A stretch of DNA of 64,000 nt from an uncultured delta proteobacterium. GTDB taxonomy: Bacteria > Desulfobacterota > Binatia > UBA9968. The stretch lies in contig CAWJZV010000018.1 of NCBI GenBank assembly GCA_963847445.1, positions 64,001 to 128,000 of the forward strand. The letters are read 5' to 3'. A program made the translations under genes and the position numbers. Numbering within the stretch: the stretch's first letter is position 1; every line of letters starts with the position of its first letter. The notes below the pieces were generated by a model, which was given only the letters and a program-made list of their open reading frames with translations, did no database searches and had not been told where the DNA came from. Below, piece after piece: positions 1-64,000 of this stretch.

Positions 1-33
1 TTGGCTGCCAGCAACAAGCAGCCGCCACAGCCC

Positions 34-156
34 ATTTTAGATTTTGAATTTTGGATTTTGGATTGGGGAAAACGAGCTGGTCACGGCAACGCCACGGAAA
101 AATTTTATCCGATAATCCAAAATCCAAAATCGGCCCCGCGGACTAAAATCCAAAAT
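34..156. repeat. Inverted 7-mer tandem repeat (TTTTGGA)n ... (TCCAAAA)n intergenic palindrome
   Basis: TTTTAGA-TTTTGAA-TTTTGGA-TTTTGGA at 34-63 faces ATCCAAA-ATCCAAAAT at 115-130 and AAAATCCAAAAT at 145-156. Confidence 0.75.
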
Positions 157-179
157 TATCACCTCATCGCTCCATTCAG

Positions 180-1311
180 TTAATTGCGAATGTCCTGCAG
201 TAGCCACTCGGTCGGAAATTCCCGGCCCAAGCCGCGCTCTTTGATTAGACGATAGGTCGCGCCGCCGACTGAAGCGAACTGAATACCTTGGATCTGATTG
301 CCGCCGACTCCAAGGATTTCTTCATCATCGCGCCGGCCCGGATTGGCGCCATCGAATCAAGTCTTTGAAGCTGACTACTTTGCGCTTGTCGAAACCGCCC
401 TCCCGTTCGATCTCCGGTATGCGCGCCAAGTCCTCCGGCTGGCCAGCAACGTAGGCGCGATGATTGCCTGAAATCTTTTGCGCGCGCGACACCGCGGCGC
501 CAAATGCTTCTCCGGCGCGCGTCGGTGTTGGGCGCGAAAGTGTAAAAAGCGCGAATCCGCTCAGCGCAGGAGCGGTCGAGCTCGACACTGCCTTTCACGG
601 TGCAAACAAAAGCGCCGGCATCGACGGACGCGGCCAGGAATGACCGGCACCGTAGCATCCGTGCAGGCCGAAACGATCTGCGCGCCGTTGACAGCTGCTT
701 CAGCGGTTGCGACCGGAACCACTTCGACGCCAAGCCGCTCGGCCAACTTGTCGGCGAAGGCCTGGCGATTTGCCGGCGTCGGGCTATAGACTTGGACTCG
801 TTTGATCCGCCGGACTTCGGCGAAGGCCAACGCATGGGTCCAGGCCATGCCGCCCGAGCCGATCATGCCGACAGTGTCAGCGGCCGCACTCGACAAATAC
901 TTGGCCGCGATGCCGGCGGTGGCGCCGACTCGTAGGTGCTGCAAGTAGCCGTCGTTCATGATCGCCAGCGGCTCGCCGTTCTCGGTGCTGAATAGCAGAA
1001 TCAGACCGCAGAACAGTCCTGGCCGTTGGCAATATTTCTCTTGGGTTTTGACGCCACCGCGTTGGTCGACCAGTAGGCGATGTCGGACTTTATCCGGGTG
1101 GCAAATACCCCATAACGCCGGCTCGTTCCTTCCATCGAGCCCCACTGATAATAGCCCTGCGGATCGCCTGACGGCGCCCAGACATCGATCCGCGGCCGGC
1201 AGAGTGGCATCGCCGCGATAATACTCTTTGACTCCCTTCCTCGATGGCATCGAGACAGGTCTTCATGTCGAGCACCTGCTCGATATCCTGGTTACTGATG
1301 AGGAGAGCCAT
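180..1311 (-). CDS. Ornithine cyclodeaminase / mu-crystallin family protein (frameshifted)
   Basis: Joined frames: MALLISNQDIEQVLDMKTCLDAIEEG..., GEPLAIMNDGYLQHLRVGATAGIAAKYL, Rossmann motif GMIGSGGMA, C-terminus GIQFASVGGATYRLIKERGLGREFPTEWLLQDIRN*. Confidence 0.85.
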
Positions 1312-1344
1312 GAGATCACTTGAAACTTTCGGATTCGGAGTTTT

Positions 1345-1485
1345 TCTCCCGCAAAGGCGCAAAGACGCTAAGTGACAGGCCAGAGGCCTGTCAACCCGAG
1401 CGAATGCGAGGGATCTAAGATGGATTTCTCTCTCCGTTCGAAATGACAACGTTCACCCTTTGCGCCTTGGCGCCTTTGCGGGAGA
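1345..1485. repeat. Nested REP-like palindromes (9-mer-period outer arms, TGTCA...TGACA inner hairpin)
   Basis: Outer arms TCTCCCGCAAAGGCGCAAAG (1345-) and CTTTGCGCCTTGGCGCCTTTGCGGGAGA (1458-1485). Inner TGTCAACCCGAGCGAATGCGAGGGATCT...GAAATGACA (1389-1448). Confidence 0.75.
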
Positions 1486-1489
1486 TCTC

Positions 1490-3740
1490 CTAATTTCTTC
1501 TTCTGCATCGCCCAGTAAATTTTCTCCGCTGACAAGCGGCAGATCGAACAGCCGCACGCCGCAGGCATCGGCGATGGCATTGGCAATGGCCGCCGCCGTC
1601 GGCACGTTGGGATTCTCGGCGATCGCTTTGCCGCCATAGGGCGTCGGCCCGGTGGGGCTTTCGACCAAGACCGTCTTCAACGGCGGCACGTCGGCGATGC
1701 ACGGCAGCTTCGCTTCGCCCAAGCTCAGGGTCGCGATCTTGCCGTCCACCAGCGGATTCTCTTCCATCAGGCGCAAAGCCAAATCCGGTGACGATACCGC
1801 CTTCGATCTGCCCGGTGAGGGTCAGATGATTGAGCACCGTGCCGGTGTCGTGCGCCGTGGTTAGATTCAAGACCTTGACGCCGCCGGTGGTCGGATCGAC
1901 TTCGACCTCGGCCACTTGAGCGGCGAAGCCGGTGACTTTCGGCATATCCTTCGGAACATAATTGGTCAGGTGAAATACCGGGCCGCCGTTTTCTTTGACG
2001 GCCAGCGCGATCATCTTTTCGGTGGTCGTCGACTTCTTGTTGGGCGCCGTGAGCTTGCCGCCCTGTTGCTCAATCTCCTCGGGCTGGCAACCCAACTCGC
2101 GCGCCGCCAAGGCGACTAACTTGGCGCGCACTTCTTGCGCCGACTGGTTGACCGCGTGGCCGGAAGTGTTGGTTTGTTTGCTGCCGCCGGTGCCCGGATC
2201 GAAGGGCAAGCTGTCGGTGTCTTTGAAAACCACGCCGACTTTTTCCGGCGGCAAGCCGAGCGCCTCGCAAACCATCTGCTGGCTGACCGTGTAATATCCC
2301 GGCCCGACGTCGGGCACGCCGGTGAGAATATTCACTCTTGCCGTCCGCCTCCAGCGTCAACGCCGAGCTCGCTTTGCCTTCCGGCGTGCCGCGATCGTAG
2401 AGCGCCATGCCCCAGCCGCGATTTTTCTTGGCGCCGCCTTTTTTCCAACCGGAGGTCTTGACGATGCGCTCCAGCACTTCGCCCATGAGAATGTGGCTCC
2501 ATTTCTCACCCATGGGATTGGCGTCGCCGTCGTGCAAAATATTCTTGCGGCGCAGCTCCAGGGCGTCGATGCCCATCTCCTTGGCGATGATGTCCATCTG
2601 CGATTCGAAGGCGAACACGACCTGCGGACTGCCCGGCGTGCGCGTCTGGGTGCAAGGCACTTGATTGGTGTACGAACAAAAAGTCTGCACGTCGATGGCC
2701 GGACAGCGGTACATGCTCGCCAAACGCCGCCCGCCAAGCACGGTCACTTGCGGATTGGCCTTCTGCGAACCGTAAGCGCCGCCGCTGAAGTAAATATCGC
2801 CTTTGACCGCCAGCAGCGTGCCGTCGGCGGCGACGCCGGTCTTCACCGTGATCACCGACGGATGGCGATGGCCGCCGATCAGGATTTCCTCGCTGTAGTC
2901 GAGCACCAGTTTTACCGGCTTGCCGCCGACAGCTTTCGATAGGTAATAGGCGATCGGCACGTCGATCAACGACGCCTTGGCGCCGAAATCGCCGCCGACA
3001 TGGACGATGTGAACCTTGATCTTCTCCTGCGGCACGCCGAAGTCTTCGGCCATCTGCTCGCGCAAGCCCCAGGGCCCCTTGTTCGACGCCCACACTTCGA
3101 CCTGGCCATTGGCATGAACCTGCACCGTGCAGGCGCACGGCTCGATGTAGCCATGATGCGACAGCGGCGTGCGAAAGGTGTGTTCGAAAACCCGCGCCGC
3201 CTGAGCGAAACCGGCCTCGACATCGCCGTTCTTCCAGCGCACGTAGGATTGCAGATTATGGCCGGACATTCCTTCCGGCAGCTTCGGCGTGTTCTTATAT
3301 TTATTGCGATCCTCGTGGATCAGCGGCGCGCTCGGCTTCAGCGCTTCCACCGGATCGTCGACGTAGGGCAGCTCTTCATACTCAACGTCGATCAAACCGA
3401 TCGCTTCATCGGCAATCGCCTCGCTGTCGGCCGCCACCGCGGCGATCGCATCCCCTGCCATCCGGACCTTGTCGTAAGCCAACACCGGCTGGTCTTTCAC
3501 CCGCGTGCCGACGAAGATGTCTTTCACGTCCGCGCCGGTGAGCACCGCGCGCACGCCCTTCAACGCCTTGGCCTTCGAAGTGTCGACTTTGACGATGCGC
3601 GCGTGGGCCACCGAAGCGCGCAACACCTTCGCCCACAGCAGCCCTTCAAACGGCAAATCCGCCGCGTACTTGGTCTGCCCGGTTACTTTGCCGTACCCTT
3701 CGATGCGGGGCAGTGTTTTACCAATGGTGCGATAAGCCAC
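1490..3740 (-). CDS. Xanthine dehydrogenase/CoxL family molybdopterin-binding large subunit (frameshifted)
   Basis: GTG start after GGAGGT. Motifs KVTGQTKYAADL, HGYIEP, VGGDFGAK, AFESQMDIIAKEMGIDALELRRKN, GQIEGG, GPTPYGGKAIAE, AIANAIADACGVR. Confidence 0.9.
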
Positions 3741-3887
3741 ATGACCTCCCAGTTCTATTTTGGATTTTAGATTGCCGATTTTGGATTGCCGGATCAAGAA
3801 TCGGAAACCTACTTCGAAGACATCAACTGTCGATACGTCTTACTCCCAATCTGAAATCCTACAATGCCTATTGTCTCATGCCTCTGC

Positions 3888-4884
3888 CTACTTAATCACC
3901 CGATTCGCCCGCGAGAGAAACTCCGGCGAGAGTGTCAGTCCGATCTGTTTCGCCGCCTTCAAGTTGATGACAAACTCAAACTTCGTCGCCTGCTGCACCG
4001 GCAGATCAGCCGGCTTGGCGCCTTTCAAGATCTTGTCCACGTAAACAGCCGCGCGCCGATAGAGGTCAGTCGTAGTCCGCCCCATAGGACATGAGACCGC
4101 CCTCATCGACAAACTCCTTCTGGAAGTAAATAGCCGGCAACCGGTATTTGCCGGCAAGCTCGACGATCCGCTTTCTTTCGGCGAAAAAGGGGCGAGTGGC
4201 GGTCGTCATAATCGCGCCCACCTGCTTCTGCTTTGCGGTTTGAAAGGCGCTCTCTAAACCTTTGGCGTCGAGTTGAGTCTCGATCTCTTCCAATTTTAGC
4301 TTCAGTGCCAGAGCCGCAGGCCTGAGCTCTTTCAGTTGGAGGTCTGATCCTACGCCGCCTCCCGGCGGCCGCAGAAGTCCAACTCGGGCGAGCTTGGGGA
4401 CCGCGTCCTTGAGTATCTCTAGCCTTTTGGTATTTAGCTCGGTCGCTAAACTCGAGAGCCCGGTGACATTGCCTCCCGGCCGCGCCAGACTGGCAACCAA
4501 ACCTGCACCCACGGGGTCCCCAGCGGTCGCCATCACGATGGGGATGGTAGTAGTCGCTTTCTTCGCCGCCAACGCCGATGGCGTCCCTGCGACCACGATC
4601 AGATCAACCTTAAGACGAACCAGGTCCGCCGCAAGCTCAGGTAGGCGCTCAGGCTTTTGCTCGGCAAATCGGTACTCGATGGTGATATTCTTTCCCTCAA
4701 TCCATCCAAGCTTGCTCAGCTCTTGCCGGAACGCCTCCACGAGGACCGCGCTACCGGAAGCAGTGCTTGCATCCAGGAAACCGATGCGGAAGATTTTCCC
4801 TGGCTGCTGCGCGTGAGCGGCGGACGCAGTAAGCGCAAGGAGCAAAGCGCCAGAGCGCTGAAGACAATAGATTTTTTTCATCAT
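3888..4884 (-). CDS. ABC transporter substrate-binding protein, COG2984/ABC_sub_bind family, copy 1
   Basis: Signal peptide, RIGFL, GLVASLARPGGNVTG, GGLMSYG, VDKILKGAKPADLPVQQATKFEFVINLK. One frameshift near 4070. Confidence 0.9.
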
Positions 4885-4948
4885 GAGATTTTCTCCCGCT
4901 GTCTTCTGACTGACTGCTGATCTCTGACTTCTGATCTCTGGCAGACTG

Positions 4949-5940
4949 TCACTTGATCACCCTATTCGCCCGCGCGAGCACCTCCGGCGGGAATCGTCAG
5001 TCCGATCTGCTTCGCCGCTTTCAAGTTGATGACGAACTCAAACTTCGTCGCCTGCTGCACCGGCAGATCAGCCGGCTTGGCGCCTTTCAAGATCTTGTCC
5101 ACGTAAACCGCGGCGCGCCGATAGAGGTCATCGAAGTCCGCCCCATAGGACATGAGGCCGCCGTCATCGACAAACTCCTTCTGAAAGTAAATAGCTGGCA
5201 ACCGGTATTTGCCGGCAAGCTCGACGATCCGCTTTCTTTCGGCGAAAAAGGGGCGAGTGGTGGTCGTCATAATCGCGCCCACCTGCTTCTGCTTCGCGGT
5301 TTGAAAGGCGCTCTCTAAACCTTTGGCGTCGGGTTGAGTCTCGATCTCCTCCAATTTCAGCTTCAGCGCCACAGCCGCAGGCCTGAGCTCTTTCAGTTGG
5401 AGGTCCCAGGATATGCTATGTCCCGACGGCCGCAGAAGTCCAACTCGGGCGAGCTTGGGGACCGCGTCCTTGAGGATCTCTAGCCTTTTGGTGTTTAGCT
5501 CGGGCGCTAAACTCGAGAGCCCGGTGACATTGCCTCCCGGCCGCGCCAAGACTGGCAACCAAACCTGCACCCACGGGGTCCCCAGCGTTCGCCATCACGA
5601 TGGGGATGGTAGTAGTCGCTTTCTTCGCCGCTAACGCCGACGGCGTCCCTGCGACCACGATCAGATCAACCTTAAGACGAACCAACTCCGCCGCAAGCTC
5701 AGGCAGGCGCTCAGTCTTTTGCTCGGCAAAACGGTACTCGATGGTGATATTCTTTCCCTCGATCCATCCAAGCTTGCGCAGCTCTTGCCGGAACGCATCC
5801 AAGAGGACCGCGATACCAGAAGCAGTGCTTGAATCCAGGAAACCTATGCGGAAGATTTTCCCCGGCTGCTGCGCGTCGGCAACGGGGACAATAATCGGAA
5901 AGACAATTGCCAGTAGCCAGAAGAGAACGGATTTCATCAT
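4949..5940 (-). CDS. ABC transporter substrate-binding protein, COG2984 family, copy 2
   Basis: Same motifs as copy 1 and a near-identical mature region. Frameshifts near 5548 and 4982. Confidence 0.9.
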
Positions 5941-5992
5941 GGACTTGTCTCCGATGTTCTTACCGACACCGAACACTGACTGCTGGCCACGC

Positions 5993-7045
5993 TCACTTGA
6001 TTACTCTGTCTGCTCGGACCAGCACATTCGGCGGGATCGTCAGGCCGATTTGCTTCGCCGCTTTCAGATTGACGACGAACTCAAACTTCATCGGTTGCTC
6101 GACTGGGAGATCGGCGGGCTTGGCGCCTTTCAAAATCTTGTCGACGAAAACGGCGGCGCGGCGTAGTAAGTCGTTCTGGTTCACGCCGTAGCTCATCAGC
6201 CCGCCATCTTCGACAAAGTTGCTTTGCGGATAAGAAGCCGGGAGACGGCTCTTTACCGCGTGTTGGGCAAGCTGGGTTCGCCTGAGTACTAATCACCGGA
6301 CCCCGCAGTACAAAAACAGCTTCAGCCCGAGCCTTAGTAGCCTCTTGGAACGCGACTCCGATATCCTTGGCGCTTAAAATGTCTAGGAATTGAAGCTGCA
6401 TTCTGAACGCCCCCGCGGCGCGTTCGGTCTCTCTCAACTGGATGCCGTTACCGGCGTTGGCTGAATTCCCAAATACCGCCAAACGGGAGAGCTTCGGCAC
6501 AATCTCTTTGAGCAGCTCTAGCCGCTTTCCCGATAAGTCCGCTACCATCGAGGACAACCCAGTGATATTCCCTCCCGGTCGCGCAAGGCTTGTCACGAAG
6601 CCGTTTCCGATGGGATCAGGATCCTGAAAAACACTATGGGGATCGTGGTGGTTGCTTCCTTGGCGGCCCGGGTATTTGTCGCACCTCCCGTAACGATCAC
6701 GTCTACCTTGAGACGCACAAGTTCGGCAGCGCGGCCAGCCTCATTTTTCTCCGCGCTTGGGGATTCAATGACGAAATTTGTTCCCTCGACGTAGCCGAGT
6801 TCGCGCAGGCCTTGTCGGAATGCGCTTAAGCTGGCCGAGTTGGCGGAAGGGTTGCTGATGCTAAAGTAGCCTATCCGGTGGACTTTCTTCGGCTGCTGAG
6901 ACTCAACCCCATCGGCCAATCCTACGAAGGCAATAACGAGGGCAGCAAGCTCCACCCATTTAGATCTGCGGCGCCGCTTTTGGATTTTCGATTGCCGATT
7001 GTCGGATTGAGAACCCAGAAACGGATTTAGCGATTTTTTGTCCAT
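5993..7045 (-). CDS. ABC transporter substrate-binding protein, COG2984 family, copy 3 (divergent)
   Basis: KKVHRIGYF, ELVRLKVDVIVTGG, SLARPGGNITGLS, ADLPVEQPMKFEFVVNLK, PPNVLVRADRVIK. Several frameshifts. Confidence 0.88.
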
Positions 7046-7086
7046 GTGCTTTTTCGTCGATTGCCTATTGCCTAGTGCTCCGTCGC

Positions 7087-8080
7087 CTACTTAATCACTC
7101 GATTCGCCCGCGAGAGAAACTCCGGCGAAAGTGTCAGTCCGATCTGTTTCGCCGCCTTCAAGTTGATGACAAACTCAAACTTCGTCGCCTGCTGCACCGG
7201 CAAATCAGCCGGTTTGGCGCCTTTCAAGATCTTGTCCACGTAAACAGCCGCGCGCCGATAGAGGTCAGTCGTAGTCCGCCCCGTAGGACATGAGACCGCC
7301 CTCATCGACAAACTCCTTCTGGAAGTAAATAGCCGGCAACCGGTATTTGCCGGCAAGCTCGACGATCCGCTTTCTTTCGGCGAAAAAGCGGCGAGTGGCG
7401 GTCGTCATAATCGCGCCCACCTGCTTCTGCTTTGCGGTTTGAAAGGCGCTCTCTAAACCTTTGGCGTCGAGTTGAGTCTCGATCTCCTCCAATTTGAGCT
7501 TCAGTGCCACAGCCGCAGGCCTGAGCTCTTTCAGTTGGAGGTCTGCTCCTGCGCCGCTCCCGGCGGCCGCAGAAGTCCAACTCGGGCGAGCTTGGGGACC
7601 GCGTCCTTGAGTATCTCTAGCCTTTTGGTATTTAGCTCGACCGCTAAACTCGAGAACCCGGTGACATTGCCTCCCGGCCGCGCCAGACTGGCAACCAAAC
7701 CTGCACCCACGGGGTCCCCAACGTTCGTCATCACGATGGGGATGGTAGTAGTCGCTTTCTTCGCCGCCAACGCCGGTGGTGCCCCTGTGACCACGATCAG
7801 ATCAACCTTAAGACGAACCAGGTCCGCCGCAAGCTCAGGTAGCGCGCTCAGGCTTTTGCTCGGCAAATCGGTACTCGATGGTGATATTCTTTCCCTCAAT
7901 CCAGCCAAGCTTGCTCAGCTCTTGCCGGAACGCCTCCACGAGGACCGCGCTACCGGAAGCAGTGCTTCCATCCAGGAAACCTATGCGGAAGATTTTCTCC
8001 GCCTGCTGCGCGTGAGCTAGTTGGACAACCGCCAGAAGCAAGGCTGTAAAGTACAGAAGAGAAGAATATTTATTTCTCAC
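7087..8080 (-). CDS. ABC transporter substrate-binding protein, COG2984 family, copy 4
   Basis: GTG start and signal peptide ending AHA-QQ. Near-identical to copy 1, including the C-terminus LTLSPEFLSRANRVIK. Frameshifted. Confidence 0.9.
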
Positions 8081-8189
8081 TGGTTTTCCCTCGACCTGGT
8101 CCGGTGCAATTTTGCTAACTTCGTACAAGTCGAGATCTACGGAACTGCGAGTGCTCGATCGAAGTTCGGGATGACAGCCGTCTTTGTTG

Positions 8190-9376
8190 TCATTCCGCGG
8201 CACCGCCGAGGAATCTCGCATCGAGATATTCGTCATCGTCAAATCGAATCGAGTTGACCGGCGCTAAGCTCAGTCCATACAGCTCCGCGCAATTGTCCCA
8301 GAGAATTTTCTTCTGGCTCTCTTTCGAGACGTTTTTCATTTCGAGAAACTCTTCGACAGCCTCCGGGAAATCCGAATCGCCGTGGGGATAATCGGTCGAG
8401 AAAACGATTTTATCGTCACCGATCAGATCGATGATCATCGGCAGTTCTTTTTCATGTTCGGTGGAGATCCAGCACTGGCGCTGGAAGTATTCGCTGGGCT
8501 TCAACTTGCCGGCAGTCGGGAAACGCCCCTTCGCCATGGCATTGTCCATGCGGTGAAGTAAAAAAGACACCCAGCCGCAGTAGCATTCAAGAAAGGCCAA
8601 TTTCAGTTTCGGATGGCGCTCGCAGACGCCGCCGCCGATGGTGTCGACCATCGCCACCATGTTTTCCAACGGATGCGACACGACATGGCGCAGCAGCAAA
8701 TTGTCGCCGAAGCGATCGCCGATCTGCGCCACTTCACCGGCCGCGGTCGCCGAGTGAAAACCGATGGGCACACCGAGTTCTTCCAAGGCCGACCACACGG
8801 AATCGAAGTAGCGCGAGTGCCAGGGCAGATTGCGCATCGGCTCCGGCCGCGCGAAGACGCCGACAAAGCCCAGCTTGCCGACGGCGCGCTGGGCTTCCTT
8901 CACCGCCTCGTTGGGATCTTGCAGCGGCAGCATGCCGACGCCTTTCAACCGCTTGGGATCGGTCTGGCAGAAATCGTAAAGCCAATTGTTATAGGCCCGC
9001 GCGATGGCCGCGGCCAGCTTTGGATCCATTTCGTCGCGCATCATGATGCCCAGGCCGATGGATGGATACAGCGCCGCGACATCGAGTCCTTCGCGGTCCA
9101 TGGCTTGAAGCTGGCTCTTGGCATCGAAACCGTTGGCCCGGTAGTCTTTGATCTCCTCGTCGATGCGCGTGGCGTCGAAGATGCCGCCGCGGTAAGCCGG
9201 CTTGTAACCCTGCAAGTATCTTGCCCTCGATCATCACCATCGCCGAGCTGCGCGCCGTCGAGCTTAAAATCTTCGGCGCCCGCTCGCGCCACTCCGGCTC
9301 CATGTACTTGTCCCACAGATTCCGCCGGCTCGCGCAGGTGCATGTCGGAATCGAGAATCTTAAAACCATCTTTCAT
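8190..9376 (-). CDS. Amidohydrolase family protein (Amidohydro_2, LigW/ACMSD-like)
   Basis: N-terminal DSDMH metal motif, AYNNWLYDFC, PIGFH, FLECYCGW, FSTDYPHGD, KILWDNCAELYGL. Frameshifts near 9215 and 9320. Confidence 0.9.
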
Positions 9377-9696
9377 GTGATCGCTCCCGTAAATTTTTGT
9401 TTCAGGAGTATCACGAGGCGGTAGCGGGATGCCAACTATGCGGGAAGCCAGATCATGTTGAGGTGCGCGGATCGTCGTAGAGGCAGGTCTAAAACCTACC
9501 CTTGCCGAGGCGGGTAAACCGAGGGCGAAACTAAAGTCCGTTGGCTCTATTCCAAAGGGCGCTGAATTCGTGGACTAAAGATCGACTCTTAATTCAGTCA
9601 TTCCGAATTGACCGTGACCCCGGTGAAAACCGGGCGTCCATCCCGATCCCCTTGAACCTGGATACCGTTTTCCAACGGTATGACGGACGCGGTCCG

Positions 9697-10629
9697 TCAC
9701 ATCAGCTCACGAATCAACGACTGTGCCACTGCCGGCGCGATTCCCAGTCGCCGCCGCGCCATCGGGCCGCCTTCGTCGAGCACCGGCTCCAGCTGATCCA
9801 AGGCGGGCAGGTCGTCGCGTTTCCAGAATAGACCTATGGCGATCTCATCGCCCCATTCGTAACCATACTTCATGGCGGCGGCGAAGTCGGTCGGATCATG
9901 CTTCTTATCCTCCAACTTGAAGGTCCGCTGTTTAAAAAAGTCATGATCGTTTTCGAGATTGAAGGTCACGCAGGGACTGAACGCGTCGATCAGCGAGAAG
10001 CCGCGGTGTTGAATGCCGCCCTTGATGAGCTCGACCATATGTTTCACCTGCCCGGTGTACGCCCTGGCGACATAGGTCGCGCCGGCGGCGATCGCCAGCG
10101 GGATCGGATTGATCGGATTCTCCACGCTGCCCGCCGGCGTGCTCTTGGTTTTCATTCCCTTGGTGCTGGTTGGCGAGATCTGGCCGGTCGTCAGCCCATA
10201 AACCTGATTGTTCATCACGATATAAGTGAGATCGACGTTGCGCCGCATCGAGTGCACGAAATGGTTGCCGCCGATGCCGTAGCCGTCGCCGTCGCCGCCG
10301 GTGACGATGATCTTGAGTTCATGATTGGCCATCTGCGCGCCGGTGGCGACTGACAGCGCGCGGCCGTGCAAAGTATGCATGCCGTAGGTGCTGATATAGC
10401 CGGGCAGATTCGATGAGCAGCCGATGCCGCTGATCACCATCGCCTGGTGCGGACGAATACCCAGCTCCGCGAGCGCCTGCTTCAACGCGACCAGCACGCC
10501 AAAGTCGCCGCAGCCCGGGCACCAATCCGGTTCGGCCTTGCCTTTGAAATCCTTGACCGTCAACGGCAAGTTCGCCCGCGGCGGCACAGCAGCCTTAGAT
10601 TCAAGTTCGACCGTAGATAATGTCATCAT
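9697..10629 (-). CDS. korB: 2-oxoacid:ferredoxin oxidoreductase subunit beta
   Basis: WCPGCGD, GIGCS, HGRAL, TPP motif GGDGD...NN, YGLTTGQISPT, FSPCVTFN. Confidence 0.93.
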   Translation of the reverse strand: MMTLSTVELESKAAVPPRANLPLTVKDFKGKAEPDWCPGCGDFGVLVALKQALAELGIRPHQAMVISGIGCSSNLPGYISTYGMHTLHGRALSVATGAQMANHELKIIVTGGDGDGYGIGGNHFVHSMRRNVDLTYIVMNNQVYGLTTGQISPTSTKGMKTKSTPAGSVENPINPIPLAIAAGATYVARAYTGQVKHMVELIKGGIQHRGFSLIDAFSPCVTFNLENDHDFFKQRTFKLEDKKHDPTDFAAAMKYGYEWGDEIAIGLFWKRDDLPALDQLEPVLDEGGPMARRRLGIAPAVAQSLIRELM

Positions 10630-10687
10630 TCGCTCCTTTATCTTGTTGGTCCTTCAAGCGTTCCCGTGAAGCGCGGATCGGAAAGTG

Positions 10688-10773
10688 CACCGCCGAGGCG
10701 CGGAGTACGCGGAGTCAAGAGATTTTGAATCAGGAATTTTCCGAACTCTGCGAACTCTGTGCCTCTGCGGTGA
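10688..10773. repeat. 9-mer-period intergenic palindrome (CACCGCCGAGGCGCGGAG family)
   Basis: CACCGCCGAGGCGCGGAGTACGCGGAG ... CTCTGCGAACTCTGTGCCTCTGCGGTG. Second copy at 13016-13100, so the two copies flank korA-GYD. Confidence 0.8.
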
Positions 10774-10828
10774 ATCCTTCTTCACATGATACACGAGACT
10801 CGAAACATTCGTTCGTCAAACCATAATT

Positions 10829-12610
10829 TCATGCACCGGCACATATTGCTTCGTTGCTGCCGGCCAAAATCGCTTTCACACCATCGACGATATGATGCGG
10901 CATGAACGGTTCGCCGTCATATTTGCGAATATGACCGTCGGCGACGATGCCGGTCTCCGACCGTAAATAACGCGCGAACTGGCCGCTATAGTTGTTCTCG
11001 ACGATGATGGTTTTCTTGCTCTTTGCCAGAGTCGAAACGATCGCTTCGCCGTGCAGCGGCACGAGCCATTTGATCTGGAGCAAGATTAGCGGCGATGCCT
11101 TCCTCGTCGGCCAGCTTCTGGATCGCCTCTTGGACGACCCCTTCGGTGGAGCCCCACCCGACCAGCGTGACTTGCGCGTCAGCGGCGCCCCAGAGCTTGG
11201 GCGCGTCGAGCAGCGGCAAAATCGAATCCATCTTGCGCATGCGTTTCTCATGCATCGCCTGGCGCTTGTGCGGGTTGGTGTACTCGTCGCTGATCAACAC
11301 GCCGTCTTCATCGTGATCGTCGGTGGCGACCACATGTTCGAAACCCAGCGTGCCCGGCAGCGCGCGCGGCGAGATGCCGCTGTCGTTGATCTCATAGCGC
11401 TTGTAGCCGCCGTTGAGCGGCGGCGTGGCGCCGTTGAGGCCGATCACCTCGCCGCGTTCGATGGGCACGTTGAAGTCCAGCTCCGCCGGATCGACGCTCG
11501 ATCGGCCTTCGGAGAGCAGTAAATCTGAAAGAATGATGCCGGGACACTGAAACTTGTCGACCAGGTTGAACAGTTGCGGCACCGTATTGAAAACAATCCG
11601 GGATCGTCGTCGGCGCGACGATGATGCGCGGATAGTCGCCCTGCCCCGCGCCCATCGCCTGCCACAGATCGCCTTGTTCGGTTTTCGTCGGCACGCCGGT
11701 GGCCGGCCCGGCGCGCTGCACGTTGATACAGACCACGGGAATTTCCATCATCGCCGCGGCGCCCAGTCCCTCGGTCATCAAAGCGAATCCGCCGCCGGAG
11801 GTCGCGCACATGGCGCGGCAGCCGGCGTGGGCCGCGCCGATGGCCATATTGATGACGCCGATCTCGTCCTCCACTTGGCGCACCATGATGTCCAATTGGC
11901 GCGCGTGGCGCGCCATCCAGTGGAGCACGCCGGACGACGGGCTCATCGGATAGGCGCAGTAAAAGCGCACTCCCGCCGCCGCGCCGCCCATGGCCAACGC
12001 CTGGTTGCCTTCGAAGAACGCCAGTTTTTTGCCGGTATCCGGCAGCGTGACCGGCAAGCGCTTTGAACTGCGCCGCCGCGTAATCGTAACCGGCGCGCGC
12101 CACGCCGACGTTCTCGGCGATCACCGCGTCGCCTTTCCGTTTGAACTGCAAGCTGAGTATCTCTTCGAGAATTTTGAATTCGACGCCGATCAGCCGCAGC
12201 ACTGCGGCCAAGGCAATCGTATTCTGCACCAAGTCGCCTCGGACCGCCGGCGCCAGTTCCTTCACCGAGAAGCCGCAAAGCTGAACCCCGGCCGCGGCGC
12301 CGTCAGGTTTGATCTTGTCCTTGTTGTAAAGCACGGAAGAGCCCGGCGTCATCAAGCCGAGATGGCGATTCATGGTATCTTGATTGAGCGCGATTAAAAC
12401 ATCGAGCTTGTCGCCGAAGCTCAGCACCGGCGCGTCGCTGGTGCGCAAGGTGAGAAATATATGACCGCCGCGCACGATCGACTGATAAGCATTGTAGGCG
12501 TTTAGATGCAGCCCGCGGCGCACGAAGATGCGCGCCAGGATATCGCCGGGCGTGGCGATGCCCTGGCCGGCTGCGCCGCCGATTGCGATGGAAAGATCGA
12601 CTTTCGCCAT
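10829..12610 (-). CDS. korA: 2-oxoacid:ferredoxin oxidoreductase subunit alpha (gamma-alpha fusion; frameshifted)
   Basis: GGAAGQG, QSIVRGG, GNQALAMG, YPMSPSS, QVEDEI, ATSGGGFALM, QRAGPATGVPTKTEQGD, GWGST, VENNYSGQ. Confidence 0.92.
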
Positions 12611-12643
12611 ACTCAAGACCTCCTCTGGCCGGTTGTTAAGCCT

Positions 12644-12961
12644 TCATTTGGTCGCAGTCACCTCGGTTGCCGGAAGCATTGCGACAATCTTGCTCATTTC
12701 ACTGACGGAAAAGGCTCTCAGTGTCTGCGTGCGGATATTACCGAGAGACGCCATGCTCATGGCGAACGCCGTCATCGTCTCATCGTCCGGCGCATCGGCG
12801 GTAAACACTGCGTCAAATGCGCCCATGGTCCAGTAAATATCTTTGACCTTGATGCCAAGATTAGCCGCCGCATTGACTAGCCCTTTGGCGCGCTCGGTGG
12901 TGTGGCGGATATGACGCGCGCCTTCCTCGGTAAAGTTTACCAGCGAAACATAAGTCGCCAT
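12644..12961 (-). CDS. GYD domain-containing protein
   Basis: MATYVSLVNFTEEG...YWTMGAFDAV...SLGNIRTQTLRAFS is the characteristic GYD-family pattern. Confidence 0.85.
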   Translation of the reverse strand: MATYVSLVNFTEEGARHIRHTTERAKGLVNAAANLGIKVKDIYWTMGAFDAVFTADAPDDETMTAFAMSMASLGNIRTQTLRAFSVSEMSKIVAMLPATEVTATK

Positions 12962-13015
12962 CGAAACCTCTCGGCCGCTTGGTCTAATCAAAGAGTCTTC
13001 AGGCTTCCGTGTAAT

Positions 13016-13100
13016 CACCGCCGAGGCGCGGAGGACGCGAAGTAAAGAGAATTTGCTTAGAAATTACTCCGAACTCTGTGAACTCTGTGCCTCTGTGGTG
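13016..13100. repeat. 9-mer-period intergenic palindrome, second copy
   Basis: CACCGCCGAGGCGCGGAGGACGCGAAG ... CTCTGTGAACTCTGTGCCTCTGTGGTG, homologous to 10688-10773. Confidence 0.8.
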
Positions 13101-13136
13101 AATAGTCTTTCTCAGCAAACCCAAAACGAGCCAAAT

Positions 13137-13185
13137 AAAAAAGCCGGTCTGCTCCCGCGACATATCGCAAAAGCAACCGGCTTTT
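13137..13185 (-). terminator. Long hairpin with U-tract upstream of the GYD-korAB operon (terminator or attenuator candidate)
   Basis: AAAAGCCGGT...GCGA-CATA-TCGC...ACCGGCTTTT, followed by a T-run on the minus strand. Confidence 0.5.
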
Positions 13186-13361
13186 AGCCACCTATTTCCC
13201 CGCTAAATATCAAGCCGCGCTCCTTGCACTGCTGCTCTGAATCGCGAGAGATCGTCAAAGTTGAGGAAATCTTGTTGTGATGAGACAACTACCAACGCCC
13301 CTCGCCACTGTCAAGCTATTCTTTGTAACGATCGGTTGTCTTCAAAGACGTTTAAAAAAAC

Positions 13362-13433
13362 AAATCCCTCTAAATCTCCCTTTACAAAGGGAGACTTTCC
13401 ATTCCCCTTTGAAAAAGGGGGAATGGAGAATTT
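13362..13433. repeat. CCCTTT-N-AAAGGG type palindromic repeat
   Basis: AAATCCCTCTAAATCTCCCTTTACAAAGGGAGA ... TTCCCCTTTGAAAAAGGGGGAATGGAGAATTT. Same half-unit as 37017-37098. Confidence 0.7.
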
Positions 13434-13606
13434 GTCCACACCACCACCGATACCGTTGCCGTATTGCTGCGCAGCCACGGTGCTACACGAAACCATGGAA
13501 TCCACCGGCGAACTCTTGTACTTTAGCTGCGATTCGGATTAATTCTGTCACTTTGCGGCGAGCGTTCAAAATAGCGTTCATTCAGTTTGACGCGATCGGA
13601 GGCAGC

Positions 13607-14717
13607 ATGTTCGATTTTCTTTTCCCCACTCATCCATTCGGCGGCCACACGCTGCGCCTGGTTGCGCAAGCGCAGCAAGGCGGCGGCGATGTCTTCGATA
13701 TCGCCCGGGCGATGAAGAACGTCGAAGCCGGCGACAAGGACAGCTGGGAGCGCGAGTGGCTGGCCATGGCTGAGAAGACTGAAGCGCGCGCCCACGGCGC
13801 ATTGGCGGCCGGCCATCAAGGCACGGCGCGGCAGAATTTTTTTCACGCCAGCAATTACTATCGGATGTCCGACGTGCTCCTGACCAGCGCCGAGGAAAGC
13901 AAACGCGGCGAGCGCTTTCGCCAGTCCCAGGCAATGTTTCGCGCCGCCGCTAAACTCAATTCGCCCAAGATCGAAGTGATTTCAGTGCGCTGCGGCAATG
14001 AACAGTACGACGGTTACTTCTGCCATCCCGTGAGTCCCAAGCCAGGCAAATGGCCGGCGGTACTGTTTCTCGGCGGCGCCGACGCCTACGCCGAAGAGAT
14101 TTATTTCGGCGGCAAGCAGATGCTCGAGCGCGGCTGGGCGATGCTCTTGGTCGACACGCCGGGACGCGGCTCGTCGATGTACCTGAAAGGCATCAAGACC
14201 CGGCCCGATTACGAAGTGCCCGGCAAGGCTTGCATCGATTATTTAGTCTCGCGGCCGGAAGTCGACGCCAACCGCGTCGCGCTCCTTGGCATCAGCATGG
14301 CCGGTTATTACGCGCCGCGCGTGGCGGCCTTCGAAAAGCGCCTGCGGGCACTGGTCGCCTGGAGCGGCTGCTACAGCATCTTGGACGATCTCTATGACTG
14401 GTGTGTGCACCTCCAACCGGTCTGTCAACGTCTGCTCGGCGGCGTCAGCCACGAAGAGGCGCGCCGGCAATTGAAAGACTTCACCATGGCCGGCATGCGC
14501 CAAGAACATCACCTGCCCGACGCTGATTACCCACGGCGACAAGGACACGCTGATGTCCGTCGAAGGCGCGAAGAAGTTGTTCAACGAAATCGGCGCCACT
14601 GATAAAACCTTAAAAATTTACGGCGAAGCCGACGGCGGCGGGCGGATTCACTGCAGCCACGACTACTGGGCGCATAACTTGCCGTACATGTTGGATTGGT
14701 TGGAAGAGCGGCTGTGA
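13607..14717 (+). CDS. Alpha/beta hydrolase (2,6-dihydroxypseudooxynicotine hydrolase / FrsA-like)
   Basis: GGAGG RBS, HASNYYR, GGAD, VDTPGRG, nucleophile GISMAGYYAPR, HGDKD, HC near the C-terminus. Frameshift near 14495. Confidence 0.88.
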
Positions 14718-14737
14718 GAAAATTGGAGTATCAGAGT

Positions 14738-14870
14738 GTTTAAAATCAGTTCAACCGATGCGTTCCGATTCAATCCCCCGTCCGATCCTCCCCCGCGACG
14801 CGGGGGAGGACAGAGGTAGGGGGCTTGAACGCATCGTACGTTTCGAACGTTTTGAAACGGATTGAACGGT
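14738..14870. repeat. Nested palindrome: GTTCAA/TTGAAC outer repeats around a CCTCCCCCGC-GCGGGGGAGG hairpin
   Basis: Inner CCTCCCCCGCGACGCGGGGGAGG at about 14787-14809. Outer gttcaa/attcaa faces ttgaacg/tcgaacg/ttgaacgg. Confidence 0.6.
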
Positions 14871-14893
14871 CAATGCAAAGGAGAATTATTGCA

Positions 14894-16398
14894 ATGGCAA
14901 ACAACGGACAAGACTCAATTGGGACAAAGAAGTCGACGTGCTCGTTGTCGGCTACGGCGCCGCGGGTGGCATCGCGGCGATCACCGCCCACGACGCCGGT
15001 GCGAAGGTTTTATTGATCGAAAAAATGCCCCACCCCGGCGGCATCTCGATTCTCTCCGGCGGCGGCGTCGCCTTCGCGCATAACGCCGAGGGGGCCTTTC
15101 AATATTTAAAACGCACCTGCAACGGCACCACGCCGGACGACATTCTGCGCAAGATGGCCGAAGAGATGGTCGGCATGATCGACTGGGTCACCGAACTCGC
15201 CAAAGTCAGCGGCACCGAGCCGTCTAAGACCGAGACCCGCGGCCATGGCACCTATCCATTTGCTGGCACCAACGACATTGATTCGATCAAGCTCAAAGAC
15301 TTCCAAGCCTACGACGAATTCCCCTGGGCCAAAGGACTGCGCGGCGGCGCCCGGCTGTTCAAAGTCGTCTACGACAACGTCAACAGCCGCAACATCGAAG
15401 TGCTGCTCTCGACGCCGGCGAAAGAATTGATTTTGAATAGCGACGGCGAAGTGATCGGCCTGGTCGCCGAGCATGACGGCAAGACGATTCGTATCAAGGC
15501 GAATAAGGGCGTCATTCTGTGCTGCGGCGGCTACGAAAACGACGACGCCCTGAAGCTGCAATACTTCGAAGCCCAGCCGGTCTATCCGGTCTACCTCGGC
15601 AACACCGGCGACGGCTTGAAGATGGCGCAAAAAGCCGGCGCCGGCCTCTGGCATATGTGGCATTTTCACGGCGGCTACGGCTTTAAGTTTGCCGAGCTGC
15701 CCTTCGCCATCCGCCATGTCTGGGCCGGACCGAGAAACGAGAACCGCAAGATGATTTGGATCGGCGTCGACAAATCTGGCAAGCGCTTCATGGACGAGTA
15801 CCCGCCGGCGCCTCAGGACACCGGCACCCGGGCGCTGGAATACTACGATGCCGACATCCAGGACTATCCGCGCATCCCTTGCTATCTGATCTTCGACGAG
15901 GAAGGCAGAAAGCTCGGCCCCATCGGCATCCCGATCGTCAACGACGAGCGCTATGACGCCAGCTGGAGCGCGGACAATCTCGCCGAGATCGACAAAGGCT
16001 GGATCAAAAAAGGCAACTCGCTGGAAGACATCGCGGCGCAGATCGACGTCAATCCCAAAGTGCTCAGAGCCACGGTGGAACGGTGGAACGACCTCTGCGC
16101 CAAAGGCCAGGACGAAGATCACAAACGGCCGCCGAAAACCATGATGCCGATCAAGACCGGCCCGTTCTACGTCATGGAGGCCTGGCCCATCGTCAATAAT
16201 ACTCAGGGTGGCCCCGAGCACGACGTCAAGCAGCGCGTGTTAGACCCGATGAAACGACCCATCCCACGCCTCTACGTCGCCGGCGAGATCAGCTCGATTT
16301 ACGGCCATTTGTATTTGGAAGCGGGCAACATCACCGAATGCTTCGTCGCGGGGAAGATCGCCGGGCAGAATGCCGCGGCGGAGCAAGCGTGGTCCTGA
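14894..16398 (+). CDS. FAD-dependent oxidoreductase, FAD_binding_2 family (KstD / fumarate reductase flavoprotein-like)
   Basis: WDKEVDVLVVGYGAAG, GGISILSGG, GVILCCGGYE, NTGDG, GKRFMDE, NTQGG, IPRLYVAGE. Frameshift near the N-terminus. Confidence 0.88.
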
Positions 16399-16529
16399 GC
16401 GGTCGATTGTGAATAGAGCAGCGTGATCACGCCGCAATCGACGAAGCAAAGATTGTCGTCACCACGAAGGCACGAAGAGCACGAAGTTCGGAATTTTAAT
16501 CATCCGAAACCTTCGTGTCCTTCGTGCCT

Positions 16530-16742
16530 CCTTAGAAAATACATTCAAGGGGAGGGTCTCCACACAATGAAGAGGTCACCTGGATTCCGTCATACCCGCG
16601 AAAGCGGGTATCCAGGCTAATTGGGCGCAGAACAAACCTGGATTCCTTCGCGTGCGCGGGAATGACGAATCGATGAGGGGATCATGTTCTGGGAGTGCCA
16701 ACCATTTTCATGCTCTGTAGGCGAGCGCAAGCTCATGAAACA
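16530..16742. mobile_element. Putative non-autonomous insertion element (CCTTAGAAAATAC...CATGAAACA) flanked by CT, inside a host palindrome
   Basis: Interrupts the right arm of the CACCACGAAG palindrome (16460-16752). CT at 16528-29 and 16743-44. Same ends as 19486-19670. Carries a CGTCAT...ATGACG hairpin at 16588-16667. Confidence 0.6.
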
Positions 16743-16811
16743 CTTCGTGGTGGAAAATGATGTTATCAATAAGCAGATTCGTTTCGACCGCAGCTACTGT
16801 CGTTTAAACTT

Positions 16812-17970
16812 TTAAAAATAGCGCCACAGCCACCATTTCTCGAAGCCGAGCTTCGCCCAGTAGATCGCCCTAGACGGCCCCCATGTGCGCGGATCGGTGA
16901 CACCGAAGGGCGGCCAGCCGGTGGGATACGTCGTTCGGTTTGCGGCGGCGCGTCCAGCGCCGAAGGCGAGTAGTCATATGGTGTGCAGCCAGAGGTCTAC
17001 GGGTCGTGCCCTTGCCGGTGATCTCGACGGCGAGATTATGCGCCAGCACATCCGCTTCCTGATGGGCGACGCCGCCGGCCTTGGACGCCGGCAGGTCGGC
17101 GCAATCGCCGATGGCGTAAACATTGTCCCATTTGGTTTGCAGCGTGTCGTAGTCGACGCGGATGCCGGTTTCGCTCTCGGCCAGACCGCTATCGAGCAGC
17201 ACTTGCGCCGGCCGGTGCGGCGGCACCATGACCAGCAGATCGTAGGGAATGTTGTAATTGTACAGACCCTGGACGACCTTTTTCTCCGGTTCGATGGAAC
17301 GCACGACAAACTCGTAGTGCTGCTCGATGCCGCGCCGTTTGCTTTCGGCATTCATCCACACCGCCGGATCGTGAGCTTCGCCGGTCGGTTCCGCCTCGCG
17401 GGTGAAGTAGTCGATCTGAACCCGGTCGCGAATCCCCTTTTGACGGAAATATCCATCGAGCATCCACTGCGCTTCATAGGGCGCCGGCGGGCATCGGTAT
17501 GGCCCGAGCGGCACACCGACGACTACCCTGCCGCCGCGAAACGACTCCAGGCTCGCGCGCAAACGCAGCGCTGATTCCATTTCCCAGGGGTGCTGCGACC
17601 CTTCGGCAAAGCCCGGAACCAAGTCGGGACGGGTTTGCAGGCCGAGCGAAGTGATCAAGTAGTCGTAGTTGATCTTTTCTTTTTCCAGCGAAATTTCCTG
17701 GCGGATCGGATCGATGCCGAGAATCTCCGACTGAATGACTCTGACGTTGCGCTTCTCGATTACTTTCAAATTCCGGCTGATATCGCGCGGTTGGCGCTCG
17801 CCGATCATGATGAACAGAAACGCCGGCATGAAAATATGATCGGCGCGCCGGTCGATTAGAATGACATCGTGATCGGCGCCGAGCTTGCGGCCCAAATGCG
17901 TCGCCGCCACCACGCCGCCGCAGCCGCCGCCTAAAATGACAATTTTCTTTCGTCGCGATAGAAGTTGCAT
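16812..17970 (-). CDS. Sulfide:quinone reductase-like NAD(P)/FAD oxidoreductase, probable selenoprotein (UGA at 16974-16976)
   Basis: ILGGGCGG, YRCPPAPYE, VYAIGDC, KAGGVAH. After a 1-bp indel near 17000 the frame reads LWLHTI-UGA-LLAFGAGRAA...PSRAIYWAKLGFEKWWLWRYF-TAA. Confidence 0.85.
16946..16962 (-). promoter_or_regulatory. Bacterial SECIS-like stem-loop
   Basis: mRNA CGGCGC-UGGAC-GCGCCG is a perfect 6-bp stem with a G-containing loop, starting 11 nt after the in-frame UGA. Confidence 0.7.
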
Positions 17971-17994
17971 GTTGAGTTCTTGGTTTCGCGAAGT

Positions 17995-18180
17995 CTATTT
18001 ATCTTGAGCGCCGAAGCGCTGTTTTGAGCGTTGCGCCAGTCCCTGGAGATTTCTCAGCCGCTGCTCGCGCCAGAGTTGTTGCTCGCGCCTGCCGTCGGCG
18101 TTGAGTTCCTTGCCAAAGCCGGATGATGCCCGCAAGAACCAGATGATTAAAGTATCAGATAGATCTTTTAGCCATTCCAT
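17995..18180 (-). CDS. Small hypothetical protein (61 aa)
   Basis: GGAG RBS upstream; fills the gap between the DHDPS-family and SQR-like genes on the same strand. Confidence 0.55.
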   Translation of the reverse strand: MEWLKDLSDTLIIWFLRASSGFGKELNADGRREQQLWREQRLRNLQGLAQRSKQRFGAQDK

Positions 18181-18241
18181 ACATTTCTCCGCCTCACGCT
18201 CCGGCTTTGCTTAACCCAGCGTTTGGTGACTGCGTTTGAGC

Positions 18242-19210
18242 TTATCTTAAGAAGGTATCTTCTTGCCGGAGCTTTTCGCCGGCGGCGAGTAGCCCCTGCG
18301 GCGACGGCCCCGATTCACCGATCAGACCGACCTGGCGCAAGAACTGGCCGATCTGCTCATGGTCGCGCGGGCTCACCGGCGCATAAGGCCGGCAGGGCTG
18401 GCCGAGATCGACACCGAAATGTTTCATCGCCGACTTCATCACCGGCGGCAAACCATAGGCGCCCCATTTCCCGGGAAATAAGGCGTAGCAGCGCGCCCAG
18501 AATCTGGCCGTCTCCAGATCGCCGGCGCGAAACGCCTTGACGATCTGCGCGCCGATGCGCGTCCCCGGCGGCGGCATGGTGGCGCCGGAGCCGCCGAGCA
18601 TGAGCGTGACCAGGAGCGGCTGCATGGTGGTAAAATAGTGACCGCGGCCGGCCAGCTCGATCTGCTCGATCAAACGCGAGATCTTGGTGATGTCGCGGGA
18701 GCTTTCTTTGAAGTAGCGAATATTATCGATCTCGCTGATCTTGACGAAGGCATCCTGCGGCGGATCGGCGCCCGGACCGGGATTGTGATAACAGGTGACC
18801 GGCAACGGACTCGCCGAGGCGACTTGAGTGTAAAACTCCATCAGCTCGGCGATGGTCGGCTGGCCGCCCCAGGGACGCAGCGGCATCAGCACTTGAATGA
18901 AGTCGCCGTTCACCTTGGCGGCATACTCGGCGAGTTCAATAACCTCGCGCGGCGCCGGACTGGAGCAGCCCAAGATCACCGGCACCCGGCCGCCGATCAT
19001 TTCGGTGGCGACTTTGAGCACTTCCTTGCGCTCATCGCGCGACAGCATGGTGTATTCCGCCGCTTCCACCGCCGCCACCGTGATCGCGTCGCAGTCGGGA
19101 ATAAGAAATTCGATTTCCTTTTCGAGCGCCTTGTAATCGACGCGATCATTCACGTCGAAGGGCGTCAAACAGGCGCCAATGATGCCGCTGATAGGTTTGG
19201 TCGTTGCCAT
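18242..19210 (-). CDS. Dihydrodipicolinate synthase / class I aldolase family protein
   Basis: GIIGACLTPFD, LSRDERKEVL, GRVPVILG, CYHNP, Schiff-base lysine YFKESS. Confidence 0.88.
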   Translation of the reverse strand: MATTKPISGIIGACLTPFDVNDRVDYKALEKEIEFLIPDCDAITVAAVEAAEYTMLSRDERKEVLKVATEMIGGRVPVILGCSSPAPREVIELAEYAAKVNGDFIQVLMPLRPWGGQPTIAELMEFYTQVASASPLPVTCYHNPGPGADPPQDAFVKISEIDNIRYFKESSRDITKISRLIEQIELAGRGHYFTTMQPLLVTLMLGGSGATMPPPGTRIGAQIVKAFRAGDLETARFWARCYALFPGKWGAYGLPPVMKSAMKHFGVDLGQPCRPYAPVSPRDHEQIGQFLRQVGLIGESGPSPQGLLAAGEKLRQEDTFLR

Positions 19211-19379
19211 AGGCTTATGGAGTTCTTTAGCTATTTGGTTCTTTTGTGGGTTCAGATTGTTTTGTTCACCACGAAGGCACACAGGGTTCGATAATTTAAT
19301 TTCTGAACTTCGTGCTCTTCGTACTACTATCCTTGATAATTTGCGGGGTTTGCGCAAATGGTGCGAGCGTCAAATCCAA

Positions 19380-19405
19380 GAGGGCGGGTTTAAACCCGCC
19401 CCTAC
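19380..19405 (-). repeat. GTAG-family REP palindrome
   Basis: Minus strand GTAGGGGCGGGTTTAAACCCGCCCTC. A degenerate copy GTAGAGGCAGGTCTAAAACCTACCCT lies at 9477-9502. Confidence 0.7.
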
Positions 19406-19485
19406 CCATGCCGATTCTTTTTTGCGCCCTTGCGTTCATTGCGGCCATTCTTCTTGTCGGTTGCGGCTTTGCCACGCTATGTCCT

Positions 19486-19670
19486 CCTTAGAAAATACAC
19501 GTGCAGCGATGATCTGGGCATCGATAACGACTCTCTGTTCCGTCATACCGGCGCAGGCCGGTATCCATCCCCTTCCGCCCCTGGATGCCGGCCTGCGCCG
19601 GCATGACGAGTCTAAGGAATGGCTTCCCGGTATTTTCATTATCTGTGGGCGTGCGTAAGACCATGATTCA
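19486..19670. mobile_element. Second copy of the CT-flanked CCTTAGAAAATAC...CATGATTCA element
   Basis: CT at 19484-85 and 19671-72. Inside a host palindrome beginning CACCACGAAGGCAC at 19267. Internal CGTCAT...ATGACG hairpin at 19541-19608. Confidence 0.6.
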
Positions 19671-19711
19671 CTTCGTGGTAAAATCGTTTTCACAGTAACC
19701 CTGCGACACTG

Positions 19712-20369
19712 CTAATTTAAGACTTCCGCGACGATGCGCGCATGGCCGGCATCGCTGCCTTTGACCCGCAGCGGCAGCGCCATGATGCGCGTGCGCTTGC
19801 CGACGCACCGCAGCCAAATTGGTGACGTTCTCGGCGATGAGAACGTCATTACCCAACAAAGTTCGATGCACCGGAAAATCGAACCCCTTGGGCCGCAGCG
19901 GCGTCGGCAGGTCGACGGTGATGCAGTCGATGCCGAACATTTTAATGCCCTTCTTGACCATCCACTCGGCGGCGTCGACGGAAAGATAAGGATGCAGATT
20001 GTAATCCGGGCTGTCGAACTTCTCGTCCCAGCCGGTGTGGAGCATGAGGATATCGCCGCGATTGACCGTGACGCCGGAGGCTTCTAAATCTTTTGCCGTC
20101 ACCTCTTCGCCGCCGTTCTTCTTGACGCTGATCACCGCGCCGGTGCCGACGAAGGCATCCACCGGCAACTCGTCAATCGATTTGCCGTTGGGCATTATAT
20201 GGATCGGCGCGTCGACATGGGTGCCAGCGTGACAGGGCATCGACAACTCAGTGACGTTCAAGGGATGGCCTTTGTCCAGGCTCAAAAACTTCGTCACGTG
20301 GACTTCCGGCAGGATCGGAATCTTCGGCATGCCGTCGTAAATCACCCGTGACAAATCGATCATTTCCAT
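19712..20369 (-). CDS. Cyclase family (kynurenine formamidase-like) metal-dependent hydrolase
   Basis: HAGTHVDAPIH motif, GDILMLHTGW, GIDCITVD, VHRTLL, IAENVTNL. Frameshift near 19812. Confidence 0.9.
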
Positions 20370-20386
20370 AGCACCTATCTCCTTGT

Positions 20387-21134
20387 TTACTTGCCGCCGC
20401 GCCAGCGCTCGTAGAGCGGATCTTTGGCGACGTAGGCGCGGACAATGCCGTCGAACGCCAGCCAGAACTGGTCCAGAGTTTTCAGCACCGAGGCGCGCAC
20501 CGCCACTTGCTGCGGTTCGGTCACGGCGTAGCGCTCCACCGCCAGCGGTCCGACTTTCATATGCTCTTCGTCGACGCCCATGTGCAGCGTCCAGTAACGG
20601 ATGTCTTCCGACTCGCGATTAAAGCCGTAATGCTGGGTGAGGCCGTTGACGATGCGCGTCATGCGCTCGTTCGCCGTGCCTTCGAGACAGAATCCCTGGC
20701 AAGCGTAAAGCTCGAGCCAAGTGCGTTGGGACATCAACAGTTCGCGCCAATCGAGAAACGCCTGGGTCTCCGGCGTCGGCTCGATGCGGTCGAGCTCTTC
20801 CTTGTCGGCGAAACCGCAAGCTTTGGCGAAGCGGATGAACAGCGCCTTGTGGCTATCGGTGCCGGTGATCTCTCCCGTGCCCTCTTCGACGACGTTCTCG
20901 ATCCACATTTTTTCCAACTCGGGATCGTCCGGGCAACGCGCCAACATCGCGGCAATCGGTTTCGGGAAGGGCTTGGGGAAAAATAAATAAAACTGGCCGA
21001 TGAATCCCTTGAGCGCGTCACGGTCGAGCTTGCCGTCCTCGATCATGCCGATAATCGGATGATTCTTGGAGTGCTTGGCCCGGACCATTTGCTGGATCTC
21101 TTTGACGAAACTCGCTGCTCGACACTACCGCCAT
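20387..21134 (-). CDS. Heme-oxygenase-like diiron protein (TenA/PqqC/CADD family)
   Basis: ENVVEE...SH, LEG and YWTLHMGVDEEH metal-ligand pattern. Frameshift near the N-terminus. Confidence 0.8.
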
Positions 21135-21431
21135 GGCAACTATCTCCTCTCGCACGCGCCTCTACCGGACTGCAAAACAGACCGGGAGCTTCAACACACA
21201 AGTACACTTACCACATGAAAAAAAAGCTGGAAAGTCAGTTGGCCGCCTTTATCGGGTTTGGTCTATTCGGCTTGGCTTGGACACTCCAGGACAGTCACGA
21301 GTTTAATTTGGCGATTGAAAGCTTCGATCCATCCACACCAAGGCCAAGGCTCGGCCGACTGGTCATTATGAGGAAAAACCTCATCGACTATATGAATGAC
21401 CCTGGCATTATCTAACCAGGCTTAGGCGCGC

Positions 21432-21698
21432 TTATTGGATGGCCGAATATCGTCGGAAAACCGTCGGCGGCACTAAATAAATTTCGCTATTGTTTTCCAG
21501 CGGGAACTTCCTACCCGTTTTATGACAGAACGCGAGGTGCCCGCGAATGGCAGCAACCTGTGGAGGGACAGAACGCCCATGATATAGCTCAGCGATGCTT
21601 TGCTTATGGTCTGCGCCCTCTTCGATGTGGAGCCTCATGAGAATCGAATGATCGTGGCCGCAATCCTTGCAACGAACAGTTAGGTCATAGGTCGGCAT
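21432..21698 (-). CDS. Small hypothetical protein, possible Zn-binding (CKDCGHDH...FCH)
   Basis: AAGGA RBS, CxxC plus His/Cys residues. Confidence 0.6.
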   Translation of the reverse strand: MPTYDLTVRCKDCGHDHSILMRLHIEEGADHKQSIAELYHGRSVPPQVAAIRGHLAFCHKTGRKFPLENNSEIYLVPPTVFRRYSAIQ

Positions 21699-22073
21699 GG
21701 TGCATCCTTTCCCCGTGGCGCACTCTTATCGCTATCCCGGGTGGCATTGCAAGCGATTGGATCCTGCCTCAAGTAGAGCGGCAAGACGACGGAATACGCC
21801 GGTGGGAGCCACAGCGGCAGCCGTCATGCCGATTGTTCTCCCCGGCACGGCAGATGGTTGACCGCCTGCCAACCTGTGGAAATAAGTCACTCGTCCCTCT
21901 CTCACAAGAGCTAACAGCGGCAACAGAGTTTTTCTGCGAAACCATCTCTGCTCTCTCGGCCCGTTGGGTCGTGCCTCGGAAATTCCAACAACAGTGCTTT
22001 AACCCAGCGCCGGTGGCGTATGTCTCGCCACCCGACCCTCCGCCATCGTCAGATCTCCCTCGTCGTTTTCCTT

Positions 22074-22135
22074 ACAGGAGGCAACGGAGGAAACAGAGAT
22101 TTTTTAACCCTCCGTGAACTCTGTTTGCTCCTGTT
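22074..22135. repeat. ACAGGAG...CTCCTGT 9-mer-period palindrome family
   Basis: ACAGGAGGCAACGGAGGAAACAGAG...CTCCGTGAACTCTGTTTGCTCCTGT. Further copies at 43271-43323, 51754-51818, 53076-53140, 54175-54241, and a half copy near 41188-41214. Confidence 0.8.
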
Positions 22136-22248
22136 GAATTACATTCCTGGTCACTCGTCCCTCAACGCTTCCCTCGACCCTCGTCTCCTGCCCTTGCATG
22201 ACAGCGTTTGAATTTTTTGCCGCTGCCGCACGGAAATCTTCGGTGTCG

Positions 22249-24753
22249 TTATTTATCCGATGATTTGGCGACGGGGGCCGCGAGATCGATGCTCGCCTCG
22301 GGCGCCGAATCGCGCACCAGCCGCACCTCGCGCTGGGGAAAGGGAAAAGACATGCCCGCCGCATTGACCGCATCGTACACGGCCGCGGCCAGATCGCTTT
22401 TGACTTGCGTGGATTGGTTGAATTGCCGCGGCCATACACGCAGCTCAAAGTTGATCGAGCTGTCGCCGTAGCTCATGAAGAGCGCGCGCGGCGCGGGCTC
22501 TGGCAAAACATCCGGGTGCGCCCGCGCCACCTGCTCGAGCAGCTCGATCACCTTTTTAGGATCGGCCCCGTAGTTCACGCCGACCGGCAGATCGACGCGC
22601 CGCAAACGATCGCTGAGCGTCCAGTTGGTGACTCGGTCGGTAATCAGCTGCGAATTGGGAACGATGATATCGGCCCCTGCGCCGGTGTGGATCACGCTCG
22701 CTCGGATGCCGATGCGTCGCACCGTGCCCTGAAGGTTGCCGACCTCAACGGTGTCGCCGACGTGGATCGGCCGCTCGAACAACAAGATCAGCCCGGAGAC
22801 AAAATTATTGACGATACTCTGCAGACCAAAGCCGATGCCGACACCGAAGGCGCCGGCGAGGACACTCACCTTGTTGAAATCGACCCCGAGCACGCCGAGC
22901 GCGGCGACAAATCCGAGGGCGAGAATAATGTAATTGAGCAAACTGGAGGCGGCGTAGGACAGGCCGGGAGCGAGATCGATTCTCGGGTAGACATCCTCTT
23001 GCAAAGCGAAGCGCAGGAAGCGCGACAGCAGGTGGGCCAACCAAACGATCAGAAAAAATTCCAGCACGTTGCCGAGCGAGATGGCGATGGTGCCGCGCTC
23101 CAGCTTGGTCGAGAGCAGGGCTTGTCCTAAGGACCACGCGCTATCCAAAAGACCGAGGTAGGCCAGATAGCGGATCGACCAGGCCAAGACTGCTCCCCAA
23201 ATCAGCAGCCGATAAACCCGCCTTTCCAGAAGTTCGCCTTGGTGCGCAACCATCCGGAGCAAGCGCAGCGGCCACAGCCGCAACGCCAGCGCGATCGCTC
23301 CCCCGACCACTCGCAGCATCGCAAACGCCAGGATTACCAGGACGGCGCCGACAAGAATACCGGGCGTCAAGAGACGCGCCAGGCGCGCATAACCTGCCGC
23401 TCCCGCCGCCAGCGCGACAAGGAGAACGATCATGAGCAGAAATCGACCCGCCTTCAGGAGTATCAGACCGGAAGATTCGGCTCTCTCGGCAATGATTTGG
23501 CGATAATGGCGGCGAATCCCGAACAGCACGATGATCGCAGCGAGGGTCTCGGCGACAATGATCGCCAGACCGATCAGTCGTATGCCCGAAAAGGCCTGGC
23601 GCAGGATATCGACGGCCAACAGAAAACAGAACGTATAGCTCACCGACGCGACCGAAACGCTGAGCATCGGCCGCGCCACGCGGAGCATCGGCACGAGCAT
23701 TAGAATTGTCAGGAGTTGCCGCACCGCGGTAGGCATCTGAAAAAACGGTGAAGTCACAAAGATCAACGTAGTCGCCAACGCCGCCGCGTAGGGTCGCTTG
23801 AAGACCAAGATGGCCGGCGATGCAGCCACGCCGGACTTCTCCCACGCAGCGAGCTTGCGCCGCGCCGCAGCGAACACCACGGCCAAGACTATGAACAGCG
23901 CGGCATGCAGAGCGCTTCCCTGGCGCGGCTCGCGCACGTATTTAACGATCTCCGACCAATGGGCGCTGCCGGCCCGGCGTAAATGCTCGGGCAACGCTTT
24001 GAGCGCGTCCGGCCATAACTCCACCCTCCAGATCGGCGGCACGGTGGCGACGAAAATGCCGGCAACGGCTTGTTGCTGAATCTGGCCGATCTGCGCCAAA
24101 ATCGTGTCGCACTTGGTCACCCCTTGGGCGACGCGGCTCTGCAGATCCAACAGCGCCGCGCGCTCGCTTTGAAGTTTAGCCTGCGCCGCCGTAATCGCCG
24201 CCAGCGTGGCGTCGATCTGTTGCAGGATCGGATCCGGAGCCTTGGCTTCCTGCGCCGCCGCGCGCGTGTTGCCCCAGGTTTTTTGCAGATCGGTAAGTTG
24301 ATTCAGTGACTGCTGCAGTTTGGTCGCCTGCAGGGTGAGCGCGCTCAAGGAGCCCTTCGCTGCCAATTCGTGGCGCTGCCAATCCTGCTGCAAGCTCTGC
24401 AAAACATCGAGGGTAGGCTCCGCTTCCAAGGTCTTGGTCGTCGCGGCGAATTGCCCGTCCAACTTTTCGCTCAATTCAGGAAGGGTCTTGGCGATGGTTT
24501 CGATTTGCGCGCTGGGCGCCGCGCTCGCGGTCAAATTACCGAGTAAGTTGGATACTTCAGTGGCCCGCGTCGCGATATCCCCCAGTGGGATCACCACCGG
24601 TGGCGCCGGCACGGCCGGTTCAGGCGCCGCAGCCTTAGCCGCGGGCGCCGGCAAAGCGACGGATTTTTCCTGCGCTGCGTTACCGTAGCCGCTGGAGAGC
24701 AACAGCAAGAACGCTAGTATGACAGTCGTAGCAAAAGTATGTCTTGCGCGCAT
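22249..24753 (-). CDS. Large MscS-family mechanosensitive channel (MscK-like)
   Basis: Signal peptide, coiled-coil periplasmic region, multiple TMs, GVGIGFGLQSIVNNFVSGLILLFERPIHVGD, PFPQR. Confidence 0.92.
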   Translation of the reverse strand: MRARHTFATTVILAFLLLLSSGYGNAAQEKSVALPAPAAKAAAPEPAVPAPPVVIPLGDIATRATEVSNLLGNLTASAAPSAQIETIAKTLPELSEKLDGQFAATTKTLEAEPTLDVLQSLQQDWQRHELAAKGSLSALTLQATKLQQSLNQLTDLQKTWGNTRAAAQEAKAPDPILQQIDATLAAITAAQAKLQSERAALLDLQSRVAQGVTKCDTILAQIGQIQQQAVAGIFVATVPPIWRVELWPDALKALPEHLRRAGSAHWSEIVKYVREPRQGSALHAALFIVLAVVFAAARRKLAAWEKSGVAASPAILVFKRPYAAALATTLIFVTSPFFQMPTAVRQLLTILMLVPMLRVARPMLSVSVASVSYTFCFLLAVDILRQAFSGIRLIGLAIIVAETLAAIIVLFGIRRHYRQIIAERAESSGLILLKAGRFLLMIVLLVALAAGAAGYARLARLLTPGILVGAVLVILAFAMLRVVGGAIALALRLWPLRLLRMVAHQGELLERRVYRLLIWGAVLAWSIRYLAYLGLLDSAWSLGQALLSTKLERGTIAISLGNVLEFFLIVWLAHLLSRFLRFALQEDVYPRIDLAPGLSYAASSLLNYIILALGFVAALGVLGVDFNKVSVLAGAFGVGIGFGLQSIVNNFVSGLILLFERPIHVGDTVEVGNLQGTVRRIGIRASVIHTGAGADIIVPNSQLITDRVTNWTLSDRLRRVDLPVGVNYGADPKKVIELLEQVARAHPDVLPEPAPRALFMSYGDSSINFELRVWPRQFNQSTQVKSDLAAAVYDAVNAAGMSFPFPQREVRLVRDSAPEASIDLAAPVAKSSDK

Positions 24754-24819
24754 GCTTGTTAGACCTCGCAATCGGCACATCGAGTAGAGCCGTATTCAGA
24801 ATGGAGTGAGATCCGGCAA

Positions 24820-25761
24820 CTACAGCCCGCCGCCCCATCGGAGTTGCCATGCAACGCCGAGCACGTCTAGATCCGCTCCAGTCTTGGCATAGACATTGGT
24901 GCTGCCGTAGAGTTTGATCGAGTTGTAGCGATTAATCGGCAGCGCCAGGGTGAGGCCGACACGGACATTCTCAAGGCTTTCTCCCTTATCGCCGTCGATG
25001 GTCCCGCGCGCCCCCGTGTAGTAAAGCGCATCGAACCCGAGCCAAATCCCGGGCGTGATCGAGTAAATCAAATGTCCTTGCACGGAATAGACTGGACTGA
25101 CTTGGAGGGTTTTGCCGTCGAGAAAATCGTTGTTGTCAGTGTAGAAACGGACGCCGCCAGCAAGCTCCAACGTCACCGGGCCCCAGGTTTTGGAAACTCC
25201 TAGCTCCGGCTTGAAAGACCAGCGATTGGTGCCGACGTTCACCAGTTTATCGGATTCATATTTTCCGAGCGGCGGAGTCACCTCTACGCTGGAACCGACA
25301 ATGAGATCCGGCTGATAATCGCGGAATTCATCAAGCGTGAGCGCCGGCGCGCCGTAAAGCAACATCGAGAGCCGTAGTCGCGGATCGTTGAATCCGGAAA
25401 CCTTCCGCGTGCGCGCTTGGCCGGCCAGTTTGGCGCTGCCATCGACCCACGTGTAAGGCACGATCAGGTCGAACTTCCCCGACCGGCCCCACAAGTCCAA
25501 GGTGCGCACGTAGGCAAGAACTGCGCTGTTAAGTTTGATCTCGGTATCGGTAATTGGCACCGATGGATCGACACCGACATTGCCTTGAGAGTATGCATAA
25601 CCGCCGATCAGGAAGTTGAGTCCCACCGGCGTGTTGGCATAAGCCCTCGGTTCAAGATCCTGGGCGGATGCGGTCCCTCCGCTCGTCGCAAAATCGCCAA
25701 CCGCGAACAAACCCGGTAACAACATCGCAAACAGTAATCTTCGCAATGCTAATGACGACAT
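24820..25761 (-). CDS. Outer-membrane 'transporter' (Phenol_MetA_deg / SphA-like beta-barrel)
   Basis: AQDLEPRAYANTPVGLN, VNVGTNRWSFKPELGVS, C-terminal AWQLRWG. Confidence 0.8.
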   Translation of the reverse strand: MSSLALRRLLFAMLLPGLFAVGDFATSGGTASAQDLEPRAYANTPVGLNFLIGGYAYSQGNVGVDPSVPITDTEIKLNSAVLAYVRTLDLWGRSGKFDLIVPYTWVDGSAKLAGQARTRKVSGFNDPRLRLSMLLYGAPALTLDEFRDYQPDLIVGSSVEVTPPLGKYESDKLVNVGTNRWSFKPELGVSKTWGPVTLELAGGVRFYTDNNDFLDGKTLQVSPVYSVQGHLIYSITPGIWLGFDALYYTGARGTIDGDKGESLENVRVGLTLALPINRYNSIKLYGSTNVYAKTGADLDVLGVAWQLRWGGGL

Positions 25762-25964
25762 CCTGAACCTGCCTGCGACGCATAAAAGAATTAGTTTAAC
25801 GGTACCTTTAAAAATTGCGCTCCGTCAATTCCCTGGACAACAACGATCAATCGGCGTTCGGCAGTTCTGGTCGCTCGTACCGCAACCTCGTCGGCGCCGA
25901 GCTTTGCTTTTCAGCAACTCGGACACGGGCAGATCAAGAGCTTGCTGGGTGGGCTGAATCGCGA

Positions 25965-27107
25965 TTACAGCAGCGCTTCACCGCTGCAATCAACCCTCTT
26001 TTCGCGATTCAGAACGCCGCCTAGTCGTTCAATCAGCCAGAACATGGCGGTGCCGCCAATCGCATATGGGGGCAGCAGCCGCAGCCAGCCGAAAAATTGC
26101 GGTCGCAGCGGCGATAAGCGCACCCGACGGAGCATCCAGCGGCCAAGCGCCATGAATGCGAACACCACGGCGATAAAACTGAAATGGCCGACCTCGACAC
26201 CGATGCTGAACAGCAGTAGAGCGAGCGGAATGTGACCTTCCGGCAATCCCACTTCGCTCAATCCGCCGGCGAATCCCAACCCGTGCAATAATCCGAACGA
26301 GAATGCGACGAGCCATGGCTGACGCTCTGTGAGGCTAGGCTGGGTCGACGGAGACCTGCCGTGGCTGCGGAGAATTTCTTTGGCGACAAAGACGATACTC
26401 AAGGCAATGACCGCCTCAACAGGCGGCGACGGAACGTGAACAAAGCCGAGCGTGGCCAAGGCTAGCGTTACGCTGTGCGCAACGGTAAATGCGCTCACGG
26501 TCTTGACCAACTTGCCGAATCCGCGCACCAGCAGCAGCAGGCCGAGCACAAACAGCAGGTGGTCGACACCGGTCAAAATGTGCTCGACTCCAAGAGCAAG
26601 ATACGTGCGGACGATTTCCATCCGGCTGGGAGCGGCCTCGACGACGAATGAGGGCATGGCGGGCGTAAGGCGCGTCACTTGAGTGCTTCCTTCGAGTCGC
26701 TCCAGTCGCACCAAAACATCGGTCAAGGTTGCCGAAAGTCCGGCGATACGGATCGTGCCGCCGCTCAAGCCCATTGCGCATTTGATGCTCCAGCGCTCGG
26801 TATATGCGTTGGCGGCGAAAGCACCGCGCGGTTGGGTCAGGTTCGAGCAGCTCTCCGGCAGTTGCACATAAAGCCCCAGGCGCAGGTCTTCTCCTTGTCC
26901 CGGCACTTTCCACAACACGTCGTACGTATCGCCGCTGGTCTGATGCAGTTCCAGGTAAGCCGGGCGCACTTCATGGGAGAATGCCATGCGGTGCAGAACA
27001 GCGACGATAAAATCGCGTAACACACAGAAAAAAAGCAGCTCCTCGAAATGAGTTTTACACTGCTTCTGAGTCGTCAATCTGGAACGGTTATTCGAACGCA
27101 TGATCAT
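25965..27107 (-). CDS. HupE/UreJ family membrane protein
   Basis: HEVRPAYLEL, GVEHILTGVDHLLFV, AFTVAHSVTL, FGLLHGLGFA. The true ends may be shifted by indels. Confidence 0.88.
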   Translation of the reverse strand: MIMRSNNRSRLTTQKQCKTHFEELLFFCVLRDFIVAVLHRMAFSHEVRPAYLELHQTSGDTYDVLWKVPGQGEDLRLGLYVQLPESCSNLTQPRGAFAANAYTERWSIKCAMGLSGGTIRIAGLSATLTDVLVRLERLEGSTQVTRLTPAMPSFVVEAAPSRMEIVRTYLALGVEHILTGVDHLLFVLGLLLLVRGFGKLVKTVSAFTVAHSVTLALATLGFVHVPSPPVEAVIALSIVFVAKEILRSHGRSPSTQPSLTERQPWLVAFSFGLLHGLGFAGGLSEVGLPEGHIPLALLLFSIGVEVGHFSFIAVVFAFMALGRWMLRRVRLSPLRPQFFGWLRLLPPYAIGGTAMFWLIERLGGVLNREKRVDCSGEALL

Positions 27108-28024
27108 TGCGCCTCAGCGACTTGCTTTACATCGCTAGCTTTAACCGTTTCCGGCCGCTCGATGGTCACGACATAACGCTGCAGCAAGGTTCGATAGAAC
27201 TTCTCGTTCGCTTCCAGGCGGCGCGCGTGGGTCCACTCGCGGCGCGCCGCGGCACGGACATCCTCGAGTGCCGGCATTGATCCATCCGTCCGCTCGGCGA
27301 TTATAACCAGATGAACGCCGAAGCCCGACTCGGTCGGCCCCTGCCATTGGCCAACCGGCATCTCACCGAGTGCGGCTGCAAACCGTTCGCCAAATTGCTT
27401 CACCACTTCGGCCGCCGCTATTCCATTAAATTCATTTTCGAGCATGAGGGAATCGCCGAGCGCCGCAATATCGGCGTTGGTTCCGGCGCGACGCAGCTGC
27501 GCGAGCAGCTTCGTCGCGTCTCGTCCGAGATTTGTCCCGCGCTGCTGCGGGTTGAGATAGACTTGCCTAAAAGTAAATCTCCGATCGCCGCGAAACGCGT
27601 CTGCATGTTCTTTCAAATATGCGCGTAACTGCTCGTCGGTCGGCTCAGCGTGGGCGGCGACGTCTTCAGAGACAAACTCAAGCTTCTGGCGCAGCCGCCG
27701 GCGGATGATCGTGTCGTCCTTGTCGAGGCCGAGGGCAACCGCTTCGCGGGCGAAAACTTCTTCGCGAACGTAGTCGCGGAGCATCCCTTCCAATTCGCTT
27801 GCAGTCGGCGGCCGCCGCCAGGTGCGGCTGAAAGCGGTCTCGAGCGACTCGATCCGGCCTTGGGTGATGAGAATCTTGCCGGGTTGGCTCGTCTCGCTCG
27901 AAATGAATTTGAACGCCGCGAAAATCAATGCGCCGAGCAACAGGAAATGCACCAGCGGTTCGCGAAGCAAGCGTCCGACCGTGTCTCGGTACTCGTCACT
28001 CGACAATGTTTCGTGCCTTTTCAC
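27104..28024 (-). CDS. Peptidyl-prolyl isomerase-like protein (Rotamase_2)
   Basis: LLREPLVHFLLLG, REAVALGLDKDDTIIRRRLRQKLEF, WQGPTESGFGVHLV. Confidence 0.85.
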   Translation of the reverse strand: MKRHETLSSDEYRDTVGRLLREPLVHFLLLGALIFAAFKFISSETSQPGKILITQGRIESLETAFSRTWRRPPTASELEGMLRDYVREEVFAREAVALGLDKDDTIIRRRLRQKLEFVSEDVAAHAEPTDEQLRAYLKEHADAFRGDRRFTFRQVYLNPQQRGTNLGRDATKLLAQLRRAGTNADIAALGDSLMLENEFNGIAAAEVVKQFGERFAAALGEMPVGQWQGPTESGFGVHLVIIAERTDGSMPALEDVRAAARREWTHARRLEANEKFYRTLLQRYVVTIERPETVKASDVKQVAEAQ

Positions 28025-28173
28025 TTTCGTCTCATCCTCTCAATCGAGCTGGTCAATATCCCGATCATCCCGTCGAGCAATTCGATCCGTTGCTGAATTA
28101 CATCCTTCTTGTGGTTTCTTCACTCGACACTCTTTCCTGACCCTCGACACTCGTCACTCGACGATTCCATTGC

Positions 28174-30159
28174 TCAGGCTCCCGGCGTATACCAGATTGG
28201 CGATGTATAGGCGCGCTCGGTCGTGGTCATGGGAACTTCCTTCGGCATCTTGACGCCGAAATATTTCGCGTCGTAGGCGGTCCAGCGCGGTGTCGGAATC
28301 TCGATGACGCGGCCGTAGTAAAACGCGCGCTGCGCCGGATCGAAGTCCGGATCTTGCCACACGGCGATCAACTCGGTTGCGCCGATCGTATTGGTCCAGG
28401 TCGCGTTGTCGACGTCTACCGTGGTGCCCACCGAGGGCAGTTTGCCGGTTTTCGCATCCGGTTTGCGGCCCGCCGACCAGGCGACGTCATAGATCTTTTC
28501 GTGGAGTTGGCCCTTGGCATCGAGCCAGCCTTTGATGATCTGATAACGATCCAGGTTGGCGCCGATCGGATCCTTGAGCGCGGCAACGAGAAACGTCGGC
28601 GCCTTGCCTTTCGGTGCATCGGTGAGATCGCCGCCCATCGGCACGCCTTTGGTGTAACCGATGTTAGCCGGCAAGCGGTTCTGCGCATCTTTCGCCTCGA
28701 AATCGAATCCGCCAAAGAAACGCACGGCCATGCGCGGCCCCGTCGTAGCGTAAGTCTCCCGACGTTGCATGGCGTCGAAAATGGACTCGCGGGTGTTTTC
28801 CTGAGCCCACACGGCGGCGTAGCCGGCGGCTTGCGTCTCCCAGCCCAGGATGGTCACGCCCGATGCCGCATTTTTGATGAACGGATGCTCCCACCGTTGC
28901 GGGCTCGGTTCGGAGGTGGCCATCTTGCCGAAGAAATTGTCCTCCTCGATCGCGGAGATGCCGATGTGCGAGTCGGTCGAGCCGACGAGACCAAACTTGA
29001 AGGGGTTCGCGCCGAGCTCCGCCTCGAGCTTGAGGCCGTTCTTGTAGGCCGAGCGCGCGTATTCGAACTCCAGCATCTCCGGCTTCTTGGGAACCGAGCC
29101 ATCGAGGTTGGCTTTGTCCCAGCGGTTGAAGTCCGCAAACTCGTCATTGGGCGAAAGAAAGGGATGCGCTTCGCCGTCGCCCTTGGTCTGGGTGACTTCG
29201 TAGAGGCGCTCCCATTTCAGGCGAGTCAGAGCGTAGTCCTTGTCGAGCTTGCCACCTGAGACCGGCTCGATGATCGGGAACATGCGGCCGTTGGAGAGAT
29301 TGCCGTTGTGCGCGATGGCCAGCAAGCGCCCACCGGTCTTCTGCTCGTAGGCGGCCATCCATTTCCAGAGATCGCGCGGGTCGTCGCTGCCCAGCGGCGG
29401 GAAGGTCGTGTAAGGCTCCATCTGACTGGCCTTCGAGCCGTCGTCGCGATAAATCACGTTGCGGTGGAGGTTATTGCCGCCGGTATTCGAGGTCCACTCG
29501 TAGCCGATGAAGGCCGTGAAGCGCCCTGGGGCGTTGGCCTGTTCGGCGGCTTGAATGGTCGCCTGCCACGCCGAGCGGTAGCCGGGGCTGCCCGGCAGGT
29601 ATTGCATCGTCGCCGGCATCTTCCCGGCGCCGTAAAGCGGCAGCAATTCGCCGAAGGCCTGCGAGACCTTGCCGTCGCGGACAAGTTCAAACCAGCGGCG
29701 CGCGGTCGGATCGGCCAGCACCTCGGGCTTCCCGCCGAGGAAGTCCGGCGCCAGGCCCATGAAATCCGAGTGGTCCGCCACCACGAGAAAGTCGAGCGGC
29801 CGCGAGAGGCGCACCCGCTGGCCAGTGGAGGATGTCACCTCCTCGCCCTTGGCGAAGCGATACGCCTCCACGGGGCCGAGCTTGCAGCCGAACATGCCGG
29901 CGTCGAAAGACATCGCGGTGTGCAGGTGCGTGTCGCCGAAGAGCGGGCGCCCCGGGAAGTTGCGTCCCGCATACGGCGAGTAGTGCGGCTTGGCCGGAAA
30001 CACCTTGGCTGCCGTTTCCTTGTCGAGTGTGCCCATGTCGGTCTGCACCTGCGCCAGCACCGGCACAGCGACGGCGGCAGCCGCAGTTGCCGCGATCTTC
30101 AAGAAGTCACGGCGCTTGATATCGTTAGCTGAATTTAAAAGTTTTTTCTTTTTTGCCAT
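28174..30159 (-). CDS. DUF3604 family Tat-exported PHP-like metallohydrolase
   Basis: Tat motif KRRDFLK, FGDTHLHT, ADHSD, YEWTS, NLHRNV, HNGNLSNG, GSTDSH, ERAYTSPIWY. Confidence 0.92.
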   Translation of the reverse strand: MAKKKKLLNSANDIKRRDFLKIAATAAAAVAVPVLAQVQTDMGTLDKETAAKVFPAKPHYSPYAGRNFPGRPLFGDTHLHTAMSFDAGMFGCKLGPVEAYRFAKGEEVTSSTGQRVRLSRPLDFLVVADHSDFMGLAPDFLGGKPEVLADPTARRWFELVRDGKVSQAFGELLPLYGAGKMPATMQYLPGSPGYRSAWQATIQAAEQANAPGRFTAFIGYEWTSNTGGNNLHRNVIYRDDGSKASQMEPYTTFPPLGSDDPRDLWKWMAAYEQKTGGRLLAIAHNGNLSNGRMFPIIEPVSGGKLDKDYALTRLKWERLYEVTQTKGDGEAHPFLSPNDEFADFNRWDKANLDGSVPKKPEMLEFEYARSAYKNGLKLEAELGANPFKFGLVGSTDSHIGISAIEEDNFFGKMATSEPSPQRWEHPFIKNAASGVTILGWETQAAGYAAVWAQENTRESIFDAMQRRETYATTGPRMAVRFFGGFDFEAKDAQNRLPANIGYTKGVPMGGDLTDAPKGKAPTFLVAALKDPIGANLDRYQIIKGWLDAKGQLHEKIYDVAWSAGRKPDAKTGKLPSVGTTVDVDNATWTNTIGATELIAVWQDPDFDPAQRAFYYGRVIEIPTPRWTAYDAKYFGVKMPKEVPMTTTERAYTSPIWYTPGA

Positions 30160-30884
30160 CTTTTCTCCTAACCTGTTCCTGCCCAGATTTTCTGGCGAAT
30201 CTTGTGTCAATGTCACGTCCTGTCAAAGTGAACTTCGGTGAAGCGTAAAGACCGCGGTAACAAATGACTGTAGCGTCGCCCGGGAAGCCGCCGAAGAATT
30301 TATACCGAAGCGCGTCTCGACGCGTCGGGAGTGGTTATCTCCGGCGGAATGTCCATCGTCATTTTTATTTTCGAGTTACTCTGCGCTTAAGCAGCGACTG
30401 TACCCAAACGAAACGGGGGCGCGCAAGCAGCCATTCGTACTTGTGAATGGCGCTACACGCATGAGCCAATCGCCCTTGTAGAAAGCGCGGTCGCCAAAGA
30501 ATGAGCCGATGCTCCAGCCTTGACATTTTTCATTCCGCTGGCCAGAAACTTGTCCACCTTTTCGTCGCCCTCCTTCACGCCCAGCAAGACCTCGGCCTTG
30601 TATGCTCAATACCCCATTAAAGAATCTGCGTTTGGCTTTCACGAATGTTGTCCTTTCATTTCCTACTTCTCGATCTTGTAGATGTATCACTTCCCTCATT
30701 GCTCACGACGCCTGCTTCACCGCCGCGTCTGCCAGGGAGCGTTCGCGATCGGCAGGATCGAAGTTATGGACGATTTTCCCGAAACCGCCAATGCTGGCCA
30801 AGACGTCGACTAGTTTCCGTTTACGTTTTCAGCTGCATTTGGAACGCTTTCGGGGAAAATAGACTGAACCGATCGAGCGTGTAT

Positions 30885-30902
30885 ATTGGACCTTGGTCCA
30901 AT
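30885..30902. promoter_or_regulatory. Palindromic operator TTGGAC-N4-GTCCAA, copy 1
   Basis: ATTGGAC-CTTG-GTCCAAT, preceded by TGTAT. Confidence 0.6.
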
Positions 30903-31268
30903 GGGGTTCGATCCAGGATGCGGGATGCGGGATGCGAATTTTTATTCTGACCCGAACTGCTGGTATCCGGGGGCAAAGTGAACAGCAGAGATCTACGAAA
31001 TGTCGAGACTCAAGAGATGCGAAACCGAATTAAGGATTTCGCGAACGCACTGCTTCGGTGTTTTTTCTCCAAGCCCGAGGATACACGCTATAGCATCCTC
31101 CTTTTCGTCCTGAGTGACCGGGTCATCCCTCGTATCGCAATTGGCGAGTGGACCCGACTCGATGGCAATGCCCAGCACCTGCTAAAGAGTTTGAGCGTTT
31201 AGTTTCATAAATGTACTACTATTAGATTCCTAGAATTTCTCAGACCCGTCAATTTTTTCTGCCTCCGC

Positions 31269-32073
31269 TCACTTCGGAAACAAAAATTGGACCTGAAAGC
31301 GCAACTGCCAGTCCGGGCCGAAATCAGGTTTCGCGACATTCCCGTAGGCGGCAAGTTGCACGTTGATCGGTTGCTTACCCACTCGGAATAGTTTTCCCAC
31401 GCCGCCGCCTATCGGCACAGTCCAGACATCGCCTGCCTTGTCCGCTTTCCAATCGGCCGTGAGTATCGGCGCAGTGGTCAGATACCAACCAGCCGGCAAG
31501 TTGTAGTTGACGAACGGCTGCGACACCATCGCGTTCACGGCTTTGTCGCCCCAACCGCCGACGGACCACTGATTATTCATCAGCGCGCCAAACACCCACG
31601 GCCCTTGCATTGTCAGTGCTACGCCCGCCGGTCCCATGCTCCACTTGCCGCTGCCAAGCAGACGATCGTTCGCCGTCGGCAAAGTAAACGTCGGCCCAAA
31701 ACCCCAAATCAAACTGCTCGGCTTCGACGGTGAGAAAAAGAATGTCGGGTTGATGTCGCCCCAATCCCGCGGCACTATCGACGCCTGGAAATAACGACGG
31801 CTGGCTGATGATCGGCATGATCACCCGCGTGATCAAGTTCCAATCTTCCGCTATCTTGATCGGAATCACCGGCTGCACGTTAAGAATGTAAATCATCTTG
31901 TCTTTGCTGCCGGCGCCAAAGTTGAAATTGTTCTGCAGCGGCACACTGATCAGATCCGCCACCGGATTCTGGGTTTGCTTCGCCAGCTCGGATTCGTCCT
32001 GCGCCTGCGCTTGCGAAAACAATAAACCGATTAGTGCCGCTGTTGCGGCGAGAAATTGAAACGGCTTTAGCAT
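31269..32073 (-). CDS. Outer-membrane beta-barrel ('neuromedin U'-annotated / transporter family; frameshifted)
   Basis: ELAKQTQNPVADLISVPLQNN, LNVQPVIP, WGFGPT, QPFVNYN, WTVPIGGGVGK, WQLRFQVQFLFPK. Confidence 0.85.
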
Positions 32074-32327
32074 AAAGCGAGTTGCTCCTGTTAGTTCCTG
32101 TCGAGTGCTGCTGCCGTATGAGCGCAGCGTGAGGTCGTCGACGTTTCGCTAAACAGCAACACAGCCCGCTACGCCGATTGAAGTGCCAGGGAAATCACAC
32201 TTCGTCGACGGCAGGACGGTTCGTGTTGCGTGTCAATGCAATGTCGATCTGATTGGAGTCGCGCGCGCGGCCAGGGCGGCCTTCTCCGAGTGCTCTCAGT
32301 ACCAAGACCGGTTATTTTACCTTGCTT

Positions 32328-34691
32328 TCACTTGACCTCGACCGTCACCTTGACGATCTTGCCGGTGAAGGCGTTGTCGCCCTGCTTGTAGTCGGGGGAC
32401 ACGTTGGTCTCGCCGTCCAGACCCACGTCGGCGCCTTCATCCGCCGAGAACGCGAACGGCTGGGTCTTGGGAATATGCGCCTTCGGCGACCTTCGTGCCA
32501 TTGACGCTCAGGATCGACTTGCCGCCCGTGCCCGGCTTGGCCTGCATCGGGAATGAACTCGTAGACGATCGTGTGCTTGCCGGGCGCGAGAGCCGTGGTA
32601 CCCGCGATGTTGGTGCGCTCCAGAGCGAACCAGTTGTACTCGTGGTGCACCTTGCCGTCCTTCATGTACAGCACCCACCCACCGAAGTAGCCGGCCTGGG
32701 CGATGATCACGCCTTGCGTCGTTGGCGTCCTTCACCTCCACCTCGGCCGTGACGGTGTGTGCTACGCCCTTCACGTTGATGAAGGCGTTCTCCATCATGC
32801 CCGTCATGCCGGGATAGACTGTCAGCGTCTTGCGCCCGCCCATCAGGTCGGGACGTCCGGCGATCGCCGGGTTGAAGCGCTCGGAGCGTCGATCGTCGAT
32901 CGGCAGCACGTTGTTGCGGATCGCCTCCTTCATGAAGACCGCCTGCAACTCCTTCAGCTTCTCCGGATGCTTCTTGGCCAGGTCGTTCGCCTGGCTGAAG
33001 TCCTCGATCGACGTTGTAGAGCTCCCACACGTCGTCCGTCAGCGCGGGTATTTTCGCGCTCATATCCCACGGGATCGAATGCCGGGTGCAGGCCATCCAG
33101 CCGTCATGGTAGATGCCGCGATTGCCGAACATTTCGAAGTACTGCGTCTTCCGGCGATCCGGCGGCCTTGGCATTGTCGGCTGAATAGAGCATCGACACG
33201 CCGTCCATCGGCCGCTGCTTGATGCCGTTCACCACTTTGGGCTGCGGCAGTTTCGCGGCTTCCAGCGCGGTGGGAGCCACGTCGATCACGATGGTGGAAC
33301 TGGCTGCGGACTTCGCCCTTGGCCTTGATGCCCTTGGGCCAATGAAGAACCATGCCGTTGCGCGTGCCGCCGAAGTGGCTGGCGACCTGCTTGGTCCACT
33401 GGAACGGCGTGTTGCCGGCCCAGGCCCAGCCGATGGCGAAGTGCGGGAACGTGGTGGGGTCGCCCCAGGTGTCGATGTGCGCCATCATCTGATCGGCTTT
33501 GCCGATGATGCCGTTCAGCGCCATCATTTCGTTGTAGGTGCCTTCCGGACCGCCTTCGGCGCTCGCGCCGTTGTCGCCCACGATGTAGTAGAAGATCGTG
33601 TTGTCCAGCGCGCCGATCGCCTCCAGTTGCGCCACCAGCCGGCCGACTTCATGGTCGGTGTGCTCGGCGAAGCCGGCGAAGGTTTCCATCTGGCGCTCGA
33701 ACAGCCGCTTCTGATCGGCGTTCATGTCGTCCCAGGCGGGAATTTCCTTCGGCCGAGGCGTGAGCTTGGCGTTCGGCCGGGATCACGCCCAGCTTCTTCT
33801 GGCGGGCGAAGGTTTCCTCGCGCAGCTTGTCCCAGCCGCCGCTGAACTCTCCCTTGTACTTTGCGATCCACTCCTTGGGCGCATGGTGCGGAGCGTGCGT
33901 CGCACCGGTGGCGAAGTACATGTAGAACGGCTTGTCCGGCGTCAGGGCCTGCTGGGCGCTGACCCAGTTGATCGCCTGGTTCGGTCATGTCGACGGTGAA
34001 GTGATAGTCCGGGCGTTTGCTTGTGCTCGACGCGCGTCACGCCGTCATAGATCGCCGGAGCCCATTGGTTGGTTTCGCCGCCGATGAAGCCGTAGAACTT
34101 GTCGAAGCCGGATCCCGTGGGCCAGCGGTCGTAGGGACCGGAGACCGAGACTTCCCATGGCGGGGTTTCGTGATACTTGCCGAAGGCGGCGGTGCTGTAG
34201 CCGTTCTGGCGCAGGATTTCCGCCAGGGGCGTGATCGTCTTGGGCGCACGCCGGTGTTGCCGGGAAAAGCGGTGGCGAGCTCCATGATCGCGCCGGCGTT
34301 GTTGGCGTGATGATTGTGGCCGGTCAGCAGGGCCGTGCGCGGTCGGGCTGCACAGCGCGGTGGTGTGGAAGCGGTTGTACTTGAGGCCGCTGGCCGCCAG
34401 CTTTTCCAGCGTCGGCATGCTGATCGGACCGCCGAAGGCGCTGCTGTGGCCGAAGCCGATGTCGTCGATCAGCACGATCACGACGTTGGGCGCGCCCTCC
34501 GGCGCCTTCACCTCGAAACGCGGCGGCGCCTTGGCCTTGCGCGCGTCCAGCTCGGTAATGGTCGGGTATGCCGGCTCGGCAATCGGCAATACCCTGCGGT
34601 CGGGCTCGCCCTTCGCCTGCCCCGCAGCGTCACCGGCAAGAAACGCAGCTATGACCAACGATAAAAGGTACTGAAGCATCTTGTGATTCAA
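32328..34691 (-). CDS. Arylsulfatase (large, Cys-type, secreted; multiple frameshifts)
   Basis: [51 protein letters not shown]-terminus [13 protein letters not shown]. Confidence 0.9.
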
Positions 34692-34774
34692 TGGTTCTCT
34701 CCCTTGGAAATTCTTTGGGACTTCTTCGACATTAATCTAACATGAGCACTTAGCATCGATGCGTCCTGCCGCCT

Positions 34775-34791
34775 ATTGGACTTTGGTCCAA
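34775..34791. promoter_or_regulatory. Palindromic operator, copy 2 (about 85 bp upstream of the arylsulfatase start)
   Basis: ATTGGAC-TTTG-GTCCAA. Confidence 0.7.
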
Positions 34792-34861
34792 CATGGCGAC
34801 CTGGGTTGCGGTGCAGCGAAAATCGGTTGCCAAGTCAGGATCTCTTTGCTCCCGCCCGGTT

Positions 34862-35362
34862 TCATTTCAGGCGCGCGAAGGCTACCGGAAAGCGCTGGCC
34901 TTCGACGGCCTGGTAATAGATTCCTTTGAGCTGATCTCTCTCTGCGTCATAGGTCAGGGAGTAAGTCGAGCCTGGATAGTTTACGTCGCGCAGCTCGATG
35001 AAAACTTTTGTCGCATCGCCGTCCCGCGACACTTCGGCTTTGCCGACATGAATCGATTTCGGATTGAAATACGCGGCATCCATCGAACCGTTGGCAGCGA
35101 TGGATTTGATTTCTAGTACATATCCGCCGTCCTGTCGCTTCCAGCGTCCCGTGAACTTTTGAAGTTCAGAGGTCCGCTCCGAGGTGATCGGATTCGCGGC
35201 GAGAAAGATATCCGCCGGTTTGACTTCCCACCACCAAAACCCCAGCGCGATTACCACCGCAGTTGCCAGAAAACCCACCGCCAAGCGAAGCTTTTTTCGT
35301 TTGGCGGTTTGCGATGGGATCGGCTGCTTGGCTCGCCGAGTCTTCTTGGATCGTTTGCTCAT
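34862..35362 (-). CDS. Membrane-anchored hypothetical protein
   Basis: Basic N-terminus, single TM, then GRWKRQDGGYVLEI...AAYFNP...YPGSTYSLTY...YYQA. Confidence 0.75.
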   Translation of the reverse strand: MSKRSKKTRRAKQPIPSQTAKRKKLRLAVGFLATAVVIALGFWWWEVKPADIFLAANPITSERTSELQKFTGRWKRQDGGYVLEIKSIAANGSMDAAYFNPKSIHVGKAEVSRDGDATKVFIELRDVNYPGSTYSLTYDAERDQLKGIYYQAVEGQRFPVAFARLK

Positions 35363-35441
35363 GCGCTATTCGGTGGCTCGACGAGCAATGCAATGTCTGA
35401 CATTCGAAACTTTCGTCTCCCATTGCTCACCTGGTCACTCC

Positions 35442-37908
35442 CTACTTGTCCGCCAGCTTGCGCAGCCGCTCCGCGTACTTCTCCGCCTCCGCGGTCTGGC
35501 CGCGTTCACTATGAATGGCTGCCAGCGCCTGAAGAACATCGAGATCGTTGGGATGAGCCGCCAAAGTCTTTTCGAGCCTGCTGATCGCGGCGTCGGCTTT
35601 GCCGCATAGAGTGCAGCGCGACGGCGTAGACATACGCAAAACGCGCATTCGCCGGCTCAAGGATCGTCGCGCGCTCGAGCTCGCCCAGCGCCGCGTCGGC
35701 GCGTTTCAGCCGCACCAACGCCAGCCCGAGCGCGTGATGCAGCATCGCGCTCTTTGGCGCGAGCTTGAGTCCGTCGCGCAGGATGCGCTCGCCTTCCGCG
35801 TCGCGCCCGCGCGCGCGGTACAGGTCAGCCAAGATTCACGTACGCGGGAATGAAGTGCGGATCGAGCCGGATCGCTGCTTTGATTTCTTCTTCCGCCTTC
35901 GCCGCATCGCCGCGATTCGCATAGAAGGTTCCGAGATTGACGCGCGCGTCGGCCCGGTCGGCATTGTAGCGTTGGCTGGCGATATATTCCGCGCTCGCGC
36001 GCTCGAATGACGGCGCGCTGCTCCGCAGTTCAGTTGCTCCGCCGGCACGGGCGCGAGCAGGCTCGCCGCTTCGATGCGCACCGCTTTCAGCGGATCGGCG
36101 AGGAGCGGCGCGGCCAACTGAACGCGCGCATCCGGCGAGCGCGCCGGCCAGCGACTGAAGAGCGGCGAGCCGGACCAGCGGACTGCGGATCGCGCGCGCC
36201 CGCGGCAATCGTGTCGAGTGAGGTTTTACCGTAGCGCAGCATTGAGTTGCGCAAACGCCGTGGCGCGCGCGATGGCCGGATGGCTGGCGTCGGCGGCGAT
36301 CGCGCGCAGTTGCGCCTGCGCATCGAGCGCGCCGCCGTTGGCAGCGGCAAACGCCGCGGCGAAGCGTTGATAGCCCTGCGGCTCGCGGCCGTACCATTGC
36401 TTCACCTGCGCCGCCGCCCAGCGCGCGTCGCGATTGGTGTGACAGCCGTTGCAGGCGTTCGGCGTGGCCGAATTTTACGGACAGATCCGGCCGCGGCACG
36501 CGCAGGCTGTGATCGTGGCGCGGATCGACGACCATGTAGGTCGTCGTCGGCATGTGACAGGCGACGCACGCGGCGCCGGCGCTGCCGGGCTTGTGATGAT
36601 GGTGCGCCGCCGCGTCGTACTTGCTTGGCAGGTGGCAGGCGGCGCACAGGGCGTTGCCCTCGGCGCGCAGCTTGCCGCTGTGCGGATCATGGCAGTCGCT
36701 GCACGTGACGCCGCTCGCGTACATCTTGCTCTGCAGGAACGAACCCCAGTTGTAGACCTCGTCGCGCTGTTGGCCGTCGGCATGGTACAGCGGGCTGGTC
36801 GAGCAGCGCCGGGCGATAGTAGTCGAGAAACGGCTTGCCGGCTTCGTAGCCCTCGGCGATCTGGCCGCGCCGCGCATGGCATTGCGCGCACACCTCGATC
36901 TCACGCTCGCTGGCGCGCGGCTGCGAGCGCGCCGCGTTGCCGGTCGTTGCGATTGACATCCACGCGACTGCCGCGCCGTTCATCGAGGCGCGCGCTCAGA
37001 CCCTTCGATCGATTCGTCCCCCTTTGAAAAAGGGGGACTGAGGGGGATTTCCGTCGGACTTAAATCCCCCCTTGCCCCCCTTTTTCAAAGGGGGGATTGC
37101 GCTCGGCCCACTTCAAGATGCAGCGAGCCGGGGCCATGGCAGGCTTCGCAACCGACGTTGATCTCAGCCCACTGCGTCTGGAATCGGTTGGCGGCGGATC
37201 GTAATTTTTTCGCAATTCGGTTGAGTGACAGTCGGCGCACATGAAGTTCCAGTTTTGCGCCGGACCGCGTCCAGTGCAGCTCGTCGTCGTGAGTGATCCG
37301 CTCGTTGGGATAGAGGTGAAACCAGCGCTGGCCGCCTGCCTGCTTCGGGCGCGCGTCCCAGGCGATTGACAGCGCCTGAAGCCGGCCATCGGGAAACTCG
37401 ATCAGGTATTGCTGCAGCGGCGTAGACACCGAAGGTGTACTTGATTTCATAGTCTGTCAGTTTGCCGTCGGGACCGTCGGTGTTGACGAAAAATTTTCCG
37501 TCGCGCTTGAAGAAGGTGGAAGCGATTCCGGCGTAGGAAAATTTCGCGTTGGCGAAGTTTCCGAGCACGCTCTTGTCGCTCGCTTCCTGCATCGCGAGAT
37601 CGTGGTGCGACCCGCGCCACGCGTTGTAAGGCGCTTCATGGCAGCCTTTGCAGGTCGCGAGGCCCACGTACGTTGCGGCCATGACCTGTCTCCGCCGGGC
37701 GCGCTGTCGTGTCTGCAGTTTTAGGCTGAGGATTGTGAAAAGCTAGATAAATAATGAGTCCAACCGCGATCACACTTGCGACACCAAGCAAGATGATTGG
37801 TATTTTCGAAACGCTCGGTTTGTCCGACGTACTCTCTTGTGCTGCCTCCGTTTTATCCTTGTTGGAAGATTTTGCCGCGGAGCGGTTGTTCTTTCGTCTG
37901 CGAGCCAT
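35442..37908 (-). CDS. Multiheme c-type cytochrome fused to HEAT/TPR repeats (heavily frameshifted)
   Basis: N-terminal TM. Eight CxxCH motifs across joined frames (CKGCH, CADCH, CEACH, CAQCH, CSDCH, CAACH, CVACH, CNGCH). C-terminal TPRs (AYVNLADLYR, HALGLALVR, YVYAVAL). Confidence 0.85.
37017..37098. repeat. CCCTTT-N-AAAGGG palindromic repeat inside the cytochrome CDS
   Basis: TCCCCCTTTGAAAAAGGGGGACTGAGGGGGATTT...AAATCCCCCCTTGCCCCCCTTTTTCAAAGGGGGGA, between heme motifs 3 and 4. Confidence 0.75.
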
Positions 37909-37923
37909 AATATCGAGTGTTTT

Positions 37924-38260
37924 TCATTTCCCGAACACAAAGACCTGCCTCCAATCCTTCTTCATGTCCACAACTGTCCATCCTTTCGCCCGTGCCTCAT
38001 CGAGCCCCTTGTCGAGCCGGCCGATCGATGAAGCCCAGTCGTATCGCCCACTCGCGTTCGGCATCGGTGTGGTGGACGTAAACACAAAAGCGCGGGCCCG
38101 ACGCCTCGCAAGTCCACTGCAGCATCTGCAGGTCGCCGTCGGAGTTGCCAAAGGCGGCAATCGGGCGGCGGCCGATGAATTTGTTGATCGCCACCGGTTT
38201 GCCTTCCTTGTCGTCGATGAAATCGATTTCCGCCAGACGTAGGATCACAGGCTTGCCATC
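37924..38260 (-). pseudogene. C-terminal remnant of a HAD-superfamily hydrolase
   Basis: GKPVILRLAEIDFIDDKEGKPVAINKFIGRRPIAAFGNSDGDLQMLQW...GWTVVDMKKDW. No room for the N-terminal DxDGT part before the upstream sulfatase stop at 38316. Confidence 0.75.
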
Positions 38261-38315
38261 TGTCGCCAGACCGAGCGGCCCGTTTGCTCGCATCATCAAG
38301 CGCTGGTGCGCGACG

Positions 38316-39870
38316 TTACCTGCCGCTGCCTTGCTGGCTGGTCACCGCTTCCATCACGTGGTCGAGGTTGAAGCTGCCGGGCTTCTGGCGCGGCGGGAAC
38401 TCGCGGAAGCTCTGCAGCCACTGCCCGACGTAAGCCGGCCGCCGGAGCGATCATGAACATGTGCTCGACGAACCAGCGCTCGTAGTCCATGCCGATCTCG
38501 TGGGCGAGTTCGAACGGGTCCATGCGCAGATTGGTCAGCATCGGTGCGCGCAGCGCGACGAACGGCTCCTGCCAGACGTGCAGGCCGTGGGCGTCCTGCC
38601 GCAGGAACGTGGCCTTCCAGTTGCCGTAGCGCAGCGCCGCGACGCTGCCGTCGTCGGTCCAGTAGATGAACTCCTTGCGCGGCCACTCGCCTTCGCCCTT
38701 GAGCGCGGGCATGAGGTTGTAGCCGTCGAGGTGGACCTTGTAGGTCATGTCGCCGACTGTCCGGCCCTTCAGCAGGTCTTCCTTGACGGTGGTGTCGCCC
38801 GCGGCGGCCAGCAGGGTCGGCAGCATGTCCTCGTGCGCGCCGACGTCGTTGATGACCGTGCCGGGCTTGATGACGCCGGGCCAGCGGATCACCGTCGGGA
38901 CCCGGTAGCCGCCTTCCCACTGCGTGTTCTTCTCGCCGCGGAACATCGTCGTGCCGCCGTCGGGCCAGGAGAACGATTCCGAGCCGTTGTCGGTGGAGTA
39001 CATCACGATGGTGTTGTCTTCGAGGCCCAGTTCCTTGAGCTTGGCCAGCAACTGGCCGACATGGCCGTCATGCTCGACCATGCCGTCGGCATAGATGCCG
39101 AGGCCGGTCTTGCCCTCGGACTCCGGTCTTCAGGTGCGTGAAGATGTGCATGCGGGTGGAGTTCCACCAGACGAAGAACGGCTTGTCCGCCTTCTTGGCG
39201 CGCTCCATGAAGTCGAGCGCCTTGGCGGTGACTTCTTCGTCGATCGTCTCCATGCGCTTCTTCGTCAGCGGGCCGGTGTCCGTGATGCGGCCGTCGGCGA
39301 AGCTGTGGATGACGCCGCGCGGGCCGAACCGCTTCTTGAACGCCGGGTCCTTCGGATAGTCGGGATGCTCCGGCTCCTCTTCCGCATTCAGGTGGTAGAG
39401 GTTGCCGAAGAACTCGTCGAAGCCGTGGTCGGTCGGCAGCATCTCGTCGCGGTCGCCGAGGTGGTTCTTGCCGAACTGGCCGGTCATGTAGCCCTGCGCC
39501 TTGAGCAGGGTGGCGATGGTCGGGTCTTCCTTCTTCATGCCCTCGGGCGCGCCCGGCAGGCCGACCTTGGTCAGGCCGGTGCGGATGGGCGACTGCCCGG
39601 TGATGAACGCCGCGCGGCCGGCGGTGCAGCTCTGCTGGCCGTACCAGTCGGTGAAGAGCGCGCCTTCCTTGCGCGATGCTGTCGATGTTGGGCGTCTTGT
39701 AGCCCATCATGCCCATGTTGTAGGCGCTGACATTGAACTGGCCGATGTCGTCGCCCCAGATGATGAGGATGTTGGGCTTCTTCTGTCGCCGCAGCCGGCC
39801 CTGCTAATAGGGCCAGCGCCGTAAGCAGCGCGCTGCCCAACAATGAAAACTTTTTGCGACACTTCGACAT
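38316..39870 (-). CDS. Arylsulfatase (Cys-type, secreted; frameshifted)
   Basis: [76 protein letters not shown]. Confidence 0.9.
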
Positions 39871-40100
39871 ATTTTTGTTCCCCTTGTTAAGTGAATTGTT
39901 TTCGAGACTCCTCGACATGTTTTACGCCTTGCTATTTTGTTGCTCCTTGCATAAAGCCGCCGGGGTCCGTGGGTCCGGAAAGTTTTCTCACCAGGCCCAA
40001 AGCTATACGCATGACTTTTTTCGCAGTCGAGTCAAGTCGCGCGCATCGCCCAGCCTAGCGTGAATAAACCGCTACCGGCGATCCACTTATCTCAAGTATT

Positions 40101-40964
40101 TTATTCCGGCAGGCCGTTGAGCAGATACATGGACAGAATCGCCGCACTGGGTTTGCCGAAGGCGCCAAACCAGCGTTCATAGATGGACCCGATGTTGCCC
40201 GAGCGGTAGATCTCAGCCAATGCCCGGTTTACCGCCAGCCTAAACGCCGCGTCGTTGCGCCGCACCATGAAGCCGTAGGGCTCGTACGAGAAAATGATGC
40301 TCGGCAGTGCAAAGCGCGACGGATCTTTCGAGGTCACCGCTAGTCCGATTAAGATACCGCGATCCGAGGCGAATGCATCGGCCGAACCCTTTTCGATCGC
40401 CGCGACCCCTTCCACGTGATTTTTGACGGGAATTGTTTTGACGGCAACGAATTCCTCCTTAAGATATTTTTCCAACGCGGTCTGCGTCGTGGTGCCCGGA
40501 ATGACGGCGATCCGTTTATCGGCCAGATCGGCTACCGCGCCAAGTTTCAAGTCGGACTTGGTCAGCAGGCCGCCGCCATCGACAAAGGTCATCAAACTAA
40601 AATCAACCCGTTCCTGTCGCGAAAGGCTGGCGGTGGTCGTGCCGCACTCGATATCCACCTTGCCCGATGCCACCATGTCAAGGCGATTCGCGGTCGTGAC
40701 TGGAACCCAATTGAGTTTCAGACTGACCCCGAGTTGCTTTTGGATGGCACTCGCTATCTGCGTGCAAAGATCGATGGAATAACCCACTGGCCGCCGATCC
40801 GGTCCCGGAAAGGAAAATGGCGGCGCCGACTCAAGGTAACCAAGCGTCAGGGTGCTCGACTCCTTGACCTTCTTGAGAGTCCCGTCCAATTCCTGACCGG
40901 AAGCAGCTTGGCTCATGATCGATACAGCTAACAACGCACCAAACAGTACTTTACGATTCGTCAT
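40101..40964 (-). CDS. Amino-acid ABC transporter substrate-binding protein (GltI-like, SBP family 3)
   Basis: GTLKKVKES, PPFSF, GYSIDLC, VDIECGTTT, RQERVDFS, AFASD, EPYGFMVRR. Confidence 0.9.
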   Translation of the reverse strand: MTNRKVLFGALLAVSIMSQAASGQELDGTLKKVKESSTLTLGYLESAPPFSFPGPDRRPVGYSIDLCTQIASAIQKQLGVSLKLNWVPVTTANRLDMVASGKVDIECGTTTASLSRQERVDFSLMTFVDGGGLLTKSDLKLGAVADLADKRIAVIPGTTTQTALEKYLKEEFVAVKTIPVKNHVEGVAAIEKGSADAFASDRGILIGLAVTSKDPSRFALPSIIFSYEPYGFMVRRNDAAFRLAVNRALAEIYRSGNIGSIYERWFGAFGKPSAAILSMYLLNGLPE

Positions 40965-41370
40965 GTTCTTCTCCCCTGTTGCCAATTTATTTCAAACCTA
41001 ACTTTTTTGATTTATATGTAGCAAATTTTTGCCGGTTACCCATACTCCAGCACTCATTCTTGGTTCGTTCACTTCATCCGGTACAGCAGGTTGCGAAGCA
41101 CCGACCATTGCGCTTGCTTGGGCCGCGCCGCGCGACCATCGCAGCGAGAAGGATGGCGTATTTGTGGCGAGGCTTCTGCGAAATCAATCTCTGTTCGCTC
41201 CATTTGCTCCTGTTGAATTGAATTTATCTTGACCCGAAACTCGCACCCTTAATTCACGGAGCCGACACGATATGCACGACTTGGTTTCCCTGACAACCAG
41301 CGCGATAGAATACCCCGACGACCTGAACTGAAGCGCGATCGACTGACCGCTATGTCACTGGCAATTTGGA

Positions 41371-43047
41371 CTACCGTAGTTTGAGACTGATGCCCGACGG
41401 ACCCGCCGTGAGCTGTGTCCCCGACTCTTGCGACGACAGCGAGATGACCACGCCTTTGGCGTTGGTCATGGTCAATTCGCCGCTGCCTCCGCCCACCGCG
41501 AAGGTCGCCTGAGTGGCGACAAAATTTCCTGAAAAGTCGGCGAGGTTATTCAAATTGTACACCCGACCCGTGCCCGTCACGGCCGAGGCGCCAAAATCGA
41601 GCAGGCTCAACTCGGATACCGAGAAAGGATAGTCTTTGCCCTGGTAGGTGAGCACGCCGTCGCCCCAGCTAACGCCGGCGCCTAGAGCGATCGATTTGCT
41701 CCTGAGTTGCACCGTCCCAGACGGCTTTCGCGGATCTTCCCGCGTATAGGAGACCGGCTTGTCGGTGGCGACGATGAGCGCTTCATTGCGCTCGTAAACC
41801 TGCCATTTGAGCCGCTGCATCTCGGCGCGCGCCCGCGGGCTCAGAGTGCCGGTTAGCCAAATTTGTTTGCCGCTAATTCCCTGCAACTGATTGGCCAGAT
41901 TGTCGGCATTAGTGACCACCCGGGCAACTTCCGCGGTCCACGTCACATAGTCCACCGGAAGATTGAAGACCAGGAAGCCCTTCTTGGTGCGAGCCGCAGG
42001 CACCGGCCCGACGGCGACAAATCTTTCGATGGGGCTGATCGCGCGATGGTAGCCGGCGTACATTTCCATCTGCCGCTGACGGAAAAACGCCACGTCATCT
42101 TTATCGGTGAGAGCGGCAAGTTGCACCAACCGGTCACGCTCCGCCACCCCTTTCATTTCATCGAGCGCCGACACCAGCAGGGTCTGCTCACGCGGACTGA
42201 ACGCGGCGTCGCTGATAAACATATCCGTGGTGTTCTCGTCGATGCCCATGGCCTTGAGCTTCGCCGCATTCGTGCGGCGTAGATCGGACGGCGGCGTGTT
42301 TTGAAAAACTTGCGTCGAGACTTTAGTCACACCGATGGCGGTCATAGCCACCCCGGCGCCGCCGGGAACTGCCGCCAAAGCCGCCGACACGGTAAGCCCG
42401 CCGGCGAATCCGGTCCAGGCGATCTCGTTAAGGCGATCTTGCAGGACTTGGTTGCGCGAGTAGACATCGACGCCGAGCTGATACGCGTAATCCCTTTTGT
42501 AATTGGAAAAACCGATCAGGTTTTTGAACCGGCTGTCCTCTGCGTCGCTTCGTTTGGCGCCGAAAAGACTATCGCCGGCGCGTTGAAACATGGTGCCGAC
42601 ACCGCTCGCCACTTCCTTGACGGTCTTGACCGGCTGCAAGACCATGTCTTTGGCCGCCACCAAGGTGCTCAGTCCCGAGGCTTTCAAGGAATCGGCGTAC
42701 TCTTTGGTGCCCTTGAGCTTGTCCATCCGATCCATCGCATCTATTTCGTTAATCCGCACGCGCAGCATCGCAGTCGAGACCGCCGTGAAACTGCCGAAAC
42801 GCGAGTCGATGGTGTAGATGTTGACGATGCCATCGCTCTTAACTTGTTCCTGAACTCGATGGTTGGGCCCTGCCAAGAGCTCGGGCGGTAATGTTCGCGA
42901 AGCGCTCAACACCGGCAACGCTTCGTAGCCCTGCTGGGCAAACGCGGGGACGATAACTCCCAATAGCGCTGCCACCACCAGCGCGCTAACACCGCCCCAA
43001 AGCGGTTTGCGTAACTGACGACTCGATTGTGTTCTCTTGATTTGCAT
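41371..43047 (-). CDS. Secreted protein: unknown helical domain fused to a C-terminal DUF1134/EipA-like beta domain
   Basis: Signal peptide. KRDYAYQLGVDVYSRN segment. C-terminal GAGVSWGDGVLTYQGKDYPFSV...VYNLNNLADFSG...GVVISL. Confidence 0.75.
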   Translation of the reverse strand: MQIKRTQSSRQLRKPLWGGVSALVVAALLGVIVPAFAQQGYEALPVLSASRTLPPELLAGPNHRVQEQVKSDGIVNIYTIDSRFGSFTAVSTAMLRVRINEIDAMDRMDKLKGTKEYADSLKASGLSTLVAAKDMVLQPVKTVKEVASGVGTMFQRAGDSLFGAKRSDAEDSRFKNLIGFSNYKRDYAYQLGVDVYSRNQVLQDRLNEIAWTGFAGGLTVSAALAAVPGGAGVAMTAIGVTKVSTQVFQNTPPSDLRRTNAAKLKAMGIDENTTDMFISDAAFSPREQTLLVSALDEMKGVAERDRLVQLAALTDKDDVAFFRQRQMEMYAGYHRAISPIERFVAVGPVPAARTKKGFLVFNLPVDYVTWTAEVARVVTNADNLANQLQGISGKQIWLTGTLSPRARAEMQRLKWQVYERNEALIVATDKPVSYTREDPRKPSGTVQLRSKSIALGAGVSWGDGVLTYQGKDYPFSVSELSLLDFGASAVTGTGRVYNLNNLADFSGNFVATQATFAVGGGSGELTMTNAKGVVISLSSQESGTQLTAGPSGISLKLR

Positions 43048-43189
43048 GAATGCTCCTTTTTCTGTGCCGATTTCGCTTGATCTATACCTAATGATTCTGC
43101 TGCTCTTGATCAGCTGGCGCGGACAATCTTGCGCCGCGCTTGTATCAAGAAATTAATTTTCATCCTATACGAGACTCGTCGCGCTTAGA

Positions 43190-43209
43190 TATTGGACTTT
43201 GGTCCAATA
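43190..43209. promoter_or_regulatory. Palindromic operator, copy 3
   Basis: TATTGGAC-TTTG-GTCCAATA with perfect 8-bp arms, about 145 bp upstream of the 41371-43047 gene. Confidence 0.7.
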
Positions 43210-43418
43210 GAGATTGAGGGCAAATAGGTGAGTCTGCCGAGACGTCAAGATCGTCAACAAACCTCTTCTCACAGGGGGCAACGGCGGAAACCGACTATTT
43301 ATGTTATCTCCGTTAGCTCCTGTAAAATATTCGCGAGGGTCGGGTGTCGAGGGGAAAATCACTCGACACTGCTTGCTCTCGCGTCCCGCGCTATTCGACA
43401 CTTCCCCCTCGGCACTTT

Positions 43419-44781
43419 TTAGAAAACCATCTGCATCCGCAGACCGAGGATCGTCGCTGTGACCGATGCTCTTTTTACTGATGATCGCCGGTAGCGGGCT
43501 AAGGGCGAATTTGTTCTTCTGCGCGCCGCGGACGACCTGGATATCCGGCGTCACCATGAGCCACGGCGTTATGGCGACATTGTAGAACGCTTCGAAGCCG
43601 TACTCGTCGCGCAACAACTTGGTGCTGTTGAATATACCCTGAAGCTTGGGGCTGTTGGCGTCGATGTAGTAAAAACCCAAGCCGTAGCGGTCATTGTGGC
43701 GGTTCGGGATCACGCCCTTGCCGCCGATTCCGAGGCTGTAAAAGAACTGCATGAAGTTGGGATTGCCGTCCGAAGCGCCGAAACGGCCGAAGATGCCGAT
43801 CCCTTCGCCCGAGCCTTTCTTCGGCTCGTAAAGGTACTGATCGAAATTGTAATGGATGTTCCAGGAGCCTTTCTTGCCCTCGAACGCGCCGTTCTCGAAG
43901 ACGAAGCGCGCGTTCTGATCGATGGAAGTAAAGTTCCGGTTGGAAAAGACCGCGCCGAAAAGCTGATGACCGGTGAGTCCGAAAAAGTCTGTCCTCACCC
44001 TGCCTTCGCCAATCAGCGTTATATTGTTGCCGTCGAGATCGTCAAAGCCGCTGGTGCTGGCCTTGCCGGTGGATGAGAGAACCATAAAACTGACGATCGC
44101 CTGGTGGGGGTCTTTGGTCGGCAAGACGATCATCCCCGTGCCCAGGGTCGAATAGGGCACTGTCGTCAGCAGTATCGGATTGACATTGAATGCGGTGTTC
44201 ATGAACTGCGTGTCGCCCTTGCCGTGGGCAAACTCATTCATGTCGCCGGCGCTGGACGTAACGGTGGCGTATTTGCCGATCGTCAAACCGAAGTAAGGCG
44301 AAAGGAATTGAGTGAAATTCAACGCCGGCAGGTTGAAGTTGTCGCCGGCGGGCAGCGGAAAGCTTTGATTGCTATTGACAAACATCAGGGCGCCGGGCCT
44401 GCCGTTGATGGACTTGAGCAAGCGATCGTCAGGAATGAAATTTCCTTCCGCTTCCAGGTTCAAAAAACCGCCGGGCCAAAGTCCGAGCTTCTGCGAGTCC
44501 AGATTCAAAATAATGTCGCCGCGCCCGCCGCCGTATTGCCAGCCGGTATCTTTGCCGCCATGAACGATCCCCTGCGCCGACTGGGTTAACCTCATATCGA
44601 TCGTCACACCCTTTGCAGCCAGGTCGTTGCGCAATCCGCCCCAGTCGCCGCTCAGCGTAGTGCGCGTCAGAAAATCCCCAGAGTATGGCCCTGGAGGCGT
44701 TGCTTCCCCAGCCCGGAGCTGCGTGCTAAAGGCGACGCAAAATAAAAATAGAATCGTTCCGCTAATTGTCGTTGTCTTCAC
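43419..44781 (-). CDS. Carbohydrate-selective porin, OprB family
   Basis: LSGDWGGLRNDLAAKG, KLGLWPGG, NEFAHG, EAFYNVAITPWLMVTPDIQ, C-terminus GLRMQMVF after a 1-bp shift. Confidence 0.88.
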
Positions 44782-45009
44782 TAATGTGGCTCCTACAAAA
44801 TTCGTTTGAACGGTTTCGAGTACCGGGTGTTAGCCCTGAAACCTGAACATTGACATCTGGAACTTTAATTGTCTAACGCCGCTGCGTGAAACTTGAAATG
44901 CTCGACAATAAGCCAAGCTTCGGTGATATACGTCGCCGTCACCTATTCATAGTCTCTAAACTTTTTCGCGATCCTGCCGCTCTTACTAGCCATAGAAACA
45001 GATCTGTAT

Positions 45010-45025
45010 ATTGGACTTGGTGCAA
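45010..45025. promoter_or_regulatory. Palindromic operator, copy 4 (degenerate)
   Basis: TGTAT-ATTGGAC-TTG-GTGCAA in the oprB/patatin divergent region. Confidence 0.45.
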
Positions 45026-45130
45026 AACGGCGGCTAGTCGCATCTCAAGCGAATGTTTTTGAACAAGATCGACCGCCGGAATAAAATTGCCTTCGGCTTT
45101 CAGCTAATATGCCACCGCAGAATCGGTTGT

Positions 45131-45152
45131 ATATTGGTCTTTGGTCCAATAT
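45131..45152. promoter_or_regulatory. Palindromic operator, copy 5
   Basis: ATATTGGTC-TTTG-GTCCAATAT, preceded by TGT. Confidence 0.6.
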
Positions 45153-45368
45153 GCAGGGGGAGGCTTGGTTTACTACAAGGAATTTAGGACAAGAAGAATC
45201 AGAGAGGTAGTTTTCGCGATTTGATTTTTTCTCGCCGAAGCTATGACAAAGTCGTTGGAAGCAGGCACGCACGGCTCGCGCCCATTACCGCCAACAGGTG
45301 AAGAGCGCCGCGACGGTGGCCAAGGCGGTTCGGGACTACCTTCGTCAAAACATCTAAAGGAAACACCT

Positions 45369-47207
45369 ATGGACGACGACGTTATTGACCTACTCAAGGC
45401 ACATGAATACTTTCGCGACGTTCCCGACACCGCACTCGGGGAAATCGCCCGCTTTGGGACGATCGCTAACTACGACGCTGCCGCGGTCGTTCACGAGCTC
45501 AACGATCCCCTCACGTCAATCTGCTTCATACTCCGGGGTCGGCTAAAATCCGTGCGCGTGGACTCGCGCGGCGAGGAGCATCTCTTTCAGATATTCGAGC
45601 GCGGCGATCAGTACGGCATGATCCTCGGCGGCCTCGGCGAATCCATCCCGCTGCGAATTTTCGCGCTGGAGCCTTCAACGATCCTGAGCTTGGACCATGA
45701 AAAGTCGATGGAGCTGCTGCTTCTGCACCCCGACCTGCGCCGCCAATGGTTACAGAGCTACGCCCGCAGCCTGCGGCGGCGGTTCCTGGAGCCTACCGCC
45801 GGGCAGGCGCCAAAGGTGCTGGCAATGCTCCACGAATCCCCGGCGACGCGCAACCTGGCTCAGAAGATCATTGGGCGCCTGCAAGGCTTGGGGGAAGCGG
45901 TCTCCGTTCTCAGCGACGCCGACTCCTGGCGGTCGATGCCCGATGTGCGTTTCCGTTCACTGTTAAACGGCGACCGGCTCATCGAGGTGGCAGAGATTCG
46001 CCGACAGATTGCTGAGTGGAACCAAGCCAAACGCATCGTCGTCGATATTACCGCTGAACAGAAATTGGACTGGGCCGCGCTTTTAAGGCCGGCCGATTGC
46101 GCCCTGGTGTTCATTCGGCCGCGTGAGATCAGCTCGGCCATAGAGCGGTTGCGTGCGTTGGACTTGGTGTCACAAGGCTGGCGCGACAAGATCGCTATCG
46201 TATGGGTGCTGGAGGAGGGCAGCGGTGTGGCGCCCGTGGTTCCGGAACTGCGTGACTTCGCGAGCTGGGAATTCAAAATCTGCGAATCGCCGCTGCCGCA
46301 TCCCTGGGGCAAGGCGCATGCCGCCGGCATGGAGCGCCTAATCCACTACCTGCGGGGCATTAGGATCGGCGTGGCCCTGGGCGGCGGGGCTGCCCGCGGC
46401 ATGGCGCATCTGGGTGTGCTCAATGTCCTCGATCAGCATGGCATCGTCGTCGATGTCATCGCCGGCACGAGCGCAGGGGCCATGACCGGGGTCATGTATT
46501 CCGCGGGTCTGGATTGCGCTTATCTAAGCAGCCGGTTCGCGGACGATTTGACACCCTCGTGGATCTTCCGTCACCTTCCCAGCGGCAGCTACTGGTACCT
46601 AATGTACAACTACCGCAGCGGCGGCTTCGATACCAAGCTGCGAAGGTTACCCTGCACGACTGGAAGTTGGAGCAACTGGCGCTGCCATGTTTCAGCGTTA
46701 CCGCCGACTTGGTGAGTGGGCAAGCGGTAGTCAGGGACCGCGGAGACGCCGTGCACGCGATTCTCGAAAGCATCAACTTGCCTATGCTTTCGGCCCATCT
46801 GCCGCAACGGACAGGCGCTGATCGATGGCGGGTTAATGAATAACATTCCCGCCGATGTGCTTACGTCTCAGGGCTGCAACTTCGTGATCGCCGTCAGCGT
46901 TACAGCCAAAATCGCAAGGCAGTTTGGCGCCAATAAGCCGGACACGCCCACGCTTAACATGCGAATTCCATCAAGCCTGCAAACGCTGCTGCGCACCCTG
47001 GAAGTGCAGAATGTTAGCCTCAACGCCATCGGCGTGCGACCGGCGGAGATAGTGATCGAGCCGGAAGTTATCAACTTCGACCTGTCGGAGTTCATGCGCG
47101 CAAGGGAGCTATTTGCGGTCGGCCAACAGGCCGCGCTCGTTCAGGTGCCGAAAATCCAACAACTGCTGGCCCGGCTCGATCCGGTGCTTTTTAAGCCCGC
47201 TCGGTAA
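45369..47207 (+). CDS. cNMP-binding domain + patatin-like phospholipase (NTE/RssA family)
   Basis: N-terminal cNMP-like domain (FILRGRLK, ERGDQYG), GGGAARG, GTSAG, IDGG. Frameshifts near 46650 and 46795. Confidence 0.88.
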
Positions 47208-47219
47208 AGTTAGGCGAGC

Positions 47220-48218
47220 GTGAGAGTTTTTCTTAACATTCTACTTGGGACCGCGATAACGGCGATAACGCTGTGGGGAGTTGGCGCACTGTATTTCTCG
47301 CCGCTGTTGGCGGCGCGCTGGCGCGCTTTTGCCGCCGCCAGCTACGGCAGCGCAAGTATTCTAGCCTTTGCTCTGCTGCCATACCCGGGCAGAACGGCCA
47401 TTGCCGCGCTCGCTATCTTTGCAGTCTTGGTGATCTTGTTCCGCCGCATTCCCGCGTCTAACGATCGCGACTGGCAGCCTGACGTTGCGGTGACGCCGCA
47501 CGCGACGGTGAACGGTGAGTTGGTGACGATTCATGGCGTGAGGAATTTTGCTTATCGGACGGAAACCGACTTCGACGCCCGCTGGGAGGATCGCACCTAC
47601 GACCTGGGCAAGCTCGATTCCGCCGATATCATCGCCGTTTATTGGGCAGGCAAAGCAGTCGCCCACATCATGGTCAGCTTCGGGTTCCAAGACCAGGACT
47701 ATTTGGCGGTGTCTATCGAGACGCGCAAGGAAAAGGGCGAAAGCTATTCGACCCTCGCCGGCTTCTTTCGCCAATACGAGCTTTACTACGTCGTCGCCGA
47801 CGAGCGGGACGCGATCGGCGTCCGCACCACGTATCGCCAGCCGCAAGAGGATGTTTACGTCTATCGCTTGCGCGCGCCGCAGAGAAACATCAGGCGGAGC
47901 TTTCTCGACTACATTCAGAAGATCAACGACATGCGCGTGCATCCGCGCTTTTACAACACGCTGACGACCAACTGCACGACGACCATTCTAATGCACACGC
48001 GGATCAATCCCGAGTCGCCGCCGCTGTCGTGGAAAATCTTGCTGAGCGGCTATGTGCCCGAATATCTCTACCAACTCGGCCGCATCGATACGGCGAAACC
48101 GTTTGCCGACTTGAAAAAGCTCTCGCGCGTGAACGAACGCGCGCAGGCCGCCGACAAAGATGCCTCGTTCTCGCGATACCTCAGGCAAGGGCTGCCAAAG
48201 CCGGCGGGGTTGCCGTAG
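47220..48218 (+). CDS. DUF4105 (Lnb N-terminal-like) membrane protein
   Basis: TM N-terminus, SNDRDWQPD, AHIMVSFGF, SIETRKE, GFFRQYEL, FYNTLTTNCTT. Confidence 0.88.
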   Translation: MRVFLNILLGTAITAITLWGVGALYFSPLLAARWRAFAAASYGSASILAFALLPYPGRTAIAALAIFAVLVILFRRIPASNDRDWQPDVAVTPHATVNGELVTIHGVRNFAYRTETDFDARWEDRTYDLGKLDSADIIAVYWAGKAVAHIMVSFGFQDQDYLAVSIETRKEKGESYSTLAGFFRQYELYYVVADERDAIGVRTTYRQPQEDVYVYRLRAPQRNIRRSFLDYIQKINDMRVHPRFYNTLTTNCTTTILMHTRINPESPPLSWKILLSGYVPEYLYQLGRIDTAKPFADLKKLSRVNERAQAADKDASFSRYLRQGLPKPAGLP

Positions 48219-48247
48219 CGACTCCGGTATCCTCGCCGCCATGAACA

Positions 48248-48346
48248 AAGCCGGCGAAGCTTTCCATCCGGCGCTCGAAGAGCCGCATTTGATCGGCGCT
48301 CATGCCGTCCCATGCGGGAATTGGGGCGCGAAGTGAGCTTGGCGTT
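48248..48346 (-). pseudogene. Degenerate ~100-bp fragment of the large arylsulfatase gene
   Basis: Aligns to 33670-33773 (NAKLT...IPAWD.M.ADQ.RLFER.ME.FAGF). Confidence 0.75.
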
Positions 48347-48444
48347 GACAAACTCACTCATGTCGCCGGAGCTGCATTCCACTTCAAGATTTTGTGATAG
48401 TCGCCAAACCTCGCGACGCCGAGCAATTCGTCCACACACCGGCT

Positions 48445-49076
48445 TCAACGGTTGCGGTTCATTTCCATGAGCTGTTGCTCATTTTGTCTCGCAACGTCCT
48501 GTTCTCGTTCGGTCTTCATAGCGATATCCTCGCCGTTGGCAATGACCGTCGGCCAATCGAAATTACCCTTGGCAATAATCGCAAGGTTATTCGCAATGGC
48601 GTTTCGAATGACTTGGGTGGGATCCCAAAATTGGCCGAACTCGTTGGCGAAAGTCGTGGTGATATAGTTGAGAAAATCACGTATCCCCTTCATCCCCGCT
48701 TCCGTTGGCGGCAACGCTCGCTTCTGATCATTCAGTCGCGCCAAGGTCAGTCCGAGATAGAGCCTGGCGACATTGTCGCCCCGGTGTTGCGCCAGGCCGC
48801 GTTCCAGCGTCTGGCGCGCTGACGCGAGATCTCCCGTCAGATACTGTGCCCGGCCGACATAACTGAGCACGCCGGCCCGTAACTCACTGCCGTACACATA
48901 GTTAGGATCGGTTTGCGCCGCGGCCTGAAAGTAACCGAGCGCGCCCTGATAATCGCCCCTGAACATCGCCTGTCGCCCCTGGGCTACGTCGCCGGCGGTC
49001 TGAAACCCCCGCCGCAGCCCGATAGCAAAGCGACCAATAAAAATAGCGCCAAACCCGATACGCCACTGTGCCATTT
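48445..49076 (-). CDS. TPR-containing probable lipoprotein
   Basis: Lipobox LLSGC in a shifted frame. TPR-like ALGYFQAA, YVGRAQYL, ARLYLGLTLAR. Confidence 0.75.
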
Positions 49077-49267
49077 TGCAATCTTCATATGACCTCCACT
49101 TGGAATCAGATTGGCCCAACCATATTGAGACATGAACAGCATGTTAAAGGCCCGGTCTAGAGATTGGCGCCGGGCAGTCACTCGCAAAAACCTGAACCCT
49201 TCTCTCTTGCCCGTTCACTGACAACCGACCACTGACACCGATAACGATTATTCTCGTCGCTCATCCG

Positions 49268-49985
49268 TCATTTCGGAAACAGGAACTGTATCTGGAACCG
49301 CAATTGCCACTCCGGACCGAACTCCGGCTTGGCCACGTTGCCGTAGGCCGCCAGTTGGATGTTGATCGGCAGCTTCCCGATGGGATCGCCCTTTAGCGAT
49401 GAAACTGCCTCGCCTAACCTAAATAGCTTGCCGACACCGCCGCCAAGCGGCACGGTCCAGACGTCGCCGCCTTGTCGGCTTTCCAGTTGGCCGTGAGAAT
49501 TGGTCGGACGTGAGATACTAACCGTCAGGCAAGTTGTAGTTCACGAACGGCTGCATGAGCAGAGCATTCACAGACTTGTCGCCCCAGCCGCGACCGACCA
49601 CTGATTGTTAAGCAGCGCGCCGAATACCCAGTGTCCTTGCATGGTCAGCGCCACTGCCGCCGGCCCCATGCTCCACTTGCCGCTGCCTAGATCCCGGTCG
49701 GTCGCCGTCGGCAGATGTGAACGTCGGACCCAAGCCCCAAATTAGTTCGCCGGGCTTGGCCGGCGAGAGGAAGAATGTCGGATTGAAGTCGCCGAAGCCG
49801 GTGCCGGTGGTGCTCGGTATCGCCCCGCCGAATGATCGGGAACAGCGAGGGCTGGTTGATGATCGGCATGATGACGCGCGTGATCAGGTTCCAGTCGTCA
49901 GCGATCTCTGATCGGGATCACCGGCTGGACGTTGAGGACGTAGATCATCTTGTTGTGATTGAATCCAGCGCCGAAGTTGAAGTTA
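49268..49985 (-). pseudogene. 5'-truncated, frameshifted paralog of the 31269-32073 beta-barrel
   Basis: Starts at NFNFGAGFNHNKMIYVLNVQPVIP with no signal peptide or QNPVA segment; ends WQLRFQIQFLFPK. Confidence 0.75.
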
Positions 49986-50097
49986 CTTGCAACGGGCTCC
50001 TGTATGGCACCGATGGTCAGAGGAAAACAGCAGATTCTCTTCGCCGATTTCCGTGTCGCTTGTTTTCCACTCGACGCTCGACTCTCGACACTTGAAC

Positions 50098-50838
50098 TCA
50101 ATGAACCATCCGCGCTTTGCGCACCTGATCCGCGCGTATCCATCCCTGCTTGGCAAAAAACTCCGACAGGTAGCGCGCTACTAGATCGCCGCTTCCTGCG
50201 GCCATGCGGGCGACCTCCGATTTATATGTTTTAACGCCTGCCACCGCAGCGTTGGCAGCCACCATCCCAGCGCTGACCCCTCCCGCCGCGGCCGCACCGA
50301 CACCCAACGTGGTCGCTGCGCCCGGCATGTTGCCGCTGTAGGATTGGGTGGTGAAATCGAGCAATTTACGCGCTTCTTGCCCCTGGTAGACTTGCACCTG
50401 GCTATCGACCGAGGACGCTCCATTGCCGAAGCCGACAACAAAACGACGCAGCGGATTGCCCTCGTCGACGGTCAGGAATTGACCGTCGATCAGCAGGTCG
50501 CTGCCCGTGGCCTTGGTCTCGCGGCCGACCCGTTCGACGACGAATCCCAGCGGTTTTAAGCCGTCGACAACTTCCTCCGCCAAGGCGTCTTTCACCTCCT
50601 TGGCGAGCAAACGTTCCCGCTCGGACGCATCTTTTATGTTTGGCTGTTGGCGCATGATGCCCTGATACTCTTTGACTTCGCCCTCACTCACGGCGAAGTC
50701 ATACAAAAGTATTCGCGTCGGCCGCGGCAGATTGGTATCGGGAACCAGGGCAGCGCGGCGAATCCCCGTCTGGCCGCAAGCGGCAACCAAACAACAGAGC
50801 AGCGCACCGACAAACACACGAATCCGGTTCGACATCAT
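50098..50838 (-). CDS. DUF4410-like lipoprotein
   Basis: Lipobox VAAC, ILLYDFAV, GQFLTVDEGNPLRRFVVGFGNG, SGNMPG. Confidence 0.8.
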   Translation of the reverse strand: MMSNRIRVFVGALLCCLVAACGQTGIRRAALVPDTNLPRPTRILLYDFAVSEGEVKEYQGIMRQQPNIKDASERERLLAKEVKDALAEEVVDGLKPLGFVVERVGRETKATGSDLLIDGQFLTVDEGNPLRRFVVGFGNGASSVDSQVQVYQGQEARKLLDFTTQSYSGNMPGAATTLGVGAAAAGGVSAGMVAANAAVAGVKTYKSEVARMAAGSGDLVARYLSEFFAKQGWIRADQVRKARMVH

Positions 50839-50940
50839 GTGGGTCCTCCTCTTTCAGAAACTTGGCAGTTGACGAACATTAATGGCAGCACAACGCAACA
50901 ACCTGGCTAAGTCCGGGCGACTACGCATGCCACCGCGGCG

Positions 50941-51687
50941 CTAACGCGTCTTGGCGGTCGGACCTGTGGCAGTTGCACCCACGCCGACCGATTCCCGGTA
51001 AACCATAATTTCCACCCGGCGGTTTTTCGCCCGCCCGGCGTCGGTTTTGTTATCCCCCACCGGCACGCGCTCGCCGTAACCGACCGCCATCACGCGGGTC
51101 GGCTCGATATTTCTTTCCGCGACGAGATAAGCCGCGATGTTTTCCGCGCGCCGCTTTGACAGCTCGTAGTTGTAGCTTGCCGAGCCTTCGGTATCGGTAT
51201 GCCCGGCGACGACAAACACCAGGTTGCCGCCGTCATCGGACTGCCCCTTCACGTCGCTCAGGAAGCTGTCGATATCTTTCTTCGCCTGGCCGCTGAACTG
51301 AATCGAATTGGACGCGAAGTGCGGACCCGCGGTGAAATTCAGCACCATCTTTCGTTCCGGCTTGAGCCGTTGCAAACTTTCCAACGCAAGATTCGCCTTG
51401 GCGTCGGTTTGACCGAGGCGGGCTTCGAGATCGGCGATCTGTTTGGCCATGGTGTCGACACGGCCGTCGACTTTGGCCACCCGGCCTTCGACGTTAGTGA
51501 CCCTGCCGTCCGTCTTAGTCAGACCGGCCTCTGTATCGGCAACTCTCTTGTTGATCGGGAACAGTTGCTCGTTGGTCCAGGTTTGCACCCAGTCTCGGGT
51601 CGCGACGCAGCCGCTGGCGAACAAGATCACGCAAATACTTAATAGTGACAGTCCGCTTCGGAATAAATTTGAATAATGCACAAACAT
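50941..51687 (-). CDS. OmpA-family peptidoglycan-binding lipoprotein with coiled coil
   Basis: Lipobox ASGC, heptad-rich segment, GHTD...YNYELSKRRA, GYGE, NRRVEI. Confidence 0.9.
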   Translation of the reverse strand: MFVHYSNLFRSGLSLLSICVILFASGCVATRDWVQTWTNEQLFPINKRVADTEAGLTKTDGRVTNVEGRVAKVDGRVDTMAKQIADLEARLGQTDAKANLALESLQRLKPERKMVLNFTAGPHFASNSIQFSGQAKKDIDSFLSDVKGQSDDGGNLVFVVAGHTDTEGSASYNYELSKRRAENIAAYLVAERNIEPTRVMAVGYGERVPVGDNKTDAGRAKNRRVEIMVYRESVGVGATATGPTAKTR

Positions 51688-51852
51688 CTCCTCGTCAATT
51701 AAATTTTGTTGTTCCACTAACTTGGGGGTTGCGGGAACCCTCGACATTTATTTACAGGAGGTAACGGAGGAAACAGAGGTTTTTTAAAAAATCCTCCGTT
51801 AACTCCGTTTGCTCCTGTTATATTCCCGTCCCTCAACCCTCGACACTTTGCC

Positions 51853-52348
51853 TTACTTCACCAGCGGCACGCCCTGGGCGAGATCGTACTTCACCACCGC
51901 GCGAATTTTGTTTTCAATTTGCAGATAACGCGCGACTTTGATGGTCGGCAGCGCTTTGCTGAGCTTGGGCGCGAAGGTGCTCTTGAGGTTAACCTCTGCT
52001 TGCTCGATCGCGTTGGCCTCGTCGATCAGCTTTTTCGCCTTGTCGTCGGTCAGCGACTTTTTGCGGGAGTCATCGGCGTAGCTGTCGACCAAATTGACGA
52101 GGCGACGATTGATCTTCTGCAATTCCTTTTGATACTCGTCGTAGATCGGCCAGAAGTTCTTCGCCTCCGACTCGGTCAATTCCATGTTCGACGCCACCAC
52201 CAATTTCTTATCGGCTTTGATCTTGTCACGCAGGATCTGCATGTTGTCGGCCGGCTTGTCCTGCGCCGCCAAACCAAGCGACTGGGAGCCCCATCAGCAT
52301 GATCGCTACGGCAACGCCGATTAATTTCTTCACGAAGTCTATTCTCAT
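51853..52348 (-). CDS. Periplasmic helical protein (Spy/CpxP-like), paralog A
   Basis: Signal peptide (frameshifted), KADKKLVVASNMELTESEAKNFWPIYDEYQ, ARYLQIENK. Confidence 0.75.
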
Positions 52349-52438
52349 CGCTTATCTCCTCTTATCTTTGTAACGGCTTGAACTATTTGAACGCTTTGAA
52401 CGGCTTGAACGAGTCCTTCGCCGAGGTTCCGCCTAGGC

Positions 52439-53015
52439 TTATGGATTAATTTTGGTGATCTTCGTGCCCTGGATACCGATGCCGCCCATCAGTCCCTTCT
52501 GGTCAAAGATGAATGCGTACACGCCTTTTTGCAGGGTCGTCGTCGACAAATTCTTGCCGAAGCCTTCGTCCAACACGACCAGGCTAGGCCCGACCCCCAC
52601 TTCGAAGCCGGCAGTGTTGTCGAGATACTGCAGCGAGGCATCGTCCATGAAAAACAACACGTAGCCAAACGCTTGGACTCCGGCTTGAAAACCATAGGAG
52701 ACCGCCAGCGAGCGGTAATAGGCGGTGGTCTTGCCGCCCTTGCGCAAGGCGCCGTCGCCGAATTGTCCGGCGAATAATGAATCCGCCCTTGACAATGCTC
52801 GGGAAAACCAGCACCGCCACCGCCTTGTCGCCCAACGCTTTAGCGCCCGGCATTTTTTTATAAAGATCCGCCAACGCCGCCCTTGCGTCACGGTCGATCT
52901 CGCTCGCGCTCGCGGCCAGCGCCGCAGCCGGACTCCAGACATGGAAGGTAAACAGCATCAATGTCAGTCCGACGATTAAGATTCCTATCTTAGAATTTCG
53001 CATATTTGCTCTCAT
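52439..53015 (-). CDS. Ysc84/SYLF lipid-binding domain protein (frameshifted)
   Basis: Signal peptide, AVLVFPSIVKGGF, GQFGDGAL, SYGFQAGVQ, QKGLMGGIGIQGTKI. Confidence 0.85.
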
Positions 53016-53175
53016 TCTGTGCTCCTGTCATCAATTTATTAGCAGGCAATGCCACTCGTCCGTCGCCACTTTTTTACAGGAGGCAACCGAGGAAACAGAG
53101 GTTTTCGAAAAAATTCTCTGTTATCTCCGTTTGCTCCTGTTAAAATTTCCCGACACTCGTCCCTCGACACTTTTT

Positions 53176-53670
53176 CTACTGAGCCAACGGCACCGTGGCC
53201 GCGAGATCGTACCTGAGCAGCATGCGGTACTCATTTTCGATCTGCAGATAACGCGCGGCCTTCTTTGCTGGAAGTGCCTTGGTCACCTTGGGAATAAAGG
53301 CGCTGCGTTGCTTGACTTCGTCCTGTTCGAGGGCGATCCATTCGTCGAGCAGCTTCTTGGCTTTTTCGTCGGTAAGCGATTTGCCACGGTAGTCCGCGGC
53401 GTAGCTTTTCAACAGCGCGCCCAGACGCTCATGGAATTTCTGCAAATCCTTTTGGAAATCCTCGTATACCGGCCAGAAGCTTTTCGCCTCCGACTCGGTC
53501 AATTCCATATACTTCGACACGATCAGCTTCTTGTCCGCCTTGAGCTTCTCGTGGACGATTTCCAGATTGTTAGCGGGCTTATCCTGGGACCGCGCAATTG
53601 CCGGCGCACTCCCGAGCGCGGCCACGAATAAAACCGCCAAGTATTTTGTCCGGGTATTTCTCTTCAACAC
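53176..53670 (-). CDS. Periplasmic helical protein (Spy/CpxP-like), paralog B
   Basis: KADKKLIVSKYMELTESEAKSFWPVYEDFQ, ARYLQIENE; clear paralog of 51853-52348. Confidence 0.8.
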   Translation of the reverse strand: MLKRNTRTKYLAVLFVAALGSAPAIARSQDKPANNLEIVHEKLKADKKLIVSKYMELTESEAKSFWPVYEDFQKDLQKFHERLGALLKSYAADYRGKSLTDEKAKKLLDEWIALEQDEVKQRSAFIPKVTKALPAKKAARYLQIENEYRMLLRYDLAATVPLAQ

Positions 53671-53696
53671 GTCCTATCCTCCTTGTCGATGTTTTT

Positions 53697-54120
53697 TTAC
53701 ACATTAGAAACCGTTTTAAGGGCGTCGCGTCCCGGCGCCGACAACAAGTACCACAGCATCACCACCGGGACGATTGACCAGACCAGCGCTCGCACCGGCG
53801 ATTCGCCTTGGATGACGACGCTGACGACCATGAATAGCGTCACCGCAGCCACCACGATGCCGAGCCATCTCACCCAACCCCAGCCGAGCAATGCGCCGCA
53901 GGCGAAGACAACGTACAAAATCGCGATGGCCGCCACGAGGCCGCCGCGGAAAAACGCCAGGACACCAACCAGAGGGAGAATCAATAGACCCTGCCCCATG
54001 AGATCGCTGCCAGCATCGAACCAGTGAAGCGCGCGCAGAACACCCAACGCGCTTTGAACTAGCGCCAACACGGCGACGACCGTCAAGCCGATTGCTCGCT
54101 TAGGCAATGCAGATTCCATG
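53697..54120 (-). CDS. Small four-TM membrane protein
   Basis: GAGG RBS before MESALPK; four hydrophobic segments. Confidence 0.7.
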
Positions 54121-54300
54121 GTGCCTCTTAAAGAAGGTGTCGAGTGTCGAGGGGAATTCACTCGTCCTTTTCTCACAGGAGCTAACAGAGGAATACCGAG
54201 TTTTTTCAAACTTCATCTCTGTTCTCTCCGTTGTCTCCTGTTAAATTTTCCCGCTCCTCGACACTCTATCCTCGACACTCGCCCCTCGTCTCTCGCTCCG

Positions 54301-55264
54301 CTACTGCTTCACTTCCACCCAGCTTTTATCAGGGTTGAATTCCTTCATCGCCTCGCGCAACCGATGCGGTGTTCCTTCCCAAGATCCTTTTGAAACACCT
54401 TGCCTTGGTGATTGACGATGAACGTCATCACGCCGGAATTGCCGTATTCGGCGGGATAGGCGACCAGCGCGAAGCCGCCGATCATGTTGCCCTTAACTAG
54501 ATAGCTATAGGCGCCGCCCGGCGCGTTCTTGCCCTGGCCTGTAAGGATCTCGATAATAATAGCCGTGGTAGGGCGCGGGCTTGTCGGGTTTGCTTTTGCC
54601 CGTACCCTTCGCTTCACCGCGCGCGCGGCAAAGGGGCCGAGGGGACTCTCTCTTCGCCGCGCTTTAGCTTCCCAGTACAAACCATTTTTCTTGCCCGGCG
54701 TCGCTGCGGAACTTCTGAGCGTATTCTACCAGTCCGTCGCCGTCGCGATCCTTCCTGGCGTACTCGCGCTGGGCGTCGACATAGGCGAGCGAGACTTGAG
54801 TAGCGTCCAGCTCGTTCTGCCGATGCGGCGATTGAGAATCTCTTCTCTGCCTTTGGCGGTATCGAACACCCATCCTTCGCTCTTTTTGACCACGGGAATC
54901 GGAAATGGCCATCGGTGCTTGCCGACCGTGAGATCCGGCTTTCGCCTTCGGCGACCAGCCGGTTCTTCTCGTCGTAGGCGGCAAAAAATTCGCCCGCCGC
55001 TCTTTATCCGCGACCGGGTCGCCGGAAGAGAGCAAATCTTTCGCTTGCGTGCCGAAGATCGCCAGGAGATCCTTGTCATTATTGCTGCGGGCCGCGGCGA
55101 CCGCTGTCTTTCACCGCTTCGTCGGCGCTGGCGAAAACTCTTTTGCGCCGCTGCCGCCATGACTCTTCATCGCGAAGCCGATAAGCGCCAGAAATACCAT
55201 GCGCGAATACCGGTCCAATTCTTTGCCCAGGTGATTTTTCGATTTGTTTATTTTGAAGTTTCAT
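54301..55264 (-). CDS. DUF2950 family protein (frameshifted)
   Basis: LSSGDPVAD, WPFPIP, GREEILNRRIG, AYVDAQREY, MIGGFALVAYPAEYGNSGVMTFIVN, VFQKDLG. Confidence 0.88.
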
Positions 55265-55321
55265 TTCGTCCTCCATCGGATCGTTACGGCTATCGAGTTT
55301 GCTCGAGGCAAATAGTTCTGG

Positions 55322-56574
55322 CTATCTGCGTCGCCCGCCGCCACCGCCGCCTCTGGCACCGCCGCCGCCACCGCCGCCCCGGCTGGCGCTGCCCCGTTGG
55401 CTCGCGCTCCTCGCCGAGCTGCCACCGCGATCGACGCCTTCAAAGGCACCGCCGCCACTTCCACCCCCGCCGCGATCCGCTGCACCCGCCCGTTCACCAC
55501 CGCCTGCCTGACTCGCTCCCCCACGATCCGCTGCTGCCGCTCGATCGCCGCGCCTGACTGACTCGCTCTCCCCCGCCTGCTGTGTCGCTTGCTGTCTATT
55601 TTGCTGTTGCTGGCCTTGCTGCACAGTTTGTTGCTGCTGCGCTTGCTGCGCGCGTTGTTGCGCCTGCTGCTGTTCCGTTGGGGTCAACGCACTGAACCTG
55701 TGTGACCTCGGTAAGCCTGCCGCGCTTGCACCTGTTGAGAAGGGGTCGCTTGGTTATAGCGCTGCTGGACGGTTTGGTTGCTGTAGTTCTGCCGGTTGAT
55801 GTTGTTATTGATGTTGACGTTTTGGCTATTATTGATGTTGACGTTGCCGCTGTTGTAGTTGGTATTGCCCCAGGCGTAACCCCAGGCGGCGCCTAAGGCG
55901 ACTCCGGATGCAAAGGCGAATGCAGTCGTCGTGGCCACATATCCAGGAGGATAATAGTAATAGGGCGGATAGGCAGGATACGCCCAGGCGCCATACACCA
56001 CCGTGGGATTATAGGTCGGCACATAGATCACCTGGGGATTGGCAGGCTCGATCTTGATGATCTTTTCTTCGACGATGACGGTTTGCTCTTTGGTCGTCTT
56101 GAGATTGCCGGCCGCTTGCGCCTTGGCGCGCAGACGCTGGATGGTATCCAAGACCGGCTTTTGTTGCCCGAGAAAAGCTTCCCCCAGTTTCTGAGTCCAA
56201 TCCAGTTTATCGTTCATCATCGTCAGCACCTGGGGAAAATTGACCAGCGATTTGACGCTCGGATCCCAGCTTTGCGATTCGAGCGCTTTGGTCAAAGCCT
56301 CGCCTTTGAGACTTGCGTTCTGTTTGCCAAATCGCTCGGCCTGGACCACTTCGAGCGGAAACGTCGAAGCCATCAATATTTGCGCGATCAATGAATCGGG
56401 ATAAAGCGCGATCGGCGCTAGTATTTGATCCAATTCTTCCTGCTTGAAAGTCGGCGGCGCCGCCGGTGACTGCGTCGGTGCTGCCGGTTGCTGCGTCAGG
56501 ACCGTCGGCGGCGCTGCCAGGAGCAGAATCATCGCCCAGGCCAATGGCCGCACAAAGAGGTTTTTGGTGAACAT
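55322..56574 (-). CDS. DUF3300 family protein with N/Q/G-rich low-complexity tail
   Basis: ELDQILAPIALYPDSL, WDPSVKSL, WTQKLGEAF, IYVPTYNP. The tail continues after a shift near 55690. Confidence 0.9.
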
Positions 56575-56746
56575 GGTCGCTCCTTATTCTTTCACTTTCG
56601 CTACTCAGTTATCGGACGATCAGGAACGGATGCCAGGCGCTAAGACCTATTTAAACTCGCTCCCGGTCACTTGCCTTATATCGCCTGTCACTCGAACACT
56701 CGACTCTCAGTGTAGCTTCACCCGTTTGCGTGACTGCAAATTGCGC

Positions 56747-56830
56747 TCACGTCAATTTTAAACCGATCCCCGACGGCCCCGCGGTGAGCTGCGTGCCGGA
56801 CTCTTGCGACGACAGCGCGATGACCACGCC
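56747..56830 (-). pseudogene. 3'-end remnant paralogous to the DUF1134-like domain of 41371-43047
   Basis: Reads GVVIALSSQESGTQLTAGPSGIGLKLT* versus GVVISLSSQESGTQLTAGPSGISLKLR*. Confidence 0.8.
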
Positions 56831-57164
56831 CCTGCCAATGCGCGACTTCGGCGGCATTGCAATAATTGACTTGACGCTTTTATTAGATTCCTCTGGTTAA
56901 AGTTAATTGAGCACAAATTATTTCGATTGTCATGCGAATTCTAAAGCGCCGTGCAAAGCCGAAGCTGATGAACGCAGGTTTTTCGTCACAAATCGTCGCC
57001 GGCAACTTCCCCTGTCGCTTAAGCTAAGCCATGATGGCGCTGCAAAACATTTCCCTCGCGTCTATGCACAATTTTCGCGAGATCAGTTACCCCGCTACTC
57101 AAAAGAAAATATCATCCGCAAAATTGGCCATTCGCTCCCATCATCGGCCGGGCATTGAGAACGA

Positions 57165-57565
57165 CTATGTCTCTTCCGAGCCCGTATTGAGAGCCGCGCG
57201 CAATGTTTTAATCAACAATTCGTCGTCGAAGGGCTTGCGCAAAAAAGGCCACCGCCCCGGATGCCAACGCCCGCTCGCGCACGCCGACCTCGTCATGAGC
57301 TGTGATAAAGATGATCGGCAAAGCATTTCCAGCTTGCGCGAGCCACGCCTGCACCTCCAAGCCGGTCATTCCGGGCATTTGCACGTCGAGGATCGCGCAA
57401 TCGGCGTGAAACGACGGTAACCGTTTCTATGAGTTTTGTAAACTGTGCGCCCGAGTTGAACGTTTCGGCGTTCATATCGAGTGATCGGACCAACCGCTTG
57501 ATGGCGCGACAGACGGATACGTCGTCGTCCTAGACGATCGCGATAAGAGGTTTGCGTTTGTCCAT
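57165..57565 (-). CDS. Single-domain response regulator (in-frame TAG plus frameshift; pseudogene or consensus error)
   Basis: MDKRKPLIAIV*DDD, CAILDVQMPGMTG, IIFITAH, FLRKPF. Confidence 0.75.
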
Positions 57566-57657
57566 GAACCGTCGCTATCCAAAACCTATCGCGAACGGTT
57601 TGAAATCCGCGATTGATCTCTGTGCGGCGAATCTATCGGAGCAAAAGCAAACTGTAT

Positions 57658-57674
57658 ATTGGACCTTAGTCCAA
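57658..57674. promoter_or_regulatory. Palindromic operator, copy 6 (about 95 bp upstream of the single-domain regulator)
   Basis: TGTAT-ATTGGAC-CTTA-GTCCAA. Confidence 0.7.
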
Positions 57675-57883
57675 CATCAGGCTTGGGCAGGTGCATGACT
57701 TGGCGGCGCTCACGGGTTGGCGATCCGCCGGCCGGAATCGTCGCGACGGGAAATCAATCGATCGTGGCAATCAACCGGCATTTCGCGATCGGGGATGGAC
57801 CCCGGTCGCGACCAAGGGGATGTTAACCCCCTTTGGAAACCCCTGCAATTTTGCTCCCGCAGCAAGCTGCGGGGAATATTAGA

Positions 57884-58507
57884 TTAAACCGGCTGAGACT
57901 CTTTAGGCCGGATCCCGAGCTTTTCCGCAAAGCGTACCAGATCCGCCACGGACGCGGCCCGCATCTTGACCATGACCCTGGCACGGTGCACTTTAACGGT
58001 TTTTTCCACGGTGCCGAGCTCGTGAGCGATTTGCTTATTGAGCAATCCGGTCACCACGAGAGCCATCACTTCTTGCTCGCGTGGAGTCAGGCTGTCGAAG
58101 CATGCTTGCAGCTGTTTTGTTTCCGCCAAATCCTTGCTCTCGAGTGCCGCGCGCGCCAGTGCCTGATCGATGGCGCCGAGCAGCACTTTACTCTGCACCG
58201 GCTTGGGCAGAAAATCGACGGCGCCGGCTTTCATGGCCCGGACGCTCATCGGAATATCGCCGTGCCCGGTGATGAAGATGATCGGGATCGGCATATTCGC
58301 CGCGCGCATGGCGTTCTGAAGCTCCAAGCCGTTGAGGCCCGGCATGCGCACGTCGAGCACGAGGCAGGCGACGCCGGGGGCTGCGGGCGTTGACGCGATA
58401 AACTCATGCGCCGATGCGAAGGTCTTGATTTCATAGCCCGCAGCGCGAATCAGCCGCGCCAGCGCTTTGCGCACCGAATTGTCGTCATCGACCAAATAGA
58501 CCGTCAT
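57884..58507 (-). CDS. FixJ/NodW/TodT-family response regulator (REC + LuxR HTH)
   Basis: VDDD, LDVRMPG, ITGHGDIPMSVRAMKAGAVDFLPKP, LTPREQEV, GLLNKQIA, TVKVHRARVM. Confidence 0.93.
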   Translation of the reverse strand: MTVYLVDDDNSVRKALARLIRAAGYEIKTFASAHEFIASTPAAPGVACLVLDVRMPGLNGLELQNAMRAANMPIPIIFITGHGDIPMSVRAMKAGAVDFLPKPVQSKVLLGAIDQALARAALESKDLAETKQLQACFDSLTPREQEVMALVVTGLLNKQIAHELGTVEKTVKVHRARVMVKMRAASVADLVRFAEKLGIRPKESQPV

Positions 58508-61500
58508 GTGGGACTCACGGAGATTTTCTCAGCATCGGCAAATACCGGCAAAACCAGATGGAATGTTGCGCCGCGATCCTGGTTGTTCTCCGCCCACAAG
58601 TGTCCGCCGTGGGCTTCAACAATCGACCGGCTAATCGACAATCCCATCCCCAACCCTTCTTTCTTAGTGGTAAAGAAAGGCTCAAAGATTCTGTCAAGCT
58701 TGTCATTCGTCAACCCGGTGCCGCCGTCGCGAACGGCCACTTCCACCACGCCCATGCCGTCAGAGTGAAGTCGCACGGACACCCGCCGCTCGTCGGTTCG
58801 ACATTCCTTCATTGCGTCAAACGCGTTGAGGAGCAGATTGAGCAGGACCTGTTGCAACTGTATTCTATCACCACGGACGGAGGGGACTCCGTCGCCGGGT
58901 TGGTAATCCAACTGGACGTTTCGCAAATCCGCATCGCCGTGCACTAACGATAAGACATCGCGGATAACCGCCGGGAGATCCAGGCGCGCGAACGTCAGTT
59001 CTTCCTTCCTCACGAGCGCGCGGATTTTGCGAATGATTTCGGCGGCGCGATTGTTGTCTTCGACGATGTCTTTGAGAATATCGCGCACCTCGTCGAGGTT
59101 AAAAGCTGGGTTCATGAGGAATCTTTGCGCTGCCTGGGCGTTGCTCAAGATAGCCGTGAGCGGCTGGTTCAACTCGTGCGCCAAAGAAGCCGTTAATTCA
59201 CCCATCAACGAAACGCGCGTGACGTGGGCCAAGTCTTCACGCTGTCGCTGCAGTTCGATTTCCATCAGCTTGCGCCGGGTAATGTCCGTCGACGCGCCCA
59301 AGACCTGATCCGCCACGCCATTTTTTCCGCCTATGGGGCGCTTGACCGTTTGCAACCAGCGAATCTCGCCGCGAGCGTCGGTTAAGTGCTCCTCCGGCAC
59401 AAAGCGCTCTTGGAGGTTGTCGATCACCTCCAGATCCATGCGGTGAAAATATTCGACTTCATCGCGGTTCGGATTGAAATCCGCGTCGGTTTTGCCGATC
59501 AGCCCTTCCACTGTCGTGCCGTAGGCGTCGGCGACCGCTTGATTGACCAGCGTGAATCGTCCATCGCGATCTTTGGCAAAAATAAAATTCGGATCGATAT
59601 CGATGACTTGGCGCAGAAAAGCACGCTCCTTTTCCAACTCCTCCTCGGCTTGCTTACGCGCGCTGATATCGACGATCACCGTTAGCACGAAAAGACCGTC
59701 CTCGCGTATGAATCGGATTCGAGCCGATCTCCACGAGAAATTCACTGCCGTCTTTACGCTGGGCAAATAAGTCCCGGCCGGCGCCCATCGCTCTCGTCTG
59801 CAGCGCGGCAAAGAATCCTGCCCGATGAGCCGGATGGCCGCCACGAAACCGCTCCGGCACAAGCATCTCTATCGATTGTCCGATCAGTTCGTCGCGAGAG
59901 TAACCAAACAGCACTTCCATCTGCCGGTTGACGAGCACGATCCGACCTCGCTCGTTCACCATGACGTTAGCGTTCGGCGACGCTTCAACGGCCAGTCGGA
60001 ATCGTTCTTCGCCGCGTTTGAGCTCGGCTGATATCGATGGCAGTGCCGATATAACCGAGGAAGGTGCCATCGGCTTCAAAGCGCGGCACGCCGTGATCGA
60101 GCACCCAGCAATACTCGCCGTCGTTTCTCCGCAAGCGGTATTCCATCGAAAACTCTTGCCGCGCGTGGAAAGCATTAGCGTAGAGTGGCAAGACAGCGGT
60201 CCAAGTCTTCGCGGTGCACGCCCTCCGCCCAGCCGTTGCCGAGCTCCTGCTCCAGCGTACGGCCGGTAAAGTCGAGCCAGCCTTTGTTGAAAAAGGTGCA
60301 AAGCTTGTCCGTGCCCGACATCCAGATCATTACCGGCGCTGCGTTGGCCACGGTGCGAAAACGTTCCTCGCTCTCGCGCATGGCCTGCTCGCTCCGTTTG
60401 CGCTCGGTGACGTCAAGCATAAGGCCGCGAAGCTGCAATGGCTCGCCAGCTTTACGGTGACAGTTGACGATGTCGTGGACCCAGACGCACCTCCCCCGAC
60501 AGTCTGACCATGCGATACTCGAAATCGAAATCTTCAGCGCTCTGGCTCATGGTCGAACAGGTGTCGATCGCCCGTTGCCGATCATCCGGGTGGATATGCG
60601 AGATCCAAAAATCTTTCTCGTACCATTGCTCGAGCGGATAGCCGAGCAGCTTGACCGCCTGTGGAGTGACATAGGTAAACCGCCAACTCTCCATATCGGC
60701 TTGCCAAATGACCGCCGCGGTGGTTTCCACCAAACGACGAAGATTCTCCTCGCTCTCGCGCAGCACCGCTTCCATCCTTTTGCGTTCGGTGATGTCTAAT
60801 AAGACACCCATCCTGTGCACGCCACGGCCGCCCACTACGTTAACGGTCGATCCTTTCGCTAACACCCAGCGCTCCCTGCCGTCGCCGAAGTTGGGTGCGA
60901 AACTCGCCTTCAAACGGCGCGTTGGCTTCCTGGGCGCGCTCGACTTCGGCTACGACTCGCACTCTGTCATCAGGATGAATGCGCGCAAGTATGTCGCCCG
61001 CCCGGACGGGTTCATTCGGACTGATACCGAGCTCCGCACGCAGCACCGAGTTAACCCAGACATCGTCTCCTTTGAGATCGCGCGCCCACAAGCCCAACCC
61101 ACCCGCGCGGGTCGCCATTTCCAGCAATTCCTGGCTATCCCGAAGCTCTTTTTCGGCCCGGCGCCGGCTTAATCGATTCAAGACCAAGCCGGTAATCAAA
61201 CCGGCTTGCAGCAAGAAAACCACCAGCGCACCAACGATATACCAGGGATGTTGCTCCCATATCGAGGCGGATCGGAAGCGAACGATACTGTTTTGCGGCA
61301 GGCGACTTTCGCTGATGCCCCAGCGTTTTAAAGCGCGCCAGTCGAAGATCGGCACGCCGTTCGTCAGTATCTCCAAGGGCAAGGACTTGGGCGCGGCACC
61401 GCTCAGAATCGTTCGGCCAGTTCACCGGCCCGCTTTCCTAGTGCCGGGATATTTGCGACCGAGCCGCCGACTGCGCCTGTGCCGAGACCAGGGTCTGTCA

Positions 61501-62359
61501 TGAGATAAACGGGAACATTGGACACCTTGGCGACCGCCTGAGCCGCCTGCGATGAGTTGACGGCCCGGCCCGCGCCATCGCGAAACATCCGGGTGAAAAG
61601 AATCGCGGTTCGGGGAGACAGAACCGTCACGGCTTGCAGGATCTCGACCATCGAGCGTTTGTCCCACACCTCGAACTCGACCCTTCCGGCAAACGAACGC
61701 GCCGCCAGCGTTGCTCGGGCCATGACTTGACGATCCACCTCGGCGACCCCGCCGATGAGCAAGATGCGCTGTATTTCCGGCTGCAACCGGAGAATCAACT
61801 CGATTGTTCCGCCGGGATCGGAGCGTTGAACGATTCCGGTTAAATCTTGGCTAACTTTCGACCTCGACAGTTCCTCCTCGCTCAAGCCGACGGCGACCAC
61901 AGGAGTGCCCGGAAAGATATCGTTAAGCAGTTGCCGCGCGACGACCAAGTTGCCGACAAAAACCAGCACGATCACATCTGGAACATCGTCAACGTATTTA
62001 TTGCGCAAGTAATCGCGGAAAAGCCAATGAAAGCTTTTGCTCGGAAAGCGAACGATATCGAGATACTCGGAATAAAACTCAAGGTCGCCGGCGTGCAGCT
62101 TGCGCAATTCGTCAATCACGCTTTGCTCGACAATCGGAAACCCCGGCGAGAACCGGCTTCCGGTCGACAGCACCAACACTCGTTTGGCGCGGGGGGAATC
62201 TGCGCCGAGGACGCGACCGGCCGCGGCCAAGCCGGCAAGCATACACAGGAGACAAATAAGCCACCGCCTTAAGAATAGGCCTGGGCGGATCTTGGTTAGG
62301 ATAGTGTCGGAAGCTGCCACGGTCTCGGTGACTTTACGAACACACCCCGCGGGAATCAA
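58504..62359 (-). CDS. Multi-PAS sensor histidine kinase with N-terminal periplasmic binding-protein-like domain (frameshifted)
   Basis: Periplasmic YSEYLD...VGGSV...[13 protein letters not shown], about five PAS/PAC units, [30 protein letters not shown]. Confidence 0.88.
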
Positions 62360-62793
62360 GCGTCAGCCCGATGGGCAAAGCGTTTTTGGGAGAAGCGCAG
62401 GTCGGTTTCGTCCGCTAACCATTCGATCGCCCGGCTCGACTCGCAGAAAGCCGCGACGTCAATTCCCAGTTGCGACACCGGCAACGTTAGTTGGCGCAAT
62501 CCATGGTATTGCTCTGGATGCGGCGTTGTCACCATGGCGAGCTTCAACTTGCCAACGGCAGTCCACGGAAAAATGCTTAGCTCAGCCTTCAATTCGACAA
62601 GATCTTCGAGTCCGAAGTCGCACGTAATATCCTGGAGATCGAGCAATACTTTACAACCGTTGAGAGGCTCAGTGAGTTCGCCAATCGCCTGCATGAGCCG
62701 CAGAAAGGCCTGCCGATCCAAGAGTCCGCGGACGACGATGTCTAGACAATTCCCATTATTTTGCCGGCAAAACAGGTTGACCTGATTATTCAT
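62356..62793 (-). CDS. Hypothetical protein (STAS/SpoIIAA-like pattern)
   Basis: VRGLLD, KVLLDLQD, KLAMV, AAF...AIEWL; overlaps the kinase start. Confidence 0.6.
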   Translation of the reverse strand: MNNQVNLFCRQNNGNCLDIVVRGLLDRQAFLRLMQAIGELTEPLNGCKVLLDLQDITCDFGLEDLVELKAELSIFPWTAVGKLKLAMVTTPHPEQYHGLRQLTLPVSQLGIDVAAFCESSRAIEWLADETDLRFSQKRFAHRADA

Positions 62794-62884
62794 GCATAAT
62801 CGTTTAAAACCTAGAGGGCTGATTGTCTTGACTTTCCATGACACTCGATTGACAGCTGGGGCCCGATCAGGCAAACCAAAGACC

Positions 62885-63923
62885 GTGGCTAAACTTCATG
62901 CGCCTCGACCGTTAATTTCCAGCAGCGTAACCACAGGCCTGCTCGATGCCATCGCCGCTACAGGCGCCGATCCCGATCAAGTTCGGCAATCGTTAGCGCT
63001 CGACTTCACCGCCTTGTCCGATGCCGAAGGGTTTATTGCTTGTGTGGATTTTGCTCGTTTACTGGAAGAAATCGCGCAAGCGACCGGCGACGAGATGCTT
63101 CGGGCTCCATTTCGGCGCGCGCAGCAACCCCAAAAATATCGGTCCGCTCGTCTATGCGGTTCTCAACTCGCCGACCATTGCCGTCGCTTGCGAAACCGCG
63201 GCGCGTTACCTCCATGTGCACAATCAAGCTTTAAAATTGTCTTTAAATATTGATGATGAGCTCGCGAAATTCACTTACTCTTATGCTCACATCGGTGTGG
63301 AAAAGCCGCGCCAGTTCAGTGAATTTACCATGGCGGGCACGCTGAACACTTTTAGAATCATGGCGGGCAGTCAATGGTCGCCGAGAGAAATTCAATTTGC
63401 CCACGATCCGCCGGAGTCGAACACCGAGCATCTTCGAGTTTTCGGCGCTCCGGTTATTTTTCGCTGCGCCAGCAATGCGCTGATCATGGAACGCGAATTT
63501 CTCGATCAAACGGTTCCGTCTGCGGATCATCGCCTATACGGAATATTGACCCACTATCTCGGCGAGGTGCTTAATAGAATGCCGACTGAGAACGGGGTCA
63601 TTGCCACGATCCGAAAGGCGATCGGCGAATCACTGAAAAACGGCACGCCAAAACTCGCCCGCGTGGCGAAATCAATCGCGCTGAGCCCACGAACACTCCA
63701 GCGACGACTGGAAAAACATGGCCTCGACTTTAAACAGTTAGTGGACGACACCCGCCATCAGTTTGCGCTGGAATATTTAAGGGACCAGGAAAACACGCTG
63801 ACACAAATTGCCTTCCTGTTGGGCTATTCGGAAGTGAGCGCGTTTAACCGCGCATTCAAAAGATGGACGGGTTCACCGCCGCAGCACTATCGCAGCGCCT
63901 CGGAAGTCGTGCCTAAACAGTAG
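62885..63923 (+). CDS. AraC family transcriptional regulator (Arabinose_bd_2 + HTH_18; frameshifted)
   Basis: FGLHFG, YAVLNSPT, FGAPVIF, SPRTLQRRL, IAFLLGYSEVSAFNRAFKRWTG. Confidence 0.92.
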
Positions 63924-64000
63924 GAGAGAGAATAGCCCCAGCTCAGACGTAGCCCTGGTTTTTTCTTCGAGCCGGGCAAGCGCGGCTTCAGCCTGAATTG

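Follow-up and report, generated by a model that had tools for sequence, protein, structure and literature searches.

The window, the whole 64,000-nt stretch of DNA analysed here, carries on its minus strand a complete gene for a flavoprotein resembling the sulfide:quinone oxidoreductases (SQRs). From its ATG the gene is read in frame 0 as far as the residues ..EITGKG; it then continues in the +1 frame as PVDLWLHTI-TGA-LLAFGAGRAA...WWLWRYF-TAA. Once one extra base private to this assembly is discounted, the predicted product has 385 residues, as do the orthologues in relatives. The TGA within this frame is a putative selenocysteine (Sec) codon. The features of the locus are:

16812..17970, minus strand: complete gene for the SQR-like flavoprotein (ATG at 17970, TAA at 16814-16812)
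17491..17493, minus strand: codon of Cys160 in a CPPAPYE motif, the first redox cysteine; invariant column, aligned with a cysteine of human SQOR
17006..17008, minus strand: extra base, its exact place ambiguous among these three; shifts the frame in this assembly only
16974..16976, minus strand: in-frame TGA, putative Sec codon, residue 332 of the corrected protein; invariant in relatives and aligned with Cys
16815..16973, minus strand: 53 codons 3' of the TGA, with a G-A-G-R-A segment and a Trp/Phe-rich C-terminal tail
16946..16962, minus strand: SECIS-like hairpin, 6-bp GC stem and 5-nt loop N-G-G-N-C (RNAalifold consensus)
17995..18180, minus strand: conserved 61-residue open reading frame directly upstream, found in relatives by tblastn; no Pfam match

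The initial annotation had corrected one indel near 17000 and had read the UGA and a family-typical C-terminus in a single frame, with a CPxAPYE motif upstream and a perfect hairpin beginning 11 nt past the UGA. All of these elements lie where it placed them: the motif is present as CPPAPYE, with its Cys codon at 17493-17491, and the hairpin, of 6 bp and with the loop UGGAC, occupies 16962-16946. One small point is corrected: the residue at the repaired position is Arg in relatives (GKG-R-PVD) and not Thr (GKG-T-PVD).

The protein contains two Pfam domains, each scoring over its cut-off: Pyr_redox_2 (PF07992, 74.3 bits) and FCSD_central (PF21706, 34.6 bits). A phmmer search against solved structures matches SQRs with E-values of 2.8e-32 to 1e-14, the best match reaching 115 bits. 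The alignment with Aquifex SQR spans residues 8-383, i.e. the full length. The neighbouring genes encode a DHDPS-family protein, a cyclase, a TenA/PqqC-like protein, an FAD_binding_2 oxidoreductase, and a hydrolase; no sulfur-metabolism genes were found near the gene.

Conservation of the TGA, the downstream frame and the hairpin

A DNA match to the gene is present in 53 of the 61 genomes searched, the window's own included. The relatives' loci come from three families of one order and have 67-92% DNA identity; one further locus, whose genome is flagged unpublished, was left out of the counts. In each of the 47 relatives' loci that cover the site, as in the window itself, the TGA is kept. Assembled contigs from three other studies agree at the TGA. 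DNA similarity crosses the TGA, extends up to a shared stop, and is lost beyond it. The 53-codon tail was recognised by pattern and is open in 47 of 50 loci, these 47 being the ones where the pattern matched; the remaining three are two contigs that end early and one variant tail.

The codons beyond the TGA show purifying selection, with changes mainly at third positions. Across 44 full-length genes, the numbers of variable columns at the first, second, and third codon positions are 24/14/48 of 53 after the TGA, versus 202/127/322 of 331 before it. At the protein level, the tail is thus constrained no less than the remainder of the gene.

The position of the TGA is also visible in the database entries. 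Among the best 120 of 1108 homologues (E <= 1e-20), which are 83-92% identical, the called length is exactly 331 aa, i.e. the position of the TGA, in 118; the other two differ at the N-terminus. All seven homologues fetched end in ..LHTI, at the TGA. Gene callers truncate nearly every one of these close homologues, as the initial annotation expected of this protein. Hundreds of database entries from a lineage widespread in soil, sediment, and groundwater end at residue 331, and miss the catalytic residue and the C-terminal domain.

An alternative genetic code, in which TGA would specify Trp or Gly, was ruled out. TGA is the commonest stop of the long open frames in the window (23 of 43), and homologues have Cys at this position; further, several relatives use TGA as the final stop of the orthologous gene. 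In a metatranscriptome run (X15), one contig covers 17007-17229 with one difference and then diverges. As it does not reach the TGA, this contig is silent on read-through and nearly so on expression.

The hairpin, CGGCGC-UGGAC-GCGCCG, starts 11 nt after the TGA. In the RNAalifold consensus, its stem pairs are kept in 45-47 of 47 sequences. The changes within the stem are four one-sided substitutions, all of which give G-U pairs, and a basal pair that is broken once; compensatory double changes are found in none of the 47 sequences. No such change is possible at this site, since every wobble base of the stem has a partner that is fixed by a Gly, Ala, or Arg codon. The variability of wobble positions was therefore compared instead. 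Of the 66 fourfold columns, the three with the lowest wobble entropies are the three stem sites, with values of 0 (codon 340) and 0.16 (codons 337 and 341). All other columns have at least 0.66, and codon 338, in the loop, varies freely at its wobble position (1.67). Besides the coding constraint, the stem is under one at the RNA level. The hairpin is short, at 6 bp, and its energy when a single sequence is folded is unremarkable (z = -0.35), with 62 of 200 shuffles folding at least as well. The argument for the hairpin is therefore one of conservation and not of energy. An Rfam scan of the window at gathering thresholds returned no match; Rfam is without a model that would catch a SECIS of this type.

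In E. coli fdhF, the minimal upper stem-loop of the SECIS must sit 11 nt after the UGA. The window hairpin shares with this element its location inside the coding sequence, an equal spacing from the UGA, and G residues in the apical loop. It differs in having a shorter stem and no evident bulged U. The window hairpin may bind SelB.

The redox column and the relation to known enzymes

SQRs use two redox-active residues near the FAD, and the TGA coincides with the second of these. In a 20-sequence alignment, all 14 full-length Cys-type homologues, which are 31-39% identical, have Cys in the TGA column, and four members of the NCBIfam family NF049943, two of them Cys members, have U or C there. 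The column of Cys160 is invariant in the same alignment. Human SQOR (phmmer, E = 2.8e-32) aligns both of its active-site cysteines with the window protein, one with Cys160 and one with residue 332. We take these to be Cys201 and Cys379, with Cys379 pairing with the TGA column. The assignment of the UGA to the second redox Cys column of the SQR/FCC flavoproteins, proposed at the outset from the letters, thus holds in the Cys-type homologues, in human SQOR, and in the NF049943 column.

The nearest full-length relatives identified by an exhaustive representative search are ~380-390 aa long and 31-39% identical; one cluster at 57% identity is also cut at the TGA column. Among the 47 relatives' loci there is no Cys form. 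Because the clade is without a Cys form, the Sec/Cys pairing rests on homologues that are at most 39% identical. The 53-codon stretch that follows the TGA has its homologous counterpart in the C-terminus of the Cys-type relatives and of Aquifex SQR.

The characterised Cys-type SQRs include: human SQOR (6oi5, 8dhk); the enzymes of Acidianus ambivalens (3h8l), Aquifex aeolicus (3hyw), and Acidithiobacillus ferrooxidans (3t31); and the type III enzyme of Caldivirga maquilingensis. These share with the window protein the FAD Rossmann fold and both redox positions. They differ in several respects: they carry Cys where the window protein has the putative Sec; the crystallised chains are 409-437 aa long, as compared to 385 aa; identity is low; and the window branch is known from sequence. 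In Af and Aa SQR, the residues flanking the conserved C-terminal Cys are described as lining the quinone channel (PMC9666304). In the window protein, the corresponding positions on either side of the redox residue are the apolar Ile and Leu (I-U-L).

The initial annotation knew of no characterised Sec form of this family. Such a form is indeed biochemically uncharacterised, but it had already been predicted: a Sec-containing NAD(P)/FAD-dependent oxidoreductase was predicted by deep-Sep in two Desulfosediminicola species (Xiao and Zhang 2025, PMC12013277), and this form is covered by NF049943. A 2026 review (PMC13188914) lists a Sec type III SQR with the motif HxxU, crediting Xiao and Zhang 2025. 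A literature search combining 'Binatia' and 'selenocysteine' found no report of the window branch; the deep-Sep supplements might include this branch among listed TGA-containing homologues.

NF049943 (type III SQR, selenoprotein subtype) belongs to the same superfamily and is the best NCBIfam match of the window protein. In both, the same C-terminal redox Cys is replaced, and the Sec columns coincide in the alignment; a His stands three residues before the Sec (H-T-I-U here, H-A-T-U in the NF049943 loci L056-L058). In both, the SECIS hairpin lies inside the coding sequence downstream of the Sec codon. There are also differences. The family cut-off is 525 bits; the window open reading frame scores 245.8 bits, and a full-length orthologue with its TGA translated scores 255.2 bits. 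Identity between NF049943 members and the window protein is about 30-34%, and a C-terminal extension of ~40 residues in the members is missing from the window protein. The NF049943 proteins group by themselves in a maximum-likelihood tree (support 100/100), and the window clade lies among Cys-type proteins. The NF049943 SECIS has an 8-bp stem and a GGUC loop and begins 17 nt after the UGA; the window element has a 6-bp stem and an NGGNC loop and begins at 11 nt. Finally, NF049943 mixes Sec and Cys members, whereas the window clade has TGA in all 47 relatives examined. Because score, clade, and SECIS differ, the window protein falls outside the family as it is now delimited, although it would work in the same way as the NF049943 proteins. 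An NCBIfam scan of the 67-residue tail alone gave no match. The NF049943 model would not rescue the 331-aa database entries, because they score under its cut-off.

Two Sec/Cys switches are needed in all 200 bootstrap trees. The window branch is an independent second lineage of a kind for which the first prediction dates from 2025. With two separate Cys-to-Sec switches at one SQR site, nature offers a pair of experiments on the benefit of selenium to a persulfide-forming flavoenzyme.

In a 201-genome sample of the phylum, NF049943 scores over its cut-off in 11 genomes, of which three have TGA (..DGHAT-TGA-MVVTGYEKG..) and eight have Cys. The three Sec-type loci, L056-L058 (genomes G182, G148, and G111), place the TGA at residue 331-332. 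The Cys-type members have TGC or TGT at the codon of the Sec column.

The extra base and the selenocysteine genes

In an alignment of 30 loci, none of the 29 others has the extra base that the window carries at 17006-17008. The base is also absent from contigs ~98% identical to the window, assembled from three DNA runs of three other metagenome studies; these contigs show no difference at the TGA. This comparison uses assembled contigs and not raw reads, and none of the contigs comes from the source sample. The base is likewise scored as a private insertion against relatives G003 and G014. A programmed frameshift at this site was ruled out, as the base is absent from the 29 other loci and from the contigs of the three runs.

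The wider pattern of private changes indicates how the extra base arose. Within 1-20000 of the window, 15,040 positions could be compared with two or more same-genus relatives; they contain 13 private one-base insertions versus one deletion, and the assembly carries about one private single-base insertion per 1.2 kb. A further 3.8 kb of the same genome, covering selB and selD (contig C14:193387-197226), contains four more private one-base changes, all of which are insertions. Because this insertion bias is strong and is spread over unrelated genes, assembly error is a better account than gene decay. The frameshift in the window is most probably an inserted base peculiar to this assembly, an error and not biology. 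Other frameshifts in this genome are best regarded as likely errors too, to be checked before a biological reading is given to them.

The same genome contains genes for the selenocysteine pathway. The initial annotation had pointed to selA, selB, selC, and selD in the genome as a check on its proposal. Three of the four are found: selA, selB, and a TGA-containing selD adjoin as an operon (contig C14:191462-195942). All three are frame-broken by private insertions: selB falls into four or five frames, and one shift each is seen in selA and selD. The selD gene is itself a selenoprotein gene, because it has its own in-frame TGA near the N-terminus. An intact tRNA-Sec (selC) was not found in this 91.8% complete assembly, where Rfam reports nothing above its cut-off; at this completeness, a missing tRNA gene is weak evidence. 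In relatives, a tRNA-Sec is present in five of the five tested, at 74-78 bits versus the Rfam cut-off of 47, and selB and selD are intact in three of three.

The assembly does contain an isolated 28-32-nt 3' fragment of a tRNA-Sec (contig C12, ~77573-77604), whose flanks are unrelated. The fragment looks like the copy of a tRNA end that an integrated element leaves at one of its borders. A candidate 'tRNA-SeC' called by ARAGORN (C2:139122-139203) was set aside as doubtful: it is 82 nt long; its acceptor stem is A/U-rich and contains a mismatch; and it is dissimilar to the tRNA-Sec of relatives. A search for selC by way of the regions that flank it in relatives met with no usable synteny.

Proposed function and alternative readings

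Conservation extends to the TGA, the open frame beyond it, the hairpin, and the Cys/Sec pairing. With these features in view, the internal TGA is almost certainly read as selenocysteine in place of a catalytic Cys. The locus as a whole is very probably explained by Sec at the C-terminal redox position of a monotopic FAD flavoprotein of the SQR group, closest to type III, with the frameshift as an artefact.

If Sec is inserted here, as we infer from sequence conservation, the process likely involves: binding of SelB, with Sec-tRNA(Sec), to the GC hairpin 11 nt past the UGA; incorporation of Sec at residue 332; and continued translation for 53 residues. The last step would complete both the active site and an aromatic C-terminal tail, of the type that SQRs use for contact with membrane and quinone. 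In the folded protein, Sec332 and Cys160 would form a redox pair beside the FAD, which may pass through a selenenyl-sulfide or a bridged Se-S(n)-S species. Sulfide, the probable substrate, would be converted to sulfane sulfur, and its electrons would pass via FAD to quinone. The replacement of sulfur by selenium at this position may carry a benefit for the enzyme.

The most likely activity is sulfide:quinone oxidoreduction. This proposal follows from the FAD fold, the presence of both redox positions, the aromatic C-terminal tail, and the activity of type III SQRs, which are reported to couple sulfide oxidation to quinone reduction (PMC10205796, citing Lencina 2013). A different reaction for a genuine selenoprotein, such as selenide or polysulfide handling or another persulfide/disulfide reductase activity, is unlikely. 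In its favour, identity to characterised SQRs is low, with the best structural match at 115 bits; sulfur genes are missing from the neighbourhood; and the fixation of Sec in the clade may signal a changed chemistry. In addition, a 2023 preprint describes the oxidation of hydrogen selenide by mammalian SQOR, with reduction of ubiquinone. Against these points, both SQR redox positions, the FAD fold, and the SQR-type aromatic tail are conserved, and the nearest curated model is that of type III SQR, with its reported coupling of sulfide to quinone. One possibility that goes further would be that this branch, fixed for Sec with no Cys among 47 relatives and representing a second independent recruitment of Sec into an SQR active site, has changed its function with the residue. 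It might then oxidise sulfide at very low sulfide concentrations or under oxidative soil conditions, or have selenide or mixed Se/S species as substrates, perhaps in concert with the always-adjacent 61-residue protein. We consider this proposal quite unlikely.

The two remaining alternatives deny a functional selenoprotein in this strain or in the lineage. The frameshift lies 30 nt ahead of the TGA, selB is broken over four or five frames with one shift each in selA and selD, and tRNA-Sec is seen only as a 3' fragment; this combination would fit a strain-specific pseudogene with a real frameshift and a decaying Sec trait. Such decay is nonetheless improbable. Private one-base insertions occur throughout unrelated genes (13 versus one deletion, with four more in the sel region), which is the signature of error; the ~98% identical contigs from three other studies keep the TGA and lack the extra base; the SQR-like gene carries no lesion other than that base; and the incompleteness of the assembly weakens the argument from the absent tRNA gene. 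More improbable still is that the TGA is a genuine stop, such that the 331-residue product is active and the stretch downstream is a separate small open reading frame or a regulatory RNA. The database entries called at 331 aa (118 of the best 120) and the unremarkable fold statistics of the single sequence speak for this reading. It does not account for 53 codons that remain in the same frame in every relative, with third-position bias and a common stop, or for the homology of the tail to the C-terminus of Cys-type enzymes and solved SQRs. A 331-residue product would be without the second redox residue and the C-terminal domain, and there is no in-frame start codon between the TGA and the conserved GAGRA segment from which a separate frame could begin. 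Selenocysteine at the C-terminal redox position of an SQR-group flavoprotein is thus the reading retained here.

The 61-residue open reading frame (17995-18180) lies directly upstream of the SQR-like gene in 28 of 28 relatives' loci, with 48-95% identity (tblastn). The N-terminal half of its product is hydrophobic and the C-terminal half is charged. It is possibly a partner of the flavoprotein or a co-transcribed gene.

Upstream of this frame is the DHDPS-family gene (18242-19357, minus strand). This adjacency is kept across the order, with 67-99% protein identity. The DHDPS-family gene is far more conserved than the SQR-like gene and has no evident link to it.

The surrounding DNA also contains short interspersed repeats of ~200-300 nt, located at 16459-16755, 19483-19683, and 1343-1505; same-genus genomes contain dozens of copies. 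Metagenome contigs show these repeats at very high depth, and many contigs diverge at the repeat edges. The copy just downstream of the SQR-like gene is a private insertion (16530-16744) present in this genome only.
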